A DNA stretch of 64,000 bases from positions 267 to 64,266 of the forward strand of contig CAZRYK010000002.1 of NCBI GenBank assembly GCA_964604315.1, in the 5' to 3' direction. Positions within the stretch are counted from its first letter, which is position 1, and the number at the start of each line of letters is the position of its first letter. This stretch comes from an uncultured Gammaproteobacteria bacterium. GTDB taxonomy: Bacteria > Patescibacteriota > Patescibacteriia > JACPL01 > CAZRYK01. Both the position numbers and the translations under genes were made by a program. Below are positions 1 to 64,000 of this stretch, in pieces. The notes under the pieces are model-generated. The model did no database searches and had not been told where the DNA came from. It saw only the letters and a list, made by a program, of their open reading frames with translations.

Positions 1-772
1 GCTCGATCGCGGTTTGGTATTTAAGCAACTGATTCCTTGACGTTTCGTTGTCTCCATAACGTTTTCGGCTGTAGCTTTTGACTTCATACGAATACGGCAG
101 GCCGTCCCGAGAGATGGGTACGTCAAAATCAATGGCGCTACTTTTTTCCTTATGTTGATGCGCCGCGTCAAATGTCGTTTCACCAGAAGCAAACCCGACA
201 TAATCAACAACAACATCATCCATGGCTTCGGAAAGATCAATGGATTCTCGGCCTTGCTCCACCACGAGAGTAATGCGCGACATTTCAAATGTGACGGCGC
301 GCAACGACGTGATCCGAGTCGCTTCCGAAGGCTTTGTATAAATATCTTTCAGGCGCTTAAGGTATGTCTCTTGCAATTTTTCAGGCAATGCGCCAAATGA
401 CTTGATGGCGCGCTGACGATCGCTCTCCGGAAAGAGGAGATCGTGTTGAAGAGTCTCAAAAAAAGGATCGGTTTTGAAGTCAGGTCGTGCTGTCTCCTGA
501 ACAGGAGCGTTCTCGCGCAATCGAGCGCGAAGCTCCCTTGTGCGTTCTACGGCTCTGGAATAATGAGGGTCAGAACGATCTATCGTACGCAAAAGTCGAA
601 TGTAACCATCGAGAAGCTGTTCCTCAAGCGCTCGATTTCCGCTTTCGAGCGCGAGCGCTTCTCGTTCCAGACGGTCAAATTCATTTTCCGGGGTTGATGA
701 TGGAGCAAGTTCTGCTGAAAAATCTTTTGCCTCATTTGGTTGTTCTTGCTCACTGGGTTCGCTGTTCGTCAT
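1..772 (-). CDS. hypothetical protein, truncated by the window start (C-terminus lies outside the window)
   Basis: ATG at 772 on the minus strand opens a frame that runs to the window edge without a stop (MTNSEPSEQEQPNEAKDF...). It is absent from the ORF track only because it has no stop within the window. The short plus-strand ORFs at 152-774 lie antisense to it. Confidence 0.45.
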   Translation of the reverse strand, partial: MTNSEPSEQEQPNEAKDFSAELAPSSTPENEFDRLEREALALESGNRALEEQLLDGYIRLLRTIDRSDPHYSRAVERTRELRARLRENAPVQETARPDFKTDPFFETLQHDLLFPESDRQRAIKSFGALPEKLQETYLKRLKDIYTKPSEATRITSLRAVTFEMSRITLVVEQGRESIDLSEAMDDVVVDYVGFASGETTFDAAHQHKEKSSAIDFDVPISRDGLPYSYEVKSYSRKRYGDNETSRNQLLKYQTAIE

Positions 773-945
773 AGATAAAAGAGGTGCTTGTGAATACATT
801 ATTACTTTATTAAGAATATCATGAAACTTGATGCTTTGTCCACACAACAAGGGATGGAAAACAGAGACCCCACAAGCTATGAATGAGAACTTTGCCCGCG
901 TCTTGTGATATAATATAAACCGCAATTAGTGGTCAGAAATAAATT

Positions 946-1869
946 ATGGATATTCCAAAAAAATCTGAATTACGCAGGGATTATATTCAAGAGAAGTATG
1001 TGATTATTGCGCCGCAACGAGCGCGACGTCCACACATTGGCACAACCGATGACCACGTGTGCTTTTTTTGTCGCGACACTTTGGATCCCAAAAAAATCCT
1101 TTCGTTCCGCGGTGCCAGTAAAAAAAATTGGGACATTGCGGTGATTCCTAATATTTACCCAGCCGTGACTCTGGAAAACCCCGCGGCATACGGGCAACAA
1201 GAAGTGGTTATTGAAGCGCCGGCGCATAAAATGTTTTTTGAAGATTTGTCTGTTGCACACATCAGCAATATTCTTTCAATCTACGCCGAGCGGACCAAGG
1301 CCATTACCAAAAATAAAAAAATTGAATACGTCCTCATTTTTAAAAATGAAGGCGACAGAGCTGGAGCCTCGATTATGCATGCGCATTCGCAAATTTTTGC
1401 TTCCTCTTTTTTGCCGCCGAACTTGTTGGACAAGTCGCAGAAAGTGCAGGAGTATAAACTGCGCCATGGCACCTGCGTCTATTGCGATACTATTACTCAT
1501 GAGCGAAAAGGCCCGCGCATGGTTTGGGAAGACACGCATATCATTGCCTTTACACCGTATGCGTCCATGCATCATTACGAAGTATGGATCATGCCTAAAC
1601 GCCACATCGACAATGTTCTGGATCTGACCGCCAAGGAGCGCATGTCTTTTGCCAAGATTCTCAAAAGATTGGTTCACAAAATTCACGGGCTCAATTTACC
1701 GTACAACTACTACTTCCATCAAGTGATCCACGACGAAGATCAACACTTATACATGAAAATCACGCCGCGGGGGAGTGTGTGGGCCGGCATAGAAATTGGA
1801 AGCGGCATTATCATCAACACCGTGAGCCCGGAATCCGCCGCAGAATATTACCGAGGGAAAAATCAATAA
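946..1869 (+). CDS. GalT-like HIT-superfamily nucleotidyltransferase (galactose-1-phosphate uridylyltransferase-like)
   Basis: N-terminal CFFC zinc-knuckle-like motif and an H-A-H-S-Q (HxHxQ) motif, characteristic of HIT branch III GalT/Ap4A phosphorylase. Length is 307 aa. Confidence 0.55.
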   Translation: MDIPKKSELRRDYIQEKYVIIAPQRARRPHIGTTDDHVCFFCRDTLDPKKILSFRGASKKNWDIAVIPNIYPAVTLENPAAYGQQEVVIEAPAHKMFFEDLSVAHISNILSIYAERTKAITKNKKIEYVLIFKNEGDRAGASIMHAHSQIFASSFLPPNLLDKSQKVQEYKLRHGTCVYCDTITHERKGPRMVWEDTHIIAFTPYASMHHYEVWIMPKRHIDNVLDLTAKERMSFAKILKRLVHKIHGLNLPYNYYFHQVIHDEDQHLYMKITPRGSVWAGIEIGSGIIINTVSPESAAEYYRGKNQ

Positions 1870-1994
1870 TTTCCATCTCTTACCGCCATCCTTTAACATA
1901 ACGTGTGCCAAAGCCGCGTCCACCAAAAGGTGAACACGGCCCAGGTGGGACGCCTTGTGATACTAAGACCCTTAAAGGTCTTACTCTATTAAGT

Positions 1995-2023
1995 TTGCAT
2001 AACATACAAATCTCTTCTATAAT
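1995..2023 (+). promoter_or_regulatory. sigma70-like promoter (TTGCAT, 17-nt spacer, TATAAT) upstream of the putative toxin-antitoxin pair
   Basis: Near-consensus -35 and -10 hexamers with a 17-nt spacer, read directly from the sequence about 25 nt upstream of the small ORF at 2049. Confidence 0.45.
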
Positions 2024-2048
2024 ATCTATATAAATAACTCTCAAATAT

Positions 2049-2195
2049 ATGCCCCCTAAACCTGCCCGTGAACAAATCTTGGACGATAAATGGCCTCAAG
2101 TTGATAAAAAACAGCAGGAGAGGATCATGAAAGCCCTTAAAAAGGCCTCAAAAGCTAGAATTTTTGACTACCCTCGCGAACACGTGACAGATTAA
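2049..2195 (+). CDS. small ORF (48 codons) immediately upstream of a PIN-domain gene; putative antitoxin
   Basis: ATG at 2049 (MPPKPAREQILDDKWPQVDKKQQERIMKALKKASKARIFDYPREHVTD), TAA stop at 2193-2195, 11 nt before the PIN gene start. It is below the ORF-track length cutoff. The operon position is typical of type II antitoxins. Confidence 0.4.
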   Translation: MPPKPAREQILDDKWPQVDKKQQERIMKALKKASKARIFDYPREHVTD

Positions 2196-2206
2196 CTCAA
2201 TCAGCA

Positions 2207-2716
2207 ATGGTATCGAGATCGCCCATTCTTTTAGATACCTGCATTCTTAATAATCTCCTAAGTAAGGAGAAAAGTTTAGCATCTCAAACCCTTGAACTTT
2301 TATACAAGCTTTCTAAAGAGGAAAATACCTTTTATTTTAGTGAGTTTACGCAGTATGAATTACTGCGTTGCGCGATGGAAGAAAAGAAGAAAGAAATAAA
2401 AGAGTGTTTAGATAACTTTACATTTATTCCTCATTCCAAAGAAAGATTAGAACGCTCAACGCGCCTCTATGAAGCTTACGCTAAGGAACCTTTAACGAAA
2501 AACATTCTTAGCGGTGTATCTGACTGCGACATCTTTATCGGCTCTCTCATCTTTACGAAAAACAAACCACTGCTTCTTACGGCAGATTACTCCGATTTCC
2601 CGCGCCCACTTTTTATTGAAAAAGATATCCACGCAATAGAATTCACGAAAAAGGGAAATAAAAAAACGTGCTTGTACTACTATCTACTCCAAGCAAATCT
2701 AGAAACCCTCTCCTAA
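2207..2716 (+). CDS. PIN-domain protein (VapC-like toxin)
   Basis: N-terminal ILLDTCIL (first conserved Asp) and C-terminal LLTADYSDF (T-x-D motif). Acidic residues are spaced as in the PIN fold. Confidence 0.6.
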   Translation: MVSRSPILLDTCILNNLLSKEKSLASQTLELLYKLSKEENTFYFSEFTQYELLRCAMEEKKKEIKECLDNFTFIPHSKERLERSTRLYEAYAKEPLTKNILSGVSDCDIFIGSLIFTKNKPLLLTADYSDFPRPLFIEKDIHAIEFTKKGNKKTCLYYYLLQANLETLS

Positions 2717-2816
2717 AAATCTTCAGGGATTCCTTTGTCAACTCACAAGACATCACGTTTGAATAACTACCAAGACGTCTTGAGGGGCTCGGAAAAACAA
2801 TAATATTTTCGTGCAC

Positions 2817-4010
2817 CTACGAGATTTTCAAAAACTTTCTCTTACCTACTTGAAGCACGTCTCCTTTTTGGGGAACAACATCCCAAGATGAGATTTTTTT
2901 ATCGTTGATCTTGGCGCCGCCTTGGGAAATAACGCGCTTGGCTTCGCTTTTGGATGCCAGTAACCCGCTATCGACTAAAAGATCAAGGACGTCTGCCTTC
3001 TTGGCATTGGCGAATGTCGGAATGACATCGGGTTTTTGTTTGTCTTTGAAAATATGGTTAAACTCATTGCCGGCTTTTTGCGCTTCCGCAACATTATAGT
3101 AAAACGTCACAATGGTTTTTGCCAGCTCAAATTTCACGTCGCGGGGATTGCGCTTTCCGGCTTTCATGTCTTTCATGGTCTTTTCAATATCTTCCATCGG
3201 AACATCGGTTGCCAGTTCAAAGTATTGCCCAATCAGATTATCGTTAATTGACATGATCTTCCCAAACATGTCTTTGGCCGTATCTTTCACCGCGACGATA
3301 TTGTTAAAGCTCTTGCTCATTTTCCGGCCATCGGTTCCTTCTAACATCTTAAACGTCATGACGATCTTTTCTTTGCCCAAAAGTTCGGACACCAGTGCGC
3401 GTCCGGCCAACATATTAAAAAGTTGATCCGAGCCGCCGACTTCCATATCGACCCCCATGGCAACCGAATCGTACCCTTGCATCAACGGATACAAAAATTC
3501 ATGCAAATGAATCGGCTTTCCGGCTTTCATACGTTCTTGATACATGTCGCGTTCCAAAAATTGCTGAACCGTAAAATGTGCCGCCATCTGAATCACTTCA
3601 CGAAAACTCATGTTGTCGAGCCACTCGGCATTGTAACGAAGCTCTGCCGGATTGCGCTTATCGGTGAAATCTAAAATTTTTGACGCCTGCTCTTTATACT
3701 TCTTCGCATTTGCCAACACCTCTGCGTGTGTTAAAGGTTTGCGCGTGGCGTCGCGGTCTGTGGGGTCGCCAATCCGGCCGGTGAAATCGCCGATCAGCAA
3801 AATGATTTTATGCCCCAAGTCTTGCAAGGCGCGAAGTTTACGCAAAGCGATAGCATGACCTAAATGAATGTCGGCGCCCGTTGGGTCCACGCCCAAATAC
3901 ACGATTAAGGGTTTTTTGCCGGACAGCCGCTCAACTAAAACCTTTTTCCCAATAATCTCACTTACACCCCGTGTCAGAATATCGTTTATTACGTTTTCAC
4001 TTGTTGCCAT
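2817..4010 (-). CDS. tyrS: tyrosine--tRNA ligase
   Basis: HLGH (HIGH) and KMSKS class-I motifs, GDFTGRIGDP, and a C-terminal S4-like domain (AKRVISQGGAKIN). Confidence 0.9.
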   Translation of the reverse strand: MATSENVINDILTRGVSEIIGKKVLVERLSGKKPLIVYLGVDPTGADIHLGHAIALRKLRALQDLGHKIILLIGDFTGRIGDPTDRDATRKPLTHAEVLANAKKYKEQASKILDFTDKRNPAELRYNAEWLDNMSFREVIQMAAHFTVQQFLERDMYQERMKAGKPIHLHEFLYPLMQGYDSVAMGVDMEVGGSDQLFNMLAGRALVSELLGKEKIVMTFKMLEGTDGRKMSKSFNNIVAVKDTAKDMFGKIMSINDNLIGQYFELATDVPMEDIEKTMKDMKAGKRNPRDVKFELAKTIVTFYYNVAEAQKAGNEFNHIFKDKQKPDVIPTFANAKKADVLDLLVDSGLLASKSEAKRVISQGGAKINDKKISSWDVVPQKGDVLQVGKRKFLKIS

Positions 4011-4070
4011 AAAAATCGTTTAAAATCATTGTAACTCTATCAAAATTTTTGCTATACTTCAAGCATGCAT

Positions 4071-4146
4071 GTACAGCAGTCAGCCGTCAGCTGACAGAAA
4101 ATAAAAAATGTTTTAAACACTGACCACTGTCTACTGACAGCTGATT
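4071..4146. repeat. intergenic palindrome-rich element, copy 1: GTCAGCTGAC blocks flanking AAAAATGTTTTAAA
   Basis: Contains ...cagcagtcagccGTCAGCTGACAgaaaatAAAAAATGTTTTAAAcactgaccactgtctaCTGACAGCTGa... Composition is shared with 18624-18700. It sits in the divergent tyrS/PBP promoter region. Confidence 0.45.
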
Positions 4147-4153
4147 CCCCCTT

Positions 4154-7036
4154 ATGCCCATTCCTTCTCTTAAAACCGTTCACCCGCATAAAAAGGCCGC
4201 GGGAAAGGACGAAAAAAAACCGCATCCTTCGGCGGAAAAACCCCACCATCCCCATAAAAAAAAGACGCGGGGAGTGAAACTTTGGTTTAAACGCCTGGCA
4301 AAAATCGCCGTTTTTGCAGGTGTTGCCGGCGTATTTGCGTTTGCCGCGGCATTGGCATGGTTTTCGCGCGATCTTCCAGACACGGAAAAACTCTTACAGC
4401 GCAATCTTGCCCAAAGCACAAAAATTTACGACCGCACGGGCGAACATCTTTTGTACGAAATTCATGGCGATGAAAAACGCACGGTCATTGAGCTTGACGA
4501 TATTTCCCAAGACGCCATTGAAGCGACACTGGCTTCCGAAGACCAAAAATTTTACCAGCATCACGGTTTTGACGTCAAAGGGATTACGCGATCCGCGCTG
4601 TCAAACTTTTTTGGCGGCGGCCGAGCGGGCGGTTCCACCATCACGCAACAGTTTGTCAAAAATTCCATTCTCACGCCAGAAAAAACCTATACCCGCAAAA
4701 TCAAAGAGCTCGCTATTTCTTGGCGTTTGGAAAGTCGGTATTCCAAAGACGAGATTCTGAAATTTTATTTAAACGAAATTCCGTATGGACGCAATGCGTA
4801 CGGCATTGAATCCGCGGCCTTTACCTATTTTAATAAATCGGCTAAAGATTTAACGCTCGCAGAATCTGCAACGCTTTCGTCGATGTTGCCAGCGCCCACA
4901 TATTATTTTAATAATGTCAGTGATCTTACCACGCGCAGAAATGCCGTGTTAAATGAAATGGTCGATTTGGGCTATGCCACGCCTGAAGAAGCGCAACAAG
5001 CCAAAGACTTGGTCATTACGTTTCAGCCGCCGAGGGAAAATATTACCGCGCCGCATTTTGTTTTTTATGTCCGCGAGCAATTAGAAGAATTATTTGGCGA
5101 TCAATTAGTGGAACAAGGGGGATTAAAAGTCATCACCAGTATCGATCTTCCTAAGCAAAAAATTGCCGAAGAGGCGGTTGCCGAAAATATTGCCAAAGTG
5201 GAAGCCCGTGGCGGCGATAATGCCTCGCTTGTTTCCATTGACACCAAAACCAAACAGATTGTCGCCATGGTTGGGTCGCGGGATTTCTTTGACGCAGACC
5301 ACGATGGCCAAGTCAATATTGCTACCACGCTCCAACAACCCGGTTCGTCACTAAAGCCTTTTGTGTATTTAACCGCGTTTTCATTGGGCTACCCGCCAGA
5401 GACGATTCTTTTTGATCTTGTCACGGATTTCCCCACCGCGTCCGGCAACTACACACCGCATAATTATAATGGCGGGGAACGCGGCCCGCTATCGATGCGT
5501 CGTGCTCTGCAGGGTTCGTTGAATATCCCGGCGGTCAAAACCTTGTACTTAGTGGGTTTTGAAAAAATGTACAATACCTTGGAGGCGTTTGGCTACACCA
5601 CCTTTGCCGGACGGCCCGAGAATTTATCGCTGGTGTTGGGCGGAAGCGACGTGAAATTATTAGAGCACACCTATGCCTATTCTAGCCTTGCGCGCGAAGG
5701 CGTGTCGCACCCGTTAACATCGGTTTTGAAAGTGACAGACAAAGACGGTAAAACGCTTTTAGAATGGAAAGAAACCGACGGAGAACGGATTTTTGACAAA
5801 AACGCGGTGCGTATTCTAAATAATGTCCTTACCGATGACGCGGCACGCAGTTACGTTTTTGGCCGCGGAAGTTTATTAACGCTTCCAGACCGACCCGTGG
5901 CAGTCAAAACCGGAACCACGCAAGATTACCGCGATGCCTGGACCGTAGGGTATACGCCGAGTATTGCCGCCGGCGTATGGGTTGGCACAACCGATAACAC
6001 CGAAATGAACCGTGGAGCTGACGGCAGTATTATTGCCGCGCCGATTTGGAACACCTACATGAAAAAAGTTCTGACCGGCACACCCGTGGAAACCTTTAAT
6101 GCCCCAGAAATCCCCAAGGTCGACAAACCCTTATTGAACGGCCAGATCGATGAACTTTCGGTGCATACCGTGGATCGCGTCACCGGAAAAATTATTCCGG
6201 ATGCGTGTCTAGATACCTACCCGGCAGAATTTAAAGAAGAGCGTCAGTTTAAAGAGACCCACACCCTTTTGCATTACGTAGACAAAAGCGATCCTTCCGG
6301 GGCTGTACCGACCAATCCAGAGACCGACCCCATGTATAAAGCGTGGGAAGACAAGGTTCAACGATGGGCGCGTGGGCAAAAGGGGTACTTGGTAAACGCT
6401 TTAGAATTTGCGGACTGTTCTTTGCGCAGTACGGAAAATCTGCCCACGGTTTCTGTCACGTCGCCGGCCAATGGTTCTACACAAACACCTGCGAGCTTTG
6501 CTATTACCGCGTCCATTACCCCTGGGACAAACCGCACGCTTACCAAAGTCGTGTATCAAATCGACAACGTGACTATTGACACCGAAACCACGGCGCCGTT
6601 TACCACCGACTATCAACCCACAAATCTGACGTTTGGAGCGCATACACTGACGGTCACGGCAACAAACGATCTTTCGAATACCGGCACTGCTTCCACGACC
6701 TTTACCTACGCAGAAGGGGGCAACGATGCGTCACAAGCATTGCTCTTTATGAGCCCAACACATAATGAACAATTGTATCTTTATCAAGAGCCGTTTACCG
6801 TTCAACTTTCCGTAACCGACGAAACGGTTATTCAAACCCTAGAAGTCTTTGAGCGGTCGGTTGGGCAAAACGGCAGTGTCTTTGCAACCTTAACCGCACC
6901 CATCAGTAAAACCCCCACGGTTTCATGGACGCCTACTTCAACTGGAACCTACGACCTCTACTTTAACGTTCATACATCGAGCGGGATTCAAACATCCGAC
7001 CGCATTACCGTGGATGTCTCTCAAGGACTACGATAA
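4154..7036 (+). CDS. penicillin-binding protein 1A (bifunctional transglycosylase/transpeptidase) with a C-terminal Ig-like extension
   Basis: GT51 motifs EDQKFYQHHGFD, GGSTITQQ and RKIKE. Transpeptidase motifs SSLKP (SxxK), SLN and KTGT. A Thr/Ser-rich beta-sandwich-like tail follows. Confidence 0.9.
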   Translation: MPIPSLKTVHPHKKAAGKDEKKPHPSAEKPHHPHKKKTRGVKLWFKRLAKIAVFAGVAGVFAFAAALAWFSRDLPDTEKLLQRNLAQSTKIYDRTGEHLLYEIHGDEKRTVIELDDISQDAIEATLASEDQKFYQHHGFDVKGITRSALSNFFGGGRAGGSTITQQFVKNSILTPEKTYTRKIKELAISWRLESRYSKDEILKFYLNEIPYGRNAYGIESAAFTYFNKSAKDLTLAESATLSSMLPAPTYYFNNVSDLTTRRNAVLNEMVDLGYATPEEAQQAKDLVITFQPPRENITAPHFVFYVREQLEELFGDQLVEQGGLKVITSIDLPKQKIAEEAVAENIAKVEARGGDNASLVSIDTKTKQIVAMVGSRDFFDADHDGQVNIATTLQQPGSSLKPFVYLTAFSLGYPPETILFDLVTDFPTASGNYTPHNYNGGERGPLSMRRALQGSLNIPAVKTLYLVGFEKMYNTLEAFGYTTFAGRPENLSLVLGGSDVKLLEHTYAYSSLAREGVSHPLTSVLKVTDKDGKTLLEWKETDGERIFDKNAVRILNNVLTDDAARSYVFGRGSLLTLPDRPVAVKTGTTQDYRDAWTVGYTPSIAAGVWVGTTDNTEMNRGADGSIIAAPIWNTYMKKVLTGTPVETFNAPEIPKVDKPLLNGQIDELSVHTVDRVTGKIIPDACLDTYPAEFKEERQFKETHTLLHYVDKSDPSGAVPTNPETDPMYKAWEDKVQRWARGQKGYLVNALEFADCSLRSTENLPTVSVTSPANGSTQTPASFAITASITPGTNRTLTKVVYQIDNVTIDTETTAPFTTDYQPTNLTFGAHTLTVTATNDLSNTGTASTTFTYAEGGNDASQALLFMSPTHNEQLYLYQEPFTVQLSVTDETVIQTLEVFERSVGQNGSVFATLTAPISKTPTVSWTPTSTGTYDLYFNVHTSSGIQTSDRITVDVSQGLR

Positions 7037-7321
7037 CTGCACACGAAGCCTCTGAATACCCGGATGCTGTTTTTGAATCTGCTCTAAAATCCGCCGCTCA
7101 CGCAGCCGGATTTCATTGGCCAAAACCGAGCTTTGGACTCGCACACAAAGCTCATCACCGCGCACATAGAGTGGAGTAATACGTTGTTGAAGCTCTGGGC
7201 CAAATAACTCCCGAAAAACTGTTGTGGCGCAATCTAGTGCGCTGGAAGCATGCACATGGCGCTGAATCCCTGCACGATTCAAAGCGCTCGGTAAAAGATC
7301 GGGAAGTTTAAGAAAAGACAT
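7028..7321 (-). CDS. small protein downstream of dnaN; DUF721/DciA-like candidate
   Basis: 97 aa in the dnaA-dnaN neighbourhood where DUF721 genes typically sit. The family assignment comes from context, not a strong motif. Confidence 0.4.
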   Translation of the reverse strand: MSFLKLPDLLPSALNRAGIQRHVHASSALDCATTVFRELFGPELQQRITPLYVRGDELCVRVQSSVLANEIRLRERRILEQIQKQHPGIQRLRVQLS

Positions 7322-7329
7322 GATGACTA

Positions 7330-7428
7330 GCTGTAAGTAGTAAGTAATAAGCGGTAAGTAAGGGGTAAGTAACCTTTAAGAAATACTTATTACTTACAGC
7401 TTACTACTTATTACTGCTTAATCGGCAT
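7330..7428. repeat. long imperfect hairpin built from GTAAGTA / TTACTTAC units (GTAAGTA-rich repeat family)
   Basis: gctgtaagtagtaagtaataagcggtaagtaaggggtaagtaacc ... tacttattacttacagcttactacttattactgctta. Arms are reverse-complementary with imperfections. Related copies occur at 19014-19110 and 60590-60660. Confidence 0.6.
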
Positions 7429-8517
7429 CACAATATATACATACCCTTCCGAGTCTACGGGTTTAATCAGGCCCGGGCTGGAATGATCGACAAATTGTAA
7501 CTGAATGTCGGAAGTGGGCATATTTAGCAAGCCATCCAATAAATAGCGATGGTTAAACACAATCGACAACGCCGCGCCGGTTATTTCTGGGTGGAGCGTA
7601 ATGGTATTTTCCCCAATTTGCGCATTGGACGATGAAACAATGCAGGTTTTGTTTTCCGGTTGTAAGTCCAACACCACGTCGTTAATTCCGGACTTCGAGA
7701 ACAAACTGGCGGTTTTAATGGTTTTTACTAATTCATCGCGCGAAATGGTCATGGTTGCTGTCGCATTTTTAGGAATAATTTGCTCATAATCCGGATAATG
7801 TCCTTCAATCAAGCGCGACACAAACTGAATATCGTCAACATAAAAGACAATTTGATTCTCTGTCACTTCCACACGCACGTCGTTCTCCGCCGCGTCGGGC
7901 AACAACCGCAATAACTCTTGCCATGCGCGCCCGGGCACAATCACTTTCCCTTCTTGGGCCGGACTTTGCGTAATGGCTATTTTGCGTTCCGCTAAACGGT
8001 AACTATCGGTTGCGGCACAAATAAGCTGATTGCCGGAAAACCGCAAAAAGACTCCGCTAATTTCTGGCCGGGTTTCATCAAAAGCCACAGCAAAAGCGGT
8101 TTCCGCAACAGCAGATTTTAACTCCCCGGCATTCAAATGGAATTGATTCCCGTTTTGCACATCGGGTAGAACCGGAAATTCTTCGGTGGGTTGGCCCTTT
8201 AACACGGTATGAAAATTTTCGCATTGAACTTTTAATTCTGAACCACTGGAGGACAAATCGACTTTTTGATGCGGAAGTAAAGTTACGTAATCACTTAAAA
8301 GCCGCGCTGGAACGGTAATTTCTCCTTCTTCCTCTACTTTGCCACGCACAAAACATTTGACGCCCATTTCTAAGTTCGTCGACAATAATTCACAACCCGA
8401 CGCTGTTGCACGTAACAATAAATTATTTAAAATCGGTAAGCTGGTATTCTTCCCCGCAAGATGTGATGTTAATTGAATACCTCGTGAAAGATTTTCTTGT
8501 GTGCAAGATAGTTTCAT
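7411..8517 (-). CDS. dnaN: DNA polymerase III beta sliding clamp
   Basis: 368 aa with a three-domain clamp-like profile, immediately downstream of dnaA. Confidence 0.9.
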   Translation of the reverse strand: MKLSCTQENLSRGIQLTSHLAGKNTSLPILNNLLLRATASGCELLSTNLEMGVKCFVRGKVEEEGEITVPARLLSDYVTLLPHQKVDLSSSGSELKVQCENFHTVLKGQPTEEFPVLPDVQNGNQFHLNAGELKSAVAETAFAVAFDETRPEISGVFLRFSGNQLICAATDSYRLAERKIAITQSPAQEGKVIVPGRAWQELLRLLPDAAENDVRVEVTENQIVFYVDDIQFVSRLIEGHYPDYEQIIPKNATATMTISRDELVKTIKTASLFSKSGINDVVLDLQPENKTCIVSSSNAQIGENTITLHPEITGAALSIVFNHRYLLDGLLNMPTSDIQLQFVDHSSPGLIKPVDSEGYVYIVMPIKQ

Positions 8518-8738
8518 AAGATATAAGAAAGGTCTTTTTAATTAGTAGTAGTAATAAGCCCTGTGGAAACGCGGGATAAGCCGTTTTTGCGTGCAATGTA
8601 AGAGGTCTTTTTTGGGAAAACTCCTGCGCATGGATTCCGTATAGTCTGGGGATGATTTTGGCTTGTGTTTTTGTGCTGTGGAGAACGGCTATTTTGTTCA
8701 CAACTTCGCACGCTGTTCTCCCTTCCTTTTCCGCAACC

Positions 8739-8758
8739 TTATACACACATTATCCCCG
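8739..8758. promoter_or_regulatory. DnaA-box-like sequences (TTATACACA, TTATCCCCG) in the dnaA-dnaN intergenic region
   Basis: 8/9 and 7/9 matches to TTATCCACA, read directly from the sequence. Confidence 0.35.
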
Positions 8759-8777
8759 AAAAAGCGTTCGCGAAGCA

Positions 8778-10166
8778 TTAAGAATGGTAAATTTTTTGAC
8801 GCAACGAGACAATGTCTTGTTTAATGCGCTCGTCTTTGTGAACGTATTCTTCCATTTTGGTGCATGCATGCATGGCGGTGGTATGATCGCGTCCGCCAAA
8901 CTCGCGGCCAATGCTGGGGTAACTGCTATTCATTTCCGCGCGCATTAAATACATGGCGATTTGCCGCGGAATCACCAATTCTTTTTTGCGGCTTCCTCCG
9001 GTGATCTCCTCAATAGTGATATCAAAAAACACCGACACCACTTCAATGATCCGTTTAGGTGTAATGGCGCCGCGTTGCCCGTTTTGCACCGCGCTTCCTA
9101 AGATTTCTTTGGCCTGCTCCAGGTCAATATTGATTCTTTTTAAGTCGCGAAAGGCCGAGAGCTTGTTCAGCGCGCCCTCTAGCTCGCGGATGTTGCTTTG
9201 GATATTTTCCGCAATATAATGCAAGACATCTTCCTGGAATTCTACGCCCCATTCTTGGCACTTTTTTTCAATAATCGCCATGCGGGTTTCGAATTCCGGA
9301 ACCGAAATGTCGGCGATCATGCCCCATTGGAATCGCGACACCAAACGATCTTCCAACGCCGGAATCGCCTTGGGCGGCCGGTCAGACGTTAAAATAATTT
9401 GTTTATCGGCTTGGTGCAGGGTATTAAACGTGTGGAAAAACTCTTCTTGCGTGCCTTCTTTTCCGGAAATAAACTGAATATCGTCAATTAAGAGCACGTC
9501 CACATTACGGTAGCGTTTTTTGAAATTTTCACTTTGCCCCTCTTGCACGGATTTAATAAATTCATTGGTGAATCGTTCGCTGGTAACATAGACCACGCGC
9601 GCTTTAGGGTAGTGGCGCTGAATTTCGTGGCCCACCGCTTGCATAATATGGGTTTTCCCCAACCCCACACCACCATAAATAAAAAGCGGGTTATACACTG
9701 TGCCCGGACTTTTAACAACCGCCATACACGCGGCCCGCGCCAATTCATTGTTTTTGCCCACAATAAAGTTGTCGAACGTGTATTTGGGGTTGAGGCCACC
9801 GGAAGACATTTGTGGAGCAATAATGGCATCCATAGAGGGCGAAGGTTGAGGGTTGAGTATTTGTTGTTGAATCGTTGCGGGGTTTTGCACAGGCGTGCGT
9901 GCCGCATCCACACTTTTTTTCGTTGCCACACGGTAGGTAATCTTCAAAACCGCTAATCCTGTCACACTTTGCAATGCTCGAGTGATCTCTTTATGGTATT
10001 TTTGCTCCAACCACGACATGGTAAAGGTGTTGGGGCAGGCAATGACCACGTTCGCGTCTTCGTGAACATCAACAAACGTGTTTTTAAACCACGTTGTGAA
10101 GTTCGCTTTACTCAAAGAGAGCTCCAGTTCGCCCAATACTGCTTGCCACAGTTGATCTCTTTCCAT
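8778..10166 (-). CDS. dnaA: chromosomal replication initiator DnaA
   Basis: AAA+ Walker A GVGLGKTH plus the domain IV DNA-binding region. The start is taken at the internal Met (MERDQLW, ATG at 10166). The longer track ORF would run over the DnaA boxes. Confidence 0.9.
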   Translation of the reverse strand: MERDQLWQAVLGELELSLSKANFTTWFKNTFVDVHEDANVVIACPNTFTMSWLEQKYHKEITRALQSVTGLAVLKITYRVATKKSVDAARTPVQNPATIQQQILNPQPSPSMDAIIAPQMSSGGLNPKYTFDNFIVGKNNELARAACMAVVKSPGTVYNPLFIYGGVGLGKTHIMQAVGHEIQRHYPKARVVYVTSERFTNEFIKSVQEGQSENFKKRYRNVDVLLIDDIQFISGKEGTQEEFFHTFNTLHQADKQIILTSDRPPKAIPALEDRLVSRFQWGMIADISVPEFETRMAIIEKKCQEWGVEFQEDVLHYIAENIQSNIRELEGALNKLSAFRDLKRINIDLEQAKEILGSAVQNGQRGAITPKRIIEVVSVFFDITIEEITGGSRKKELVIPRQIAMYLMRAEMNSSYPSIGREFGGRDHTTAMHACTKMEEYVHKDERIKQDIVSLRQKIYHS

Positions 10167-10221
10167 AGTTTCCTTAGTTTTTTTACCAAAGGAATTATTG
10201 CGTGGAACTATCATAGCACAA

Positions 10222-10278
10222 TTATCCACAGGTGGAAATTTTATACCCATTGTGGATTTGTGTACATCTTGTGGATAA
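10222..10278. promoter_or_regulatory. cluster of DnaA boxes; oriC candidate upstream of dnaA
   Basis: Perfect TTATCCACA at 10222-10230, TGTGGAT at 10251-10257, and perfect TGTGGATAA (reverse complement) at 10270-10278. Confidence 0.6.
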
Positions 10279-10350
10279 GCTGTGTTTATGTTCTTTGGGT
10301 GTTTTTTCTTAACCCTTATCCCTTAAACCTTACGCCTTAATTTTAATACA

Positions 10351-10379
10351 TTGACCACAAGACCATAAACTTGTATACT
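10351..10379 (+). promoter_or_regulatory. sigma70-like promoter (TTGACC, 17-nt spacer, TATACT) for the rpmH-rnpA-yidD-yidC operon
   Basis: Hexamers and spacing read directly from the sequence. Confidence 0.45.
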
Positions 10380-10532
10380 AAAAACCGCTTTACTCAATTT
10401 TTTCAGCACTTTTCGCATTTGAGTGCAATTCGAGGCGCAGACGAGGAACGAAGTAAGCTGTACAGGAACGTACAGCGTCGAGTACCACAGTCTGCAACGA
10501 AGAAGTGTGCCAAAGGCGAAAGTGCTCATTTT

Positions 10533-10670
10533 ATGCCAAAACGAACGTATCAGCCAAAAAAGCGTACAAAAAAACGCGAACATGGGTTTCGAAAGCGCAT
10601 GGCAACCAGTAATGGCCGACGTGTTTTACGGAAACGCCGATCCAAGGGCCGCAAACGCTTAACGAGTTAA
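10533..10670 (+). CDS. rpmH: 50S ribosomal protein L34
   Basis: [45 protein letters not shown], a canonical 45-aa L34. The ORF-track frame extends upstream spuriously. Confidence 0.95.
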
Positions 10671-10677
10671 TCTTTCC

Positions 10678-11004
10678 ATGTTGCCCCGCAAACATCGCTT
10701 AGCTAAAGTTCGCGATTTTGCGCACCTTAAAGAGACGGGTAAAACTCGACGGACGCGATTTTTCACCGTAAGGTATACAAAAACCGAGCAAAAGGATTCG
10801 CGTGTGGCAGTGATTGTCTCGGCTAAGGTTAGCAAAAAGGCTGTTGAGCGCAATAAACTTAAGCGACGGTTGCGAAACATTCTTTCCAAACGATTGCGGG
10901 ACTTGCCCAAACACACCGATGTGGCGTTTTATGCCCACGGTTCCGCAAGCAAAGCGACATTCTCGGACATTGAAGCAGATATTGAACAACTTTTGAACGG
11001 CTAG
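10678..11004 (+). CDS. rnpA: ribonuclease P protein component
   Basis: Basic 108-aa protein directly after rpmH, in the conserved gene order. Confidence 0.85.
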   Translation: MLPRKHRLAKVRDFAHLKETGKTRRTRFFTVRYTKTEQKDSRVAVIVSAKVSKKAVERNKLKRRLRNILSKRLRDLPKHTDVAFYAHGSASKATFSDIEADIEQLLNG

Positions 11005-11006
11005 AG

Positions 11007-11255
11007 ATGCGTTTTATTCTCCTCTATCTTATACGGGCCTACCAAAAAACCCTTTCCCCGGATCATTCTTGGGTTGCGTTTTACTATCCTTTTGGAGTCT
11101 GCGCTTTTCGGCCAACGTGCTCGGAATATAGCTATGACGCGATTCTTGCCCATGGCGTATGGAAGGGTCTAGCCATGACGGCACACCGCGTTTTGCGCTG
11201 TCACCCGGGGGTAAAACCCACCTATGATCCCGTCACTTTAACAAAAAAATCCTAA
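11007..11255 (+). CDS. yidD: membrane protein insertion efficiency factor YidD
   Basis: CAFRPTCSEY motif, in the conserved position between rnpA and yidC. Confidence 0.85.
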   Translation: MRFILLYLIRAYQKTLSPDHSWVAFYYPFGVCAFRPTCSEYSYDAILAHGVWKGLAMTAHRVLRCHPGVKPTYDPVTLTKKS

Positions 11256-11256
11256 T

Positions 11257-12042
11257 ATGGGCGAATTTTTCAACACTATTCTTTACGAGCCGCTTTTTAA
11301 TGCCCTCATCTTTTTTTACGACGTGATTCCGGGTACAGACATGGGTATTGCCATTATTCTTCTGACGCTCATTATTAAATTATTGCTGTTCCAGCCGTCG
11401 CTATCGTCTTTAAAAGCGCAAAAATCCTTGCAAGATTTACAGCCAAAATTGCGCGAAGTTCAGGAAAAATATAAGGACAATCGTGAAGAGTTAGGCAAAA
11501 AAACCATTGAAGTTTACCGCACGCATAAGGTCAATCCGTTTTCTTCGTGCCTCCCTATTTTAATACAACTGCCGATTTTGTGGGTCTTGTACCGCGTGTT
11601 TTTTAATGGCATCGAGCTAGACGCAACGAGCGGGCTTTTAATGCCCAACCAAGTCGAGCATCTTTATGGCTATTTGCAGGCAAAATATGCTACACAGCCG
11701 ATTGATTCCACGTTTTTAGGCCTGGTGGATTTATCGGCGACCGGTAATGTTGTTTTGGCCGTTCTAGCCGGGGCTTTGCAGTTTTGGCAAACACGCATGT
11801 TACAGAGAACGCGGCCAAAAGTGCAGACCAAAGGCTCAAAGGACGAGGATTTGATGGCTAATATGAACCGGCAGATGCTCTACGTGATGCCGATTATTAC
11901 GGTCATTTTTGGCTATCAGTTTCCGGCCGGCCTTGCTTTATATTGGACGGTCAACATTTTGTATAGCATTGCCCAGCAATGGTTTTTCTTAAGAAAAGGC
12001 CATATTTCTGGACCTCCGCAAGAAAAACCCCAGACACCATAA
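11257..12042 (+). CDS. yidC: YidC/Oxa1-family membrane protein insertase (short form)
   Basis: Multi-TM 261-aa protein after yidD, in the conserved operon. Confidence 0.8.
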   Translation: MGEFFNTILYEPLFNALIFFYDVIPGTDMGIAIILLTLIIKLLLFQPSLSSLKAQKSLQDLQPKLREVQEKYKDNREELGKKTIEVYRTHKVNPFSSCLPILIQLPILWVLYRVFFNGIELDATSGLLMPNQVEHLYGYLQAKYATQPIDSTFLGLVDLSATGNVVLAVLAGALQFWQTRMLQRTRPKVQTKGSKDEDLMANMNRQMLYVMPIITVIFGYQFPAGLALYWTVNILYSIAQQWFFLRKGHISGPPQEKPQTP

Positions 12043-12054
12043 AGCCTTGAGCGT

Positions 12055-12324
12055 ATGAAGATTGGGCTTAAAGATCTTCAACAACTGCCTGTAAAGACGC
12101 AAAGCGGCATTATGCTTGGCCGTATTGTGGGGATTGATTTTGATACCGAAGCGCATAGCGTGACAAAATACCATGTAGCGCGATTTCCGGTTGTGGATGA
12201 GCTACTGCGTCGTACGCTTCTGGTGGATCCCTCGCAAGTGATTTCTGTTACCAGCAAGGCTATTATTGTTGAAGACGCACTTTTACCCGATGCCACAAAG
12301 GCGCTGGGGATTAACATTGCCTAA
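12055..12324 (+). CDS. small PRC-barrel-like protein
   Basis: 89 aa. The LGRIVGIDFD...VVDELL pattern resembles PRC-barrel/YlmC-like proteins. The assignment is weak. Confidence 0.35.
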   Translation: MKIGLKDLQQLPVKTQSGIMLGRIVGIDFDTEAHSVTKYHVARFPVVDELLRRTLLVDPSQVISVTSKAIIVEDALLPDATKALGINIA

Positions 12325-12341
12325 TTATACGGGACTCCAGT

Positions 12342-12369
12342 GGATCCGACCCTTCCAAGGGTCGGATCC
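12342..12369. terminator. REP-family hairpin GGATCCGACCCT-TCCA-AGGGTCGGATCC, terminator-like, after the yidC operon
   Basis: Perfect 12-bp inverted repeat. It belongs to the GGATCCGACC family seen at six sites in the window. Confidence 0.6.
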
Positions 12370-12713
12370 TGATTAGTTTATTTGCAGACCACTGTTCTTC
12401 CGCTTGTTTACCTTCCGTCTTGAGCTTTTGTTATTGGACTGATATACTGCTTTTGCACTTAACTATTGTTTTATGGACATTGAAAACAATCAAGCCGTAT
12501 TGCGCCGGCATGTGGCTGGAACCTTAATCCTCACCACGCTTTTAATTGTTGGGCTTTTTGCTGTTTGGTACCTTGATCAAGGTAGTCAGACGGTCTCTAG
12601 TCCCATAGTGGAGTTCTATCGCTGGCTTCTATAGTTGTACGACGCTATAATATAGCTAATATTAGTTATAATATTCTGACACTCGCGTTTGACAGATACT
12701 TGTCTGGCGATCG

Positions 12714-12785
12714 GTCCCTATAGTTCAACGGATAGAACAAAGGACTCCTAAGCCTTAGATGCTGGTTCAATTCCCGCTAGGGACA
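12714..12785 (+). tRNA. tRNA-Arg (anticodon CCT)
   Basis: Hand-folded cloverleaf: acceptor GTCCCTA/TAGGGAC, D-stem GTTC/GAAC, anticodon loop CTCCTAA with U33 and A37, T-loop TTCAATT. There is one A-G mismatch at 31-39. Confidence 0.6.
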
Positions 12786-12812
12786 CACAAACTTTGCTCA
12801 CGCAAAGTTTGT

Positions 12813-12942
12813 GTAATGAGTAATTCGTAGTTGGCCTGCCCGCCATTGCCTGCGGCTTCAGGCCTTGGCAGGCGGGTACTTAGCGCAAGGTAAAATTTCC
12901 TTAAAATCATCTAAGCAAAGTTTACCCCCAACTACTCAATAC
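12813..12942. repeat. MITE-like element, copy 1 (TIR GTAATGAGTA...), carrying a nested 45-bp GC-rich A-type repeat
   Basis: The core TTAGCGCAAGGTAAAATTTCCTTAAAATCATCTAAGCAAAGTTTACCCCCAACTACTCAATAC is about 80% identical to 57331-57400. The inserted segment CCTGCCCGCCATTGCCTGCGGCTTCAGGCCTTGGCAGGCGGGTAC recurs at 13207-13251. Confidence 0.55.
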
Positions 12943-12954
12943 CCACACAAAGTA

Positions 12955-13030
12955 CAAAATGTTCCCCGTCCGCCATCGGCTCCGCCTTCAGGCGTGCCGG
13001 GCGGGCACATGGAACGTTTTGTACACTAAC
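12955..13030. repeat. B-type GC-rich repeat with terminal inverted repeats AAAATGTTCC / GGAACGTTTT, copy 1
   Basis: acaaaatgttccccgtccgccatcggctccgccttcaggcgtgccgggcgggcacatggaacgttttgt. Nearly identical to 13826-13895 and about 70% similar to the A-type repeat. Confidence 0.55.
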
Positions 13031-13083
13031 TAATGAATTCAATCAGTGATTGATACTAGGGTCGTAGCTTTACTGCGACAAGA

Positions 13084-13156
13084 GGGCCTGTAGCTCATCT
13101 GGTAGAGCGCGGCATTCGCATTGCCGAGGCAAGCGGTTCGAGTCCGCTCAGGTCCA
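13084..13156 (+). tRNA. tRNA-Ala (anticodon CGC)
   Basis: Cloverleaf with acceptor GGGCCTG/CAGGTCC including the G3:U70 alanine identity pair, anticodon loop TTCGCAT, and T-loop TTCGAGT. Confidence 0.8.
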
Positions 13157-13194
13157 CGTAAATTTTTGCTAGCGCAATAATTTGAGTCTCGCGT

Positions 13195-13290
13195 TGTTAG
13201 TAATTTGCCTGCCCGCCATTGCCTGCGGCTTCAGGCGTTGGCAGGCGGGTACTTTGCGCAATGAGTGTTCCACGTGGAACACTCCAGATA
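13195..13290. repeat. A-type GC-rich repeat, copy 2, followed by the perfect 18-bp palindrome GTGTTCCACGTGGAACAC
   Basis: CCTGCCCGCCATTGCCTGCGGCTTCAGGCGTTGGCAGGCGGGTAC matches 12835-12879 with one mismatch. The palindrome lies at 13269-13286. Confidence 0.55.
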
Positions 13291-13294
13291 AATT

Positions 13295-13669
13295 ATGGAT
13301 TACAGTATCGAAAAAATTCAGCAAATTGTTCGGGAATTTGCAAAGTCTAGAAATTGGGAAGATTACCCGAATATTGACAAATTCGACCATGTTCACGAGG
13401 AGCTTATTGAAGTAAGCCAGTATTTGCGGTATAAATCTCGTGAAGAAATGGAAGGATTTCTGTCTGACCCAAAGAATAAGGCGCTTATTGAGGAAGAAAT
13501 GGGCGATGTCCTATTTGTCTTTGCGCGCCTGGCTAATCAATTAAACATTGATTTGGGTAAAGGGTTTGAAACAACCGTAGCGAAAGTCCTAAAAAAGTTC
13601 CCTGAAACTGCAGGAAAAAGTGAGTACAATCCGGTTTGGAAAGGCGACAAGCCTGGAAATAAGGAATAA
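13295..13669 (+). CDS. MazG-like nucleotide pyrophosphohydrolase domain protein
   Basis: HEELIEV and EEEMGDVLF acidic EExxE motifs of the MazG/NTP-PPase fold. The gene is embedded in the tRNA/repeat cluster. Confidence 0.55.
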   Translation: MDYSIEKIQQIVREFAKSRNWEDYPNIDKFDHVHEELIEVSQYLRYKSREEMEGFLSDPKNKALIEEEMGDVLFVFARLANQLNIDLGKGFETTVAKVLKKFPETAGKSEYNPVWKGDKPGNKE

Positions 13670-13725
13670 GTTTCCAAAATGTTCCACCACGTACCATACG
13701 GTACATGGTTCCACGTGGAACATTT

Positions 13726-13799
13726 GGGCGGCTAGCTCAGCTGGTTAGAGCGTTGCATTCACATTGCAAAGGTCACAAGTTCGAATCTTGTGCCGCCCA
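13726..13799 (+). tRNA. tRNA-Val (anticodon CAC)
   Basis: Cloverleaf with acceptor GGGCGGC/GCCGCCC, anticodon stem-loop TTGCA-TTCACAT-TGCAA, and T-loop TTCGAAT. It is preceded by the palindrome GTTCCACGTGGAAC at 13709-13722. Confidence 0.8.
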
Positions 13800-13825
13800 C
13801 GTAAATTTTACTCACACAAATGACA

Positions 13826-13895
13826 AAATGTTCCCCGTCCGCCATCGGCTTCGCCTTCAGGCGTGCCGGGCGGGCACATGGAACATTTTATTGTA
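13826..13895. repeat. B-type GC-rich repeat, copy 2
   Basis: gacaaaatgttccccgtccgccatcggcttcgccttcaggcgtgccgggcgggcacatggaacatttta, near-identical to 12955-13030. Confidence 0.55.
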
Positions 13896-14214
13896 ATCAA
13901 ATATTTGTGTTTTCTGAAAACGTATATGTACAATAGGCTAGGACTCATTGTGCAAATACAAAAAAGCGGCCATATCCCAAAACGCTCGCCCTGCTAGAAT
14001 TTTTAAAAATGTTCTTTTGCGCCTTTGTTTGTGTTTGTATTTTTGTTTTACTTACAAAATAAGTATAGCATACTGCATGATTCGTGTCAAATATACCAGT
14101 ATTAGCACTATAAATGTGTCGTAAAATAATAGTGAATTGACACTATTGCGGTTCTCGACATTCTCTTTAGAGTGCGATATACTTATGTTTCCTATAACAA
14201 TTTATATTAAAATT

Positions 14215-14538
14215 ATGCCAGAAGTTACCTTAACGACGGCGAATTTCGATGCCGAAGTCAAACAATCCTCTGTGCCTGTTCTTGTAGATTTTTGGGCGCC
14301 CTGGTGTGGACCGTGCAAAATCTTGGGGCCGGTTATTGAAGAAATTGCCAAAGAATATGAAGGCAAGCCTGTCAAAATTGCAAAACTCAATGTCGATGAC
14401 AATCAAGAAATCGCACAACAGTATGGCGTCATGAGCATTCCCACATTAATGTTGTTCAAAAACGGCAATGTGGAAGATCAAATGATGGGCGCACAGCCGA
14501 AAGAAAAAATTGATCAACTCCTCCGTCAATATCTTTAA
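14215..14538 (+). CDS. trxA: thioredoxin
   Basis: WCGPC active site. Start taken at the internal Met (MPEVTLTT); the upstream part of the track ORF is unlikely to be coding. Confidence 0.9.
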   Translation: MPEVTLTTANFDAEVKQSSVPVLVDFWAPWCGPCKILGPVIEEIAKEYEGKPVKIAKLNVDDNQEIAQQYGVMSIPTLMLFKNGNVEDQMMGAQPKEKIDQLLRQYL

Positions 14539-14539
14539 A

Positions 14540-15508
14540 ATGTCTTCGCAAGCTGACTACGATGTGATTATTATTGGTGCCGCGGCGGCCGGTTTGACAG
14601 CTGGTATGTATTCAGCTCGCCGGACTCTGCGCACGCTTGTGATTAGTAAAGATATTGGTGGTCAGGCATCGCTTACCACGGAAATTGAAAATTATCCGGC
14701 CAAAGGCTTGGTGGACGGTTTTGCATTAATGACGGAATTCAAGGAGCAAGCAGAAAAATTTGGCGCAACGGTCACGCTAGATGAAGCGACAAAAATCCTT
14801 GTAAATGGGAAAACAGATTTTACGGTTCAGACATTAAGTAAAACCTATACCTGCCATGGCGTTATTTTGGCTTTTGGATTAACTCCCCGCGACCTTGGCG
14901 TGCAGGGTGAAGAAAAATTTAAAGGACGTGGTGTTTCGACGTGCGCCACATGCGATGCGCCGCTCTTTAAAGGTAAGACCGTTGCTGTTGCGGGCGTAGG
15001 CGATGCGGCGTTAGACGCTGTGGTGCTTTTAAGTCGTTTAGCAAAGCATGTTTATTATCTAAATCCCCGCGACACGCTTATTGGGCCAAAACATTTTGCT
15101 GACGATATTGCCCGCACGCCAAATATCACCACCTATTTTAAAACAAAAATCACCGAAGTGTACGGACAAAAAAAGTTAGAAGGTGTAAAATGTGATAACC
15201 CCGAGGTTCCCATGCTCGAAGTCGATGGGGTATTTGCAGAAATGGGGTACCGCGCAAAAGTCGATTGGATCAAAGACACAGTCACTATTAACGCGCGCAA
15301 TCAAATTGTCATTGACGATAAAAACATGACCTCTGTTCCGGGCGTCTTTGCCGCGGGGGATATTACCACCGTGTCCTATAAACAAGTGGTAGTCTCGGCG
15401 GGCGAAGGCGCAAAAGCGGCGTTGTCGTTATATCAATATTTGCAAAGCAACGGCGTGGTTTCCCGCGGCGCGGCGATCGACTGGGGCGTGGTGGAACAAA
15501 TGGGGTAG
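14540..15508 (+). CDS. trxB: thioredoxin-disulfide reductase
   Basis: FAD motif DVIIIGAAAAG, redox-active CATCD, and a second NAD(P)H Rossmann fold. Start taken at MSSQADYDV. Confidence 0.85.
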   Translation: MSSQADYDVIIIGAAAAGLTAGMYSARRTLRTLVISKDIGGQASLTTEIENYPAKGLVDGFALMTEFKEQAEKFGATVTLDEATKILVNGKTDFTVQTLSKTYTCHGVILAFGLTPRDLGVQGEEKFKGRGVSTCATCDAPLFKGKTVAVAGVGDAALDAVVLLSRLAKHVYYLNPRDTLIGPKHFADDIARTPNITTYFKTKITEVYGQKKLEGVKCDNPEVPMLEVDGVFAEMGYRAKVDWIKDTVTINARNQIVIDDKNMTSVPGVFAAGDITTVSYKQVVVSAGEGAKAALSLYQYLQSNGVVSRGAAIDWGVVEQMG

Positions 15509-15606
15509 GATCATGAGTTAAGGGTATATTTACACTCATGAAACTTTGAGGCAGTGTCTATTTGGAGCAATAATTTACTCATCTTTCAAGCTCTTAATGC
15601 TATCGT

Positions 15607-17256
15607 ATGGTCAATCTATCTTCACCTTCTCCGCAAATTCAAGAATTATCTCCGGCAAGCACACCGCCGCAAAATAAACCACGCGTTGTGTGGTGGTTTG
15701 TTCGTTTACTTATTGGACTCATGGGATTGATCGGCGGCGGGCTGTTATACTTAAACGAAGACTGGCGGACATTTGGGGGAGCTTCGATTATAATACTCAT
15801 CGGTTTGTCGATGCTCTTCCTTTTCTATACAGTTCTTCGTCGGTTTCTTTCTTCATGTCGCTTTATTCTTCTCGATCTTGTGGTTTTTATTGTTTGCGTT
15901 CTTGGCGCGGCCGTTTCGGTTTTTCGTCCGATAAGCACTCTTTTTGATAGTTGGTTTGTCTTCGGCATCGCGGCGCTTCTTGCGCTTGTCTATGACCTCG
16001 TGCGTCCTCACTTTCGACGAAGTGCGCTGGCGCTACTTGTTGTGTTGGTTATTATTTTTCTCATTTCGATTCCGTTTGGTTCGACGAAGCGTATTTCTCG
16101 TTCTGTCTACTCTCTTGTGCAAGCCGAACAACAAGAAAAAGTTACGCAAGGAACTGCGTCACAGCCGCTTGCGGATCTTGCCATGATCAGCGTGACGGGC
16201 GTGCATACACTTTTGTGGAACGAAGAGCAAAAGACGTATGAGGTCACAACCGATGAGATCGAAACAAAAAAAACCGAAGATCAATTTTACGAATACCGTC
16301 GACTTTTTGCTGATGTTGATTCTCTCTATATTGTGTACGACGATACTATCGAGAAGCGTCCGCGCAAGGGAGGTGAAGTCATTCAGTGGAAACGCCCAAT
16401 CGTAGGAACAGGACTTGATCTGACCTATTCGCACCGTATCGGGGCGGTGGAGTTTCACAATGGGCTGATGTATGTATCAGCCAATGGGAAGCTCTATGTG
16501 TTGAATAATAGCTTGCGCACTCTTGGGGAAGTTGAACTTGAGATTGGAGATGGTAAGAGCTCGTTCACAAAAAATGCTCACGATATTCTTTTTGTTGACG
16601 ATTATGCCCTCCTTTTAGATAATGTCGTCCAACCAATTTATATTTTCACCGTGGATATTCAAAGTTCGGAACAGCCGCGCGTTGTGAACCGCCGCGGAGG
16701 TTCTACAATCAATGGACATCTTAAGGCGCAGTGGCTTGACGATTTCAATAATTGGAATATTGTTCTTACTGATCAAACGGGATATGGCGGAACCGCGTCC
16801 GAAGAGCGCGTTCTTGAGTTGTCAAAGGCTGAATACACGACGCGTCTGAATCCTGAACAGTTTACTCCTTGGGGGAAAGAACATCCGTTGCCAAGAGGCG
16901 CTGTAATTGGCGGTCACGGAACATTTGCTCTCGCATCGGACGAACGAGAAGAATATGGGTATTCTATTCTCAAAGATCTGAATCGCGCAGATGACTATTT
17001 TCTAGTTCACGATCGAAAGACGCGTAATGTCCTCGTGACAAAAATCGATAGCAGTTCTCAACTTTTGAATCCCATCTCTCTTGATCGGTTTGAGGAGGTG
17101 CGCGCATCTTCGTTTCTTTCTGTAAGTGATGTTCTCTATATCACTATTCAAAACAAGCTGTATGTTGTTAATGTTGGGGGTAGTGAGCCCATTCTTGTGC
17201 ATTCCCAGACGCTTTCGACCAATATTCAGGACATTCAAACGCTTAACGAAGATTGA
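15607..17256 (+). CDS. hypothetical membrane protein (N-terminal TM helices plus a C-terminal beta-rich extracytoplasmic domain)
   Basis: Hydrophobic segments at residues 25-160, followed by about 380 aa with no recognisable catalytic motif. Confidence 0.4.
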   Translation: MVNLSSPSPQIQELSPASTPPQNKPRVVWWFVRLLIGLMGLIGGGLLYLNEDWRTFGGASIIILIGLSMLFLFYTVLRRFLSSCRFILLDLVVFIVCVLGAAVSVFRPISTLFDSWFVFGIAALLALVYDLVRPHFRRSALALLVVLVIIFLISIPFGSTKRISRSVYSLVQAEQQEKVTQGTASQPLADLAMISVTGVHTLLWNEEQKTYEVTTDEIETKKTEDQFYEYRRLFADVDSLYIVYDDTIEKRPRKGGEVIQWKRPIVGTGLDLTYSHRIGAVEFHNGLMYVSANGKLYVLNNSLRTLGEVELEIGDGKSSFTKNAHDILFVDDYALLLDNVVQPIYIFTVDIQSSEQPRVVNRRGGSTINGHLKAQWLDDFNNWNIVLTDQTGYGGTASEERVLELSKAEYTTRLNPEQFTPWGKEHPLPRGAVIGGHGTFALASDEREEYGYSILKDLNRADDYFLVHDRKTRNVLVTKIDSSSQLLNPISLDRFEEVRASSFLSVSDVLYITIQNKLYVVNVGGSEPILVHSQTLSTNIQDIQTLNED

Positions 17257-17349
17257 TGTGAGTGTTTTAGTTAAAAGTTGTTAAATTTAAAGAGACGTGA
17301 TGGCCCCTTGACCTTATTCCCTTAATTTTTATCCTTTATCCCTACGCTT

Positions 17350-18621
17350 ATGCCCAGCCTTTTTAAAAATGCGCTTAAGCAGTTACAAGATACGGCGAAA
17401 ATTATGGATCTTCACCCGAATGCGTTGGAGGTCTTAAGCAATCCGCAACGCATTTTTGACGTCGCTATTCCGGTTCGCATGGATGACGGGAAAATCAAAA
17501 TTTTTCGCGGGTATCGTGTGCAATATAATGATGCGCGCGGGCCGTTTAAGGGCGGCATTCGTTTTCATGAAGAAGTCGAGCTAGACGAAGTAAAGGCATT
17601 GGCGTTTTGGATGACCTTTAAAACCGCGGTCATGGACTTGCCGTACGGTGGCGCAAAAGGCGGTATTACCGTGGACCCTAAGAAACTTTCCTTGCGCGAG
17701 CTTGAACGCTTAACACGCGGCTATGTGCGTGCCATTAAAGAATACATTGGCCCTCTGCGTGATATTCCTGCGCCGGACGTGAATACCAATCCTACCATTA
17801 TGGGTTGGATGGAAGATGAATATTCGTTGTTAGAGGGTGTGAACACGCCGGGGTTTGTGACGGGAAAACCGTTAGAGCTTGGGGGTTCGCAAGGTCGCGA
17901 GGCGGCGACGGGGCAAGGCGGTCTGGTTGTTCTTAATCAGCTCATGAAGAAACTTGGCAAAAAACCCCAACAGACAACCGTCATTGTGCAAGGTTTTGGA
18001 AATGTCGGTTACCATTTTGCCCGATTAGCGCACAAAGCCGGGTATAAAATTATTGGCATCGCGGATTCGCAAGGCGGCATTTACGACAAACGTGAAAAAG
18101 GCATGGATCCGGACCATGTGATGGAAACAAAGCTAGCCCGTGGAACCATTGATGGCGTGTACTGCGCCGGCACGGTTTGCGATTATGAAAATTATTCTGC
18201 TGTGGATGCGCGAAAAATTTTGGAAAAACCGTGCGACGTGTTAGTACCCGCGGCTATTGAAAATCAACTGGCGAAAGATAATGCTGGCCGCATTAAAGCC
18301 AATATTATTCTGGAACTTGCCAATGGCCCCACCACTCCGGAAGCCGATGAGGTTTTTACAAAGAAAGAAAAAGTGCTTGTTCCCGATATTTTAGCTAATG
18401 CGGGCGGGGTTACGGTTTCGTATTTTGAGTGGATTCAAAATCGTGAGAATTTCTATTGGTCGGAAAAAGAAGTCATGGAACGATTAAATAGAATGATGGA
18501 AAAAAGTTTTGCCGATGTGTGGAAGATTCATCAAGAAAAAAAAGTTACACTTCGCATGGCGGCCTATATGTTAGCGGCCAAGCGCATTACCGGGAATCTT
18601 CAGGCCCGAGGGCAAGTATAA
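17350..18621 (+). CDS. gdhA: NAD(P)-dependent glutamate dehydrogenase
   Basis: KGGIRFH catalytic-lysine region and the dinucleotide fold GFGNVG of Glu/Leu/Phe/Val dehydrogenases. Confidence 0.9.
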
Positions 18622-18623
18622 GG

Positions 18624-18700
18624 AACAGCTGTCAGCAGACAGTTGTCAGGAATGCAAAAATATTTTAAATCCTGGCTGACTTACTGTCAGCTGACTGCTG
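18624..18700. repeat. intergenic palindrome-rich element, copy 2: ACAGCTGTCAGCAGACAG ... AAAAATATTTTAAA ... CTGTCAGCTGAC
   Basis: Same architecture as 4071-4146: CAGCTG / GTCAGCTGAC blocks around an AAAAATRTTTTAAA centre. It lies immediately upstream of cutA. Confidence 0.45.
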
Positions 18701-18710
18701 AAGTTTACAT

Positions 18711-19013
18711 ATGATTTTCATCGTCACCACCATTCAGACCAAAGAGCAAGCAGAGACGCTCATTAATTTGTTGTTAGAGAAAAAACTCGTTGCTTGCGCC
18801 GGGTATTTTCCCATTCAATCGCTCTACACCTGGAAAGGTGAAAAACATACGAACGATGAATACCGCATAGAGATGGAAACGCGGGACGAACTATATGATG
18901 ATGTAGAAAAAGTCCTGCGCGAGCATCACCCGTACGAAGAGCCGGTTATTTTGTCGTGGAGCGTGCGTACCGATGAAGGAACCGAAAAGTGGGTTGATGA
19001 CGTAACAGCGTGA
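18711..19013 (+). CDS. cutA: divalent-cation tolerance protein CutA
   Basis: 100-aa CutA1-like sequence (VTTIQTKEQAE...KLVACAG...YEEPV). Confidence 0.75.
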   Translation: MIFIVTTIQTKEQAETLINLLLEKKLVACAGYFPIQSLYTWKGEKHTNDEYRIEMETRDELYDDVEKVLREHHPYEEPVILSWSVRTDEGTEKWVDDVTA

Positions 19014-19110
19014 AAGTAGCAGTAAGCGGTAAGTAATAAGTAGTAACTAAGATTTATAAATTTTATTTCTACTACTTACTGCTTACAGCTTATTACTTAC
19101 TGCTAATTCA
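19014..19110. repeat. GTAAGTA-rich long hairpin (AGTAGCAGTAAGCGGTAAGTAATAAGTAGTAA ... TACTACTTACTGCTTACAGCTTATTACTTACTGCT)
   Basis: Imperfect inverted repeat about 35 bp per arm with an AT-rich loop. Same family as 7330-7428. Confidence 0.6.
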
Positions 19111-19455
19111 ATGCCCCACAACTTCTACGATCTTATTTACGAGAATATTAAGAGGATTCCACGAGGGAAGGTGGCGACGTACGGCCAAATTGCGGCGCTT
19201 TGCGGCAACCCCATGGGCGCGCGTTTGGTCGGTTGGGCGTTGAATGCTTTAAATAATGTGGGGCCGTCAACCACAGTTCCGTGGCAACGCGTTATTAATC
19301 GCGAGGGCCGAATTTCGATTGTGAATAAAAATGCAAGCAAAGATTTACAGGCAGATATCTTGCGCAACGAAGGCATAGACGTACAATTCCGTGATGGCAA
19401 TTATTGGGTTGATCTGTCGCGGTATTTGTGGCGTCCTTATAATGGCAAGAGCTAA
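19111..19455 (+). CDS. alkyltransferase-like (ATL) protein: MGMT-fold DNA-binding domain lacking the acceptor cysteine
   Basis: ATYGQIA...VPWQRVIN aligns to the O6-alkylguanine-DNA alkyltransferase PCHRV motif with Trp replacing Cys, the ATL hallmark. Single-domain, 114 aa. Confidence 0.65.
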   Translation: MPHNFYDLIYENIKRIPRGKVATYGQIAALCGNPMGARLVGWALNALNNVGPSTTVPWQRVINREGRISIVNKNASKDLQADILRNEGIDVQFRDGNYWVDLSRYLWRPYNGKS

Positions 19456-19461
19456 GCTCTT
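19441..19461 (+). terminator. hairpin GGCAAGAGC-TAA-GCTCTTGCC spanning the ATL stop codon
   Basis: Perfect 9-bp stem, read directly. Same family as the hairpins at 49484-49527 and 55318-55338. Confidence 0.5.
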
Positions 19462-19610
19462 GCCATAAGATTGATGCTTTCGCGCAATCGGAAAATACGC
19501 TATACTATATCTTATGGAGAAAAAGGAGGCAGTGTTACTTCCCCGCGACGTAATGTATAACAGTATGTTGTTTTCTTCATTTTAAAAAATTATTTTTTAA
19601 GCAAAACTTT

Positions 19611-22600
19611 ATGCGCAAGATCATTCAACGCGTAGCACAAAAAAGCCTGGCAGTATTTGGTCTTTTGGCCATGCTGTCGTGGCTGGTGCCTGCGTCTATT
19701 TGGGTTTCTCCGGCCTTTGCCGCCAACGTCACCGTTGCTCAAGGAACGGTGAAAGATAGTGCCGGTGCGGCTGTTGCCAATGTCCGGGTTGAGCTTCATA
19801 CCCCGGATGGTGTGTTTAACAAAGACACCACATCCAATAGCAGTGGCGCTTACTCATTCGTAGTCAGCGACACGGAGTTAACCAATAACATGAGCCTGGT
19901 CTTAGAGGTTCGGCCGCCAACCGGGTACAATTCGCCAACGAATAGCCCTACAAACTTTACGTATACCACGACCAGCTTTACAACGCAGACGGTAAACTTT
20001 GTCATGGTTTCAGCGCCTAAAACCATCACCGGGTTTGTGCGGTATGCCAATGGAACCGCAGCGCCATCCACCGACGTGATTGCCATTCCAGATACCCAGG
20101 GCCGCACACAAGCATCCACCACAACGCAAACCGATGGTTCGTATACAATGACAGTTGCGCCAGGAAAATGGATTGTGTCTGCGGACATTAACTTAAGTAA
20201 TCACGGCACAACGCATCTCATTGATGACACGGCGAAAGAAGTGACATTTAATGAGACAAGTTCATCAGAAACGCAGTCTGGCGTGAACTTTAATGCTATA
20301 GCAACAACCGCAACCATTAGCGCACGCTTTCTAGACGCGGATGGCGCCATTCTGACTGGCAACTCTTTCCGAGCGGACATCAGTATTCGTCGCGATGACG
20401 GCTTGGGCACAACGCGAAAAGTTAGCGAAACGAGCCGCCTAGTGAATATTGGCTTAACTCCTGGCGTGTATCGCATTAAGGGTCACCACCCGCAATTATC
20501 CGGTCAGTATTTTGATCCGGTGGCAACAACCGTTGTGGTCAAGGCCGGTGACACTCTTAATCTTGGTGACATTCAAGCATCGCGTTTCGGTTCAAGTATT
20601 GCGGGGACAGTCACGAATGTATGGAGTCAGAATAAAGTTGGAAGTCAAACCGTGACAGCAGAAAATATTGAAACGGGAGATCGCATCGAAGACGCAACAG
20701 ATTCTAATGGTGCGTTTTCCTTTAGCGTCGGCACGGGCACATGGGTGTTGGGTGTTCAGGTAGGCGCATCTAATGCACATCGTTTGCGAAACAATACAAC
20801 CGTTATTGTTCCCAATAATAGTACAACAATCACCGGTGTCCAGATTCTGGCTGAACCCATGAATCAAGTGATCTCCGGGACATTACAAGATACATCGGGC
20901 TCGGCAATAACAAACTTTATTGGAACGGTTTTTGCAGAAGACCCAGATACCAATCAAGTGTTTAGTGCACCGGTTGATAGCGACGGTACGTATAGTTTGC
21001 TTCTCCCGCAAAGCCTTGATGTAGAACCTGTTCAAGTGGGCGTCCGCGCAAATGCCGGAGAATCCTATGGTTTAACAAGTTTAGCTACGGTCATTGTGGA
21101 TGAATCGGTAACGAAGAATTTGACGCTCACCGCGGATTCCGCAACCATTTCGGGTGAATTAAAAAATGCCGCAGGAACGGTCATTACACCCGCAGAAAAC
21201 GACATTGTGGTAGTTGCAGTGAACTCTATGGGGGACATTGAAAAATCCGTTGTTGGAACAAATGGAACATATAGCTTAAGCGTGGTGCCGGGTGAATGGA
21301 GCGTAAGTTTTCAAGTGCAAGATGAAACCGCAGATTATGTGAATCCGGTGACGATTGGCGAGCAAGTTACCACAACAGCCAGCACAACAACAGATTTTGA
21401 CTTTACCGTGAAAGAAGAAAATGCGGTGGTTTCTGGAACGATCACGAATAATGCCGGAGCCGCAGTTGCTTTAGCCCCGGTGGTGATTACCAACAAGCCG
21501 CAATTAGAAGCCGAAGGAAACTTTAACCCGGAAGATATTGTGCATGTGGTCGCCACAGCGGATGCGAATGGAAATTACTCGGCCGATGTTCCGGCTGGTG
21601 ACTACACGGTGTATACTGGTATTACGCCCAATGTCAGTAGTTTAATTGAACCAGAGGCCAAGACCGTCACCGTTGCCGCATCCGGAACAGCCGATGCCGA
21701 TCTTGCTTTTACAGCGACAGATGCGACGCTTACCGGGACAGTGAAAGATGCCGATGGCGCAACCCTCACTTCGGGAATTGTGGCAGCGTTTACTGACTCG
21801 GGAAAATTTATTCAAGGAACAATTTCCTCTATAGGAATGTATTCGTTGGAGGTGGATAAAAGCGAAACATGGCAAGTGATGGCGACGTCCCTAGATGATG
21901 CCAATCTTCTAAAGAATTTGCCACTGGAAGTTGAGATTGTTACAAGCTCGAATACTCAAAATCTTACCCTGGTCGACAGCGGTATTAACGTGCCTGGCCC
22001 GGTAACGAAAACGTTTGACTCTGCCGCAACAGCAAGTATTACGCTCCCAGATGGCGGATCGGTTTTGCTACCGCCGTATGCTGTGGACACGGCCGGGGAT
22101 ATTACCGTCAGCGTGACCCCGAGCATTGAATTGAAACCTTCCATTTCTGGTGATCCGGTGTCGTTAACATATAATGTGAAAGCCGAAAACAGCGATGGTG
22201 TGGAAGTCAAAAAATTAAATTCCCCAGCCGCGATTACGGTTCCGTTTGACACAGCCGCTGTGGGCGATGATGGCGCCGCGTATGTGCAGTTCTTTGGAGA
22301 AAACAGCGACGTGTGGCAAGGCTCGGGTATGGCAGGCATTCTCAATGAAGATAATGGCACACTAACGGCCTATTCCAGTCACTTTACGCCGTTTGCTGTT
22401 AATGGTGTTGCGGGTACATCTACCACAACAACAGCGGTAATCGAAGAACACGTCGTAGTCACGCCGAATAATGACGGCGGCCCGCAAACGCGTGTCTTTG
22501 AAGAAGACGGCACTGTTGTGGCTAGCTGGTTCAGTTATGCCACGGATCTTCGTGGTCACTTTGAAGCTGTCTCGGCAGATATTGATGCCGACGGTGTAGA

Positions 22601-23564
22601 AGAATATGTGACGGTTCCGGGCGTGGGCTTTGGCGCGCAAGTTCGCGCGTTTGAAGAAAATGGGGCGTTAAAGAATCAATTCTTCGCCTATGACACGGGT
22701 TACCGCGGGGGATTAAAAATTGCGGCCGCAGACCTTGATGCGGACGGCGATGAAGATATTATTGTGGGTCCGGCCAAAGATGGCAGTGCAATGAATACTC
22801 GCGCTTATACGTGGAATACCACTACGGGACAATTTGATCTATTAGATTGGTTTTGGTTTGGGGGAACCGACAACACGGGCGTTGCGCACTTAACCACGGG
22901 CGATGTCGATGCCGATGGAACGCCGGAAATTATTGGTACCGATGGCGGAGCAGAGGTGTATGTGTATGACTACACCACTGCCGGAGGCTTTGCCAACTTC
23001 GGTGACAATGCGGCAACCGCAACAGAAAGTTTTGTGCCGTACGATGCCAATGCCAAAGCGCATGTGGCAACCGGCGATCTTGACGGTGATGGGGATGATG
23101 AAATTATCACAGCGGTTTTAGAAAAAGGCGGCCCGAATGTGCGCGCGTATCGCTGGAGCGGAACCAGTTTTGATCTTGTCGATTGGGTGATGACGCATCA
23201 AGAAGGATTCCACGGAGGGCTGAACCTTGCGGTTGGCGATGTCGATGGTGACGCCCGAGCCGAAGTGACGGTGGCGCCGCGTGGGGAGGGTGGCCCGAAT
23301 GTGCGTACCTATTATTTGAGCGCAACAACTGGGGAATTAACACTCAAAGATTGGCAGTTTGCCTTTCAAGAAGGCTATAAGGGTGGCGTAAACGTTGCCA
23401 TGCGTGATGTTGATGCGGACGGAGATAAAGAAGTGGTGTTGGTGCCAAGTGGCGGCACACCGAACACGCGCGTCTACAATTACGTCAACGGAACGCGAAC
23501 ATTCGTGGACTGGTGGTGGAGTTATACCCCGACCTTTGACGGCGGTGTCTACCTTGGTAACTAA
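19611..23564 (+). CDS. large secreted/cell-surface protein with CarboxypepD_reg-like beta-sandwich repeats and C-terminal FG-GAP/VCBS-like Dx[DN]xDG repeats
   Basis: 1317 aa, N-terminal signal peptide, repeated GTVxDxxGxAVAN-type modules, then repeated DIDADGVEE/DLDADGDED calcium-binding loops. Confidence 0.7.
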   Translation: MRKIIQRVAQKSLAVFGLLAMLSWLVPASIWVSPAFAANVTVAQGTVKDSAGAAVANVRVELHTPDGVFNKDTTSNSSGAYSFVVSDTELTNNMSLVLEVRPPTGYNSPTNSPTNFTYTTTSFTTQTVNFVMVSAPKTITGFVRYANGTAAPSTDVIAIPDTQGRTQASTTTQTDGSYTMTVAPGKWIVSADINLSNHGTTHLIDDTAKEVTFNETSSSETQSGVNFNAIATTATISARFLDADGAILTGNSFRADISIRRDDGLGTTRKVSETSRLVNIGLTPGVYRIKGHHPQLSGQYFDPVATTVVVKAGDTLNLGDIQASRFGSSIAGTVTNVWSQNKVGSQTVTAENIETGDRIEDATDSNGAFSFSVGTGTWVLGVQVGASNAHRLRNNTTVIVPNNSTTITGVQILAEPMNQVISGTLQDTSGSAITNFIGTVFAEDPDTNQVFSAPVDSDGTYSLLLPQSLDVEPVQVGVRANAGESYGLTSLATVIVDESVTKNLTLTADSATISGELKNAAGTVITPAENDIVVVAVNSMGDIEKSVVGTNGTYSLSVVPGEWSVSFQVQDETADYVNPVTIGEQVTTTASTTTDFDFTVKEENAVVSGTITNNAGAAVALAPVVITNKPQLEAEGNFNPEDIVHVVATADANGNYSADVPAGDYTVYTGITPNVSSLIEPEAKTVTVAASGTADADLAFTATDATLTGTVKDADGATLTSGIVAAFTDSGKFIQGTISSIGMYSLEVDKSETWQVMATSLDDANLLKNLPLEVEIVTSSNTQNLTLVDSGINVPGPVTKTFDSAATASITLPDGGSVLLPPYAVDTAGDITVSVTPSIELKPSISGDPVSLTYNVKAENSDGVEVKKLNSPAAITVPFDTAAVGDDGAAYVQFFGENSDVWQGSGMAGILNEDNGTLTAYSSHFTPFAVNGVAGTSTTTTAVIEEHVVVTPNNDGGPQTRVFEEDGTVVASWFSYATDLRGHFEAVSADIDADGVEEYVTVPGVGFGAQVRAFEENGALKNQFFAYDTGYRGGLKIAAADLDADGDEDIIVGPAKDGSAMNTRAYTWNTTTGQFDLLDWFWFGGTDNTGVAHLTTGDVDADGTPEIIGTDGGAEVYVYDYTTAGGFANFGDNAATATESFVPYDANAKAHVATGDLDGDGDDEIITAVLEKGGPNVRAYRWSGTSFDLVDWVMTHQEGFHGGLNLAVGDVDGDARAEVTVAPRGEGGPNVRTYYLSATTGELTLKDWQFAFQEGYKGGVNVAMRDVDADGDKEVVLVPSGGTPNTRVYNYVNGTRTFVDWWWSYTPTFDGGVYLGN

Positions 23565-23584
23565 TAATAAAGTAAACGAACAAA

Positions 23585-23612
23585 GGGATCCGACCTCTGG
23601 AGGTCGGATCCC
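23585..23612 (+). terminator. REP-family hairpin GGGATCCGACCTC...GAGGTCGGATCCC after the large surface-protein gene
   Basis: Perfect inverted repeat containing GGATCCGACC, 20 nt after the stop codon. Confidence 0.6.
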
Positions 23613-23656
23613 TTCGCGAGATGCGTTGGCGTCTCGTTTTGTGGTATAATTGATAC

Positions 23657-24211
23657 ATGAAAAAAGTTCCAGGAGGCAATGAACTTCTAAATGCCGAAAG
23701 ATTGTTGCAAGACGTGGGGTTAGGCCCGCGGCAGATTGTGGCAGATTTAGGTTGCGGCAGTGCCGGCTATTTTGTCTTGCAGGCCGCGCGGCTGGTGGGC
23801 GAAAAAGGTTTGGTCTATGCTGTAGATATTTTAAAGTCCGCTTTGCAAAGCGTGGAGTCCCGCGCCAAGGTTCAGGGGTTTAGCAATATTCAAACCATTT
23901 GGTCAGATTTAGAAGTGTACCGCGCAACCCAGATTCCGGACAAAACCTTAGACCATGCCTTACTTATTAATACGCTGTTTCAATCCAAAAAGCATGAAGA
24001 AATTGTGCGGGAGTCGCATCGTATGTTAAAAAGCGGCGGCAAACTGACCGTGGTGGATTGGGGCCATACCAAAACGCCGTTTGGGCCTTCCATGGGCGAT
24101 CGCGTGCCTGCGCCAAATATACGCGCCATGATGGAACGCCTAGGCATGCGCGATATTGAACCCATTACCGCCGGGCCGTTCCATTTTGGGTTGATGGCGA
24201 TCAAAGTTTAG
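23657..24211 (+). CDS. class I SAM-dependent methyltransferase
   Basis: Motif I VADLGCGSAGY, acidic motif II (YAVDI), and motif post-II. Confidence 0.7.
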   Translation: MKKVPGGNELLNAERLLQDVGLGPRQIVADLGCGSAGYFVLQAARLVGEKGLVYAVDILKSALQSVESRAKVQGFSNIQTIWSDLEVYRATQIPDKTLDHALLINTLFQSKKHEEIVRESHRMLKSGGKLTVVDWGHTKTPFGPSMGDRVPAPNIRAMMERLGMRDIEPITAGPFHFGLMAIKV

Positions 24212-24251
24212 AACATTTTAACAACTTCATGGGCGAATAACCTGTGATTTT

Positions 24252-24614
24252 ATGTATGACAAAAAATCCATTGGCCGCTTAGGCGAAGAATTGGCAGAAC
24301 GCTTTTTGCAACGCAAGGGCTACACGATTATAGAAAAAAACTTTCACACGCGGTTTGGAGAAATCGATATTGTGGCGCGCCAAAATTCTGCATTTATTTT
24401 TGTCGAGGTGAAAACGCGGACATCAACGTTCTTTGGTTCGCCGGAGGAATCCATTACGCCGTATAAACAAGAACGGTGGAAGAAAAGTGTCTGGGTCTAT
24501 TGCCAAACAAAAAACCTTCACCACAAACATTTGCAATTCGACGTGATTGCCATTTTACTCAACCGCGCAACCCGCACCGCCACTCTGCGACATTTTAAGA
24601 ATATTGAGATATGA
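24252..24614 (+). CDS. yraN: YraN-family (UPF0102) endonuclease
   Basis: GEELAERFLQRKGY...GEIDIVA...VEVKTR signature. The last 18 codons lie in a 52-bp sequence duplicated at 25830-25884. Confidence 0.8.
   Translation: MYDKKSIGRLGEELAERFLQRKGYTIIEKNFHTRFGEIDIVARQNSAFIFVEVKTRTSTFFGSPEESITPYKQERWKKSVWVYCQTKNLHHKHLQFDVIAILLNRATRTATLRHFKNIEI
24560..24614 (+). repeat. direct repeat copy 1 (AACCGCGCAACCCGCACCGCCACTCTGCGACATTTTAAGAATATTGAGATAT)
   Basis: 52-bp stretch identical to 25833-25884. A partial third copy (GACATTTTAAGAATATTGA) is at 30378-30396. Confidence 0.8.
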
Positions 24615-24701
24615 GAACCCTGCGTCTTTGTTTAGCATATTGACGTGTTCATCTAAATAGTATATAATTAGGGTAGTTAAATCACCTTATTAAATAAAAA
24701 T

Positions 24702-25826
24702 ATGGTTATTAAACGAGAAATTTACCCACGTATTCAAAAGGCGCTCTTTCGCAAGAAGGCCATTATCCTGTATGGAGCGCGGCAAGTCGGAAAAACCACA
24801 CTTCTTCGTGAAATAGAAAAACAGTACGGAGCGCGATCGCTTTACCTCAACTGCGATGAGCCGGATATTCGTTCACGACTCACCGAGAAAACATCGACCG
24901 AACTCAAAGCGTTTTTTGGCAAAGCTCGGCTCGTCTTAATTGATGAAGCGCAACGCGTGCGCGATATTGGCCTGACCATTAAACTGATTGTAGACACGCT
25001 TCCAGAGTATCAAATTGTTGCGAGCGGATCATCATCGTTTGAACTTTCCAATCGGGTGTCCGAGCCGCTTACGGGTCGTGCCTATGAGTTCCATTTGTAT
25101 CCTTTTTCGCTTTCCGAACTTCTCGCCGCTTCGAGTGATCTTGATGTTTTGCGTCTGCTCGAGCGGCGGATGATTGTTGGCATGTATCCCGAGATTGTTG
25201 TGAATGACCGGGCCGCTGAAAATCATCTTGCTTCCATCGCACAAAGTTATTTGTATAAGGATGTCCTTGAATATCACCAGATTAAAAAACCTGAAGCGTT
25301 GGAAAAATTATTGCAGGCGCTTGCGCTTCAAATCGGCTCAGAGGTTTCCTACTCCGAACTGGCAATGCTGGTTGGTGTGGAGAAACAAACCATTCAGCAG
25401 TACATTCATCTTCTTGAGCAAGCGTTTATTCTTTTTCGCCTCCCGCCATTCCGGCGTAATCTGCGAACCGAACTTCGAAAGTTACGAAAAATCTATTTTG
25501 TTGATGTTGGGGTGCGCAATGCGATTATCAAGAACATGAATCCGCTCAACATCAGGCAAGATGTTGGGGCGTTGTGGGAGAATTTCATTATGAGTGAACG
25601 CATGAAACGGAACGCAAATCGTGGCCGTTTTGTTAATGCGTACTTTTGGAGAACGCATGCGCAACAAGAGCTGGATTACCTTGAAGAAGAAGGCGGAGAA
25701 CTCCGCGCTTTCGAATTCAAATGGTCATCATCAAAGGTCCGAATTCCAAAAGCGTTTCGCGAGGCCTATCCGCAAAGCTCTGTTGACGTGGTCACAAAGG
25801 AGAATATTCTTGATTTTGTTCGTTAA
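24702..25826 (+). CDS. AAA+ ATPase (DUF4143-type C-terminal domain)
   Basis: Walker A GARQVGKTT, Walker B LVLIDEAQ, C-terminal region typical of the ATPase/DUF4143 family. The whole gene lies between 52-bp direct repeats. Confidence 0.75.
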   Translation: MVIKREIYPRIQKALFRKKAIILYGARQVGKTTLLREIEKQYGARSLYLNCDEPDIRSRLTEKTSTELKAFFGKARLVLIDEAQRVRDIGLTIKLIVDTLPEYQIVASGSSSFELSNRVSEPLTGRAYEFHLYPFSLSELLAASSDLDVLRLLERRMIVGMYPEIVVNDRAAENHLASIAQSYLYKDVLEYHQIKKPEALEKLLQALALQIGSEVSYSELAMLVGVEKQTIQQYIHLLEQAFILFRLPPFRRNLRTELRKLRKIYFVDVGVRNAIIKNMNPLNIRQDVGALWENFIMSERMKRNANRGRFVNAYFWRTHAQQELDYLEEEGGELRAFEFKWSSSKVRIPKAFREAYPQSSVDVVTKENILDFVR

Positions 25827-25829
25827 TCC

Positions 25830-25884
25830 CAACCGCGCAACCCGCACCGCCACTCTGCGACATTTTAAGAATATTGAGATATAA
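25830..25884 (+). repeat. direct repeat copy 2 (duplicate of the yraN 3' end)
   Basis: Identical 52 bp, including a pseudo C-terminal coding sequence ...NRATRTATLRHFKNIEI. Confidence 0.8.
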
Positions 25885-25889
25885 AGATT

Positions 25890-26627
25890 TCATGTCTTTT
25901 TCACTCCGTCCCATACCATTTCAAACACATAGCGGAACGTTTGGCTAAGGAGGTCACTCGTAATAACCGTTCCAAAAATCGGTTCTTTGAGCGTGATGAG
26001 CGCAATGTTGTTGTTCCAGACAAGAATATCTGTCGGAAAATCAGAATATTTTTCGGGGATAAGGCGAAAGTCATAAAGACCTTTCAGAATTTGTTGCGTT
26101 TGTTGTGTTCCCACTTGTTGCGATGGATTCGTAATCAAGTCTTGCAAAACCACATTCTTTTCTTTCATGGCCTTCTCCCATGCCAAAAAAAATTTAGGAT
26201 CGTTGTCTGTGAGATGTTTGGTGGACCCAAGTGCGAGAAGTTTTTCCGTGTTTGTGGCTTGCCAATAAATTTCCTTCACTTGTTCAAAACCGTCGTAAAA
26301 ACGAATTTTCGGTTTGTTTTTTTGTACAGTATAAAGCGCGCGCAAATCCGGCAGAATCCGCTCAACAGCTTCTTTCTTCTTTTGGACTGCGCGAAGTAGC
26401 GATTCAGGGTCGCTTGCAATATAGGCCTTGCGTTTGCCCTTTTCTTGTTCCTCAATTAGGCCGCCATTTTTCAGTGCATCGAGGATATTGTAGCAATTGG
26501 TGCGGGCAATACCAGTCCCGCGGGCAATTTGAGGGGGCGTGGAAAGCCCTTGTTCAAGAAGGTAAAGGTATACCTTAATCTCGGATTTGGTGAGGTTCAG
26601 TTCTTTTAATTGTTCCTCGATCGTCAT
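25890..26627 (-). CDS. TrmB-family transcriptional regulator (paralog 1)
   Basis: N-terminal wHTH (LTKSEIKVYLYLLEQGLSTPPQIARGTGIARTNCYNILDALKNGGLIEE) plus a C-terminal TrmB-like effector domain. Start at MTIEEQL. Confidence 0.75.
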   Translation of the reverse strand: MTIEEQLKELNLTKSEIKVYLYLLEQGLSTPPQIARGTGIARTNCYNILDALKNGGLIEEQEKGKRKAYIASDPESLLRAVQKKKEAVERILPDLRALYTVQKNKPKIRFYDGFEQVKEIYWQATNTEKLLALGSTKHLTDNDPKFFLAWEKAMKEKNVVLQDLITNPSQQVGTQQTQQILKGLYDFRLIPEKYSDFPTDILVWNNNIALITLKEPIFGTVITSDLLSQTFRYVFEMVWDGVKKT

Positions 26628-26926
26628 AAATAGTATGAATGTCAATTAGAAGTATATCATTAGATGACTAAGCAGTCAATAGATACTGCAAATAATATAG
26701 AAATATGATATATACACTATTGACTATTTGTCAAATGTATGGCATATTTTGCTACTCAAGATCGTGTGCTCGGCCGATGATGGACAACAAGCGCCCTTTG
26801 ACAACGTGGCAGAAGAGGAAGAGTACCGATTCAATCATCGGAAAGGCAATTTATTCAAACTGTTTGCGAACGCCTATTTTGGTTAGGCTTCGCTCTAATT
26901 ATCAAATTAATGATTAAGAAAAATCT

Positions 26927-27925
26927 ATGAATAAAAATTTGCTAATAGGAATTATCGTAGTTGTTATTGTGTTGAGTATTGGCGGGTATGCCATCTCGAG
27001 CAAAAAATTCAGCCAGCAAAGCGCAGAGCTTCCGAAAGTTACAATTGCAATGGTCACTTTCCCCGGGTATGCGCCGCTTTATGTGGCTAAAGAAAAGGGA
27101 TTTTTTGAGGGAGTTGACGTCGAACTTACAAGAATTGAATCCATAGGTGATATTCGTGCGGCAATGCGAAGTGGCGATGTCAATATGTACGCCGCGACTT
27201 ATGATATTTATCAATCCGTGAAAGATGTTGCGCCAAGTGGTGTTGGTTTCTTAGTGGTTGATGAATCACACGGCGCTGATGGTGTAGCGACCATGGCTGA
27301 CATAAACTCCATAAAGGATTTACGGGGAAAGAAAGTTGGCGCCGAGCCTGGATTTCCGCCTTATCTTGTTCTTCAATATTTGCTAGCTAAAGAAGGCATG
27401 ACGTTAGAGGATTTAGATTTTCAAGATATGCCGACAACCGATGCAGGTAACGCATTCGCCGCTGGGAAACTTGTTGCGGCTGGAATTTGGGAACCTACAT
27501 TATCGGCCAGCGTTAACGCGCGCCCAGGCTCTAAAGTTTTCGCGTCAAGTGCTGATATTCCGGGTTTAGTCCAAGATTTAATTTTCGCTAATGAAGATCT
27601 TGCGAAAGAACACCCAGAGGCGTTAGAGAAAGTGGCGCTAGGATATTTCAGGGCTCTCGACTATATCGATTCCAATCGCGATGACGCGTATCAAATAATG
27701 GCAAAAGCCTTTGGCGTTTCCGTTCAAGAAATGGAGGATTTCAAGACCGGAGTAAGCTGGATTAGCAAAGAAGAAAATAAGAAATTATTCGACAAGAGTA
27801 ATAATGTGAATGTCTATAAAACCTATGATCTTGTTTGTAGCATTCTCAAAAAGAACGGCGATACCAATATCTGCCTAAAAGCTGATGATAAACTTACTGA
27901 TGAAATCATTAAAAAATTCAAATAA
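26927..27925 (+). CDS. ABC transporter substrate-binding protein, NMT1/THI5-like (NitT/TauT SsuA/TauA/ThiY family)
   Basis: N-terminal lipo/TM anchor and a periplasmic binding fold with VTIAMVTFPGYAPLYVAKEKGFF typical of the family. Confidence 0.7.
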   Translation: MNKNLLIGIIVVVIVLSIGGYAISSKKFSQQSAELPKVTIAMVTFPGYAPLYVAKEKGFFEGVDVELTRIESIGDIRAAMRSGDVNMYAATYDIYQSVKDVAPSGVGFLVVDESHGADGVATMADINSIKDLRGKKVGAEPGFPPYLVLQYLLAKEGMTLEDLDFQDMPTTDAGNAFAAGKLVAAGIWEPTLSASVNARPGSKVFASSADIPGLVQDLIFANEDLAKEHPEALEKVALGYFRALDYIDSNRDDAYQIMAKAFGVSVQEMEDFKTGVSWISKEENKKLFDKSNNVNVYKTYDLVCSILKKNGDTNICLKADDKLTDEIIKKFK

Positions 27926-28691
27926 TGTGGCAGTTCACCCAACAAAAACAGCACGGGCTTACTGGCCAGTGATAGTATCAGTGTTGTTTTTGTTGGGTTT
28001 ATGGTATTTCGTCACCGAGCACACCAGCTTGATCAATCCGCTATTTTTACCGTCGCCGATCAAGATTATTGCTTCTGCAATTTCATTAGCTACGGGTAGC
28101 TTAGCGATTGATATTTTTGCTACCGTGGCTCGTGTAATGATGGCTTTTTTTTTTTTTTTCATTGCGGATTTAGCGCTAGACTTCTTATTGACTGAGTCGA
28201 AATTTTTTACGAAGTTTCTCACCCCATATATAGATTTTGTTAGATATATTCCCGTTCCAGTTTTAATACCTCTTACCATTCTTTTTTTTGGAATCGGAGA
28301 GGAAACAAAAATCGCATTGCTTTTTATTGGGACATTTTTTCAAATAGTCCTTTTGTTTGATAGCAATTTAATGAATGTGCCAAAGGATTATTTTGATTTG
28401 GCGTATTCGCTTAATTTTACGACATTCCAACGGTTAAAAATGAAACTACAAGCCGCACTTCCTGAAATGTACGACAATATGCGGATTTCTTTGGGGCTTA
28501 GCTGGTCATATGTGATTATCGTAGAATTAGTGGCCGCTCAAACAGGTATTGGCCATATGATTAAAGAAGCCCAAAGATTCTCTCTTACTTCAAATGTTTA
28601 CGTTGGAATATTGTTGATGGGTATAATCGGGTTTATTTCCGATTATTCTTTTAGGAAAAGCTATATGAAGTTTTTCCCTTACAAAAAATAA
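27885..28691 (+). CDS. ABC transporter permease (NitT/TauT family). The start is uncertain; GTG at 27927 would avoid a 41-nt overlap.
   Basis: Six-TM permease with an EAA-like loop. It contains a T15 homopolymer at 28145-28159 that encodes FFFFF. Confidence 0.7.
   Translation: MINLLMKSLKNSNNVAVHPTKTARAYWPVIVSVLFLLGLWYFVTEHTSLINPLFLPSPIKIIASAISLATGSLAIDIFATVARVMMAFFFFFIADLALDFLLTESKFFTKFLTPYIDFVRYIPVPVLIPLTILFFGIGEETKIALLFIGTFFQIVLLFDSNLMNVPKDYFDLAYSLNFTTFQRLKMKLQAALPEMYDNMRISLGLSWSYVIIVELVAAQTGIGHMIKEAQRFSLTSNVYVGILLMGIIGFISDYSFRKSYMKFFPYKK
28145..28159 (+). repeat. 15-nt poly(T) homopolymer inside the permease coding sequence
   Basis: Counted directly: ggcTTTTTTTTTTTTTTTcattgcg. It is the longest homopolymer seen in the window. 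Confidence 0.9.
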
Positions 28692-28693
28692 TT

Positions 28694-30265
28694 ATGGCCA
28701 ATATTGAAGTGCAAAAAATTTACAAATCGTTTGATAATAGAAGGGTGTTAGACAACATCTCTTTTGATGTTAAAGAAGGCGAAATTATTTCCATACTTGG
28801 TCCGTCTGGTTGCGGAAAAACAACATTGCTAAAATGCATTTTAGGTCTAGAGTCTCCCGATAACGGCAGTATTTTTATAGATTCAGAAGAACAACTCGAA
28901 TGGTTAAATAATAAGCGCATTGCTTATGTCCCCCAAAAATACGCTAACTTCAATCATTTAACCATTGAGCAAAATATTTTAACGGCGTTGCACAATTCAA
29001 CACAAAATAAAAATCAAAAAATAGATCATATTTTAAAAAGTGTCGGGTTGGATAAGCATAAAAAAATGTATCCCGGCTGGCTTTCTGGTGGAATGCAACA
29101 GAGATTAGCTCTTGCACGCGCTTTAGCTCAAGATACAGATATTATTGCTTTTGACGAATCGCTTAATGCGTTAGATGTTGAAACTCGCCACCAAATGCAG
29201 GAATTGATTTTGGAATTATGGGCGGAGGGTAAAAAAACAATATTATTCGTTACTCACGACATTGAGGAGGCACTATTTTTATCTAAAAGAATTGTAGTAA
29301 TGGGAACGAAACCCGGAATTGTCAGAGAAATTTTGGATATTCCTTTTGCTTATCCTCGCAAATCAACGCTTCGTTTTGATGAGGAATTTCAAAAAATCCG
29401 TCGTGCCCTGTCTTACATTGTTCGTTCAGAAACGATCAAGAGTAAACTTTCCGAAGGAGAGCCAATAGAAAGTTCAGCGTTTAAGATTGGGCTTTATTAC
29501 TGGCCTGGCAATAGTCCATTTTTTTATGCTCAAGACAAAGGATTATTTGACAAATACTCGCTTCCAGTTGAGCTGATTTCTTTTAATGATAACCGTCAAA
29601 AAATTGATTATTGGAAATCAGATAAAATAGATATTTTGAATGTTACCGTGGATACGGCGCTTCGCCTGAAAAAAGAAATGCCGGATGTAGAAATTATCGC
29701 CGGACTTAATATTTCGCATGGCGGCGATGCTTTAATAAGCCGTGAAAACATTGAGCCCTTTAAAAAAATAAAGGGAAAAAAAATTGCGTTAGAAAAAGGA
29801 GAAATTAGTGAATTCTTTTTGAAATATATTTTGTATAAAAACGGATTAAAATTTGACGATGTTATCATTAAAGATATGAAAGGCGATGAAATTGGCACTG
29901 CGCTCATTAACGGAAGTGTTGACGCCGCTGTGCTGTGGGAACCGTGGCTTTCAAAAGCGATTGAACTATCACGAGCGAATGTCGTTGCCACCAGTAAAGA
30001 TTATTCCGTATTCGCCGATGTTTTAATTGCTAAAAAAAGTTTTGTAAAAAAATATACAGAAGAGATAAAAAAGCTAAAAAATATCTGGAAAGAATCTATT
30101 GAATTTTATTTAAAAAATGGCAAAGATTTTATTCGTTCGATAGCTCCAATTGTAGGATTAAGTAGCCAAGAGCTTACACAACAATTGGAAAAGATTGAAT
30201 TTTTTGACGGGTCGACTGATGAGATAATCAAGATAGGTAGAGAAATAAAAGATGTAATAGAATAA
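28694..30265 (+). CDS. ABC transporter ATP-binding protein fused to a C-terminal NMT1/SsuA-like substrate-binding-type domain
   Basis: Walker A GPSGCGKTT, signature LSGGMQQR, and Walker B DIIAFDE. Roughly 270 residues follow, resembling periplasmic NMT1-like binding proteins (IGLYYWPGNSPFFYAQDKG...). Confidence 0.75.
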   Translation: MANIEVQKIYKSFDNRRVLDNISFDVKEGEIISILGPSGCGKTTLLKCILGLESPDNGSIFIDSEEQLEWLNNKRIAYVPQKYANFNHLTIEQNILTALHNSTQNKNQKIDHILKSVGLDKHKKMYPGWLSGGMQQRLALARALAQDTDIIAFDESLNALDVETRHQMQELILELWAEGKKTILFVTHDIEEALFLSKRIVVMGTKPGIVREILDIPFAYPRKSTLRFDEEFQKIRRALSYIVRSETIKSKLSEGEPIESSAFKIGLYYWPGNSPFFYAQDKGLFDKYSLPVELISFNDNRQKIDYWKSDKIDILNVTVDTALRLKKEMPDVEIIAGLNISHGGDALISRENIEPFKKIKGKKIALEKGEISEFFLKYILYKNGLKFDDVIIKDMKGDEIGTALINGSVDAAVLWEPWLSKAIELSRANVVATSKDYSVFADVLIAKKSFVKKYTEEIKKLKNIWKESIEFYLKNGKDFIRSIAPIVGLSSQELTQQLEKIEFFDGSTDEIIKIGREIKDVIE

Positions 30266-30408
30266 AAATCTAAAAAGGTGGAGCGCCAGTTTTATTGGCA
30301 CGAAATTTGGCGGCAAAGGGTGCGCGAGCGGAATTGTGTAATTCCACGATGGTAACATGGAGGGAACCCCTACCGCCGTGACATTTTAAGAATATTGAAA
30401 TTAGATTA

Positions 30409-31143
30409 CTACGGCAAAGGCTTGGCTGATTTCCATGCCGCGTCAAAAAGCGCGCGCATTGTTCCGGTGATTGTGGCGTCTTCAATACGCACAACAAAAA
30501 GATTCCATTCATGAACACGGAAGAGGGCGACAACATTGCCATAGACGGCGTTGTCATTGAGAATATCGCCATTCAAGATTCGAGCTTCGTACGTTCGCCC
30601 AGCGGACAACGCAAAACGCTTGACACTGCGCTTCACGTCTGGGCGATTCGGCACTAACTCTACCGTACGAACCTGATTATGGCGAATCGCCTCTGCCATA
30701 CTCTGAATTTCTTTGGGGAAGATTTTTTCAATATCCGAGAGAGCAGACCAAAAACGCACCGCCGATGCCCGTTCGATTTCTTTATAAATCTGGCGCAAAC
30801 CCCCGCGGCCTTCAAAAACCGTAATGGATGGTTTTCCGGCTGTTTGATCGCGCAACCGAGACATTTCTTTTAGGGATTCTTGAAAGTCTGTGAGCTGGTC
30901 GCGCAACTTTTGCTCAATGCGGGTGGGGTCGCAAGCTTGATAATAGGTTCTTTTGCCAATAGGGACTTTTTCCAGCAGACCACAGGAAAGGAGCTCGTCG
31001 ATATGTTCATACACCGAGGATCGTTTTATGCCGCTTGCCGAGGCAATTTTTTGTATAGAGGCGATTCCTAGGGGGAGAGTTGCAAGATAAAGAGAGGCCG
31101 CGCGTTTACTCACCCCCAAGGATTGGATTATTTCATTGTGCAT
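30409..31143 (-). CDS. TrmB-family transcriptional regulator (paralog 2)
   Basis: wHTH LGVSKRAASLYLATLPLGIASIQKIASASGIKRSSVYEHIDELLSCGLLEK plus a TrmB-type C-terminal domain. Confidence 0.75.
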   Translation of the reverse strand: MHNEIIQSLGVSKRAASLYLATLPLGIASIQKIASASGIKRSSVYEHIDELLSCGLLEKVPIGKRTYYQACDPTRIEQKLRDQLTDFQESLKEMSRLRDQTAGKPSITVFEGRGGLRQIYKEIERASAVRFWSALSDIEKIFPKEIQSMAEAIRHNQVRTVELVPNRPDVKRSVKRFALSAGRTYEARILNGDILNDNAVYGNVVALFRVHEWNLFVVRIEDATITGTMRALFDAAWKSAKPLP

Positions 31144-31317
31144 AATCTGTCGGAGAATTCGACACTTTTAAGATTATTATACTCAAGAAGTCTAATAAAA
31201 TCAATAGTCTATTTAAAATGATCAAAACAAGATAGATATTTTCTCGGCAATATCATACGATAACGCGTCTTTTCGTTGTGAAAGTCACAGCGAAAAAGGC
31301 GCTGATACGGAGGTAGT

Positions 31318-31533
31318 ATGAGGTATGTATTTCTGGCCATCCGAACCAAGGGCGGGCAGTGTTACCCGTACTTTCGGGTACTGGAGGAAGTCGAAGCGGT
31401 GAAAGATGAAGTTCTTTTTCGATTCGACTTCGACGTCGAATGTTCAGAAGATTATGAGCGCGCAATAGTAAGAGCGCGCACAGAAGCCGAGAGGCGGGGA
31501 ATCCGCCTCGAGGGTATCGACAACCTCCCTTAG
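31318..31533 (+). CDS. small GC-rich ORF, family member A (hypothetical)
   Basis: GGAGGT Shine-Dalgarno 5 nt before the ATG. The segment DFDVECSEDYERAIVRA...RRGIR resembles NVDASEEEISAIGES...LRGMR of the ORF at 37440-37631. It lies in a local GC-rich islet and overlaps a minus-strand ORF, so the coding strand is not certain. Confidence 0.35.
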   Translation: MRYVFLAIRTKGGQCYPYFRVLEEVEAVKDEVLFRFDFDVECSEDYERAIVRARTEAERRGIRLEGIDNLP

Positions 31534-31922
31534 GCCTTGGGCTTCCCGCTCTGTCGGTAAAACGCAGATGCGCGGAAGCCCTTTGCGGCGGATCACAAGA
31601 TGGTCCGCCGCGTTGGAATTTAGGGCTTGTCCATAAATAACGTTTTCAAGTTCGCTCATATTTGTGCCAGATTTGTCAGAATAAAATCTGAAGAATAGCG
31701 AGCTATTGTGAAGATTTTTTCTGATCAAAGATGGCATAAAGATGAGATGAAATTGGGAAGGTTATTTATGGACAAGGCCTTAGCGCGCGAACATCTTTTA
31801 ATGGGGAAAATATCGCTTTCTTTTATTTGACGGTAAGCCCGTTTTTTGCTAACCTAAAAAGGCTTTGCGTTGAGGAGGAAACAAAAAGAAGAGAAAAGAA
31901 AGATCACTAAAAGAACATCACG

Positions 31923-33089
31923 ATGCGATTTCTTTCTTCGGGGCAAGCAAAGAGATCATGGCAGCGCGTAGTCGCCAGCGCTGTTTGTGTTTCTTTTGCA
32001 TTTGGTTTTGCCACCCCGGTGTCGTTTGCAGACACAACAATGGTTGTGCCGACACCAACCCTCAATGCCCCAGCACAGGGTACGGTGGTGCCTGACGGTA
32101 GTCCGGTGATTACCGGTTGGGTCACAAGTGGATTATTGGTCGAGATCCATATTGACGGTAGCTTCAATGGATGGGCAACCGTCCAAGAGAGTGATTCGGT
32201 AACGGACAGTTTTTATTACACGCCGTTTTTACCGTTAACTCCTGGTGGGCATTCCTACCACGCACGGGCAAAGGATCCGGAAACGGGTGAGCGCAGCATG
32301 CCGACGCAAGAAATCGCATTTCTTGTGGCGGAAAAATTGCCAGCGCCAACCGTTCTGACGCCTGTTGTACGTGCCTCACAATCGCTTCAGCCTCTTGTTG
32401 TAGGGTTAACCTACGGCAATACGACGGTAGAAGTGTTTGTTGATGGAATGTCCCAAGGAAAAGTGACGGTACAAGGCGACCCTGTAAAAGTGGATGATTT
32501 TGCCCTGCAAACCGCGGCGCTTTCCGAAGGCACGCACATGGTTTATGCAGTGGCCACAGACTCTCTTGGTCGAACAAGCATGCATTCGGACGATGTAGAC
32601 TTTACGGTTTCCAAGCCGAAAGTGAGCACAGCAAACACGACGACGTCCGAAGGCGCGCAAAAACCATCGGAAACAGCAAACGAATCTTCGCAAGATGAAA
32701 CCACGGAAAGCGCAAACGACGATGCAGTGGTGTTAGGCGAAGAAGATGATACAGCAGACGATTCCGATGATGTTGCGCCAACCGACGAAGATGACAACGC
32801 CACAGAAGATACGGATGAAGAAACCAATACCAATGAAGAAGCCACAACAACCGACGACGCGGACGATGACAACAATGATCGTTCCGCGCTCGTGACGTGG
32901 ATTGTGGTGATTGCGGTATTGGTGATTATCTTGGCGTTACGCCTGCGCGGAAATTCCGGCGGGAAAACAGGAACAGATGGTACAGCACGCTCCGTGTTTA
33001 CCGGCGACCATTCTTCGAATCCGACAACGGAAACGAAGGATGATGTTCCCCCACCCCCACCTCCGCCACCGTCAAGTTCTTCGTATTAG
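31923..33089 (+). CDS. cell-surface protein: signal peptide, Ig-like domains, acidic low-complexity stalk, C-terminal TM anchor and poly-Pro tail
   Basis: N-terminal hydrophobic signal, repeated beta-sandwich-like modules, a D/E/T-rich region, then a VIAVLVIILAL helix and PPPPPPPPSSSSY. Confidence 0.5.
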   Translation: MRFLSSGQAKRSWQRVVASAVCVSFAFGFATPVSFADTTMVVPTPTLNAPAQGTVVPDGSPVITGWVTSGLLVEIHIDGSFNGWATVQESDSVTDSFYYTPFLPLTPGGHSYHARAKDPETGERSMPTQEIAFLVAEKLPAPTVLTPVVRASQSLQPLVVGLTYGNTTVEVFVDGMSQGKVTVQGDPVKVDDFALQTAALSEGTHMVYAVATDSLGRTSMHSDDVDFTVSKPKVSTANTTTSEGAQKPSETANESSQDETTESANDDAVVLGEEDDTADDSDDVAPTDEDDNATEDTDEETNTNEEATTTDDADDDNNDRSALVTWIVVIAVLVIILALRLRGNSGGKTGTDGTARSVFTGDHSSNPTTETKDDVPPPPPPPPSSSSY

Positions 33090-33264
33090 TTCCGACTTTC
33101 AAAACATCCCTGGGCGTCCCCCGGGGATGTTTGTTGTTACGGGTTCCGAACCTGTACAAGTTCGAAACCTGTAAATGGAAAACTTGACAGGCGGCGGCGG
33201 GTTTTCTATACTAGACACAAGTATCCTTCATAGGATGCTCTTTTTTTCACTCTAAAAAAACATT

Positions 33265-34611
33265 ATGTCAACCGATATCCAAAAAGCCATTCAACAAATT
33301 GCGGAAGAAAAAAATCTTTCTGTCGAGTCGATTATCGAAACCATCGAAGCGGCGTTGGCTGTTGCCTACCGCAAAGATTTTGGCGAAAAAAACCAAAACA
33401 TTGTGGTCGAGTTTGAACCTGCAACAGGGCAGTCTCAAGTGTTCGATGAAAAAACCGTGACCGACAAAATTCCCGAACCTGAAGAAGAGATAAAGGAAGG
33501 CGAAGAGCCCAAAGAGATGATGAGACCTTTTGAGAAAAAAGACGAGCGCGGTGAAATAGTGGAGCTCTCGGAAGAAGAGCGTCCTTTTGATCCCCGTCGG
33601 GAAGTCACCGTAGAGGATGCCAAAAAGTTGAAAGCCGATGCTGTGGTAGGCGATGTGATTCGCACCGAATTAGAAGTGCCGGCGGCGTATGGTCGCATGG
33701 CGGCACAAACCGCCAAACAAGTGATTATTCAAAAATTGCGCGAGGCAGAACGCCAAATGGTCTACGAGGAATTTAAAGATAAGCAAGGAACCTTAATTAC
33801 CGGAAACGTGCAACGCCAAGAAGGCCGTTTGGTGATTGTGGACTTAGGTCGTGCAACAGGTTTAGTGCCACCTAAAGAAACCATTTATGGCGAACGCTTA
33901 AGCCCGGGTCAACGGTTAAAGTTTTATATTGTGGCCGTGAATCAAACGCCCAAAGGCCCAGAGATTTTATTGTCGCGCTCGCATCCGGACATGGTTAAAG
34001 TTTTGTTCACGATGGAAGTGCCAGAGGTTGAATCCGGCACCGTGGAAATTAAAGCAGTGGCGCGTGAAGCGGGAATACGCTCCAAGATTGCGGTGGTGAG
34101 CCACGATTCCAGCATTGACCCGGTGGGAAGTTGCGTGGGCCAACGGGGTACGCGCGTGCAAACTGTGATTTCGGAATTGGGCGGAGAAAAAATCGACATC
34201 ATCGAGCATAACGACGACCCGGTGAAGTTTATTGTAAACGCCCTGTCCCCTGCCAAAGTCCTGTCCGTAAAGTTGTACCCCGAAGAAAAACGCGCCGAGG
34301 CCGAAGTGAAAGAAGATCAGTTATCGTTGGCGATTGGTAAAAGCGGACAGAATGTGCGGCTTTCGGCAAAACTCACGGGGTGGAAGATTGACATCTTAAA
34401 AGAAGATGGTACGTCGGCCGCCGCGCCTAAAGAAGAGAAAGAAACCGAAGCGTCGGTTGATGAAAAAATTGAACAGCCTGAAGAAAAAACTGCCGAAAGT
34501 GAAACCGCGGTAGAAGCAGTAGAAACGGTTGCAGAAAAACCCGAAGAAAAGGCCGAAGAAAAGTCTGCGGAACAATCCGACGACAAACAACCTTCAAACG
34601 ATCAACAATAA
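33265..34611 (+). CDS. nusA: transcription termination/antitermination factor NusA (with a K/E-rich C-terminal extension)
   Basis: NusA N-terminal domain, S1 and tandem KH regions (GKSGQNVRLSAKLTGWKIDI), followed by a low-complexity EK-rich tail. Confidence 0.85.
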   Translation: MSTDIQKAIQQIAEEKNLSVESIIETIEAALAVAYRKDFGEKNQNIVVEFEPATGQSQVFDEKTVTDKIPEPEEEIKEGEEPKEMMRPFEKKDERGEIVELSEEERPFDPRREVTVEDAKKLKADAVVGDVIRTELEVPAAYGRMAAQTAKQVIIQKLREAERQMVYEEFKDKQGTLITGNVQRQEGRLVIVDLGRATGLVPPKETIYGERLSPGQRLKFYIVAVNQTPKGPEILLSRSHPDMVKVLFTMEVPEVESGTVEIKAVAREAGIRSKIAVVSHDSSIDPVGSCVGQRGTRVQTVISELGGEKIDIIEHNDDPVKFIVNALSPAKVLSVKLYPEEKRAEAEVKEDQLSLAIGKSGQNVRLSAKLTGWKIDILKEDGTSAAAPKEEKETEASVDEKIEQPEEKTAESETAVEAVETVAEKPEEKAEEKSAEQSDDKQPSNDQQ

Positions 34612-34632
34612 ATTCATCCTTAATTTGTTTTT

Positions 34633-36627
34633 ATGGATACCTTCTTAAGCTTTGCCATCATCGCGGGCGTCATTGCGCTTGTGTATGGTGTTATTTTGAT
34701 TCGCATGGTCTTAACGCTTCCGGAAGGCGATGAGAAAATGCGAAAAATTGCATCGGCGATTCAAATGGGCGCGAAAGCGTATTTGAACCGTCAAACGCGA
34801 ACCGTGGCCGTGGTTGCGGTGATTTTATTTTTACTCATTTGGTGGCAATTGAATATTCAAACAGCCGGTGGATTTTTGGTTGGCGCGGTGCTTTCTGCTG
34901 TCGCCGGTTACATTGGTATGTTAACGTCGGTGCGCGCCAATGTGCGGACCGCGGAGGCTGCTAAAGGCGGTTTAGAAAAAGCGTTGAAAGTTGCAGTGCG
35001 CGGCGGTACGGTAACAGGTTTATTGGTGGTGGGTTTGGCGTTAATTGGTGTTTCCGGCTACTATGCCATCACCAAAGACATTACCGCTCTTATTGGTTTG
35101 GGTTTTGGCGGCAGTTTAATTTCCATTTTTGCTCGCTTGGGTGGCGGGATTTATACCAAGGCCGCAGATGTGGGCGCGGATCTTGTGGGGAAGGTGGAAG
35201 CCGGAATCCCTGAAGATGACCCGCGCAACCCCGCAGTGATTGCCGATAATGTTGGTGACAATGTTGGTGATTGCGCAGGAATGGCCGCGGATCTTTTTGA
35301 GACCTACGCGGTGTCGGCTGTTGCCGCCATGTTATTTGGTTCGCTGATTTTTCCGGATTTTGACAAAGCCGTTTTGTTCCCATTGGTTTTGGGTGGCGTT
35401 GCGATTTTTGCCAGCATCATTGGAACGTGGTTCATTCGCTTGGGTAAATCCCAAAACATTATGGGCGCGCTGTATAAGGGGTTGGCGGTTGCCGGAATTT
35501 TATCGGCCGTTGCATTCTACCCCGTAACCAATAGCGTCATGGCTGACAACGGTTTGTACAGCACCAATGAACTTTTTGGTTCGGCGTTAGTCGGCTTGGT
35601 GGTGACAGCGTTATTGATCATGATTACCGAATATTACACCGCAACAAAATATAAACCCGTGCAGGCGATTGCCAAAGCCTCGGAAACAGGCCACGGCACC
35701 AACGTGATTGCGGGTTTAGGCGTGTCCATGAAAGCCACCGCCTTGCCCGTGTTGGTGATCGCGGCCGGCATTTTAGCAACCTACCAGTTGGCAGATATTT
35801 ATGGTGTAGCGATTGCGGTCATGTCCATGCTTTCCATGGCAGGGATTGTGGTCACCATCGATGCCTATGGCCCAATCACCGACAACGCCGGTGGAATTGC
35901 CGAAATGGCTGGGCTACCCGAAAGCGTACGGAATGTTACTGATCCGTTGGACGCTGTGGGCAATACCACGAAAGCCGTGACCAAGGGGTATGCCATTGGT
36001 TCCGCAGGGTTAGCCGCCGTGGTATTATTTGCAAGTTACTTAGAAGAATTTTCTGCACGCGGGCAAGATTTGATTTTCGAACTTTCGGACCCGCTAGTTT
36101 TAGTGGGGTTGTTAATTGGTGGCCTGCTTCCGTATTTGTTTGGTGCTATGGCCATGGAAGCGGTGGGGCAAACCGCCGGAGCTGTGGTGAAAGAAGTGCG
36201 CCGACAGTTTTCCGAAAACAAAGGCATTATGGATGGAACCTCGGAACCGGATTATGGACGCACCGTGGATTTGGTTACCAAAGCCGCGATTATGAAAATG
36301 ATTGTTCCGGCGTTGTTACCCGTGGTGATTCCTATTTTGGTGGGCTGGATCCTCGGGCCCGTAGCCTTAGGCGGTTTATTGATTGGTTCCATTGTGACCG
36401 GATTGTTTGTAGCCATTTCTATGACAACGGGTGGCGGCGCATGGGATAATGCCAAAAAATATATTGAAGCCGGGCACCACGGCGGCAAAGGTTCTTTGGC
36501 ACACGCCGCGGCCGTCACAGGCGACACAGTTGGTGACCCCTACAAAGACACCGCCGGCCCTGCCATTAACCCGATGATTAAGATTATCAACATTGTCGCC
36601 TTACTTCTGGTGACCCTGTTGATTTAA
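34633..36627 (+). CDS. hppA: membrane-bound proton/sodium-translocating pyrophosphatase
   Basis: [19 protein letters not shown] and DNVGDNVGD motifs of the H+-PPase family, with about 15 TM helices. Confidence 0.95.
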
Positions 36628-36634
36628 TTTAAAA

Positions 36635-36677
36635 GGGATCCGACCTCTAGAGATCCGACCCCTCTGGGGGTCGGATC
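36635..36677. repeat. REP-family element flanking the transposase 3' end: GGGATCCGACC-TCTAGA-GATCCGACCCC-TCTG-GGGGTCGGATC
   Basis: Direct repeat of GATCCGACC plus an 11-bp perfect hairpin. The RAYT stop codon and last 9 codons lie inside it. Confidence 0.7.
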
Positions 36678-37267
36678 TTGTTTTTGGCATTTTGAAAAAA
36701 GTGAAGATAATCAGGTGGCTCATCGGCCGCAGTATAACGCGACAAAATATCAAAGATTATTTTTGTCTCTATCCATGGTTGTTGCTCGTGAATGTACGCA
36801 TGAATACTTGAATAGGGGTAGGTTAATGGATCCGCGCCAATGTCACGAGGGTTGAGATGAATGTATCGTGTTAAATGAAGAAGATATTCATCTGACGGGA
36901 CAAGAATTGCCTTATATTTCTTTCCGAAGAGCGAGCCATCATGTTGATATTTTTTCTTATAATAAATCGTGTAAGCAGAAATCAAAGATTGCATAAAATG
37001 TGGGAGTGCGCGTTCTTGAGTTTGTTGTAGGGCTATATGATAGTGATTTGGCATCAGAGAAAGACTAATAATTTTAATGAGTCCAAAAAAGTTTTTTCTG
37101 TAGAGCATGGCGTCTGGCTCTGGTTGTGTTACAGCAGATTTTAGGAGATGGTAAAACATTCGGAAATCTTCTTCGTCGCGACAGATGTCATTTTTATCGT
37201 AACCGCGATTAAAAACATGGTAATAGCCATCTTTAACAAATGATCGAATATGGTATTTACTTGGCAT
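36647..37267 (-). mobile_element. IS200-like Y1 HUH transposase gene (PF01797 fold), resembling REP-associated tyrosine transposases (RAYT)
   Basis: 206 aa with YHVFNRG near the N-terminus, the HUH motif in MPNHYHIAL, and the catalytic-Tyr region LTRYIHLNP. A single gene with no tnpB, bracketed by REP hairpins. Confidence 0.7.
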
Positions 37268-37333
37268 ATAAAAATAGGGCGTGTTCGTAGAACGCCCATA
37301 AAACTATATTAGCATGAAAGAATATTTGGTACA

Positions 37334-37361
37334 AGGGATCCGACCTCCAGAGGTCGGATCC
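37334..37361. repeat. REP-family hairpin GGGATCCGACCT-CCAG-AGGTCGGATCCC flanking the transposase 5' side
   Basis: Perfect 12-bp inverted repeat, 67 nt upstream of the RAYT start. Confidence 0.7.
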
Positions 37362-37439
37362 CTCTGGGATTTGTTTTTGGCCGCGGGGCGGGGGTTGGTA
37401 GGATTTCTCCACCTTCCCCCTCCCCGCGTTGCGGGCCGT

Positions 37440-37631
37440 TCATCGGGCGGCGTACTCCTGTGCGGTCCGAAGACCGCGGAGAAACCACTCGATAAACGCA
37501 CGGCTCATGTCATCGGGTCGCATCCCGCGCAACGGGAGCGACTCGCCGATCGCCGAGATCTCCTCTTCGGAGGCATCGACGTTTAGTGACACGAGCCGAC
37601 GTTGCACGGCCAAGAAATTCGACGGGTACAT
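37440..37631 (-). CDS. small GC-rich ORF, family member B (hypothetical)
   Basis: GGAG Shine-Dalgarno 8 nt upstream. It sits in a roughly 500-bp GC-rich islet (37370-37900) and is followed by a GC hairpin CGCGGGGAGGGGG...CCCCCGCCCCGCG. Paralogous to the ORFs at 31318 and 54985. Confidence 0.35.
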   Translation of the reverse strand: MYPSNFLAVQRRLVSLNVDASEEEISAIGESLPLRGMRPDDMSRAFIEWFLRGLRTAQEYAAR

Positions 37632-37955
37632 GTCGTTTCTCCGAAACGAAAAAGGCCTCTTGCTCCCGCACGCGGGAACAACAAGCCTTTTGTGAAGCTT
37701 TAATTCTCCAGTAATGCCGACTGTCGGCTCCGGAGCGCATCCCCGCGGGGGACTTCTTTTACCACCTTACCGCTTCACTATGCGGGCAGGTTGGCGGGAC
37801 GTCACTGGGCGAAGTAGCCCTACGTCCTCTCTTAATGCTGTCTTTTCGAAGATCTAAAGACATCTTAACCAACCCCCCTTCTTTTGTCAAACATTGTTCG
37901 CCGCTGGAAGAATTGATAGAATAAAGTAGTAAATAAATATTTTGTAGCGATCGGA

Positions 37956-38678
37956 TTGCTGTTAAGGAATGAATCGCCGGAGGATCCAATGCTTCATTCC
38001 GTACAGCAAGCCGATCGCTATCTGATACTGCTTCTACCTATGGCTTATCCTTTAATGCGACGAACATTCTTTGACCTTTTTAGTCGCCGCTTCGACCGCC
38101 ACGTTTCTGGCTGGCAGAACCTTCCACCGTCGGGCGCGTACATTATTGCCGCCAACCACGTGAGCTATTTAGACCCCATGATTTTGTTTTCCATTTTTGT
38201 TCGCAAGACGCATTGTAAAATCTTTTTCTTAACCAAAGACGATGTTACGCGTCCGTTGGGCGATAGACTCTCCAACTACTTAGGCATGATTCCGGTGGAG
38301 CTTCACGGCGATAAATCCAAAGCCCTAGACCCGGCCATTCAAAAACTCAAACGTGGCAACGTTATTGGTATTTTTCCTGAAGGCCAGCGCAATACCGAAA
38401 AGGAATTACAAAAAGGCAAAACCGGTGCTGTGCGTTTGGCATTAGCTTCTGGTGTTCCGATTATTCCCACAGGTTTTTTTGGGCCGCCAGGATGGACAAA
38501 ACGCGAAACCGCCAAAAATTATGTGTTGCGCGGCAATGAGGTCGCGGTAAAATTTGGCCCGGCTTTAGATTTTTCCCAACACCGCAACAAAACCGTGACG
38601 CATGACCTTCTGACAACGTTAACCCGTGAGCTCATGCTAAAAATCAGTGAGCTCTGCGACAAACCGTATTCCTATTAA
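37956..38678 (+). CDS. plsC: 1-acyl-sn-glycerol-3-phosphate acyltransferase (PlsC family)
   Basis: HX4D motif NHVSYLD, the FPEGQRN motif, and a PlsC-like length. Confidence 0.75.
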   Translation: MLLRNESPEDPMLHSVQQADRYLILLLPMAYPLMRRTFFDLFSRRFDRHVSGWQNLPPSGAYIIAANHVSYLDPMILFSIFVRKTHCKIFFLTKDDVTRPLGDRLSNYLGMIPVELHGDKSKALDPAIQKLKRGNVIGIFPEGQRNTEKELQKGKTGAVRLALASGVPIIPTGFFGPPGWTKRETAKNYVLRGNEVAVKFGPALDFSQHRNKTVTHDLLTTLTRELMLKISELCDKPYSY

Positions 38679-38680
38679 CT

Positions 38681-39388
38681 ATGCCCTATATTTTTTCCCG
38701 CAACTCGCTTTTAAAACTCCCCGAGCATCGCTTTACGGGCAGTATTAAGGGTATGGAAAATCTTCCAAAGAATCGTCCGTATATTATTGTGGCCAATCAC
38801 GACAACAGCATTGACGCGTATATCTTAATGGCTCCGCTCACACGACGGCTAAATAAAAAGATTCATGTGTTTTCCAACCCCGTGAATCGCGGCGGTCGGC
38901 TCATGCAACTCTTTTTTAAATCGCTGGCCATTTGGTGGGCGGAAGTGATTGTGGTAGACAGAACAAACCGATCACGCAGTTTAGAGGTCGCAAAAAAGTT
39001 TTTAGACAAAGGCGAGCTAGTTGGCATCTTTCCGGAGACCATCGACACAGACGAAAAATATCTGGCCCGTGGTAAGACCGGCATGGTGCGTTTAGCGTTA
39101 GCGGCTAAAGTGCCAATTGTGCCCATTGGCATGTATGGTGGGCCAAACATGGAAGGCATTCGCGAAAACATCAAATATTTTCTGAAGCGAAAAGAAGTGC
39201 GCCAACACATTCGCATCGGGGAACCGATAGAGTTTACAAAGTATGACGGCAGAGTCGCAAATTATGAACTGCTCGCAGATGTGACCATAGAGGTCATGCA
39301 AGCTATTGCCAAATTGTGCGGCAAAGAGTATGTTTATACCAAACGTCAGTGGATGGAGGAATACCGACAACATTATAAGGGGGATTGA
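38681..39388 (+). CDS. second PlsC-family lysophospholipid acyltransferase
   Basis: HDNSID (HX4D) and FPET motifs. It is translationally coupled to the upstream paralog. Confidence 0.7.
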   Translation: MPYIFSRNSLLKLPEHRFTGSIKGMENLPKNRPYIIVANHDNSIDAYILMAPLTRRLNKKIHVFSNPVNRGGRLMQLFFKSLAIWWAEVIVVDRTNRSRSLEVAKKFLDKGELVGIFPETIDTDEKYLARGKTGMVRLALAAKVPIVPIGMYGGPNMEGIRENIKYFLKRKEVRQHIRIGEPIEFTKYDGRVANYELLADVTIEVMQAIAKLCGKEYVYTKRQWMEEYRQHYKGD

Positions 39389-39404
39389 TTCTAACGAAGC
39401 GCTT

Positions 39405-40859
39405 ATGTGGGATCCCTGGCAGCATGTCTCGCATCTATCCAAACAGGAAATTGGAAGTTTACAAAATAAAAAGCTGGCGTCATTCATGCGCCATCAAGCC
39501 CCGTATATTCCGTATTATCGGAAGCTTTTTCGCAACCAGGGATTGCGTTTTGCCGACATTCGAACCACAGAGGATTTAGTCAAAATTCCGTTTACCTTTA
39601 AAGAGGATATTGCCCCCACAGACACCGAGCCTGGCCGCCCGCGCGATTTTATTTTGCAGCCCGACGAAAAGTTAATTCGTAAGATTGCGCCCAAGCGCGA
39701 GCTTATAAAAATCTTGGCAAAAAAGTTGGCGCAAAGAGATGTGCGAAAAGATCTTGAATGGGAATACAAACCCATTCACACGCATTTTACAACAGGCCGT
39801 TCTGCGGCGCCGACAGCATTTACGTATTCCGCGCGCGATTTGGAATTTTTGAAAGAAAGTGGCAGCCGCATGTTTGGCGTCACGGGTTTAACGCGTGATC
39901 AGATTGCGATTAACGGTTTTCCGTACGCTCCGCACTTAGCGTTTTGGTTAGCGTACCACGCGTTAGAAAAAGTTGGCATGACCAGCTTGCAAACCGGTGG
40001 CGGAAAATCGATGGGAACGCAAAAGATTATTAACGCCATTGAGCGCACCAAAGCCAATGCGTTAATCTTCATGCCGGGCTATGCGTATTATTTGTTGCGG
40101 GAAGCCGTGCAACAAGGCAAAGATTTTTCGCGCGTTTCGCATATTATTTTTGGCGGCGAACGGTTAAGTCCGGGGTTGCGGGAAAAGGTGCGGGAACTCA
40201 TGCGTCAATTAGGCGCGCCGGAAGTAAAGATTTTAGCTACCTATGCTTTTACCGAAGGCAAAACCGCATGGATTCAATGCGCGGAAAATTCCGGCTATCA
40301 TTTGTATCCGGATATAGAGTTCATTGAATTGGTGGACAAAAACGGCAATCGGGTGGGTGAAGATGAAGAAGGCGAAATTGTGTATACGGGTTTAGATTGG
40401 CGTGGCTCGACCGTTATTCGTTACCGCACCGGCGATATAACCAAAGGGATCACATATCGGCCGTGCCCGTATTGTGGCCGCACGGTGCCGCGCATTCACC
40501 CGGACATTCAGCGCAAAAGCGAGGTGAAAGAATTCCACTTAACGAAAGTGAAGGGGCAGTTGGTGAATTTGAATAATTTTTATCCTGTGCTTTCGGGCAT
40601 GAAAGACATTGAAGAATGGCAAGTGGAAATTCGCAAAAAAGACAACGATGCGTTTGGTTTAGATGAAGTGGTGATTTATGTTGCGCCAAAATCCGGAGTT
40701 GATGAAAATTTGTTAACCCAGCAGATTCAGCAAGCGGTGTACCAAGAAGCAGAAGTGACGCCGCTAGTTTTTATGCGTTCACTGCCAGAACTTTTGACCC
40801 AGTTGGGCATGGAAACAGAATTAAAAGAACTGCGCATCGTGGACAAACGACCCAAATAG
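39405..40859 (+). CDS. adenylate-forming enzyme of the ANL superfamily, PaaK/coenzyme-F390-synthetase-like (putative acyl-CoA ligase)
   Basis: P-loop-like TTGRSAAPT, the YRTGD motif in IRYRTGDITKG, and a CPYCGR zinc knuckle. Start taken at MWDPWQH after the upstream stop. Confidence 0.65.
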   Translation: MWDPWQHVSHLSKQEIGSLQNKKLASFMRHQAPYIPYYRKLFRNQGLRFADIRTTEDLVKIPFTFKEDIAPTDTEPGRPRDFILQPDEKLIRKIAPKRELIKILAKKLAQRDVRKDLEWEYKPIHTHFTTGRSAAPTAFTYSARDLEFLKESGSRMFGVTGLTRDQIAINGFPYAPHLAFWLAYHALEKVGMTSLQTGGGKSMGTQKIINAIERTKANALIFMPGYAYYLLREAVQQGKDFSRVSHIIFGGERLSPGLREKVRELMRQLGAPEVKILATYAFTEGKTAWIQCAENSGYHLYPDIEFIELVDKNGNRVGEDEEGEIVYTGLDWRGSTVIRYRTGDITKGITYRPCPYCGRTVPRIHPDIQRKSEVKEFHLTKVKGQLVNLNNFYPVLSGMKDIEEWQVEIRKKDNDAFGLDEVVIYVAPKSGVDENLLTQQIQQAVYQEAEVTPLVFMRSLPELLTQLGMETELKELRIVDKRPK

Positions 40860-40886
40860 AAGAAGTTAGCAGATGGTAGATAGTAG

Positions 40887-42197
40887 TTAGTAGACAGTAA
40901 AAGTTTCATGTAGTGGGTCTGGGGTATAATGCAACCGCGGGCCGTTTTGGATAATGTTTTTTAAGGCGTTAGTGAGCGCGTCAATATCTTGTTGCGTGTT
41001 ATGACAGCCAATACTTGCGCGAACAATTCCGTACGACGCTAATCTGTCGCCGTGTTTCATTTTTTCTTCGATCATTTCTTGCTCTGAATCTGAAATATTC
41101 AGCCAGCGCCGCACAAGCCGATGATTACAAATAGTTCCAGCGCGGGTTTCAATGTGGTATTCATGGTCAAGAATAGCCGACACCAGCGCATGATGATATC
41201 CAGAAAGATTGAACGCAAAAGTTCCTATGCGATCTTCGGCAATAGATTTTTGCGAATCAACATACAGCGTAATTTCTGGAATGGCGCGCAATGCTTCGGC
41301 CGTATACCGCACAAGTTTTTTTTCGTGTTCCTGAATCGCCGTAAAGTTTTGCGTCAATATGTCACAGCTTTTGGCCAAAGCGATGATGCCAGTGGCATTC
41401 CATGTTCCGCTTTGATGGCGTTCTTCTGCTGGTGACCAGACAAGATTATAAGAGGAGAGCATATCAATAGAACCGCCTGCGGGGTCGACCGGGGGCTGAT
41501 GCAGAAGATTTTTTGGGAGCGCTAAAACCCCAATTCCAAAAGGTGCATAGACTTTATGTGCAGAAAAAGCCAAGGCGTCAATACCATCGCGTTGCATGTT
41601 GATGCGTCGATGCGGTGCAAGTTGCGCCGCGTCAATAAACAAAAGCGCGTCATTACGATGAGCGATATCGGATAAACGTCGTAAGTCTGGAATATAACCC
41701 GTCAGGTTTGATGCGCCGGTAATAGCAATCAGTTTCAACCGGCCATAATATTGCCGTGCAAGTTGCTCGCAATGAGCCATGTCTAACGCGCCGGAGGCAT
41801 TTGTGCGAACCTCCACGATTTCTGCATCGGTATTGTACCGCCATGGCAAATTGTTGGACGTATGCTCAATCGAAGAGGTTATGACGACGTCACCTTTGGA
41901 AAGGCATAACATGCGAGCAAACACATTAATGGCGCAACTGGTATTGTGCGTGAACAATAATTCCTGCTCGGCATCAACATGCAGAAAATCTTTGATGGTT
42001 TGGATTGCTTGCGCCACGGCATGGGATGTCTTGTCCGCATACGGTCCGGCGCCACGATGCAACGCTCCATAGGTTTGTAAAAATTCCGTGACTTCGGCAA
42101 CGGTTTCTGCAAATGGCGGGGTTGTGGCCGCATTATTTAACCGTACAACTTTTTGCATTGCCTCGAGTGATGGAATTATTTTAGGTAAAGGGTTCAT
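40887..42197 (-). CDS. class V aminotransferase / cysteine desulfurase-like PLP enzyme
   Basis: PLP-lysine SAHKVYAPFGIGVL, the GDVVITSSIEHTSNNLPW region, and a length and fold typical of SufS/CsdA/kynureninase-type enzymes. Confidence 0.7.
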   Translation of the reverse strand: MNPLPKIIPSLEAMQKVVRLNNAATTPPFAETVAEVTEFLQTYGALHRGAGPYADKTSHAVAQAIQTIKDFLHVDAEQELLFTHNTSCAINVFARMLCLSKGDVVITSSIEHTSNNLPWRYNTDAEIVEVRTNASGALDMAHCEQLARQYYGRLKLIAITGASNLTGYIPDLRRLSDIAHRNDALLFIDAAQLAPHRRINMQRDGIDALAFSAHKVYAPFGIGVLALPKNLLHQPPVDPAGGSIDMLSSYNLVWSPAEERHQSGTWNATGIIALAKSCDILTQNFTAIQEHEKKLVRYTAEALRAIPEITLYVDSQKSIAEDRIGTFAFNLSGYHHALVSAILDHEYHIETRAGTICNHRLVRRWLNISDSEQEMIEEKMKHGDRLASYGIVRASIGCHNTQQDIDALTNALKNIIQNGPRLHYTPDPLHETFTVY

Positions 42198-42315
42198 AGG
42201 AGGAAATACTAATCTAAAGCTATACTGAAATATCTGACTTAGTTATTCAAACATCTTTAACAATGTGAGTTGACTTTTTAGCTAAAGTAATATAAAGATA
42301 GAGAGAGATAATAGA

Positions 42316-43083
42316 ATGTCGAAAGATTTTGACACATTTATGCCCACCAATGCAAAAACCTTAGAACCATTAGGGCTTTCGGCCCAAGAAGCACAGGTAT
42401 ATTTGGCGTTGCTGAAAATCGGCGGAGCGCGGGCTAGCCGCATTGCGCGTGAAACCGGTTTTAAACGCACGACCGCCTATGCAATCTTAAAAAATCTTTC
42501 GCGCAAAGGCTTTGTCACGCTCTATTATCGTAAAAGTCAACAGTTTTATTATGCAGTAAAGCCTGCGCGGGTCGCGACGCTTTTTGAAAAAAAACTTAAC
42601 GCATTTACCACGCTTATTCCCACATTAGAATCCTTGGCTAAAAAAGAAACGCGCGATATGGGCTTGCGGTTTATTGAAACCAAACAAGAGCTCGAGGAAT
42701 TTTACCGTGGCGTTTTACAGGATTATCATAATCGTGCTTACCGGATTATTGGATCCGCGGCGGGTTGGGAAGGTTTAGATCCGGATTTCTTTATTCAGTT
42801 TCGTAAAGATCGCGCGGCGCATCGTATTCGAACCCGTCTCCTGCTCACCGCTGATTCTAAAAGCGTGAGCCCTAAAGCCAAAATTTTAAAACGCGATGTG
42901 CGATTCTTGTCGGAAAAATACCCTTTTCGTAGCACCATGGATATTTACGATGACAAAGTTTTAATTGTCAGCGCCGAGCTTTCCTCTCTTGCTGTGGTCA
43001 TCGAGATCCCTGCCATGGTCGACGTGTTTCAATCGATTTTCGAAATGCTCTGGGACGCAACACCTTCTAAAATTACGCGTTGA
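42316..43083 (+). CDS. TrmB-family transcriptional regulator (paralog 3)
   Basis: wHTH LSAQEAQVYLALLKIGGARASRIARETGFKRTTAYAILKNLSRKGFV plus a C-terminal TrmB-type domain. Confidence 0.75.
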   Translation: MSKDFDTFMPTNAKTLEPLGLSAQEAQVYLALLKIGGARASRIARETGFKRTTAYAILKNLSRKGFVTLYYRKSQQFYYAVKPARVATLFEKKLNAFTTLIPTLESLAKKETRDMGLRFIETKQELEEFYRGVLQDYHNRAYRIIGSAAGWEGLDPDFFIQFRKDRAAHRIRTRLLLTADSKSVSPKAKILKRDVRFLSEKYPFRSTMDIYDDKVLIVSAELSSLAVVIEIPAMVDVFQSIFEMLWDATPSKITR

Positions 43084-43155
43084 CAAAAAGAAGTTTTTAC
43101 GGTATAAATCCTCTGCTAAAGAACGGTTTTATTATTTTCGAAAGCTTTATTTTCT

Positions 43156-44469
43156 ATGATTCACGTCACGAAAAAAGAACTACCCCAGGGTTTGGTAGAA
43201 TTAGAAATCACCGTGCCCAAAGAGGATTTGGTGCAATTTTTGAGCAAAGCCGCACTGCGCATTTCGCAAAATATCAATATCAAAGGCTTTCGCAAAGGCC
43301 GCGCCCCCTATGCGGTTGTGAAACAACAGGTTGGCGAGGAGGGCATTTTAGAAGAAGCATCCAAAGAAATTATTTCGCAGACGTTTTATGATGCGGTGAC
43401 GCAAGAAAAGTTAGAAACGGTTGCCCAGCCGGAAATTGAAATCAAAAAGATTGCGCCCAATAACGATTTAATCTATACCGCCAAAGTTGCGCTGTTGCCG
43501 CAGGTGACGCTTGGCGACATGACCAAAATAGTTGTTGAAAAAGAAAACGCCGCCGTCACAGACAAAGAGGTTGACGACGTCATTGTGGATTTGCGCAAAA
43601 AACGCGCGACGGAAAAAGAAGTGTTGCGCCCGGCAAAAATGGGCGACCGCGTGTCTTTAGATTTTAATGTGTTTCAAGCCAATGTGCCGATTGAAGGCGG
43701 GCAGTCGAGCGACCACGCTGTGGATTTAGGCGCGGGCATGATGATTCCTGGCTTTGAAGAGCAAGTGGTGGGGCTTTCGGCCGGAGAGAACCGGGAGTTT
43801 ACCTTAAATTTTCCCGCGGAATACCATGAAAAAAGTTTGGCAGGCAAGCCGGCGGATTTTAAAATTACTGTGAAGAAAGTGTTAGAAATGGCGACGCCCG
43901 AATTAACCGATGACTTTGCCAAAAGCGTTGGGAAGTTTCAAAATACGCAAGAGTTAAAAGATCAAATCAAAAATAATCTTCAGAAAGAGCGGGAGCAAAA
44001 AACCAGAGAGCGTCAAGAAATCGACGCTATGAAGCAATTGGTTGCGCTAACAACTTTTTCTGACATTCCCGAAATGTTGATTAAATCCGAAGTTGAGGAA
44101 ATGATTCAAGAATTAAAAAGCAATGCGTCGCGCCGCGGCATGGAATTTGGTGATTACTTAAAACACTTAAAGAAAACCGAAGAAGAGCTGGCCACAGAGT
44201 TTCGTGAGCAAGCTGAGCAGCGGGTAAAATCGTCGTTGGTTGCGCGCGCCGTAACAAAACAAGAAAACTTAACCGTTGCGGATGATGAAGTCGAAAAGGA
44301 AGTTGCAAAAATATTGGACGCGTACAAAGAATACCCGGATTTGCAAAAACAATTTGACAACGATCATTACCGGCAATATACGCGCAATATGATATTGTAT
44401 CGGAAAGTTTTTACATCGCTTCTTTCGCATGCTACGGAAAAAGAAAAAACGCCCGAACCCCAAAAATAG
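43156..44469 (+). CDS. tig: trigger factor
   Basis: N-terminal ribosome-binding domain (GFRKGRAPYAVV), a central PPIase-like domain, and a C-terminal arm. Confidence 0.9.
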   Translation: MIHVTKKELPQGLVELEITVPKEDLVQFLSKAALRISQNINIKGFRKGRAPYAVVKQQVGEEGILEEASKEIISQTFYDAVTQEKLETVAQPEIEIKKIAPNNDLIYTAKVALLPQVTLGDMTKIVVEKENAAVTDKEVDDVIVDLRKKRATEKEVLRPAKMGDRVSLDFNVFQANVPIEGGQSSDHAVDLGAGMMIPGFEEQVVGLSAGENREFTLNFPAEYHEKSLAGKPADFKITVKKVLEMATPELTDDFAKSVGKFQNTQELKDQIKNNLQKEREQKTRERQEIDAMKQLVALTTFSDIPEMLIKSEVEEMIQELKSNASRRGMEFGDYLKHLKKTEEELATEFREQAEQRVKSSLVARAVTKQENLTVADDEVEKEVAKILDAYKEYPDLQKQFDNDHYRQYTRNMILYRKVFTSLLSHATEKEKTPEPQK

Positions 44470-44501
44470 TCCAAAGACTTATTCTTTGGTATACTACGGT
44501 T

Positions 44502-45281
44502 ATGCTTGATAAGCGCGAAATACGTATAGCAACCAAAGCGGTTTTGGTTGCGGGCAAATATGTGGCAAAGCACTACGGCAAATTGGAAGCCGTGGATTTT
44601 ACCATGAAGAAAAAAAACGAGCGTGTCACCAAAATCGATATCGATTCCAACAATATGATTATTCGGGAATTGGTTAAGCACTTTCCTAACGACGACATTC
44701 TTTCCGAAGAAAGTCCGCTTTCCGATAAACCGGGTGTCAGGCGTTGGGTTATAGACCCCATAGATGGCACCAGCAACTTTATTGCGCATATTCCCCTGTT
44801 TGCGGTTTCGCTCGCGCTTTTTGAGGACACCGACATTGTGTGGAGCATGACGTATGCGCCGATTCTGAATGAAAAATTTATTGCGGCCGCAGGGCGAGGC
44901 GTAACATTGAATGGAAAATCCATGCATGTTTCGGGGCGGCAAACGGTTTCCGGTTCTATGTTGGCGTATGGGTATTCGCATGAACCCACCTCTAAAAAGA
45001 AATCGTTTCATGCCATGGAGCGTTTCAGCGATCATGCCTCGAGCATGCGGCATTTGGGTTCGGCGTCGCTAGAGCTTGCCTACGTTGCCTGCGGCCGATT
45101 TGACGCCAGCATCTTTTTTGCGCCATTGAATCTTTGGGACGTTGCCGCGGGTGTGTTGCAGGTAAAAGAGGCGGGTGGCGCCATAACGCAGCACAATGGA
45201 AAACTTTGGACACCCGAAAGCACAACGTTGGTTGCGTCTAACAAAAAAATGCACGTTGAGCTTTTGCAGAAATTAGATTAG
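44502..45281 (+). CDS. suhB: inositol monophosphatase family protein (SuhB-like)
   Basis: EE...WVIDPIDGTSNF metal-binding motif and a C-terminal WD..AG motif. Confidence 0.8.
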   Translation: MLDKREIRIATKAVLVAGKYVAKHYGKLEAVDFTMKKKNERVTKIDIDSNNMIIRELVKHFPNDDILSEESPLSDKPGVRRWVIDPIDGTSNFIAHIPLFAVSLALFEDTDIVWSMTYAPILNEKFIAAAGRGVTLNGKSMHVSGRQTVSGSMLAYGYSHEPTSKKKSFHAMERFSDHASSMRHLGSASLELAYVACGRFDASIFFAPLNLWDVAAGVLQVKEAGGAITQHNGKLWTPESTTLVASNKKMHVELLQKLD

Positions 45282-45393
45282 AAACTTCGACCAGATATTG
45301 ACATACGGAATAGAAGCTACTATTATTACGAATCGAGCCAACAAAGAAAAGATTGTTGCTTGGGTAGAAGAGTTTAGAAATGAATCATTTAAT

Positions 45394-45465
45394 GCGGGAG
45401 TAGCTCAGTGGTAGAGCGTAACATTGCCAATGTTAAGGTCGCGGGTTCGATCCCCGTTTCCCGCT
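45394..45465 (+). tRNA. tRNA-Gly (anticodon GCC)
   Basis: Cloverleaf with acceptor GCGGGAG/TTCCCGC, D-arm AGCTCAGTGGTAGAGC, anticodon loop TTGCCAA, and T-loop TTCGATC. Confidence 0.85.
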
Positions 45466-45508
45466 CTCGCGCCGAAATCACGACTTCAACCTGCGAAGGT
45501 CCCGATTT

Positions 45509-45535
45509 TCATCGGGGCTTTTTCGGTCTTCGTCT
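45509..45535 (+). terminator. hairpin CCCGAT-TTTC-ATCGGG followed by GCTTTTTCGG
   Basis: Rho-independent-terminator-like structure about 45 nt after tRNA-Gly. Confidence 0.45.
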
Positions 45536-45657
45536 TATGAGAATAGAGTTCCGCAACGTCGTCTGGTTTTAGTATAGATTCCATTTGAATAATGTAAGGC
45601 AATCTTACATTTAAGACATTTTTTTCATCCGGATGTCAAATTTCTATTAAAAGAGAC

Positions 45658-45686
45658 TTGATATTTATCACCCTTTTCTTTATACT
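45658..45686 (+). promoter_or_regulatory. sigma70-like promoter (TTGATA, 17-nt spacer, TATACT) upstream of the intron-containing tRNA-Leu
   Basis: Hexamers read directly. The -10 ends about 19 nt before the tRNA 5' end. Confidence 0.45.
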
Positions 45687-45704
45687 AGGCGGTAGCTTAT
45701 TTAA

Positions 45705-46016
45705 GCCGGGGTGGTGAAATTGGTATACACGAGGGACTTTAACAATATGAGCACCGGTTGCGGAAACGCTCCGTGTGAATGAGGTCAAATTCGGGGAAGC
45801 CCTGACGTCACGTCGAGGTAATCCCGAGCCAATCCCCGTACCGTACGGTGCAGGGCAGGTGTAGAGACTTAACGGCCTCCTCCTACGTGTCACAAGCATA
45901 TGGAGAAGAGAGAGTCCAGACTACGAACCACGTAAAAAGCGTGGGCGATGAAAATCGAAGTAGTATGAAAATCCCTTGGGAGCAATCCCGTGCGGGTTCG
46001 AGTCCCGCCCTCGGCA
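45705..46016 (+). tRNA. tRNA-Leu (anticodon UAA) interrupted by a 228-nt group I intron between U34 and A35
   Basis: 5' exon GCCGGGGTGGTGAAATTGGTATACACGAGGGACTT (3-bp D-stem and long D-loop typical of type II tRNAs). 3' exon AAAATCCCT + TGGGAGCAATCCCGT (long variable arm) + GCGGGTTCGAGTCCCGC + CCTCGGC + A. The exons only form a cloverleaf once 45740-45967 is removed. Confidence 0.8.
45740..45967 (+). ncRNA. group I self-splicing intron in the tRNA-Leu(UAA) anticodon loop
   Basis: Inserted at the canonical U34/A35 site used by cyanobacterial/plastid tRNA-Leu(UAA) introns. It follows an exon U, ends in G (omega-G), and contains the P7-like CAGACTACG and GGGAAGCCCTGACG core-like segments. Confidence 0.7.
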
Positions 46017-46141
46017 CATCTTAAAATAACCCAGCGACCGGAATCCAACAAAAAACTTACTAGCATCTCCATTCTCACTAAAGATATTTGTATAAATTTG
46101 TACAGAGAAAATCAATATAAATTTGTTTATCATAATATTTT

Positions 46142-46537
46142 ATGCTCCTAGTAAAAACTAAAATTGGGCAAAGCAAAATAAACGGCATTGGACTTTTCGC
46201 CGACCAATTTATTAAAAAAGGAACAATAATTTGGAAATTTCAGACAGGTTTTGACCTTCGAGTTGGTAAAGACGAACTTGGTAACCTCTCCGAGTCGGCG
46301 AAAGAACAATTTTTAAAATACGCATATTTGAATCCTCGTACCCAAAAATATATTTTGTGCTTTGATGACGCTCGTTTCTTTAATCACTCGGACGAACCAA
46401 ACTCTATAGATGTGGATTCTCCCGACGACGAAGAAGGACTTGATGTTGCAGATAGAGATATAGAAAAAGGAGAAGAGCTGACCTGCAACTATAAAGATTT
46501 TGACGCGGATTTTGATTACAAGATGAGTATTCATTGA
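46142..46537 (+). CDS. SET-domain protein (putative protein lysine methyltransferase)
   Basis: GIGLFA, RFFNHSDEPN (the NHSCxPN-type motif) and ELTCNY (the ELTxxY motif) of the SET fold. 131 aa. Confidence 0.8.
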   Translation: MLLVKTKIGQSKINGIGLFADQFIKKGTIIWKFQTGFDLRVGKDELGNLSESAKEQFLKYAYLNPRTQKYILCFDDARFFNHSDEPNSIDVDSPDDEEGLDVADRDIEKGEELTCNYKDFDADFDYKMSIH

Positions 46538-46983
46538 TTTTTTGTTATTATTAGTGGCGTGCGCTTTGCGCACCCGAATTAGTTGCCGCCAAAGAAAAAC
46601 TTGAAATTGTCAGCGGTGCGGCTCCGTCGCCTTTCCGAATTTTCGCGGGGGGGGTTCCTCGCCGCCGCAGGCGGCGAAATGCGTTCGGACTAATTCAAGA
46701 ATACTGCACAAAGATTTTCTAGAGCTCATCTCAAAAATAGCTTTCTTGGTATTTCAGATGCCCTTTGCGCCGAAACACTTGAAGGATGAGGAGGAATGGT
46801 GGGACTATTTCGACGAGTCCTGAATGTGTTGCAGGCCAAAGGGCGTGTTATTCGGCCGGAAGATTATTTTTAAGATGAGTTCTAGCAAAAGTAGCCCTTT
46901 CTTGCTACCATAAAGTTATGGTTATTTTTATTGCAGGGTTAATTGGTGTTTAGGGAGTAATTTAGCAAGATTAAAACTCGCAC

Positions 46984-48078
46984 ATGAACTCCACCCAAAA
47001 AATTCTTTTTTCCGCGGCTTTTTTGGTGCTTGCCAGTGGACTTCTGGTTGCGGCTTTGTGGTATACATCGCAACGGACGGTAACGAACGTGGTGGAGAAT
47101 GAGACAAATTCCAACGTGAATAATAGTGAGACAGAATCTAACACAATCCCTCTAGACACTTTCCCCGAATCAGAAACGGTTGCACCACCGATTTCGATTC
47201 TTGCGGTTGGCGATATTATGCTCGGCCGTTATGTGCAAACATTGATGGAGAAAAATGGCGAAGACTATCCGTTCGCAAAAATTGGTGATTTGTTTGACAG
47301 TCACGACGTCGTGCTTGCCAATCTTGAAGGGCCGATTCAAGACGGGCCAAGAACACCAGATGATTCTCTTGTTTTCCGGTTCCCCGAATATACTGCACCA
47401 CTTTTAGCGCGTCAGGGTATTACGCATGTTTCGCTTGCAAATAATCACACGCTGAATCAAGGTCAGGCAGGTTTAGATAATACACGATCCGTCCTCGCAC
47501 AAAATCGCATCTCATTTTTTGGCGATCCGGTGCAGGATGGCGAGCAGGTGTTAGCAGAAGAAATCGAAGGAATGCCGATAACATGGATTGGTGCCAATGC
47601 CGCGGTGCGCAGTCTTGATGCTGATGCCATAACGCGCGAAATTCAAAAAAATAGCAACGGTAATGTGATAGTATTTGTGCATTGGGGAAACGAATATGTG
47701 CATACGCCATCAAGCTTACAACGCGAACTTGCGCATGAATGGGTAGATGCGGGCGCCGATGTGGTTATTGGTCATCACCCGCATGTGATTCAAACTGTGG
47801 AACTGTACAATGACCATATGATTTTTTATTCCCTCGGCAATTTTATTTTTGATCAATATTTTTCGCGCGACACCCAAGAGATGTTGGCGGTAAATCTTTT
47901 GTTAGAAGAAGAGACTGTAACGGCAAAACTCATTCCGTTAACGTCTACGCGCAGCCAGCCACAAATTGCCGACGAAACACAAAAAAACGAAATCTTAAAA
48001 AAGATCGCAGATTGGAGCGACCCTTCCATCCGCGCCGCCATTCTGAAAGGCGAATTCATTTTAAAACGGACAGACTAG
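46984..48078 (+). CDS. capA: CapA-family protein (poly-gamma-glutamate biosynthesis / metallophosphoesterase-like)
   Basis: ILAVGDIMLGR, ANLEGP, ANNHTLNQG, HWGNEY and GHHPHV motifs of the PGA_cap/CapA family, with an N-terminal TM anchor. Confidence 0.8.
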   Translation: MNSTQKILFSAAFLVLASGLLVAALWYTSQRTVTNVVENETNSNVNNSETESNTIPLDTFPESETVAPPISILAVGDIMLGRYVQTLMEKNGEDYPFAKIGDLFDSHDVVLANLEGPIQDGPRTPDDSLVFRFPEYTAPLLARQGITHVSLANNHTLNQGQAGLDNTRSVLAQNRISFFGDPVQDGEQVLAEEIEGMPITWIGANAAVRSLDADAITREIQKNSNGNVIVFVHWGNEYVHTPSSLQRELAHEWVDAGADVVIGHHPHVIQTVELYNDHMIFYSLGNFIFDQYFSRDTQEMLAVNLLLEEETVTAKLIPLTSTRSQPQIADETQKNEILKKIADWSDPSIRAAILKGEFILKRTD

Positions 48079-48148
48079 CATTCATACAAATGTAAATGAA
48101 AAAGAGCCGGACGACGCCGACTCTTTTTGTGCAGTTTTTGTGCTTCAA

Positions 48149-49468
48149 TTAAAACGTCAACTTATACATATCGGCTGTGCCGTGATAGGTATAGGGTTTT
48201 GAGTACACCCAAAACATGCGGTGTTGCGCGTCAACGGTAAATGTCTGATACGGCCCGTACGCGTTGTAGTCAACTCGTGTTCCCATAGTGAACGTGCCAT
48301 TCGCATCAACATCCGCAGAAGAAAAATAGACGTTCTTCCAACCAATGCGTGCGCGATTTGGATCTGTTGGACTCTTTATGATCGTTGCTCGATATTTCGC
48401 GTCTGTTGCCAGCGTAGCGACTGGTTCGGTAAATGTGCCGTCGGTGTTTACGCGGAACGTCATAACATTGCCAACATTATTACTCACCTGCTCTTTGAGA
48501 GCAACAAGCGTATGGCTACCATCAAAAGAAACGGCATCCAACGTGTTTACCGAAATCCAAAAGTAATCAAGCGGTCTTTCGTAGAAGAGCGTTCGGTCTG
48601 TGGTGACGTTTCCGGCCGTATCGTATTGCTTCAGATAAAATCCGTCATATTCGTTCCATAAGACCGTTAGCCGCCCGGCTTGCGGATCGAACGTTGCGGC
48701 AAGATCAGAACCAAATGGAACCGCAGAGGCCACCGTCACCGGATCGCCAAGAGGCGTGCCGTTCATGGCAATACGCTGATACGTTATATCTCGTGAAAAC
48801 GGTTCGGCTACGGGTTCTTCGAAAACCACGATCATTTCATTTTCGTTCATAGGAAGCAGGAAATACTCATTAAACACTTTGTCGTAGCTTGGATCGTCGC
48901 GCTCAACGAGCGTCACGGGGTTTCCAAGTTTCTGCCCATCCAAAGTATACCGCTGTCCTTTGATATATGTTTTTCCGGAAAGTTGCGGCCGCATCACATA
49001 GGTTTGCAAGATCTCACGATCCCCGCCGTTGGTTAAAAGAAGAAGTGGCATAACTTGTGGAGTGCCGAATCCAAATTTGCAGCAGAACGACGACCATCGC
49101 ACAGCGCCGGTTGTGGCATTCAGTGCCGTTAGCATCACCCCGTTGGTGTCCCTGCTCGTTGACGCGGAATTAATATACAAAGTGTCATCAACAACCAGAA
49201 GGCCGGAGTCCACCACTTTTTGCGTCAGCGGGTTCTCTCTTGTCCACGCCGGTTCCAATATTTCTGACGCCGCGGCTTGCTTTATGCGGTCTGTCGGAAA
49301 TCCTGCAATACTGAAAATAGTAACAACTGCCACACTTACGCCCAATGCGAGCGATTTTAAAATATTGCCCTTCACACTGAACCAAAAACTTTTTATATGT
49401 ACGTTTCTCATAGAGAAAAAAGTTAGGATGAATACGCTGAAACTATACCTAATTGTGTGGCGTGTCAA
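48149..49468 (-). CDS. hypothetical secreted beta-rich protein
   Basis: Signal-peptide-like N-terminus (KSLALGVSVAVVTIFSIAG), then about 380 aa of beta-strand-rich sequence with no catalytic motif. Confidence 0.4.
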   Translation of the reverse strand: MTRHTIRYSFSVFILTFFSMRNVHIKSFWFSVKGNILKSLALGVSVAVVTIFSIAGFPTDRIKQAAASEILEPAWTRENPLTQKVVDSGLLVVDDTLYINSASTSRDTNGVMLTALNATTGAVRWSSFCCKFGFGTPQVMPLLLLTNGGDREILQTYVMRPQLSGKTYIKGQRYTLDGQKLGNPVTLVERDDPSYDKVFNEYFLLPMNENEMIVVFEEPVAEPFSRDITYQRIAMNGTPLGDPVTVASAVPFGSDLAATFDPQAGRLTVLWNEYDGFYLKQYDTAGNVTTDRTLFYERPLDYFWISVNTLDAVSFDGSHTLVALKEQVSNNVGNVMTFRVNTDGTFTEPVATLATDAKYRATIIKSPTDPNRARIGWKNVYFSSADVDANGTFTMGTRVDYNAYGPYQTFTVDAQHRMFWVYSKPYTYHGTADMYKLTF

Positions 49469-49483
49469 GCGGCTGTGAGCGAT

Positions 49484-49527
49484 TTGGCAAGAGCTTAGCT
49501 CTTGCCTAAATACGGCAAAAGCTTAGC
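49484..49527. terminator. tandem hairpins GGCAAGAGCTTAGCTCTTGCC and GGCAAAAGCTTAGCTTTGGCC
   Basis: Two adjacent 9-bp-stem hairpins between convergent or serial minus-strand genes. Same family as 19441-19461 and 55318-55338. Confidence 0.5.
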
Positions 49528-49544
49528 TTTGGCCAAAAAATGCC

Positions 49545-50333
49545 TTAAGGCTTCGACACCTGCCACAGTGCCTGAAACCAGACACGGTAGCTGTCGGCAA
49601 GAGCGCGGCTACGCAACACAAAGAACACGGCGTTGTCATCGATACGCAAAATGCGACAACCGGTATAGGTGACCACGTAATCACCAAAGACATTGATAAT
49701 GGAATCGGTGGAATATTGTTGTGGCAAAACACGATATTCTAATTCGCCCAGAAAATGTTTGGGGAAGTTGGGAATCTTTTGTACCGCTTCATAATTAAAA
49801 AGTTCAATAAACTTCATTTTCTTGCGGTTCGCCTCTTTAAAAAAGGATTTTGCTGATGTTTCCATGCGCGGGTCAAACCACGCCGCGTTTGCCCCTACCG
49901 CATAAACCGTTTCTTCCACACGTAAACAATCGCGCCACACATTTTTTTGCCCCTCCAACCCGCGGTAAATATACGCCTCTTCTGGTGACTGCTGTTTTTG
50001 GTATTTGGATTCCAGCTCGGGCATAATGCCTTGAATTTTCTGTTGCTTTTCTCCTAGGATTTCTAACAACTTTCCCGGATCTACTGGGCTGTATTTATTG
50101 TCTTTGCTGGAAAAAATAGGGAAGCATAACCCCTTGGCCACTAAACGCTCAATGGTGTCATAGGCGTTGCGTCGATTAATGCCGGTTTTAATCGAAATTT
50201 GGGGGACACTGGATTCGCCCAAATTCAATAATGCCTCATAGATTTTTGCTTCATTTGGGCTAAGACCAGCGGATTGTAAGATTTCTTGATACATATATGG
50301 TGGTGAATAACCATCAGTGGTTGCCTTTGCCAC
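49545..50333 (-). CDS. TrmB-family transcriptional regulator (paralog 4)
   Basis: wHTH LSPNEAKIYEALLNLGESSVPQISIKTGINRRNAYDTIERLVAKGL plus a TrmB-type C-terminal domain. Confidence 0.75.
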   Translation of the reverse strand: MAKATTDGYSPPYMYQEILQSAGLSPNEAKIYEALLNLGESSVPQISIKTGINRRNAYDTIERLVAKGLCFPIFSSKDNKYSPVDPGKLLEILGEKQQKIQGIMPELESKYQKQQSPEEAYIYRGLEGQKNVWRDCLRVEETVYAVGANAAWFDPRMETSAKSFFKEANRKKMKFIELFNYEAVQKIPNFPKHFLGELEYRVLPQQYSTDSIINVFGDYVVTYTGCRILRIDDNAVFFVLRSRALADSYRVWFQALWQVSKP

Positions 50334-50385
50334 TCAACATGAATAATATACCATGATCGGAAATTAATCAATAGCTCAAAATAGT

Positions 50386-51396
50386 ATGAAAACCAACTTT
50401 ATTCTTTTTATTGCGCTTGCAGTTGTTGTGGCCGCCGGCGCGTGGAAATTCTATCTTTCACCAGAATCATTGCCAAAAGAAGCAGAAGTTTTAGAAACAA
50501 CAACCGTGAAGATTGCAAACTTGCCCGTTGTGCAGGGGTTGCCGTTATATCTTGCTATAGAGAAAGGCTATTTTAAAGAAGCGGGTCTGAATGTGGAAAT
50601 GGTAAAGTTCGAAGCGCCGAATCAAATCATCGACGCCTTGCTTCAAGGACAGGTAGATTTTTCCTCGCCAAGTGGCGCCATGGGAATCACCGGAATCGCG
50701 GATTTTAAAAATCCCGGAAAATTAAAAATTTATGCGGCTGGCGGAGGCACAAGCCTCATTCAAAACGATGCGATTTTGGTAAAAAACGACAGCATGATTC
50801 GTTCGTTTGAAGATTTGCAGGGAAAGAAATTAGGCATTGTTGCCGGAAGCATTCAATGGCGAACCATTGCGCGTGATATTTTGGCGAAAAATAATTTAAT
50901 CGCGGATCAAGATGTTACGCTTGTGGAAATTGCCTTAAGTTTGCAGGCAGAAAGTTTGGCAATAGGCCAAGTAGATGCGTTATTAGGCATTGAACCCATC
51001 CCGACGATTGTGAAGTCAAAAAATATCGGGAAAGAAATTGTTGACCATGTGACAACGCGCTATATTGCTGACCCCTTTTACGCCGGCGCAGGAATTGTGC
51101 GTGAAGATTTTGCTGCACAAAACCCAAACACCACAAAAAAAGTTTTAGACGTTTTTGAACAAACTATTAACGAAATAAACGCCGATCCCGATGCCGCGCG
51201 TCTGTATCTTAAAGGTTATACCGCTCTTGATGATGTTGCGATTGCGAAAGTACCTATTTCCACTTTCACGTTTTATAGCGATTTCACTCAAGAAGATATT
51301 GACGCGGTGCAGAAATTTTATGACATCTTCACGACCTTTGGCGTTGTTGGCGGGCGCATAGATTTTGAAAAACTTTTGTATTCGTCTTCGCAATAA
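50386..51396 (+). CDS. ABC transporter substrate-binding protein, NMT1/SsuA-like (second operon)
   Basis: N-terminal anchor and a periplasmic binding fold (VKIANLPVVQGLPLYLAIEKGYFKEAGL) homologous to 26927-27925. Confidence 0.7.
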   Translation: MKTNFILFIALAVVVAAGAWKFYLSPESLPKEAEVLETTTVKIANLPVVQGLPLYLAIEKGYFKEAGLNVEMVKFEAPNQIIDALLQGQVDFSSPSGAMGITGIADFKNPGKLKIYAAGGGTSLIQNDAILVKNDSMIRSFEDLQGKKLGIVAGSIQWRTIARDILAKNNLIADQDVTLVEIALSLQAESLAIGQVDALLGIEPIPTIVKSKNIGKEIVDHVTTRYIADPFYAGAGIVREDFAAQNPNTTKKVLDVFEQTINEINADPDAARLYLKGYTALDDVAIAKVPISTFTFYSDFTQEDIDAVQKFYDIFTTFGVVGGRIDFEKLLYSSSQ

Positions 51397-51401
51397 GATT
51401 T

Positions 51402-52130
51402 ATGCTTAACAACCAACAACAAAAACAAGTACAGCGGCAGATTGCGGCTTATGAAAAACGGAAAGGTGTTGATCGTATTGCTATTCCTATTGATCAAGAA
51501 AGATTTGTTATTGAGATCGATCCTTTTGTTGCAAATCCAAGAATGATGAATTCCGGTTTGCAGATGGTGCAGTATTTATTAGAACGACCACAGCTTGTTT
51601 ATGACAAAGTTGTTGTGGATATGGGAACAGGTTGTGGGATCTTGGGTATTGTTGCCGGATTATTGGGAGCAAAAAAGGTTTTGATGATGGATGTGGACCA
51701 AAAAGCGGTTGCAAATGCCAAGCGAAATATTCAAAGGCTGGGACTTAGCGCAATATGCGAAGCGTTCTGTAGTGATTTGTTTAAGAACTATGGTGACCGC
51801 CCGAAAGCTGATGTGCTCATTTTTAATCATCCCTTCTTTGCCGCACGCGCTCTTTATGGAAAACCATGGACGCGGATGATGCTCGGCGGAACCACTCTTA
51901 TTGCAAATTTTTTAGCACAAGCGCCACGCTTCTCCTATGAGGATTCATTGTACATTCTGCTATTTATGAACATGGCGGGTTACCGTGACAGCCGAATCGA
52001 TAACGATCCGGGGAAAAGATCTCAAGCTTATGGTTTTGAAATAGTAAACATCACAGAACAAAAAGCCGTGAAAAGCGGATTACAGCGTACGAAATTTAAG
52101 ATTTACGAATTGAGACATACCGGCAAATGA
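51402..52130 (+). CDS. SAM-dependent methyltransferase (MTS/HemK-RsmC-like, with an NHPF motif) embedded in the ABC operon
   Basis: Motif I VVDMGTGCGILG and a motif IV-like VLIFNHPF, which is an NPPY/NPPF variant. Confidence 0.6.
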   Translation: MLNNQQQKQVQRQIAAYEKRKGVDRIAIPIDQERFVIEIDPFVANPRMMNSGLQMVQYLLERPQLVYDKVVVDMGTGCGILGIVAGLLGAKKVLMMDVDQKAVANAKRNIQRLGLSAICEAFCSDLFKNYGDRPKADVLIFNHPFFAARALYGKPWTRMMLGGTTLIANFLAQAPRFSYEDSLYILLFMNMAGYRDSRIDNDPGKRSQAYGFEIVNITEQKAVKSGLQRTKFKIYELRHTGK

Positions 52131-52870
52131 GTATTTCTATTCAAAACCTAAAAAAATCCTTTAGCGGCGCTGAAGTCTTTCAAAATTTCAGTGCGGATTT
52201 TGAAGAGGGAATCATTACCGCGATTGTTGGGCCAAATGGTTCGGGGAAAAGTACGCTATTAAATATTTTGTCGGGAATTCTTCCAAAAGATAGCGGTGAA
52301 TTTTCCATAAAAGAATTCCATCCGTTCCATTTTAGTTACATTTTCCAAAATTACCGCGAGTCGTTGTTGCCATGGCAAACGAATGCCGAAAACATTGCGT
52401 TGCCGCTTCAGATTCAAAAATATAGCAAAGAACAGATTCAACGCCACATTCACGATCTGCTTACCTTTACGGGATTACCCATAAACTTACAGCAATATCC
52501 GTATGAGCTAAGTGGTGGGCAGCAGCAAATGCTAGCTTTTTGCCGCGCACTTATAACACGGCCGAGTCTTCTTTTTATTGATGAACCTTTCTCGGCGCTG
52601 GATTACGAAAATAATTTACGTCTACGCGGGGTTTTGCAAAAATATTATATCGCTTTTAAACCAACCATTACTTTAATAACGCATAATATTGAAGAAGCGG
52701 TGCATCTGGCTCAAAAGATTGTCGTCTTTTCCCAAAAACCTACACAAGTTGTTGCGGTTATTGATAACCCCTTGCCTTTCCCGCGAACGATTGAATCGCT
52801 AAAATCGTCGGAGTTCGATGATTTGAAGGATAAGGTGCTTTCAATTTTTCAAAAAGTCGCCCACGTATGA
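52127..52870 (+). CDS. ABC transporter ATP-binding protein
   Basis: Walker A GPNGSGKSTL, signature LSGGQQQ, Walker B LLFIDEP. Its start overlaps the upstream stop (ATGA). Confidence 0.85.
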   Translation: MSISIQNLKKSFSGAEVFQNFSADFEEGIITAIVGPNGSGKSTLLNILSGILPKDSGEFSIKEFHPFHFSYIFQNYRESLLPWQTNAENIALPLQIQKYSKEQIQRHIHDLLTFTGLPINLQQYPYELSGGQQQMLAFCRALITRPSLLFIDEPFSALDYENNLRLRGVLQKYYIAFKPTITLITHNIEEAVHLAQKIVVFSQKPTQVVAVIDNPLPFPRTIESLKSSEFDDLKDKVLSIFQKVAHV

Positions 52871-53610
52871 AACGCGCCTACCTTATTGGCCCGGTTTTTT
52901 TCATTGCGCTATGGGCCTTTGTTACAAGAGTTCAGCTTGTTGATACTTTTTTCTTACCCAGCCCTTTTTTAACCATAAGAAAATTAGTAGAGCTTTTCCA
53001 ATATGGTGGCATGACAAACGATTTTTTTGCAACCGTGAAACGTGTTGGTTTAGCTTTTGGGATTGCCTCCCTTATTGGTGTGCCATTGGGGCTTGTGCTA
53101 GGTAGTAAAGAAAAGGTTTACCGCAGTGTGGAGTTTATGATTGATTTTTTTCGCTCTACGCCAGCAACTGCGCTTTTCCCGCTTTTTCTTTTACTCTTTG
53201 GCATCACCGATAAATCAAAAATTGCCGTGGCCGCGTTTACCTCGGTTCTGGTAATTGTTTTTAACACGGCGTATGGCGTGATGCATACAAAGAAATCGCG
53301 ATTATTGGCAGCTCAGTTGATGGGCGCAGGAAAAACGCAAATCTTCCGCTGGATTTTATTCTGGGAAAGTTTACCGCAAACAGTTGTGGGTTTGCGAAGC
53401 GCCGTGAGTCTCTCGTTGATCGTCATTATTGTCACGGAAATGTTTATTGGGACAACCGTTGGGCTAGGGCGAAGAATTATTGATGCCCAAATCACCTATG
53501 AAATCCCGGCTATGTATGCCACTATTCTGCTAACAGGAATTTTAGGTTATCTTCTAAACCTGCTTTTTGTTGTTATAGAAAAACGCTTCTTACACTGGAG
53601 CGGCAAGTGA
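52867..53610 (+). CDS. ABC transporter permease (NitT/TauT family)
   Basis: Six TM segments with an EAA-like loop. Its start overlaps the ATPase stop. Confidence 0.8.
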   Translation: MKRAYLIGPVFFIALWAFVTRVQLVDTFFLPSPFLTIRKLVELFQYGGMTNDFFATVKRVGLAFGIASLIGVPLGLVLGSKEKVYRSVEFMIDFFRSTPATALFPLFLLLFGITDKSKIAVAAFTSVLVIVFNTAYGVMHTKKSRLLAAQLMGAGKTQIFRWILFWESLPQTVVGLRSAVSLSLIVIIVTEMFIGTTVGLGRRIIDAQITYEIPAMYATILLTGILGYLLNLLFVVIEKRFLHWSGK

Positions 53611-54076
53611 CTTTTGTTAATCTTCGCATTTAAACCATATCGAAGGTTGTACAAGTAGCAAACTTGAATCCTTATTATTGGCAAATTATGAGGATTCGCT
53701 CTACTAGAAATTGATCAATTTTAAGGATATATGGAAATGCCTCGCTCAATCTGGCAAACACTAAAGTGTTGGACAGTTTTTGTGCTTGACAGAGAAAAGA
53801 GATGGAGTGCAGTTAAAGTGTTGAGGCAGTGACGTGCCGGGGCGTCATCTTAGCTTGGCTCGCGCCTAATGGCGAGCCGCCGGCCGAGCCGGTAAAACGG
53901 ATCCCTCTGCGGAGACGGGTCCGGCCCCCAATCGTCTAGCTTCAACAGGGAGGGCGGTAGCCTTTGTGCCGCCCTCCCACCACTCCCATTTTTGAAATCA
54001 GCATAAGAAACAGACTCGAGCGCTAGATACCAAACACTTGGTGCTTGGTATTGTATTCTTAAACACGACAATGGGT

Positions 54077-54835
54077 TTATTTTCCCAATCGATCCCACAA
54101 AAGCTGGAAAATAATTTTTTGTAAATCCGCGAATTCTTTGGATTCAATAATCACGGCCATTTTTTCTTTCCATGACGCAATCAACATTTTATCGTTATAG
54201 ATTTTTACTTCTGGTGAAAAGGTGAGGGTTGGATCTGGTAAAAATTTTGTCTCGCGTAGTGCGTGGCGCTCCAGGGTGGCGCGCGCACGCGACACTTCGT
54301 TTTGTACAAAGATAGCGCGAATGGGAATTTTCTTTTTCGCTCGACGTTGAAAATACTCGGGGAAAAAGTTGGGTAATGTTTCGAGCATGGTTTGGACATT
54401 GGTATACGCTAACATTTTCCCTTTGCATGTTAGGGAGTCTTCATAAGCTTCACGCAAGCCCTTTTCTCCCTCATAGAATTGAACTTTTGGCCGTGTGGTG
54501 TGGAAGTTTTGCAAAGATAAAAATTCTGGCAGCACATTTTCCATTAATTTTTTCTGCTTTTGGAAGCTGCGCTCTTTTTCGCGTGCCTCGCGCTCTAAAT
54601 AATGAATGAGCTCTCGCGGATCAAGCGCTTGAAAATGCGTTTTTGCGCCTTTTTTGTATTTACTCACCACACCCCGATGGATAAGAGATTCAAGAATATC
54701 ATAGACAGTTGCGCGGATATATTGCGTGTGTTTGGCAAGTTGTGCCGCGGTGGCATCGCCTAAAGTAATAAGGGCAAGGTAGATGTTGGATTCTTTATCC
54801 GAGAACCCAATAGCTCGAAGTGTTTGGTGAAGCAT
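54077..54835 (-). CDS. TrmB-family transcriptional regulator (paralog 5)
   Basis: wHTH FSDKESNIYLALITLGDATAAQLAKHTQYIRATVYDILESLIHRGVV plus a TrmB-type C-terminal domain. Confidence 0.75.
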   Translation of the reverse strand: MLHQTLRAIGFSDKESNIYLALITLGDATAAQLAKHTQYIRATVYDILESLIHRGVVSKYKKGAKTHFQALDPRELIHYLEREAREKERSFQKQKKLMENVLPEFLSLQNFHTTRPKVQFYEGEKGLREAYEDSLTCKGKMLAYTNVQTMLETLPNFFPEYFQRRAKKKIPIRAIFVQNEVSRARATLERHALRETKFLPDPTLTFSPEVKIYNDKMLIASWKEKMAVIIESKEFADLQKIIFQLLWDRLGK

Positions 54836-54984
54836 AAAGTTGTAGAAAATATCTCGACAGATTTACTATATAATATTAGCGAATAATTAGCAATATATAA
54901 AGGGATATTCGGTAGTATATTGGCGATATCTACAGTTTTTGTACAGTCAAAGAAGGTTGCCTCGTGAAACACAAGGAGGAAGCG

Positions 54985-55266
54985 ATGGCTGAAAGCACGC
55001 CAGATGGGCTTACGCCAGAGGACCTCGAAGACATCATGCGTCTCATCGAGGAGTTCGCACAGGAGGAAGGGGACCCGCAGTTGGTAGAGCGGATGAGAAA
55101 GGCGTTTCAGCGCGGATATGAGGGGCCGCCACTGACGCCAGAGGAGGCAGAGAACGAGGGACGCAAGCTCCTCGCCGCGATAGCTCACCGTGCTGATATC
55201 GTCTTTGCTCGTTTGAGCCTGACCGATGTCGTCGAAGAGTGGGTGAAGCGCATGACGCGCAAGTAA
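54985..55266 (+). CDS. small GC-rich ORF, family member C (acidic hypothetical protein)
   Basis: AAGGAGGAAG Shine-Dalgarno directly upstream of the ATG. Very high GC at third codon positions. TPEDLEDIMRLIEEF...MRKAFQRG resembles the family A/B segments. It is divergent from a TrmB paralog, as A is. Confidence 0.45.
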   Translation: MAESTPDGLTPEDLEDIMRLIEEFAQEEGDPQLVERMRKAFQRGYEGPPLTPEEAENEGRKLLAAIAHRADIVFARLSLTDVVEEWVKRMTRK

Positions 55267-55317
55267 CCAAATCGGCCCCATCTAAGCAATTAGGTGGGGC
55301 CGGGAGATTTAGAATTT

Positions 55318-55365
55318 GGCAAAAGCTTAGTTTTGGCCAATTGTCAAACACCGAGTGTTTGACAA
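55318..55365. terminator. convergent terminator pair: GGCAAAAGCTTAGTTTTGGCC and TTGTCAAACAC-CGA-GTGTTTGACAA
   Basis: Two perfect hairpins between the plus-strand small ORF and the minus-strand RNase J gene. Confidence 0.55.
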
Positions 55366-55371
55366 TGCGCT

Positions 55372-57141
55372 TTAAACTTCAATAAACACCGGGAGGATCA
55401 TGGGGCGGCGTTCGGTTTTTTCGAACAAGAATAATCCAATGTCATCGCGCAGTTTGTTTTTTAGGTATACGTCACTACCTGACGATTTCTGCCCGTCGGT
55501 TCGCAAAATGTCTTCCACGCGTTTGCGGGTTTCGTCTATTAAATCTTTGCTGGATTTCATGTACACAAATCCGCGCGAAAGAATATCTGGCGAGCCCACC
55601 AATTTTCCGTTTTCATCAATGGAAGCAATAATCACGACCATGCCTTCTTTGGCCATCTGCTGACGATCGCGCAATACCACGTTCGACACATCGCCGACGC
55701 CCAAGCCGTCCACAAACACATAATCCCATGGAACGCGCTTGTCGGTTAACGTCACATGGCCTTTCACCATTTCCATTACTTGGCCGTTCAGCGTGATTAA
55801 CACTTGCTCCGGATTCCAGCCCAACTCTAATGCGGCTTTTTCTGCAGAGCGCAACATATGGTGTTCACCCATAATTGGCGCAATAAAATGCGGGTCCACC
55901 AAGTTGAATAACAATTTCACATCTTCGTATTGCATGTGACCGCCCGCGTGAATGTCCATCATCTGGTAATGGAACACATGGGCTCCGCGCTTCAGTAAGT
56001 TATCTTGAACTCGCACCACACTGCGTTCATTACCCGGAACAACAGACGAAGAAAACACCACCGTGTCACCTTTTTCCACTTTCCAAAAGCGATGCTCGCC
56101 ATTGGCAATGCGCATTAACGCGGCCCGGTCTTCGCCTTGTGCGCCGGTTGCCAAAATAATAATTTTTTCCGGCGGCATTTTTAACGCTTGTTGCGCGGAA
56201 ACCAACGTGCGGGGTTTAACGTCTAAATATTGCAACTCTTTGGCAATCTCCACATTGCTACGCATGCTGTAACCTTCCACAACGACTTTGCGGTCTAACT
56301 GTTCGGCAAACCACAAAATTTGTTGCACGCGGGAAAGGAGCGAGGCAAACGTCCCAATAATAATGCGCCCTTCGGCTTCTTCAAAAACACGGAATAATTC
56401 TTTGCCAATGGCGCGTTCGGACAATTGATGCCCGGCTTTCATGGCATTGGTCGAATCAGAGAGCAATAAGTCTACGCCCTGCTCGCCCAAGCGCGCCATT
56501 TTCCCCAGCTCGGCGGGTTTGTCCATGACCGGCGTATGATCGAACTTCATGTCACCCGTGTGCATAATACTACCGTCGGGTGTATGAATAACCATGCCCA
56601 CGCAATCCGGAATGTTATGGTTCACGCGGAAAAAATCAATGGTCAGGTGGCCGAGGGTTAAAGATTTGTCCGGGTCAATTTCACGCAACGTAATGTCGCC
56701 GTATTCTTGAAAATCGGTTTGGCGTTTGGCAATAATGGCGTTGGTGAGCCGTGTGCCGTAAATTGGCGGGTTCAACAACCGACGCGTAATATGCGGCAGG
56801 CCGCCAATGTGATCGTAGTGCCCGTGCGTAATAATCATGCCGCGGATTTTTTTCTCTTTACCGCGCAAATACGAAATGTTTGGAATGACGTAATCCACGC
56901 CCGGCATATCTTCTTCGGGAAATTGCAAACCGCAGTCAACAATCACGATATCGTCGCGGGTTTCGATAACGGTCATATTGCGGCCCACTTCTTCGGCGCC
57001 GCCCAACACAATAATCCGCGTGCCTTTGGGGTCTGGCAGTTCTGTTACCGGCCGTGTTTCTTGAAACACACTCTTAAATCGTCGTTCCCGAAAGCGTTCT
57101 TTTGATGGCCTTTTGCCATGGGGTCTTTTAGTTGTCATCAT
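55372..57141 (-). CDS. rnj: ribonuclease J
   Basis: Metallo-beta-lactamase motif ITHGHYDHIGG, a beta-CASP domain, and the C-terminal RNase J domain. 589 aa. Confidence 0.9.
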   Translation of the reverse strand: MMTTKRPHGKRPSKERFRERRFKSVFQETRPVTELPDPKGTRIIVLGGAEEVGRNMTVIETRDDIVIVDCGLQFPEEDMPGVDYVIPNISYLRGKEKKIRGMIITHGHYDHIGGLPHITRRLLNPPIYGTRLTNAIIAKRQTDFQEYGDITLREIDPDKSLTLGHLTIDFFRVNHNIPDCVGMVIHTPDGSIMHTGDMKFDHTPVMDKPAELGKMARLGEQGVDLLLSDSTNAMKAGHQLSERAIGKELFRVFEEAEGRIIIGTFASLLSRVQQILWFAEQLDRKVVVEGYSMRSNVEIAKELQYLDVKPRTLVSAQQALKMPPEKIIILATGAQGEDRAALMRIANGEHRFWKVEKGDTVVFSSSVVPGNERSVVRVQDNLLKRGAHVFHYQMMDIHAGGHMQYEDVKLLFNLVDPHFIAPIMGEHHMLRSAEKAALELGWNPEQVLITLNGQVMEMVKGHVTLTDKRVPWDYVFVDGLGVGDVSNVVLRDRQQMAKEGMVVIIASIDENGKLVGSPDILSRGFVYMKSSKDLIDETRKRVEDILRTDGQKSSGSDVYLKNKLRDDIGLFLFEKTERRPMILPVFIEV

Positions 57142-57200
57142 AAAATATACTCCGTTATTTTTTTAAATAAGGCGGCCATACGGCGCGCTTGAAATAGTTG

Positions 57201-57284
57201 TGGGGATGGGGAGATTTGAACTCCCACGAGGTTGCCCTCACTAGCTCCTGAAGCTAGCGTGTATGCCAGTTTCACCACATCCCC
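57201..57284 (-). tRNA. tRNA-Leu (anticodon CAG)
   Basis: Reverse complement folds as GGGGATG-TG-GTG-AAACTGGCATA-CAC-G-CTAGC-TTCAGGA-GCTAG-TGAGGGCAACCTCGT-GGGAG-TTCAAAT-CTCCC-CATCCCC-A. It is a type II tRNA with a long variable arm. Confidence 0.85.
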
Positions 57285-57322
57285 GTAAACTTTGCTTCGC
57301 AAAGTTTGAGTCTTGAGTATTT

Positions 57323-57417
57323 AGTAATGAGTACTTAGCGCAAGGTAGAATTTTTTAAAATCATCTAGCAAAGTTTTCCCCAAACTACCAACTACTAATT
57401 ACGAACTACTCATTACT
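57323..57417. repeat. MITE-like element, copy 2, with terminal inverted repeats AGTAATGAGTA / TACTCATTACT
   Basis: Core about 80% identical to 12880-12942. Like copy 1 it abuts a tRNA gene and an AAACTTTGC...GCAAAGTTT hairpin. Confidence 0.55.
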
Positions 57418-59206
57418 GATTCCATTCCCAGTGACGCGACGTTTCAATATACCAATCGCCGATGGTCGAGAACCGATCGGACAAAATATTAATCGACCCG
57501 CCATCGATCCCTTTCACCTCGTTGTGAACAGGGTAGGTGTACGTTGGATTATAAAGGAAGATTGCCGGAAGTTCGTCAGCCAAAATATTTTGGAAGTGCA
57601 GGTACTTTAATTGGCGTTGTTCCGCGTTGTCGGTTTGGCGTGCTTCTTCCAACAACTGATCGACTTGCTTGTTGAAAAACACGGCCAAGTTCAACCCCGG
57701 GTCGCGGTTCTGCGACGAATGCCAGAATGGGTAGGGGTCCGGGTCGGCGCCGACAATTTCTCCAAACAGTAACGCTTCATACTGGCGCGGGGCAATGACC
57801 TTTTTTTGAATATCCTTTGCCGAATAGATTTTTAATTCCACGCGCACGCCGACAGCTTCCCAATATTTTTTAATAAGTTCCACGGACGACACATATTCTT
57901 CTTGATCCAAAGTAGATAAAGAAAGCGCAAGTTCCACACCATCTTTTTGCCGCACCGGTTGCGCCGGTGGTTCGCTTCCTTTAGCAACGGCCGGAAACAC
58001 CCAACCTTTATCGTTCAAGAAATTACTAGCAAGCGTGGGGTCGTAGTTGTATTTGCGTACCTCTGGGTTATAACCAATCGAGCCGGGTAAAATAGGCGCA
58101 TGGATAATCTGACCCTCATGGTTCAGCGCTTGGTTAAGGATCTCTTCTTTGTTAATGGCCAGGGCTAAAGCCTCGCGCACCTCGGCGTTTTTGAGCAAGG
58201 AGTTGGTTTGGTTAAAAAAGATGGCGGTATATTGCGGCAGGCTGAAGGTATGGAAGTTCACGTCCGAACGTTGTTCTTCAATGGCCGCGCGGTTCGACGC
58301 TGAAATAAAACTTAAACCTTCAATATTTTTGTCTTGCAGAGCCATAACCGCGGTGTCGAGGTCGGGGTAAAATTTGAGCGTGAGTTCTTCAATATGCGGT
58401 TTGGCGCCATAGTATTGTGCATGCGGTATTAACGTGACGGATTTAATAAAACCCGATGGGTCTTTTTTTAACTCTTTGAACGCATACGGGCCAGAGCCAA
58501 TGGGCTTAAGGTTTAATTCCACCAGCCGGGCGTTTTCTGGCAAAACGTCTATCCACAAATATTCCGGCAAAATGCCGAACGTGAGGTTGTTCAAAAACGG
58601 GGCGTAGGGTTCTTTAAGCGTAAAGCTGATGGTAAAATCGTCCACGCGTTGAACATCGACTTCGGAAAAATTGCTGCGCAACGGGCTTGCGTATAACGGA
58701 TCTTGAATGAGCCCAACGGTAAAAAGGACATCGTCTGCGGTGAGTTGCTGCGGTTCGCTATCGTCGCTCATGCGGTGGAAGAAAACTCCTTGACGCATTT
58801 TAATGGTATACGTTTTTTTGTCTTCGGAAATGGTATGGCTTTCGGCAATGTCGGGTGTTAAGCCTTCTTGCGCATCTTCTTCAAACAGCCGTGAGTACAC
58901 CAACGTGACCATGTCTTGGTCTGCATCGTTGGTTGCGGCATAGAGCGGGTTCATCCACTTGGGCGTGCCAATAATGCCTTCGGTGTATTTTCCGCCATCG
59001 GCCGGAGTGTAAGTAATATGGCCTTGGTACGCGCGAACCAGAGTTGCGCCAAGCGAAAGCAGGAACACCGCAAAAAACACTCGGAACAGTAAGCGCTCCT
59101 TCTTGGAAAGATAATCGTTCACATAGCGGATTTGTTGAAGGCGGGGTATGCGGCGACTGCGTTGGTGTTGGGGGGTGAGAATGCGAGAATGATTATTGAT
59201 TTGCAC
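57413..59206 (-). CDS. ABC-type oligopeptide/dipeptide substrate-binding protein (family 5, OppA/DppA-like)
   Basis: 597 aa with an N-terminal TM anchor. Size and periplasmic fold are typical of SBP family 5. Confidence 0.7.
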   Translation of the reverse strand: MQINNHSRILTPQHQRSRRIPRLQQIRYVNDYLSKKERLLFRVFFAVFLLSLGATLVRAYQGHITYTPADGGKYTEGIIGTPKWMNPLYAATNDADQDMVTLVYSRLFEEDAQEGLTPDIAESHTISEDKKTYTIKMRQGVFFHRMSDDSEPQQLTADDVLFTVGLIQDPLYASPLRSNFSEVDVQRVDDFTISFTLKEPYAPFLNNLTFGILPEYLWIDVLPENARLVELNLKPIGSGPYAFKELKKDPSGFIKSVTLIPHAQYYGAKPHIEELTLKFYPDLDTAVMALQDKNIEGLSFISASNRAAIEEQRSDVNFHTFSLPQYTAIFFNQTNSLLKNAEVREALALAINKEEILNQALNHEGQIIHAPILPGSIGYNPEVRKYNYDPTLASNFLNDKGWVFPAVAKGSEPPAQPVRQKDGVELALSLSTLDQEEYVSSVELIKKYWEAVGVRVELKIYSAKDIQKKVIAPRQYEALLFGEIVGADPDPYPFWHSSQNRDPGLNLAVFFNKQVDQLLEEARQTDNAEQRQLKYLHFQNILADELPAIFLYNPTYTYPVHNEVKGIDGGSINILSDRFSTIGDWYIETSRHWEWNQ

Positions 59207-59253
59207 AAAGTTGACGATACTATCCTGCCATAGCGCAGGGACAATATCTTAAT

Positions 59254-59469
59254 TTAGAAGAAAAGATCGACGAAAGAGCTACCGAGGAAAACGATGGCAA
59301 GGACAATCGTTGCCAAAAAGATGGTGCGTTCTGCGCCGCGGCGGACGTTATAGGTATTGCCGGTTCCGCCAAAGGCCGCGCCTAAGCCCGAGCCGCGGTT
59401 TTGGAGCAGAATGGCGCCAACAAGCAAAACGGCCGAGACGATCTCTATAATATTGAGGGTAAGTTGCAT
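59254..59469 (-). CDS. secG: preprotein translocase subunit SecG
   Basis: 71 aa with two TM helices and the ILLQNRGSGLGAAFGG motif. Confidence 0.75.
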   Translation of the reverse strand: MQLTLNIIEIVSAVLLVGAILLQNRGSGLGAAFGGTGNTYNVRRGAERTIFLATIVLAIVFLGSSFVDLFF

Positions 59470-59554
59470 AGTTTCAGTAAGTTCGAGAAAACGAATCGAT
59501 CGTTATGCTACCATATTTCCCCGCAAGCGTCAATCGCACGGCCAGCGATGTACC

Positions 59555-59588
59555 GGATCCGACCCTGGCACGTATTTGGGTCGGATCC
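59555..59588. repeat. REP-family hairpin GGATCCGACCC-(12 nt)-GGGTCGGATCC
   Basis: Perfect 11-bp inverted repeat downstream of secG. Confidence 0.6.
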
Positions 59589-59688
59589 TGATTGCTGGTT
59601 TATTCTTCAATTGCCCCCGGGGCAACATTTGAAAAAAATGCACATAGGTATATAATTCCTTCAGATTATACTTCTTTGTAATCACTGC

Positions 59689-60480
59689 ATGTCTCGTCTT
59701 CAACTTCAAACACAGGTCAAGCCTGCCACGCGTATTGCGCAAGGAATAAATATCATCACTAGAGGGGTAGCAGGGCTTTCTATTCCGCTTGTTGCCCAAG
59801 CATCGCTTGCGCCAGCTTCAATAGCGATGGCGACGCGCTTCGCGTACGTTTTACAAGTATTTGCGATTCTGCTGTTTCTCGCCTCTCTTTTTCTTCTTAT
59901 TCGGATCATCATCAAAAGAAACGGTCTCGTTAAAAAGGTTCATCGCTCCTGGGTGATTGTCATGGTCGCTGCATTCATAGGATCGCTTCTTTTTTATGGA
60001 ATACCTATGACGGATTTCTATTGGAATTTGTTTGAAAAGATTTATCTCGATAGGAGTGAGCAAAGGAATCAAGAAGAGACACAAACGCAGAAAATAAATC
60101 TTGAACAAATGTCAAAAAATATTCCAGAAGGTTGGAATTATGCTATTGATGACACAGATGTGGTAGATTATTGTGATCAAAAAGCGAGTTTCTCTGTTCA
60201 GTTTCGATATCCAAAGATAGAATGCACAACACAGGAAAAATCTGGCCCATGGACTCATCACCCCCTATTCACGCTCTACTATTACGACAAGTTTAGCGCG
60301 CAAGATTGGGAGAAACATAATGATTGCGCCAAAAATTTGCGCAAGTTCCCAATCGCGGCTGCCGCGCCAATACCATTTGCGGAATCCGATGAATACACAA
60401 TCATGTCGTATTCGGGCAACCCTTGTTCAGAAAAAGATACCTCTGAAATCGAAGAGTATCTTCAAAAATATTACCAGTGA
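59689..60480 (+). CDS. hypothetical membrane protein
   Basis: Two or three TM helices, then a Cys-containing soluble domain. No recognisable motif. Confidence 0.4.
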   Translation: MSRLQLQTQVKPATRIAQGINIITRGVAGLSIPLVAQASLAPASIAMATRFAYVLQVFAILLFLASLFLLIRIIIKRNGLVKKVHRSWVIVMVAAFIGSLLFYGIPMTDFYWNLFEKIYLDRSEQRNQEETQTQKINLEQMSKNIPEGWNYAIDDTDVVDYCDQKASFSVQFRYPKIECTTQEKSGPWTHHPLFTLYYYDKFSAQDWEKHNDCAKNLRKFPIAAAAPIPFAESDEYTIMSYSGNPCSEKDTSEIEEYLQKYYQ

Positions 60481-60563
60481 AGCGAGATGTTCGAAACCGA
60501 GTTTCGAACAAAGAAACAACGGTTGGCCGGGCTCCCTCCCGCTATTTGATGATCGCTTGTGTT

Positions 60564-60589
60564 TGTGCCAAGCTAAGCTTAGAACAAGA
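60564..60589 (+). repeat. 26-bp direct repeat TGTGCCAAGCTAAGCTTAGAACAAGA, left copy
   Basis: Identical to 61765-61790. Together the copies bracket the two-gene module at 60723-61777. Confidence 0.8.
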
Positions 60590-60722
60590 CTCGGGTCAGT
60601 TGTAAGTAATAAGGGTTAAGGGGTAAGTATTTTCTCCTATCTCACGTATCTTATCCCTTAAACCTTACTGCCCGTTGACAAAGGAAATTATATAGTATAT
60701 AATTCATACTATATTATATACT

Positions 60723-61487
60723 ATGAAATCTGATACCTTACAGTGCTTAAAAGGCCTGATTCAAGAAACGCCAGGAATCCGGCCGAAAGACATTCTCCAA
60801 CATTTTAGCTTTCAGCCAACGGGTATTTTTAAGCATCTCAAGCATCTACAGACAGAGCGCGTGATTTATAAAATTGGCAGACCGCCAGAAGTACGATACT
60901 ATACCTATGCCTCTATGGAAAATGTTTCTCATCTGCTTAACAACGCCATCAATTGGGCAATGTCTGGAGACGAACGTTGGGCGCCGCCCGACGCGCTTTC
61001 CTCTACACGAGACGTGTTTCAGGCGCGGGCTGACCATCTTGTGTATGAGCTTCAACAGCGTCTGAATAATCAAGATGTTGCCTTTTTGATTGTTGCTGTC
61101 GTGGGAGAAATTGGGAACAATTCGTTCGATCACAACCTTGGTCATTGGCGTGATACAACGGGGGTTTATTTTCACAACGATAGCGCCACACGCGAAATCG
61201 TCTTGGCAGACCGTGGCCAAGGTGTTTTTGCGACGATTAAACGCGTTAAGCCAGAGGTAAAAAACGATGCCGATGCGCTACGTGTCGCGTTTACAGAAAG
61301 AATCTCTGGCCGCGCGCCAGAAAAACGCGGGAATGGTTTAAAGTTCGTTAAAAAGGTCATCACCGAACAGAGTCTTTGTTTGCATTATTATACGGGTGAC
61401 GCGATGGCGGAAATTTCAGCATCAAAATTCACCATCAAGCCATCACCCATTAACGTTCCCGGAACAGTTGCTTATCTTAAATTTTAA
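60723..61487 (+). CDS. wHTH-fused GHKL (histidine-kinase-like) ATPase; RsbW/SpoIIAB-like ATP-binding core with an N-terminal DNA-binding domain
   Basis: N-terminal wHTH (PKDILQHFSFQPTGIFKHLKHLQTERVIYKIG). GHKL N-box VGEIGNNSFDHN, G1 ADRGQGV, G2 GNGLKFV. Confidence 0.6.
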   Translation: MKSDTLQCLKGLIQETPGIRPKDILQHFSFQPTGIFKHLKHLQTERVIYKIGRPPEVRYYTYASMENVSHLLNNAINWAMSGDERWAPPDALSSTRDVFQARADHLVYELQQRLNNQDVAFLIVAVVGEIGNNSFDHNLGHWRDTTGVYFHNDSATREIVLADRGQGVFATIKRVKPEVKNDADALRVAFTERISGRAPEKRGNGLKFVKKVITEQSLCLHYYTGDAMAEISASKFTIKPSPINVPGTVAYLKF

Positions 61488-61489
61488 TT

Positions 61490-61777
61490 ATGAAAATTGA
61501 ACTCAAAAAATTCGGCACCATGCTTACTTCGCGCCCGGCGGGTAAGGAAGCTTATCTCGCGGCGAAAGCCTACAGTTTGCCGAAAGAAAAAAATGAAGTG
61601 ATTGAAGTGGATTTTTCTGGGGTCGATGTCTTGGCGCCTTCTTGGGCCGACGAATTTTTAACGCCACTTTTTTCCGAATATCCCGGAAGGGTTATACTGT
61701 TGTCGTTCAAAAACGCGACGGTAAAGGCAACCTTAGAGGTCATCGGTCTTCCTAAGACGCTACCTGTGCCAAGCTAA
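61490..61777 (+). CDS. small STAS-like protein (DUF4325-like; anti-sigma-antagonist-fold candidate), partner of the GHKL ATPase
   Basis: 95 aa with VIEVDFSGVDVLAPSWADEFLTPLF, typical of STAS-like small domains. Its start is 3 nt after the upstream stop. The right direct-repeat copy lies in its last codons. Confidence 0.5.
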   Translation: MKIELKKFGTMLTSRPAGKEAYLAAKAYSLPKEKNEVIEVDFSGVDVLAPSWADEFLTPLFSEYPGRVILLSFKNATVKATLEVIGLPKTLPVPS

Positions 61778-61790
61778 GCTTAGAACAAGA
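61765..61790 (+). repeat. 26-bp direct repeat TGTGCCAAGCTAAGCTTAGAACAAGA, right copy
   Basis: Exact duplicate of 60564-60589. Confidence 0.8.
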
Positions 61791-61860
61791 TAAAGTCCTC
61801 ATGTTCTCTGATCGCTGAATTTTTGTTTCCTCCCTTTGCTCTATGGTATGATGACGTCCT

Positions 61861-63930
61861 ATGACTTTTTTGAGTGAACTCAATCCTAAACAACAAGAGG
61901 CGGTGAAGGCAACGGACGGGCCGGTTTTGATTCTTGCCGGCGCGGGCTCGGGCAAAACGCGCACCATTGTGTACCGCATTGCGTATTTGATTTCAGGCAA
62001 AAAAATCAAGCCGTGGAATATTCTGGCCGTGACCTTTACCAACAAAGCGGCGCAAGAAATGAAACAGCGGGTTGTGCAATTACTTTCGCGCATGAACTTT
62101 CCCCGCGACGTCTTGCCGTTTATGGGAACGTTCCATGCCATATGTGTGCAAATCTTGCGTCGGGAAATTGAGCTTTTGGGGTATAAGCGCCATTTTGCTA
62201 TTTATGATACGTCAGACCAAGAAGCGTTGGTGAAAGAATCCATGTGGTCGTTGGGCGTGAACCCCAAAGACCTTGCTCCGCGCACTTTGCTTTACCAAAT
62301 ATCGAATGCCAAGAACAAAATGTTGATGCCGAGCCAGATGACGAACGAAACCGATAGTCCGTTGTTTGAAACCGTGGTGAATGTGTATAAGGAATATCAA
62401 AAGCGGTTGAAGAACAATAACGCGTTGGATTTTGACGACCTTATTATGATGACGGTGCAGATTTTTGAAAAATATCCGGAGGTGCTGGCAAAATACCAAA
62501 AACAATTTCAGTACATTTTGGTGGATGAATACCAAGACACCAACCATGCGCAATATGAATTGATCCGATTACTCGCGTTGGCGCATCATAATTTGTGTGT
62601 TGTGGGCGATGATTTTCAAGGCATTTATTCGTGGCGTGGCGCATCCATTCAGAACATTTTAGATTTTGAAAAAGATTACCCGGAAGCGCAGGTGGTGTTG
62701 CTGGAACAGAATTATCGCTCCACGCATACCATTGTCACGGCGGGGAATACGATCATCGCCGCGAACACCATGCAAAAAAAGAAAAAATTGTGGACCGAAA
62801 ATCCGCCCGGCGAAAAAATTCACGTTGTGGAGGTGTATGACGAACGCAAAGAAGGGGAATATGTTGCCCAGCGCGTTTTGGGTTTAAAGCAAAGCCAACA
62901 AATTTTGGAAGATCTTTCGGATGATGATGTTGTCTATGAAGCCGACGAGCAAACCAACAGTATTTTGGATCGCGTCATGCAAAATCCGCGGTTCCGGAAG
63001 AGCCACCAAAAAGAAAAAAAGCGTTTTGTGAACCACGATATTGATTTTCAGCGATTTGCGATTTTGTACCGCACCAACGCCCAGTCGCGCGCGATTGAAG
63101 AAGTGTTTTTGCATTACAGCATTCCGTATGAAATCATTGGCGGGTTGAAGTTTTATGAGCGCAGAGAAATCAAAGACGTGTTGGCTTATGTGCGGGCGAT
63201 AGCGAACCCCGAAGACCGTTTAAGTGTGCGACGGATTATAAACGTTCCGGCGCGCGGCATTGGCGACAAAACGTGGGAAGGACTTTTTCAGCATGCGGAA
63301 AAACACGGAAAGTCGATTGTAGATGCAAGTTTAGAAGCCGGGGCTATTGCCGTATTAACCGAGCGCGCGGCCAAAGCTGTGGAAGGTTTTGGCGAGCTCA
63401 TGCAAGACATTGCGGTTAACGGCGAGGGTTTATTGCCCAGTGAGATTATTGATTTCATTTCCAAACGCACCGGGTACAAAGAAACGATTTTAGATGGCAC
63501 GACCGAGGGCGAATCGCGGTGGGAAAATATTCAAGAGTTAAAAACAGTGGCGCAAAAGTACGATTCACAAAAAGGGTTCGAGGGCATTCGCGCGTTTTTG
63601 GAAGAAGTCGCCCTGCTGTCCGACATTGATACCAAGCGCGATGATCGCAATCAAGTGACCATGATGACGGTGCATGCGGCCAAAGGGTTAGAGTTTCCCG
63701 AAGTGTTTTTGGTGGGCATGGAAGAAGGCATTTTCCCGCATGCGCAGAGCATGTTTGACCCACGAGAACTAGAAGAAGAGCGGCGATTAGCATATGTGGC
63801 GATTACCCGCGCGCAAAAAAAATTGCACATTACTCACGCGGCGCAACGCACCATGTTTGGTTCCACGCAAATAAACGCCCCATCACGCTTCATTGACGAA
63901 CTGCCAGTTGATCTTATTGAGCGGGTATAA
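61861..63930 (+). CDS. uvrD: ATP-dependent DNA helicase UvrD/PcrA family
   Basis: Walker A AGAGSGKTRT, motifs TFTNKAA, VDEYQDTN and YRSTHTIV, and C-terminal domain 2A/2B regions. 689 aa. Confidence 0.9.
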   Translation: MTFLSELNPKQQEAVKATDGPVLILAGAGSGKTRTIVYRIAYLISGKKIKPWNILAVTFTNKAAQEMKQRVVQLLSRMNFPRDVLPFMGTFHAICVQILRREIELLGYKRHFAIYDTSDQEALVKESMWSLGVNPKDLAPRTLLYQISNAKNKMLMPSQMTNETDSPLFETVVNVYKEYQKRLKNNNALDFDDLIMMTVQIFEKYPEVLAKYQKQFQYILVDEYQDTNHAQYELIRLLALAHHNLCVVGDDFQGIYSWRGASIQNILDFEKDYPEAQVVLLEQNYRSTHTIVTAGNTIIAANTMQKKKKLWTENPPGEKIHVVEVYDERKEGEYVAQRVLGLKQSQQILEDLSDDDVVYEADEQTNSILDRVMQNPRFRKSHQKEKKRFVNHDIDFQRFAILYRTNAQSRAIEEVFLHYSIPYEIIGGLKFYERREIKDVLAYVRAIANPEDRLSVRRIINVPARGIGDKTWEGLFQHAEKHGKSIVDASLEAGAIAVLTERAAKAVEGFGELMQDIAVNGEGLLPSEIIDFISKRTGYKETILDGTTEGESRWENIQELKTVAQKYDSQKGFEGIRAFLEEVALLSDIDTKRDDRNQVTMMTVHAAKGLEFPEVFLVGMEEGIFPHAQSMFDPRELEEERRLAYVAITRAQKKLHITHAAQRTMFGSTQINAPSRFIDELPVDLIERV

Positions 63931-64000
63931 CTCGACATTTTTAAGGTAGACAAATAAGATTTTTGAGCTTTCTGTCCTTTGTCGGGCACAGCAGTTCTCG

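What the first reader, a model, noticed from the sequence alone, without database searches (positions are those of the whole stretch)
60564..61790. Two-gene module (wHTH-fused GHKL ATPase + STAS-like small protein) bracketed by exact 26-bp direct repeats, next to a UvrD helicase
The 254-aa protein carries a recognisable GHKL/Bergerat ATP-binding fold of the anti-sigma-factor-kinase type (N, G1 and G2 boxes present), fused to an N-terminal winged helix. Its translationally coupled 95-aa partner looks like a STAS/DUF4325-type small domain. This resembles a partner-switching pair (RsbW/RsbV-like) whose kinase has acquired a DNA-binding head, an architecture I do not recognise from characterised systems. 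Exact 26-bp direct repeats (TGTGCCAAGCTAAGCTTAGAACAAGA) at both borders suggest the pair arrived as a cassette. Candidate compact regulatory or conflict/defence module.
Basis: partly seen in the sequence, partly recalled or inferred. Interest (0 to 1): 0.6.

Follow-up and report, generated by a model that had tools for sequence, protein, structure and literature searches.

The report
HTH-fused serine kinase plus STAS partner
This is a small two-gene switch, common in Patescibacteria (the tiny-genome bacteria also called CPR), made of a DNA-binding protein kinase and its likely phosphorylation target; it is an uncharacterised relative of the CapK/CapS and VapK/VapS kinase–substrate pairs described in 2026, and here it sits between two identical 26-base repeats whose origin could not be settled.

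Summary
Exact 26-bp direct repeats lie at 60564-60589 and 61765-61790. They bracket a 254-aa and a 95-aa gene separated by 2 nt.

The domain calls are right.

The pair is a conserved Patescibacteria operon and is not exotic. I found 5042 kinase homologues. In all 8 distinct loci where the downstream DNA could be read, the STAS gene follows the kinase gene. Each locus has its own consensus promoter overlapped by a palindrome.

The closest characterised relatives are VapK/VapS and CapK/CapS (EMBO J 2026). VapS is itself a DUF4325 protein. This version differs in three ways: the kinase has no internal STAS domain, the only DNA-binding domain is on the kinase, and there is no effector gene.

Most likely it is an autoregulated phospho-switch transcription regulator.

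I found no support for a defence role. The cassette idea is only partly supported. The repeats are real and unique, and a second gene in the window is bracketed by 53-bp repeats. But I found no empty site, no recombinase and no compositional shift.

The parts
60564..60589 (+). Direct repeat, copy 1 (26 bp, exact). It lies 84 nt after the stop of the upstream 263-aa gene. It contains an imperfect dyad, TTGTGCCAAGCT-A-AGCTTAGAACAA, counting the two bases before it.
   Evidence: The repeat does not fold better than shuffled sequence.
60610..60667 (+). Inverted repeat (hairpin) with 17-18 nt arms and a 22-nt loop, between repeat copy 1 and the promoter. Function unknown. No T-run follows it. The 19-nt CTTATCCCTTAAACCTTAC ending its right arm (60649-60667) recurs upstream of dnaA at 10314-10332.
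   Evidence: DNA fold -11.1 kcal/mol, z -3.57.
60675..60703 (+). Promoter with a perfect sigma-70 consensus: TTGACA, 17 nt, TATAAT (12 of 12). The same layout occurs upstream of the pair in related loci.
   Evidence: conserved in L001, L004 and L005 and in L008, L017 and L020.
60692..60724 (.). Putative operator: perfect 12-bp inverted repeat ATAGTATATAAT - 9 nt - ATTATATACTAT. The left arm covers the -10 box and the right arm reaches the start codon.
   Evidence: Six of the seven related loci have an equivalent inverted repeat over the -10 box, with different arm sequences that stay complementary (for example L017 ATAGTGTATA/TATACACTAT, L020 TTTATAGTTTA/TAAACTATAAA). In the seventh, L018, the repeats lie farther upstream.
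60723..61487 (+). Gene for the 254-aa winged-helix-fused GHKL serine-kinase-like protein. wHTH: about residues 1-62 (60723-60908). Two-helix linker with invariant W78, R96, D97, R102: residues 63-115. GHKL domain: about residues 116-254 (61068-61484).
61490..61777 (+). Gene for the 95-aa DUF4325 STAS-fold protein. It has an invariant P50-S51-W52-x-D54-E55-F56 motif at the start of helix 2. Homologues are usually 88 aa. Residues 91-95 are modelled as disordered, and the last four residues (92-95) are encoded by repeat copy 2.
61765..61790 (+). Direct repeat, copy 2 (26 bp, exact). It overlaps the last four codons and the stop of the STAS gene and lies 70 nt upstream of the uvrD start codon.
   Evidence: Homology to related cassettes ends about 13 nt before it.

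Best explanation
The two genes form a self-contained kinase-substrate regulatory operon of a Patescibacteria (CPR) bacterium.

Shown:
- The large protein is a winged-helix DNA-binding head joined by a two-helix linker to a SpoIIAB/RsbW-type GHKL domain with intact ATP-binding boxes.
- The small protein is a STAS-fold DUF4325 protein, the same Pfam family as VapS. It has an invariant serine at the N-terminus of helix 2, where SpoIIAA, CapS and VapS are phosphorylated.
- The pair is always adjacent, 1-4 nt apart.
- Each pair has its own consensus promoter, overlapped by an inverted repeat whose arms change between genomes but stay complementary.

Inferred:
- The kinase binds this operator as a dimer through its wHTH and represses its own operon, and possibly other promoters.
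- The unphosphorylated STAS protein docks on the GHKL domain and is phosphorylated on Ser51.
- Docking or phosphorylation changes the DNA binding of the kinase, so the output is transcription rather than sigma-factor release. The signal is unknown.
- In this genome the operon probably entered the intergenic region upstream of uvrD by a recombination event that left the 26-bp site duplicated. That step is not demonstrated.

For: Motifs: the N, G1 and G2 boxes are invariant in 43 sequences.

Homology to a characterised system: VapS is DUF4325 (E 2.7e-17). The kinase profile against VapK gives hhalign probability 89%, E 2.3e-6 over 130 columns and 19 bits by hmmsearch. The STAS profile against VapS gives E 2.5e-4. 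The published mechanism of CapK/CapS and VapK/VapS is in PMC13373217.

Pairing: both genes are adjacent in all 8 distinct loci with readable downstream DNA.

Operator. The wHTH is the fastest-evolving part and STAS the slowest: mean identity 45%, 56% and 67% for wHTH, linker+GHKL and STAS. This fits a head that co-evolves with its operator. The DNA-binding head is swapped for a MerR HTH in some relatives (P0295, L016). This argues that a DNA-binding head plus this kinase is the functional unit.

Repeats.
Against: No biochemistry exists for this branch. Kinase activity, Ser51 phosphorylation and DNA binding are all inferred.
- Pfam HATPase_c_2 is below threshold.
- Ser51 aligns one residue after VapS Ser48 (ASP versus APS).
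- About 190-aa relatives lack the wHTH altogether, so DNA binding is not universal in the wider family.
- In CapK, deleting the N-terminal HTH had no measurable effect.
- The kinase lacks the STAS domain that forms CapK's ssDNA-binding groove, so the published signal cannot simply be transferred.
- The inverted repeat is AT-rich and overlaps the -10 box, so part of its conservation is promoter conservation.
- For the insertion step: no empty site was found, no recombinase lies in the insert, GC content equals that of the flanks, and three related loci lack flanking repeats.
Confidence: 0.55

Rival explanations
1. Classical partner switching. The GHKL protein is an anti-sigma factor that sequesters a sigma factor encoded elsewhere. 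The STAS protein is its antagonist. The wHTH only tethers or autoregulates.
For: The best structural matches are SpoIIAB, RsbW and UsfX for the kinase, and SpoIIAA and RsbV for the partner. The serine sits at the canonical position.
Against: No sigma-factor gene or PP2C (SpoIIE/RsbU-type) phosphatase gene lies next to the pair in any of 8 contexts. None was seen among 30 window proteins scanned. The sequence-level relatives are VapK/VapS, which do not act on sigma factors (PMC13373217).
Confidence: 0.1
2. A stress or defence sensor of the CapKS/VapKSC kind. [quoted passage not shown] The phosphorylated STAS protein then releases a toxin or effector encoded elsewhere, or the pair controls neighbouring genes such as uvrD.
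For: Homology to VapK/VapS. CapK is activated by ssDNA made during nucleotide-excision repair, and here the pair lies directly upstream of uvrD. Some related loci have toxin-antitoxin or modification genes within 5 kb: PemK/PhdYeFM in L001, HEPN/nucleotidyltransferase in L005, N6_N4 methyltransferase in L018, AAA_14/DUF4143 in L017. One HTH-swapped homologue lies beside a prophage serine recombinase.
Against: No conserved third gene or downstream effector operon appears in 8 contexts. Neither protein hits PADLOC. There are no phage or plasmid hits. The partner lacks the C-terminal inhibitory helix of VapS and the wHTH of CapS. The kinase lacks the STAS domain that forms the ssDNA groove. The partner is unusually conserved (67% mean identity), unlike fast-evolving defence proteins. 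The uvrD adjacency is seen only in this genome.
Confidence: 0.15
3. The STAS protein is the real output. It binds a conserved cellular target encoded elsewhere, and phosphorylation releases it. The wHTH serves only to autoregulate the operon.
For: The partner is the most conserved component: 24 invariant positions of 95, and 67% mean identity against 56% and 45% for the kinase domains. That suggests constraints beyond the kinase interface. VapS works this way on VapC.
Against: No candidate target is genetically linked. The partner is a bare 88-aa STAS domain without an extra interaction module.
Confidence: 0.15
4. The 26-bp repeats are not insertion borders. They are two copies of a dyad-symmetric protein-binding site or some other local duplication, and the operon is ancestral at this position.
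For: The 26-mer contains an imperfect palindrome with 10 of 12 positions matching (and the sequence itself). GC content does not differ from the flanks. There is no recombinase and no empty site. Other family members have no flanking repeats.
Against: Homology to related cassettes stops about 13 nt before copy 2 and near the promoter on the left. The pair occupies unrelated neighbourhoods in other genomes. A second gene in the same window (24702-25826) is bracketed by an exact 53-bp repeat that duplicates the 3' end of the upstream gene, the classic signature of an insertion. The about 91% identical relative L022 is not syntenic beyond 59604.
Confidence: 0.3

Closest known systems
VapK-VapS-VapC (vapKSC) toxin-antitoxin-like anti-phage system, Chambers et al., EMBO J 2026 (PMC13373217)
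   Same: The small protein belongs to the same Pfam family, DUF4325 (VapS E 2.7e-17; window protein E 2.9e-8). The GHKL domains align (hhalign probability 89%, E 2.3e-6) and share the N-box signature E-x3-N-x2-[D/E]-H. Both have a conserved serine at the start of STAS helix 2. The gene order is kinase then STAS, tightly coupled.
   Different: There is no VapC/PIN gene in any of the 8 contexts. The partner ends at about 88 aa and lacks VapS's C-terminal inhibitory helix. The kinase has an N-terminal wHTH and a two-helix linker where VapK has a STAS domain. The serine is shifted by one residue in the alignment. The distribution is Patescibacteria rather than Proteobacteria.
CapK-CapS regulators of immune operons (same paper)
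   Same: An anti-sigma-kinase-like GHKL kinase carrying an N-terminal HTH is paired with a STAS substrate. Palindromic operators lie in the pair's own promoter. The logic is autoregulatory.
   Different: CapK is HTH-STAS-GHKL (368 aa). CapS carries the wHTH and is the repressor. Here the only DNA-binding domain is on the kinase, and the partner is a bare STAS domain. Sequence similarity to CapK and CapS is not significant. There is no downstream immune operon.
SpoIIAB/SpoIIAA and RsbW/RsbV partner-switching modules
   Same: These are the best structural matches for both proteins. The GHKL boxes and the serine position are the same.
   Different: No linked sigma factor or PP2C phosphatase. The kinase is fused to a DNA-binding domain. 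Sequence similarity is below Pfam thresholds.
SiaB-SiaC (Pseudomonas aeruginosa)
   Different: SiaC is a DUF1987 protein, not DUF4325. The system works with the SiaA phosphatase and the SiaD cyclase. It has no HTH.

Membership tests
Pfam DUF4325 (STAS-like) | Score above the Pfam gathering threshold | tested here: met
   33.8 bits against a cut-off of 23, E 2.9e-8. Most homologues carry a precomputed PF14213 assignment.
Pfam HATPase_c_2 / GHKL superfamily | Profile score above threshold | tested here: not met
   16.7 bits against a cut-off of 27.4. Distant relatives also fall below threshold.
Pfam HATPase_c_2 / GHKL superfamily | Bergerat fold with N, G1 and G2 boxes | tested here: met
Partner-switching module (SpoIIAB/AA, RsbW/V) | STAS antagonist with a phosphorylatable Ser/Thr at the N-terminus of helix 2 | tested here: met
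   STAS fold. Invariant S51 at the start of helix 50-63. Phosphorylation itself was not tested.
Partner-switching module (SpoIIAB/AA, RsbW/V) | Cognate sigma factor bound by the kinase | tested here: not met
   Tested by gene context only. No sigma-factor gene lies next to the pair in 8 loci. Protein binding cannot be tested here.
Partner-switching module (SpoIIAB/AA, RsbW/V) | PP2C-type phosphatase that resets the STAS protein | tested here: inconclusive
   None is adjacent, and none was found among 30 window proteins scanned. The rest of the genome was not available.
CapK-CapS | Kinase architecture HTH-STAS-GHKL | tested here: not met
   The model shows wHTH (1-62), two helices (70-81, 96-113) and then GHKL, with no STAS domain. 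CapK similarity is not significant.
CapK-CapS | Substrate architecture STAS-wHTH (DNA-binding repressor) | tested here: not met
   The partner is a bare STAS domain of 88-95 aa.
CapK-CapS | Located immediately upstream of an immune operon | tested here: not met
   Downstream genes are uvrD, a tRNA and PemK, ileS, TrmB-family genes and others.
VapKSC | DUF4325-type VapS paired with a related GHKL kinase | tested here: met
VapKSC | VapC (PIN) toxin as third gene, and a C-terminal inhibitory helix on VapS | tested here: not met
   No PIN gene is adjacent in 8 loci. The partner ends right after the STAS domain.
Mobile gene cassette / integrated element | Flanking direct repeats unique to the borders | tested here: met
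   Exact 26-mer, present only twice in 64 kb and absent from related loci.
Mobile gene cassette / integrated element | Empty site with a single repeat copy in a relative | tested here: inconclusive
   The 26-mer gave 0 hits in genome, metagenome and viral collections. The upstream gene is an ORFan. The nearest relative, L022, diverges at 59604, before the site.
Mobile gene cassette / integrated element | Recombinase or transposase in or next to the insert | tested here: not met
   The insert holds only the two genes. The nearest transposase-like gene (Y1_Tnp, 36647-37267) is 23 kb away.
Mobile gene cassette / integrated element | Composition different from the flanks | tested here: not met
   GC is 0.44-0.48 inside and outside the insert.

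The most novel reading that the evidence does not exclude
In genome-reduced Patescibacteria, an anti-sigma-type serine kinase has itself become the transcription factor. The wHTH-GHKL protein with its bare STAS partner would then be a complete one-operon signal-transduction switch: sensor, kinase, substrate and DNA-binding output. It could be one of the main stress or DNA-damage regulators of this radiation. It could also spread between genomes as a promoter-carrying cassette inserted by an undescribed mechanism that leaves long (26-53 bp) target duplications.
Probability: 0.15. Interest if true: 0.75.

Novelty: new variant of a known kind. Interest (0 to 1): 0.45.

Why it matters
Patescibacteria have very small genomes and few recognisable regulators, and almost nothing is known about how they sense stress. 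A two-gene kinase-STAS operon found in thousands of their genomes is a concrete, testable candidate regulator. It also extends the newly described CapK/VapK kinase-substrate principle to a third wiring, in which the DNA-binding head sits on the kinase and no effector gene is attached. That would show how the same phospho-switch has been re-plugged into different outputs. Separately, two inserts in one 64-kb window are bracketed by exact 26-bp and 53-bp repeats and contain no recombinase. This hints at an insertion process in these genomes that deserves a systematic look.

Tried and rejected
**Searches for an empty site**
- The 26-mer was scanned in genome contigs, metagenome contigs and viral contigs, and a 20-nt core in viral contigs. 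All returned nothing.
- The upstream 263-aa protein was used to find syntenic relatives in genome and metagenome contigs and in the 5.8-billion protein set. It found only itself.
- An exact look-up of UvrD is not on record.
- A SecG look-up found a relative at about 91% identity, but synteny ends before the site.

**Readings considered and rejected**
- The repeat as a terminator or structured RNA: it folds no better than shuffled sequence, and Rfam finds nothing.
- The repeat as a common genomic motif: there are only two copies.
- A Xer/dif-type site: I saw no resemblance to the dif consensus I recall. This rests on memory and was not tested.
- An IS200/IS605-type insertion by the Y1 transposase at 36.6 kb: by established knowledge those elements make no target duplication.
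- The N-terminal domain as a Z-DNA-binding Zalpha domain: the best PDB sequence hits are Zalpha (E about 7e-5), but the Z-DNA-contacting Asn and Tyr of helix 3 are Phe36 and Lys40 here. I therefore treat it as an ordinary winged helix.
- TrmB genes as a third component: they recur near the pair (L008, L018, L020), but the window alone has five TrmB paralogs and none matches the kinase or STAS profiles. The association may only reflect their abundance.

**Not attempted**
- Modelling the kinase-STAS complex, because the structure tool takes single chains only.

Full report
**1. The observation**

The sequence is as described. TGTGCCAAGCTAAGCTTAGAACAAGA occurs at 60564-60589 and 61765-61790. It occurs nowhere else in the window, even with mismatches, and none is expected by chance.

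Between the copies lie these features:
- a strong inverted repeat at 60610-60667 (z -3.6)
- a perfect sigma-70 consensus promoter at 60675-60703
- a 254-aa ORF (60723-61487)
- two bases later, a 95-aa ORF (61490-61777)

Copy 2 of the repeat encodes the last four residues and the stop of the small ORF.

An independent assembly from run SRR12113422 reproduces the whole arrangement. Two further runs reproduce the left junction. It is therefore not an artefact of one assembly.

**2. The proteins**

*Sequence profiles.* Sequence profiles confirm only part of the domain picture. Pfam places the small protein in DUF4325 (E 2.9e-8) but scores the large one below threshold for HATPase_c_2. PADLOC and NCBIfam give nothing.

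**3. Distribution**

The kinase has 5042 homologues at E <= 1e-3 in the 90%-clustered protein set. Those listed are nearly all 251-262 aa. The ones that carry names come from Candidatus Magasanikbacteria, Uhrbacteria or unclassified Patescibacteria. A full HMM search finds 1015 clusters at 50% identity.

In the 8 distinct loci where the downstream DNA could be read, the STAS gene follows the kinase gene 1-4 nt later. The window has one copy of each.

The neighbours differ from genome to genome:
- rpiB and ileS
- holA and a TrmB-domain gene
- a tRNA-Gly and a PemK/PhdYeFM pair
- PEP-utilizer genes
- AAA_14/DUF4143 genes
- here, an ORFan membrane protein and uvrD

The pair is absent from the phage and plasmid collections. 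It is nearly absent from IMG/VR: one HTH-swapped kinase homologue lies beside a prophage serine recombinase, and the partner gives no hit.

**4. Regulatory DNA**

Upstream of the pair, seven of the eight loci have TTGACA, 17-18 nt, then a TATAAT-like box. In those seven, an inverted repeat has its left arm over the -10 box and its right arm running towards or into the start codon. In L018 the repeats lie farther upstream.
- window: ATAGTATATAAT-9-ATTATATACTAT
- L017: ATAGTGTATA-13-TATACACTAT
- L020: TTTATAGTTTA-10-TAAACTATAAA
- L005: TGTATAGT-16-ACTATACA

The arms differ between genomes but remain complementary. The left arm lies upstream of the likely transcription start, so this is a DNA site rather than an RNA hairpin.

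Across the eight loci the wHTH is the fastest-evolving part (45% mean identity). The linker plus GHKL is intermediate (56%), and the STAS partner is the slowest (67%). This pattern fits a DNA-binding head that tracks its own operator and a partner under strong constraint.

**5. Relation to known systems**

A full-text search led to Chambers et al., EMBO J 2026 (PMC13373217).
- CapK (HTH-STAS-GHKL) phosphorylates a conserved serine on helix 2 of CapS (STAS-wHTH). This dissociates the CapS repressor dimer. [quoted passage not shown]
- In the related VapKSC system, VapK phosphorylates VapS, a STAS domain with a short tail. This releases the VapC toxin.

I recovered the VapK, VapS, CapK and CapS sequences from the paper's supplementary files.
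- VapS is a DUF4325 protein (E 2.7e-17). An older classification had noted that one VapC group is coupled to DUF4325 genes (PMC5499597).
- The kinase profile aligns with the VapK GHKL domain (hhalign probability 89%, E 2.3e-6). The two share the N-box signature E-x3-N-x2-[D/E]-H.
- The STAS profile aligns with VapS (E 2.5e-4).
- Similarity to CapK and CapS is not significant.

The pair is thus a homologue of the VapK/VapS kinase-substrate core, with different accessories:
- no STAS domain in the kinase
- a wHTH on the kinase, or a MerR HTH in some relatives
- no tail or wHTH on the partner
- no effector gene

No paper in the library describes this Patescibacteria form.

**6. Mechanism**

What is shown: the folds, the motifs, the invariant serine, the strict pairing, and the promoter with its palindrome.

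What is inferred:
- The kinase dimer binds the palindrome through its wHTH and represses its own operon, and perhaps other promoters.
- The STAS protein docks on the GHKL domain and is phosphorylated on Ser51.
- Docking or phosphorylation switches DNA binding.

The signal is unknown. The ssDNA groove of CapK cannot exist here in the same form. The invariant W78, R96, D97, R102 and W142 are candidate ligand-binding residues.

Three rivals remain open at lower probability:
- a true anti-sigma function
- a defence-type sensor with an effector encoded elsewhere
- a conserved cellular target of the STAS protein

**7. The repeats**

*For an insertion:*
- The repeats are exact and unique.
- Homology with related operons ends close to both copies.
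- The operon sits in unrelated places in other genomes.
- The closest available relative (about 91% identity) loses synteny at 59604, just left of this region.
- The same window holds a second insert of the same design. An exact 53-bp repeat (24560-24612 and 25830-25882) brackets a promoter plus one AAA_14/DUF4143 gene. Its first copy is the 3' end of a YraN-like ORF, which the duplication keeps intact.

*Against:*
- No empty site could be found.
- Neither insert contains a recombinase.
- GC content is unremarkable.
- Three related loci lack flanking repeats.

Repeats of 26 and 53 bp are too long for ordinary transposon target duplications. They look more like shared attachment cores or short-homology recombination, but this remains open.

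**8. Verdict**

The object is a widespread, uncharacterised Patescibacteria variant of a kinase-STAS switch whose first members were characterised in 2026. It is a new variant of a known kind, of moderate interest. The defence reading is unsupported. The cassette reading is plausible but unproven.

Noticed in passing
window 24560-25882: A second insert bracketed by long exact repeats. A 53-bp direct repeat (24560-24612 and 25830-25882) flanks a promoter plus a single AAA_14/DUF4143 ATPase gene (24702-25826). Copy 1 is the 3' end of a YraN-like ORF (24254-24613). The insert's promoter carries the same 12-mer, ATAGTATATAAT, as the -10 box and operator arm of the finding. A degraded third copy of the repeat's 3' part lies at 30380-30401 next to a TrmB gene.
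   Followed up: partly
window 23580-23618, 36630-36668, 37330-37368, 59555-59588: REP-like palindromes (GGATCCGACC...GGTCGGATCC). Two of them flank a 206-aa Y1_Tnp (IS200/RAYT-like) gene at 36647-37267. The one at 59555-59588 sits just inside the point (59604) where synteny with the about 91% identical relative L022 ends.
   Followed up: partly
window 25890-26645, 30409-31143, 42316-43083, 49545-50333, 54077-54835: Five paralogous TrmB-family wHTH genes of about 245-260 aa in 64 kb. TrmB genes also lie next to the kinase-STAS pair in L008, L018 and L020. L022 has a TrmB gene where the window has the 263-aa ORFan, and L022 lacks the 54077-54835 copy.
   Followed up: partly
window 10314-10332 and 60649-60667: An identical 19-nt sequence, CTTATCCCTTAAACCTTAC, occurs in the dnaA-upstream region (which has DnaA-box-like TTATCCACA motifs nearby) and in the right arm of the hairpin just inside repeat copy 1. 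Roughly 0.02 such matches are expected by chance.
   Followed up: no
window 12808-13889: Two families of GC-rich repeats of about 81 nt (85-94% identical) follow the tRNA-Arg, tRNA-Ala and tRNA-Val genes. A 30-nt piece recurs at 57331-57360 next to tRNA-Leu.
   Followed up: no
window 59689-60480: The 263-aa gene upstream of the finding is an ORFan, probably a membrane protein. Among 5.8 billion proteins it matches only itself, and it has no relatives in the genome or metagenome contig collections.
   Followed up: yes
window 60723-60908 (residues 1-62 of the kinase): The best PDB sequence matches of the wHTH are Z-DNA-binding Zalpha domains (fish PKZ, cyprinid herpesvirus ORF112; E about 7e-5), including a G-x-P-P wing motif. 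The Z-DNA-contacting Asn and Tyr of helix 3 are Phe36 and Lys40 here.
   Followed up: partly
L016 4083-6606 (IMG/VR UViG_3300022555_001665): A prophage fragment with small and large terminase genes and a large serine recombinase. Directly beside the recombinase lies a 255-aa homologue in which a MerR-type HTH replaces the winged helix in front of the same GHKL domain. The contig ends before any partner gene could be seen.
   Followed up: partly
L021 2-1048: In a close relative (partner 84% identical), the kinase gene is called as two overlapping ORFs of 130 and 132 aa ahead of an intact DUF4325 gene. This may be a frameshifted or decaying kinase.
   Followed up: no
window 7411-12042: dnaN (7411-8517), a probable dnaA (8778-10250, not scanned) and yidC (11257-12042), with DnaA-box-like motifs at about 10250-10285. 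The window therefore probably includes the replication origin region.
   Followed up: no
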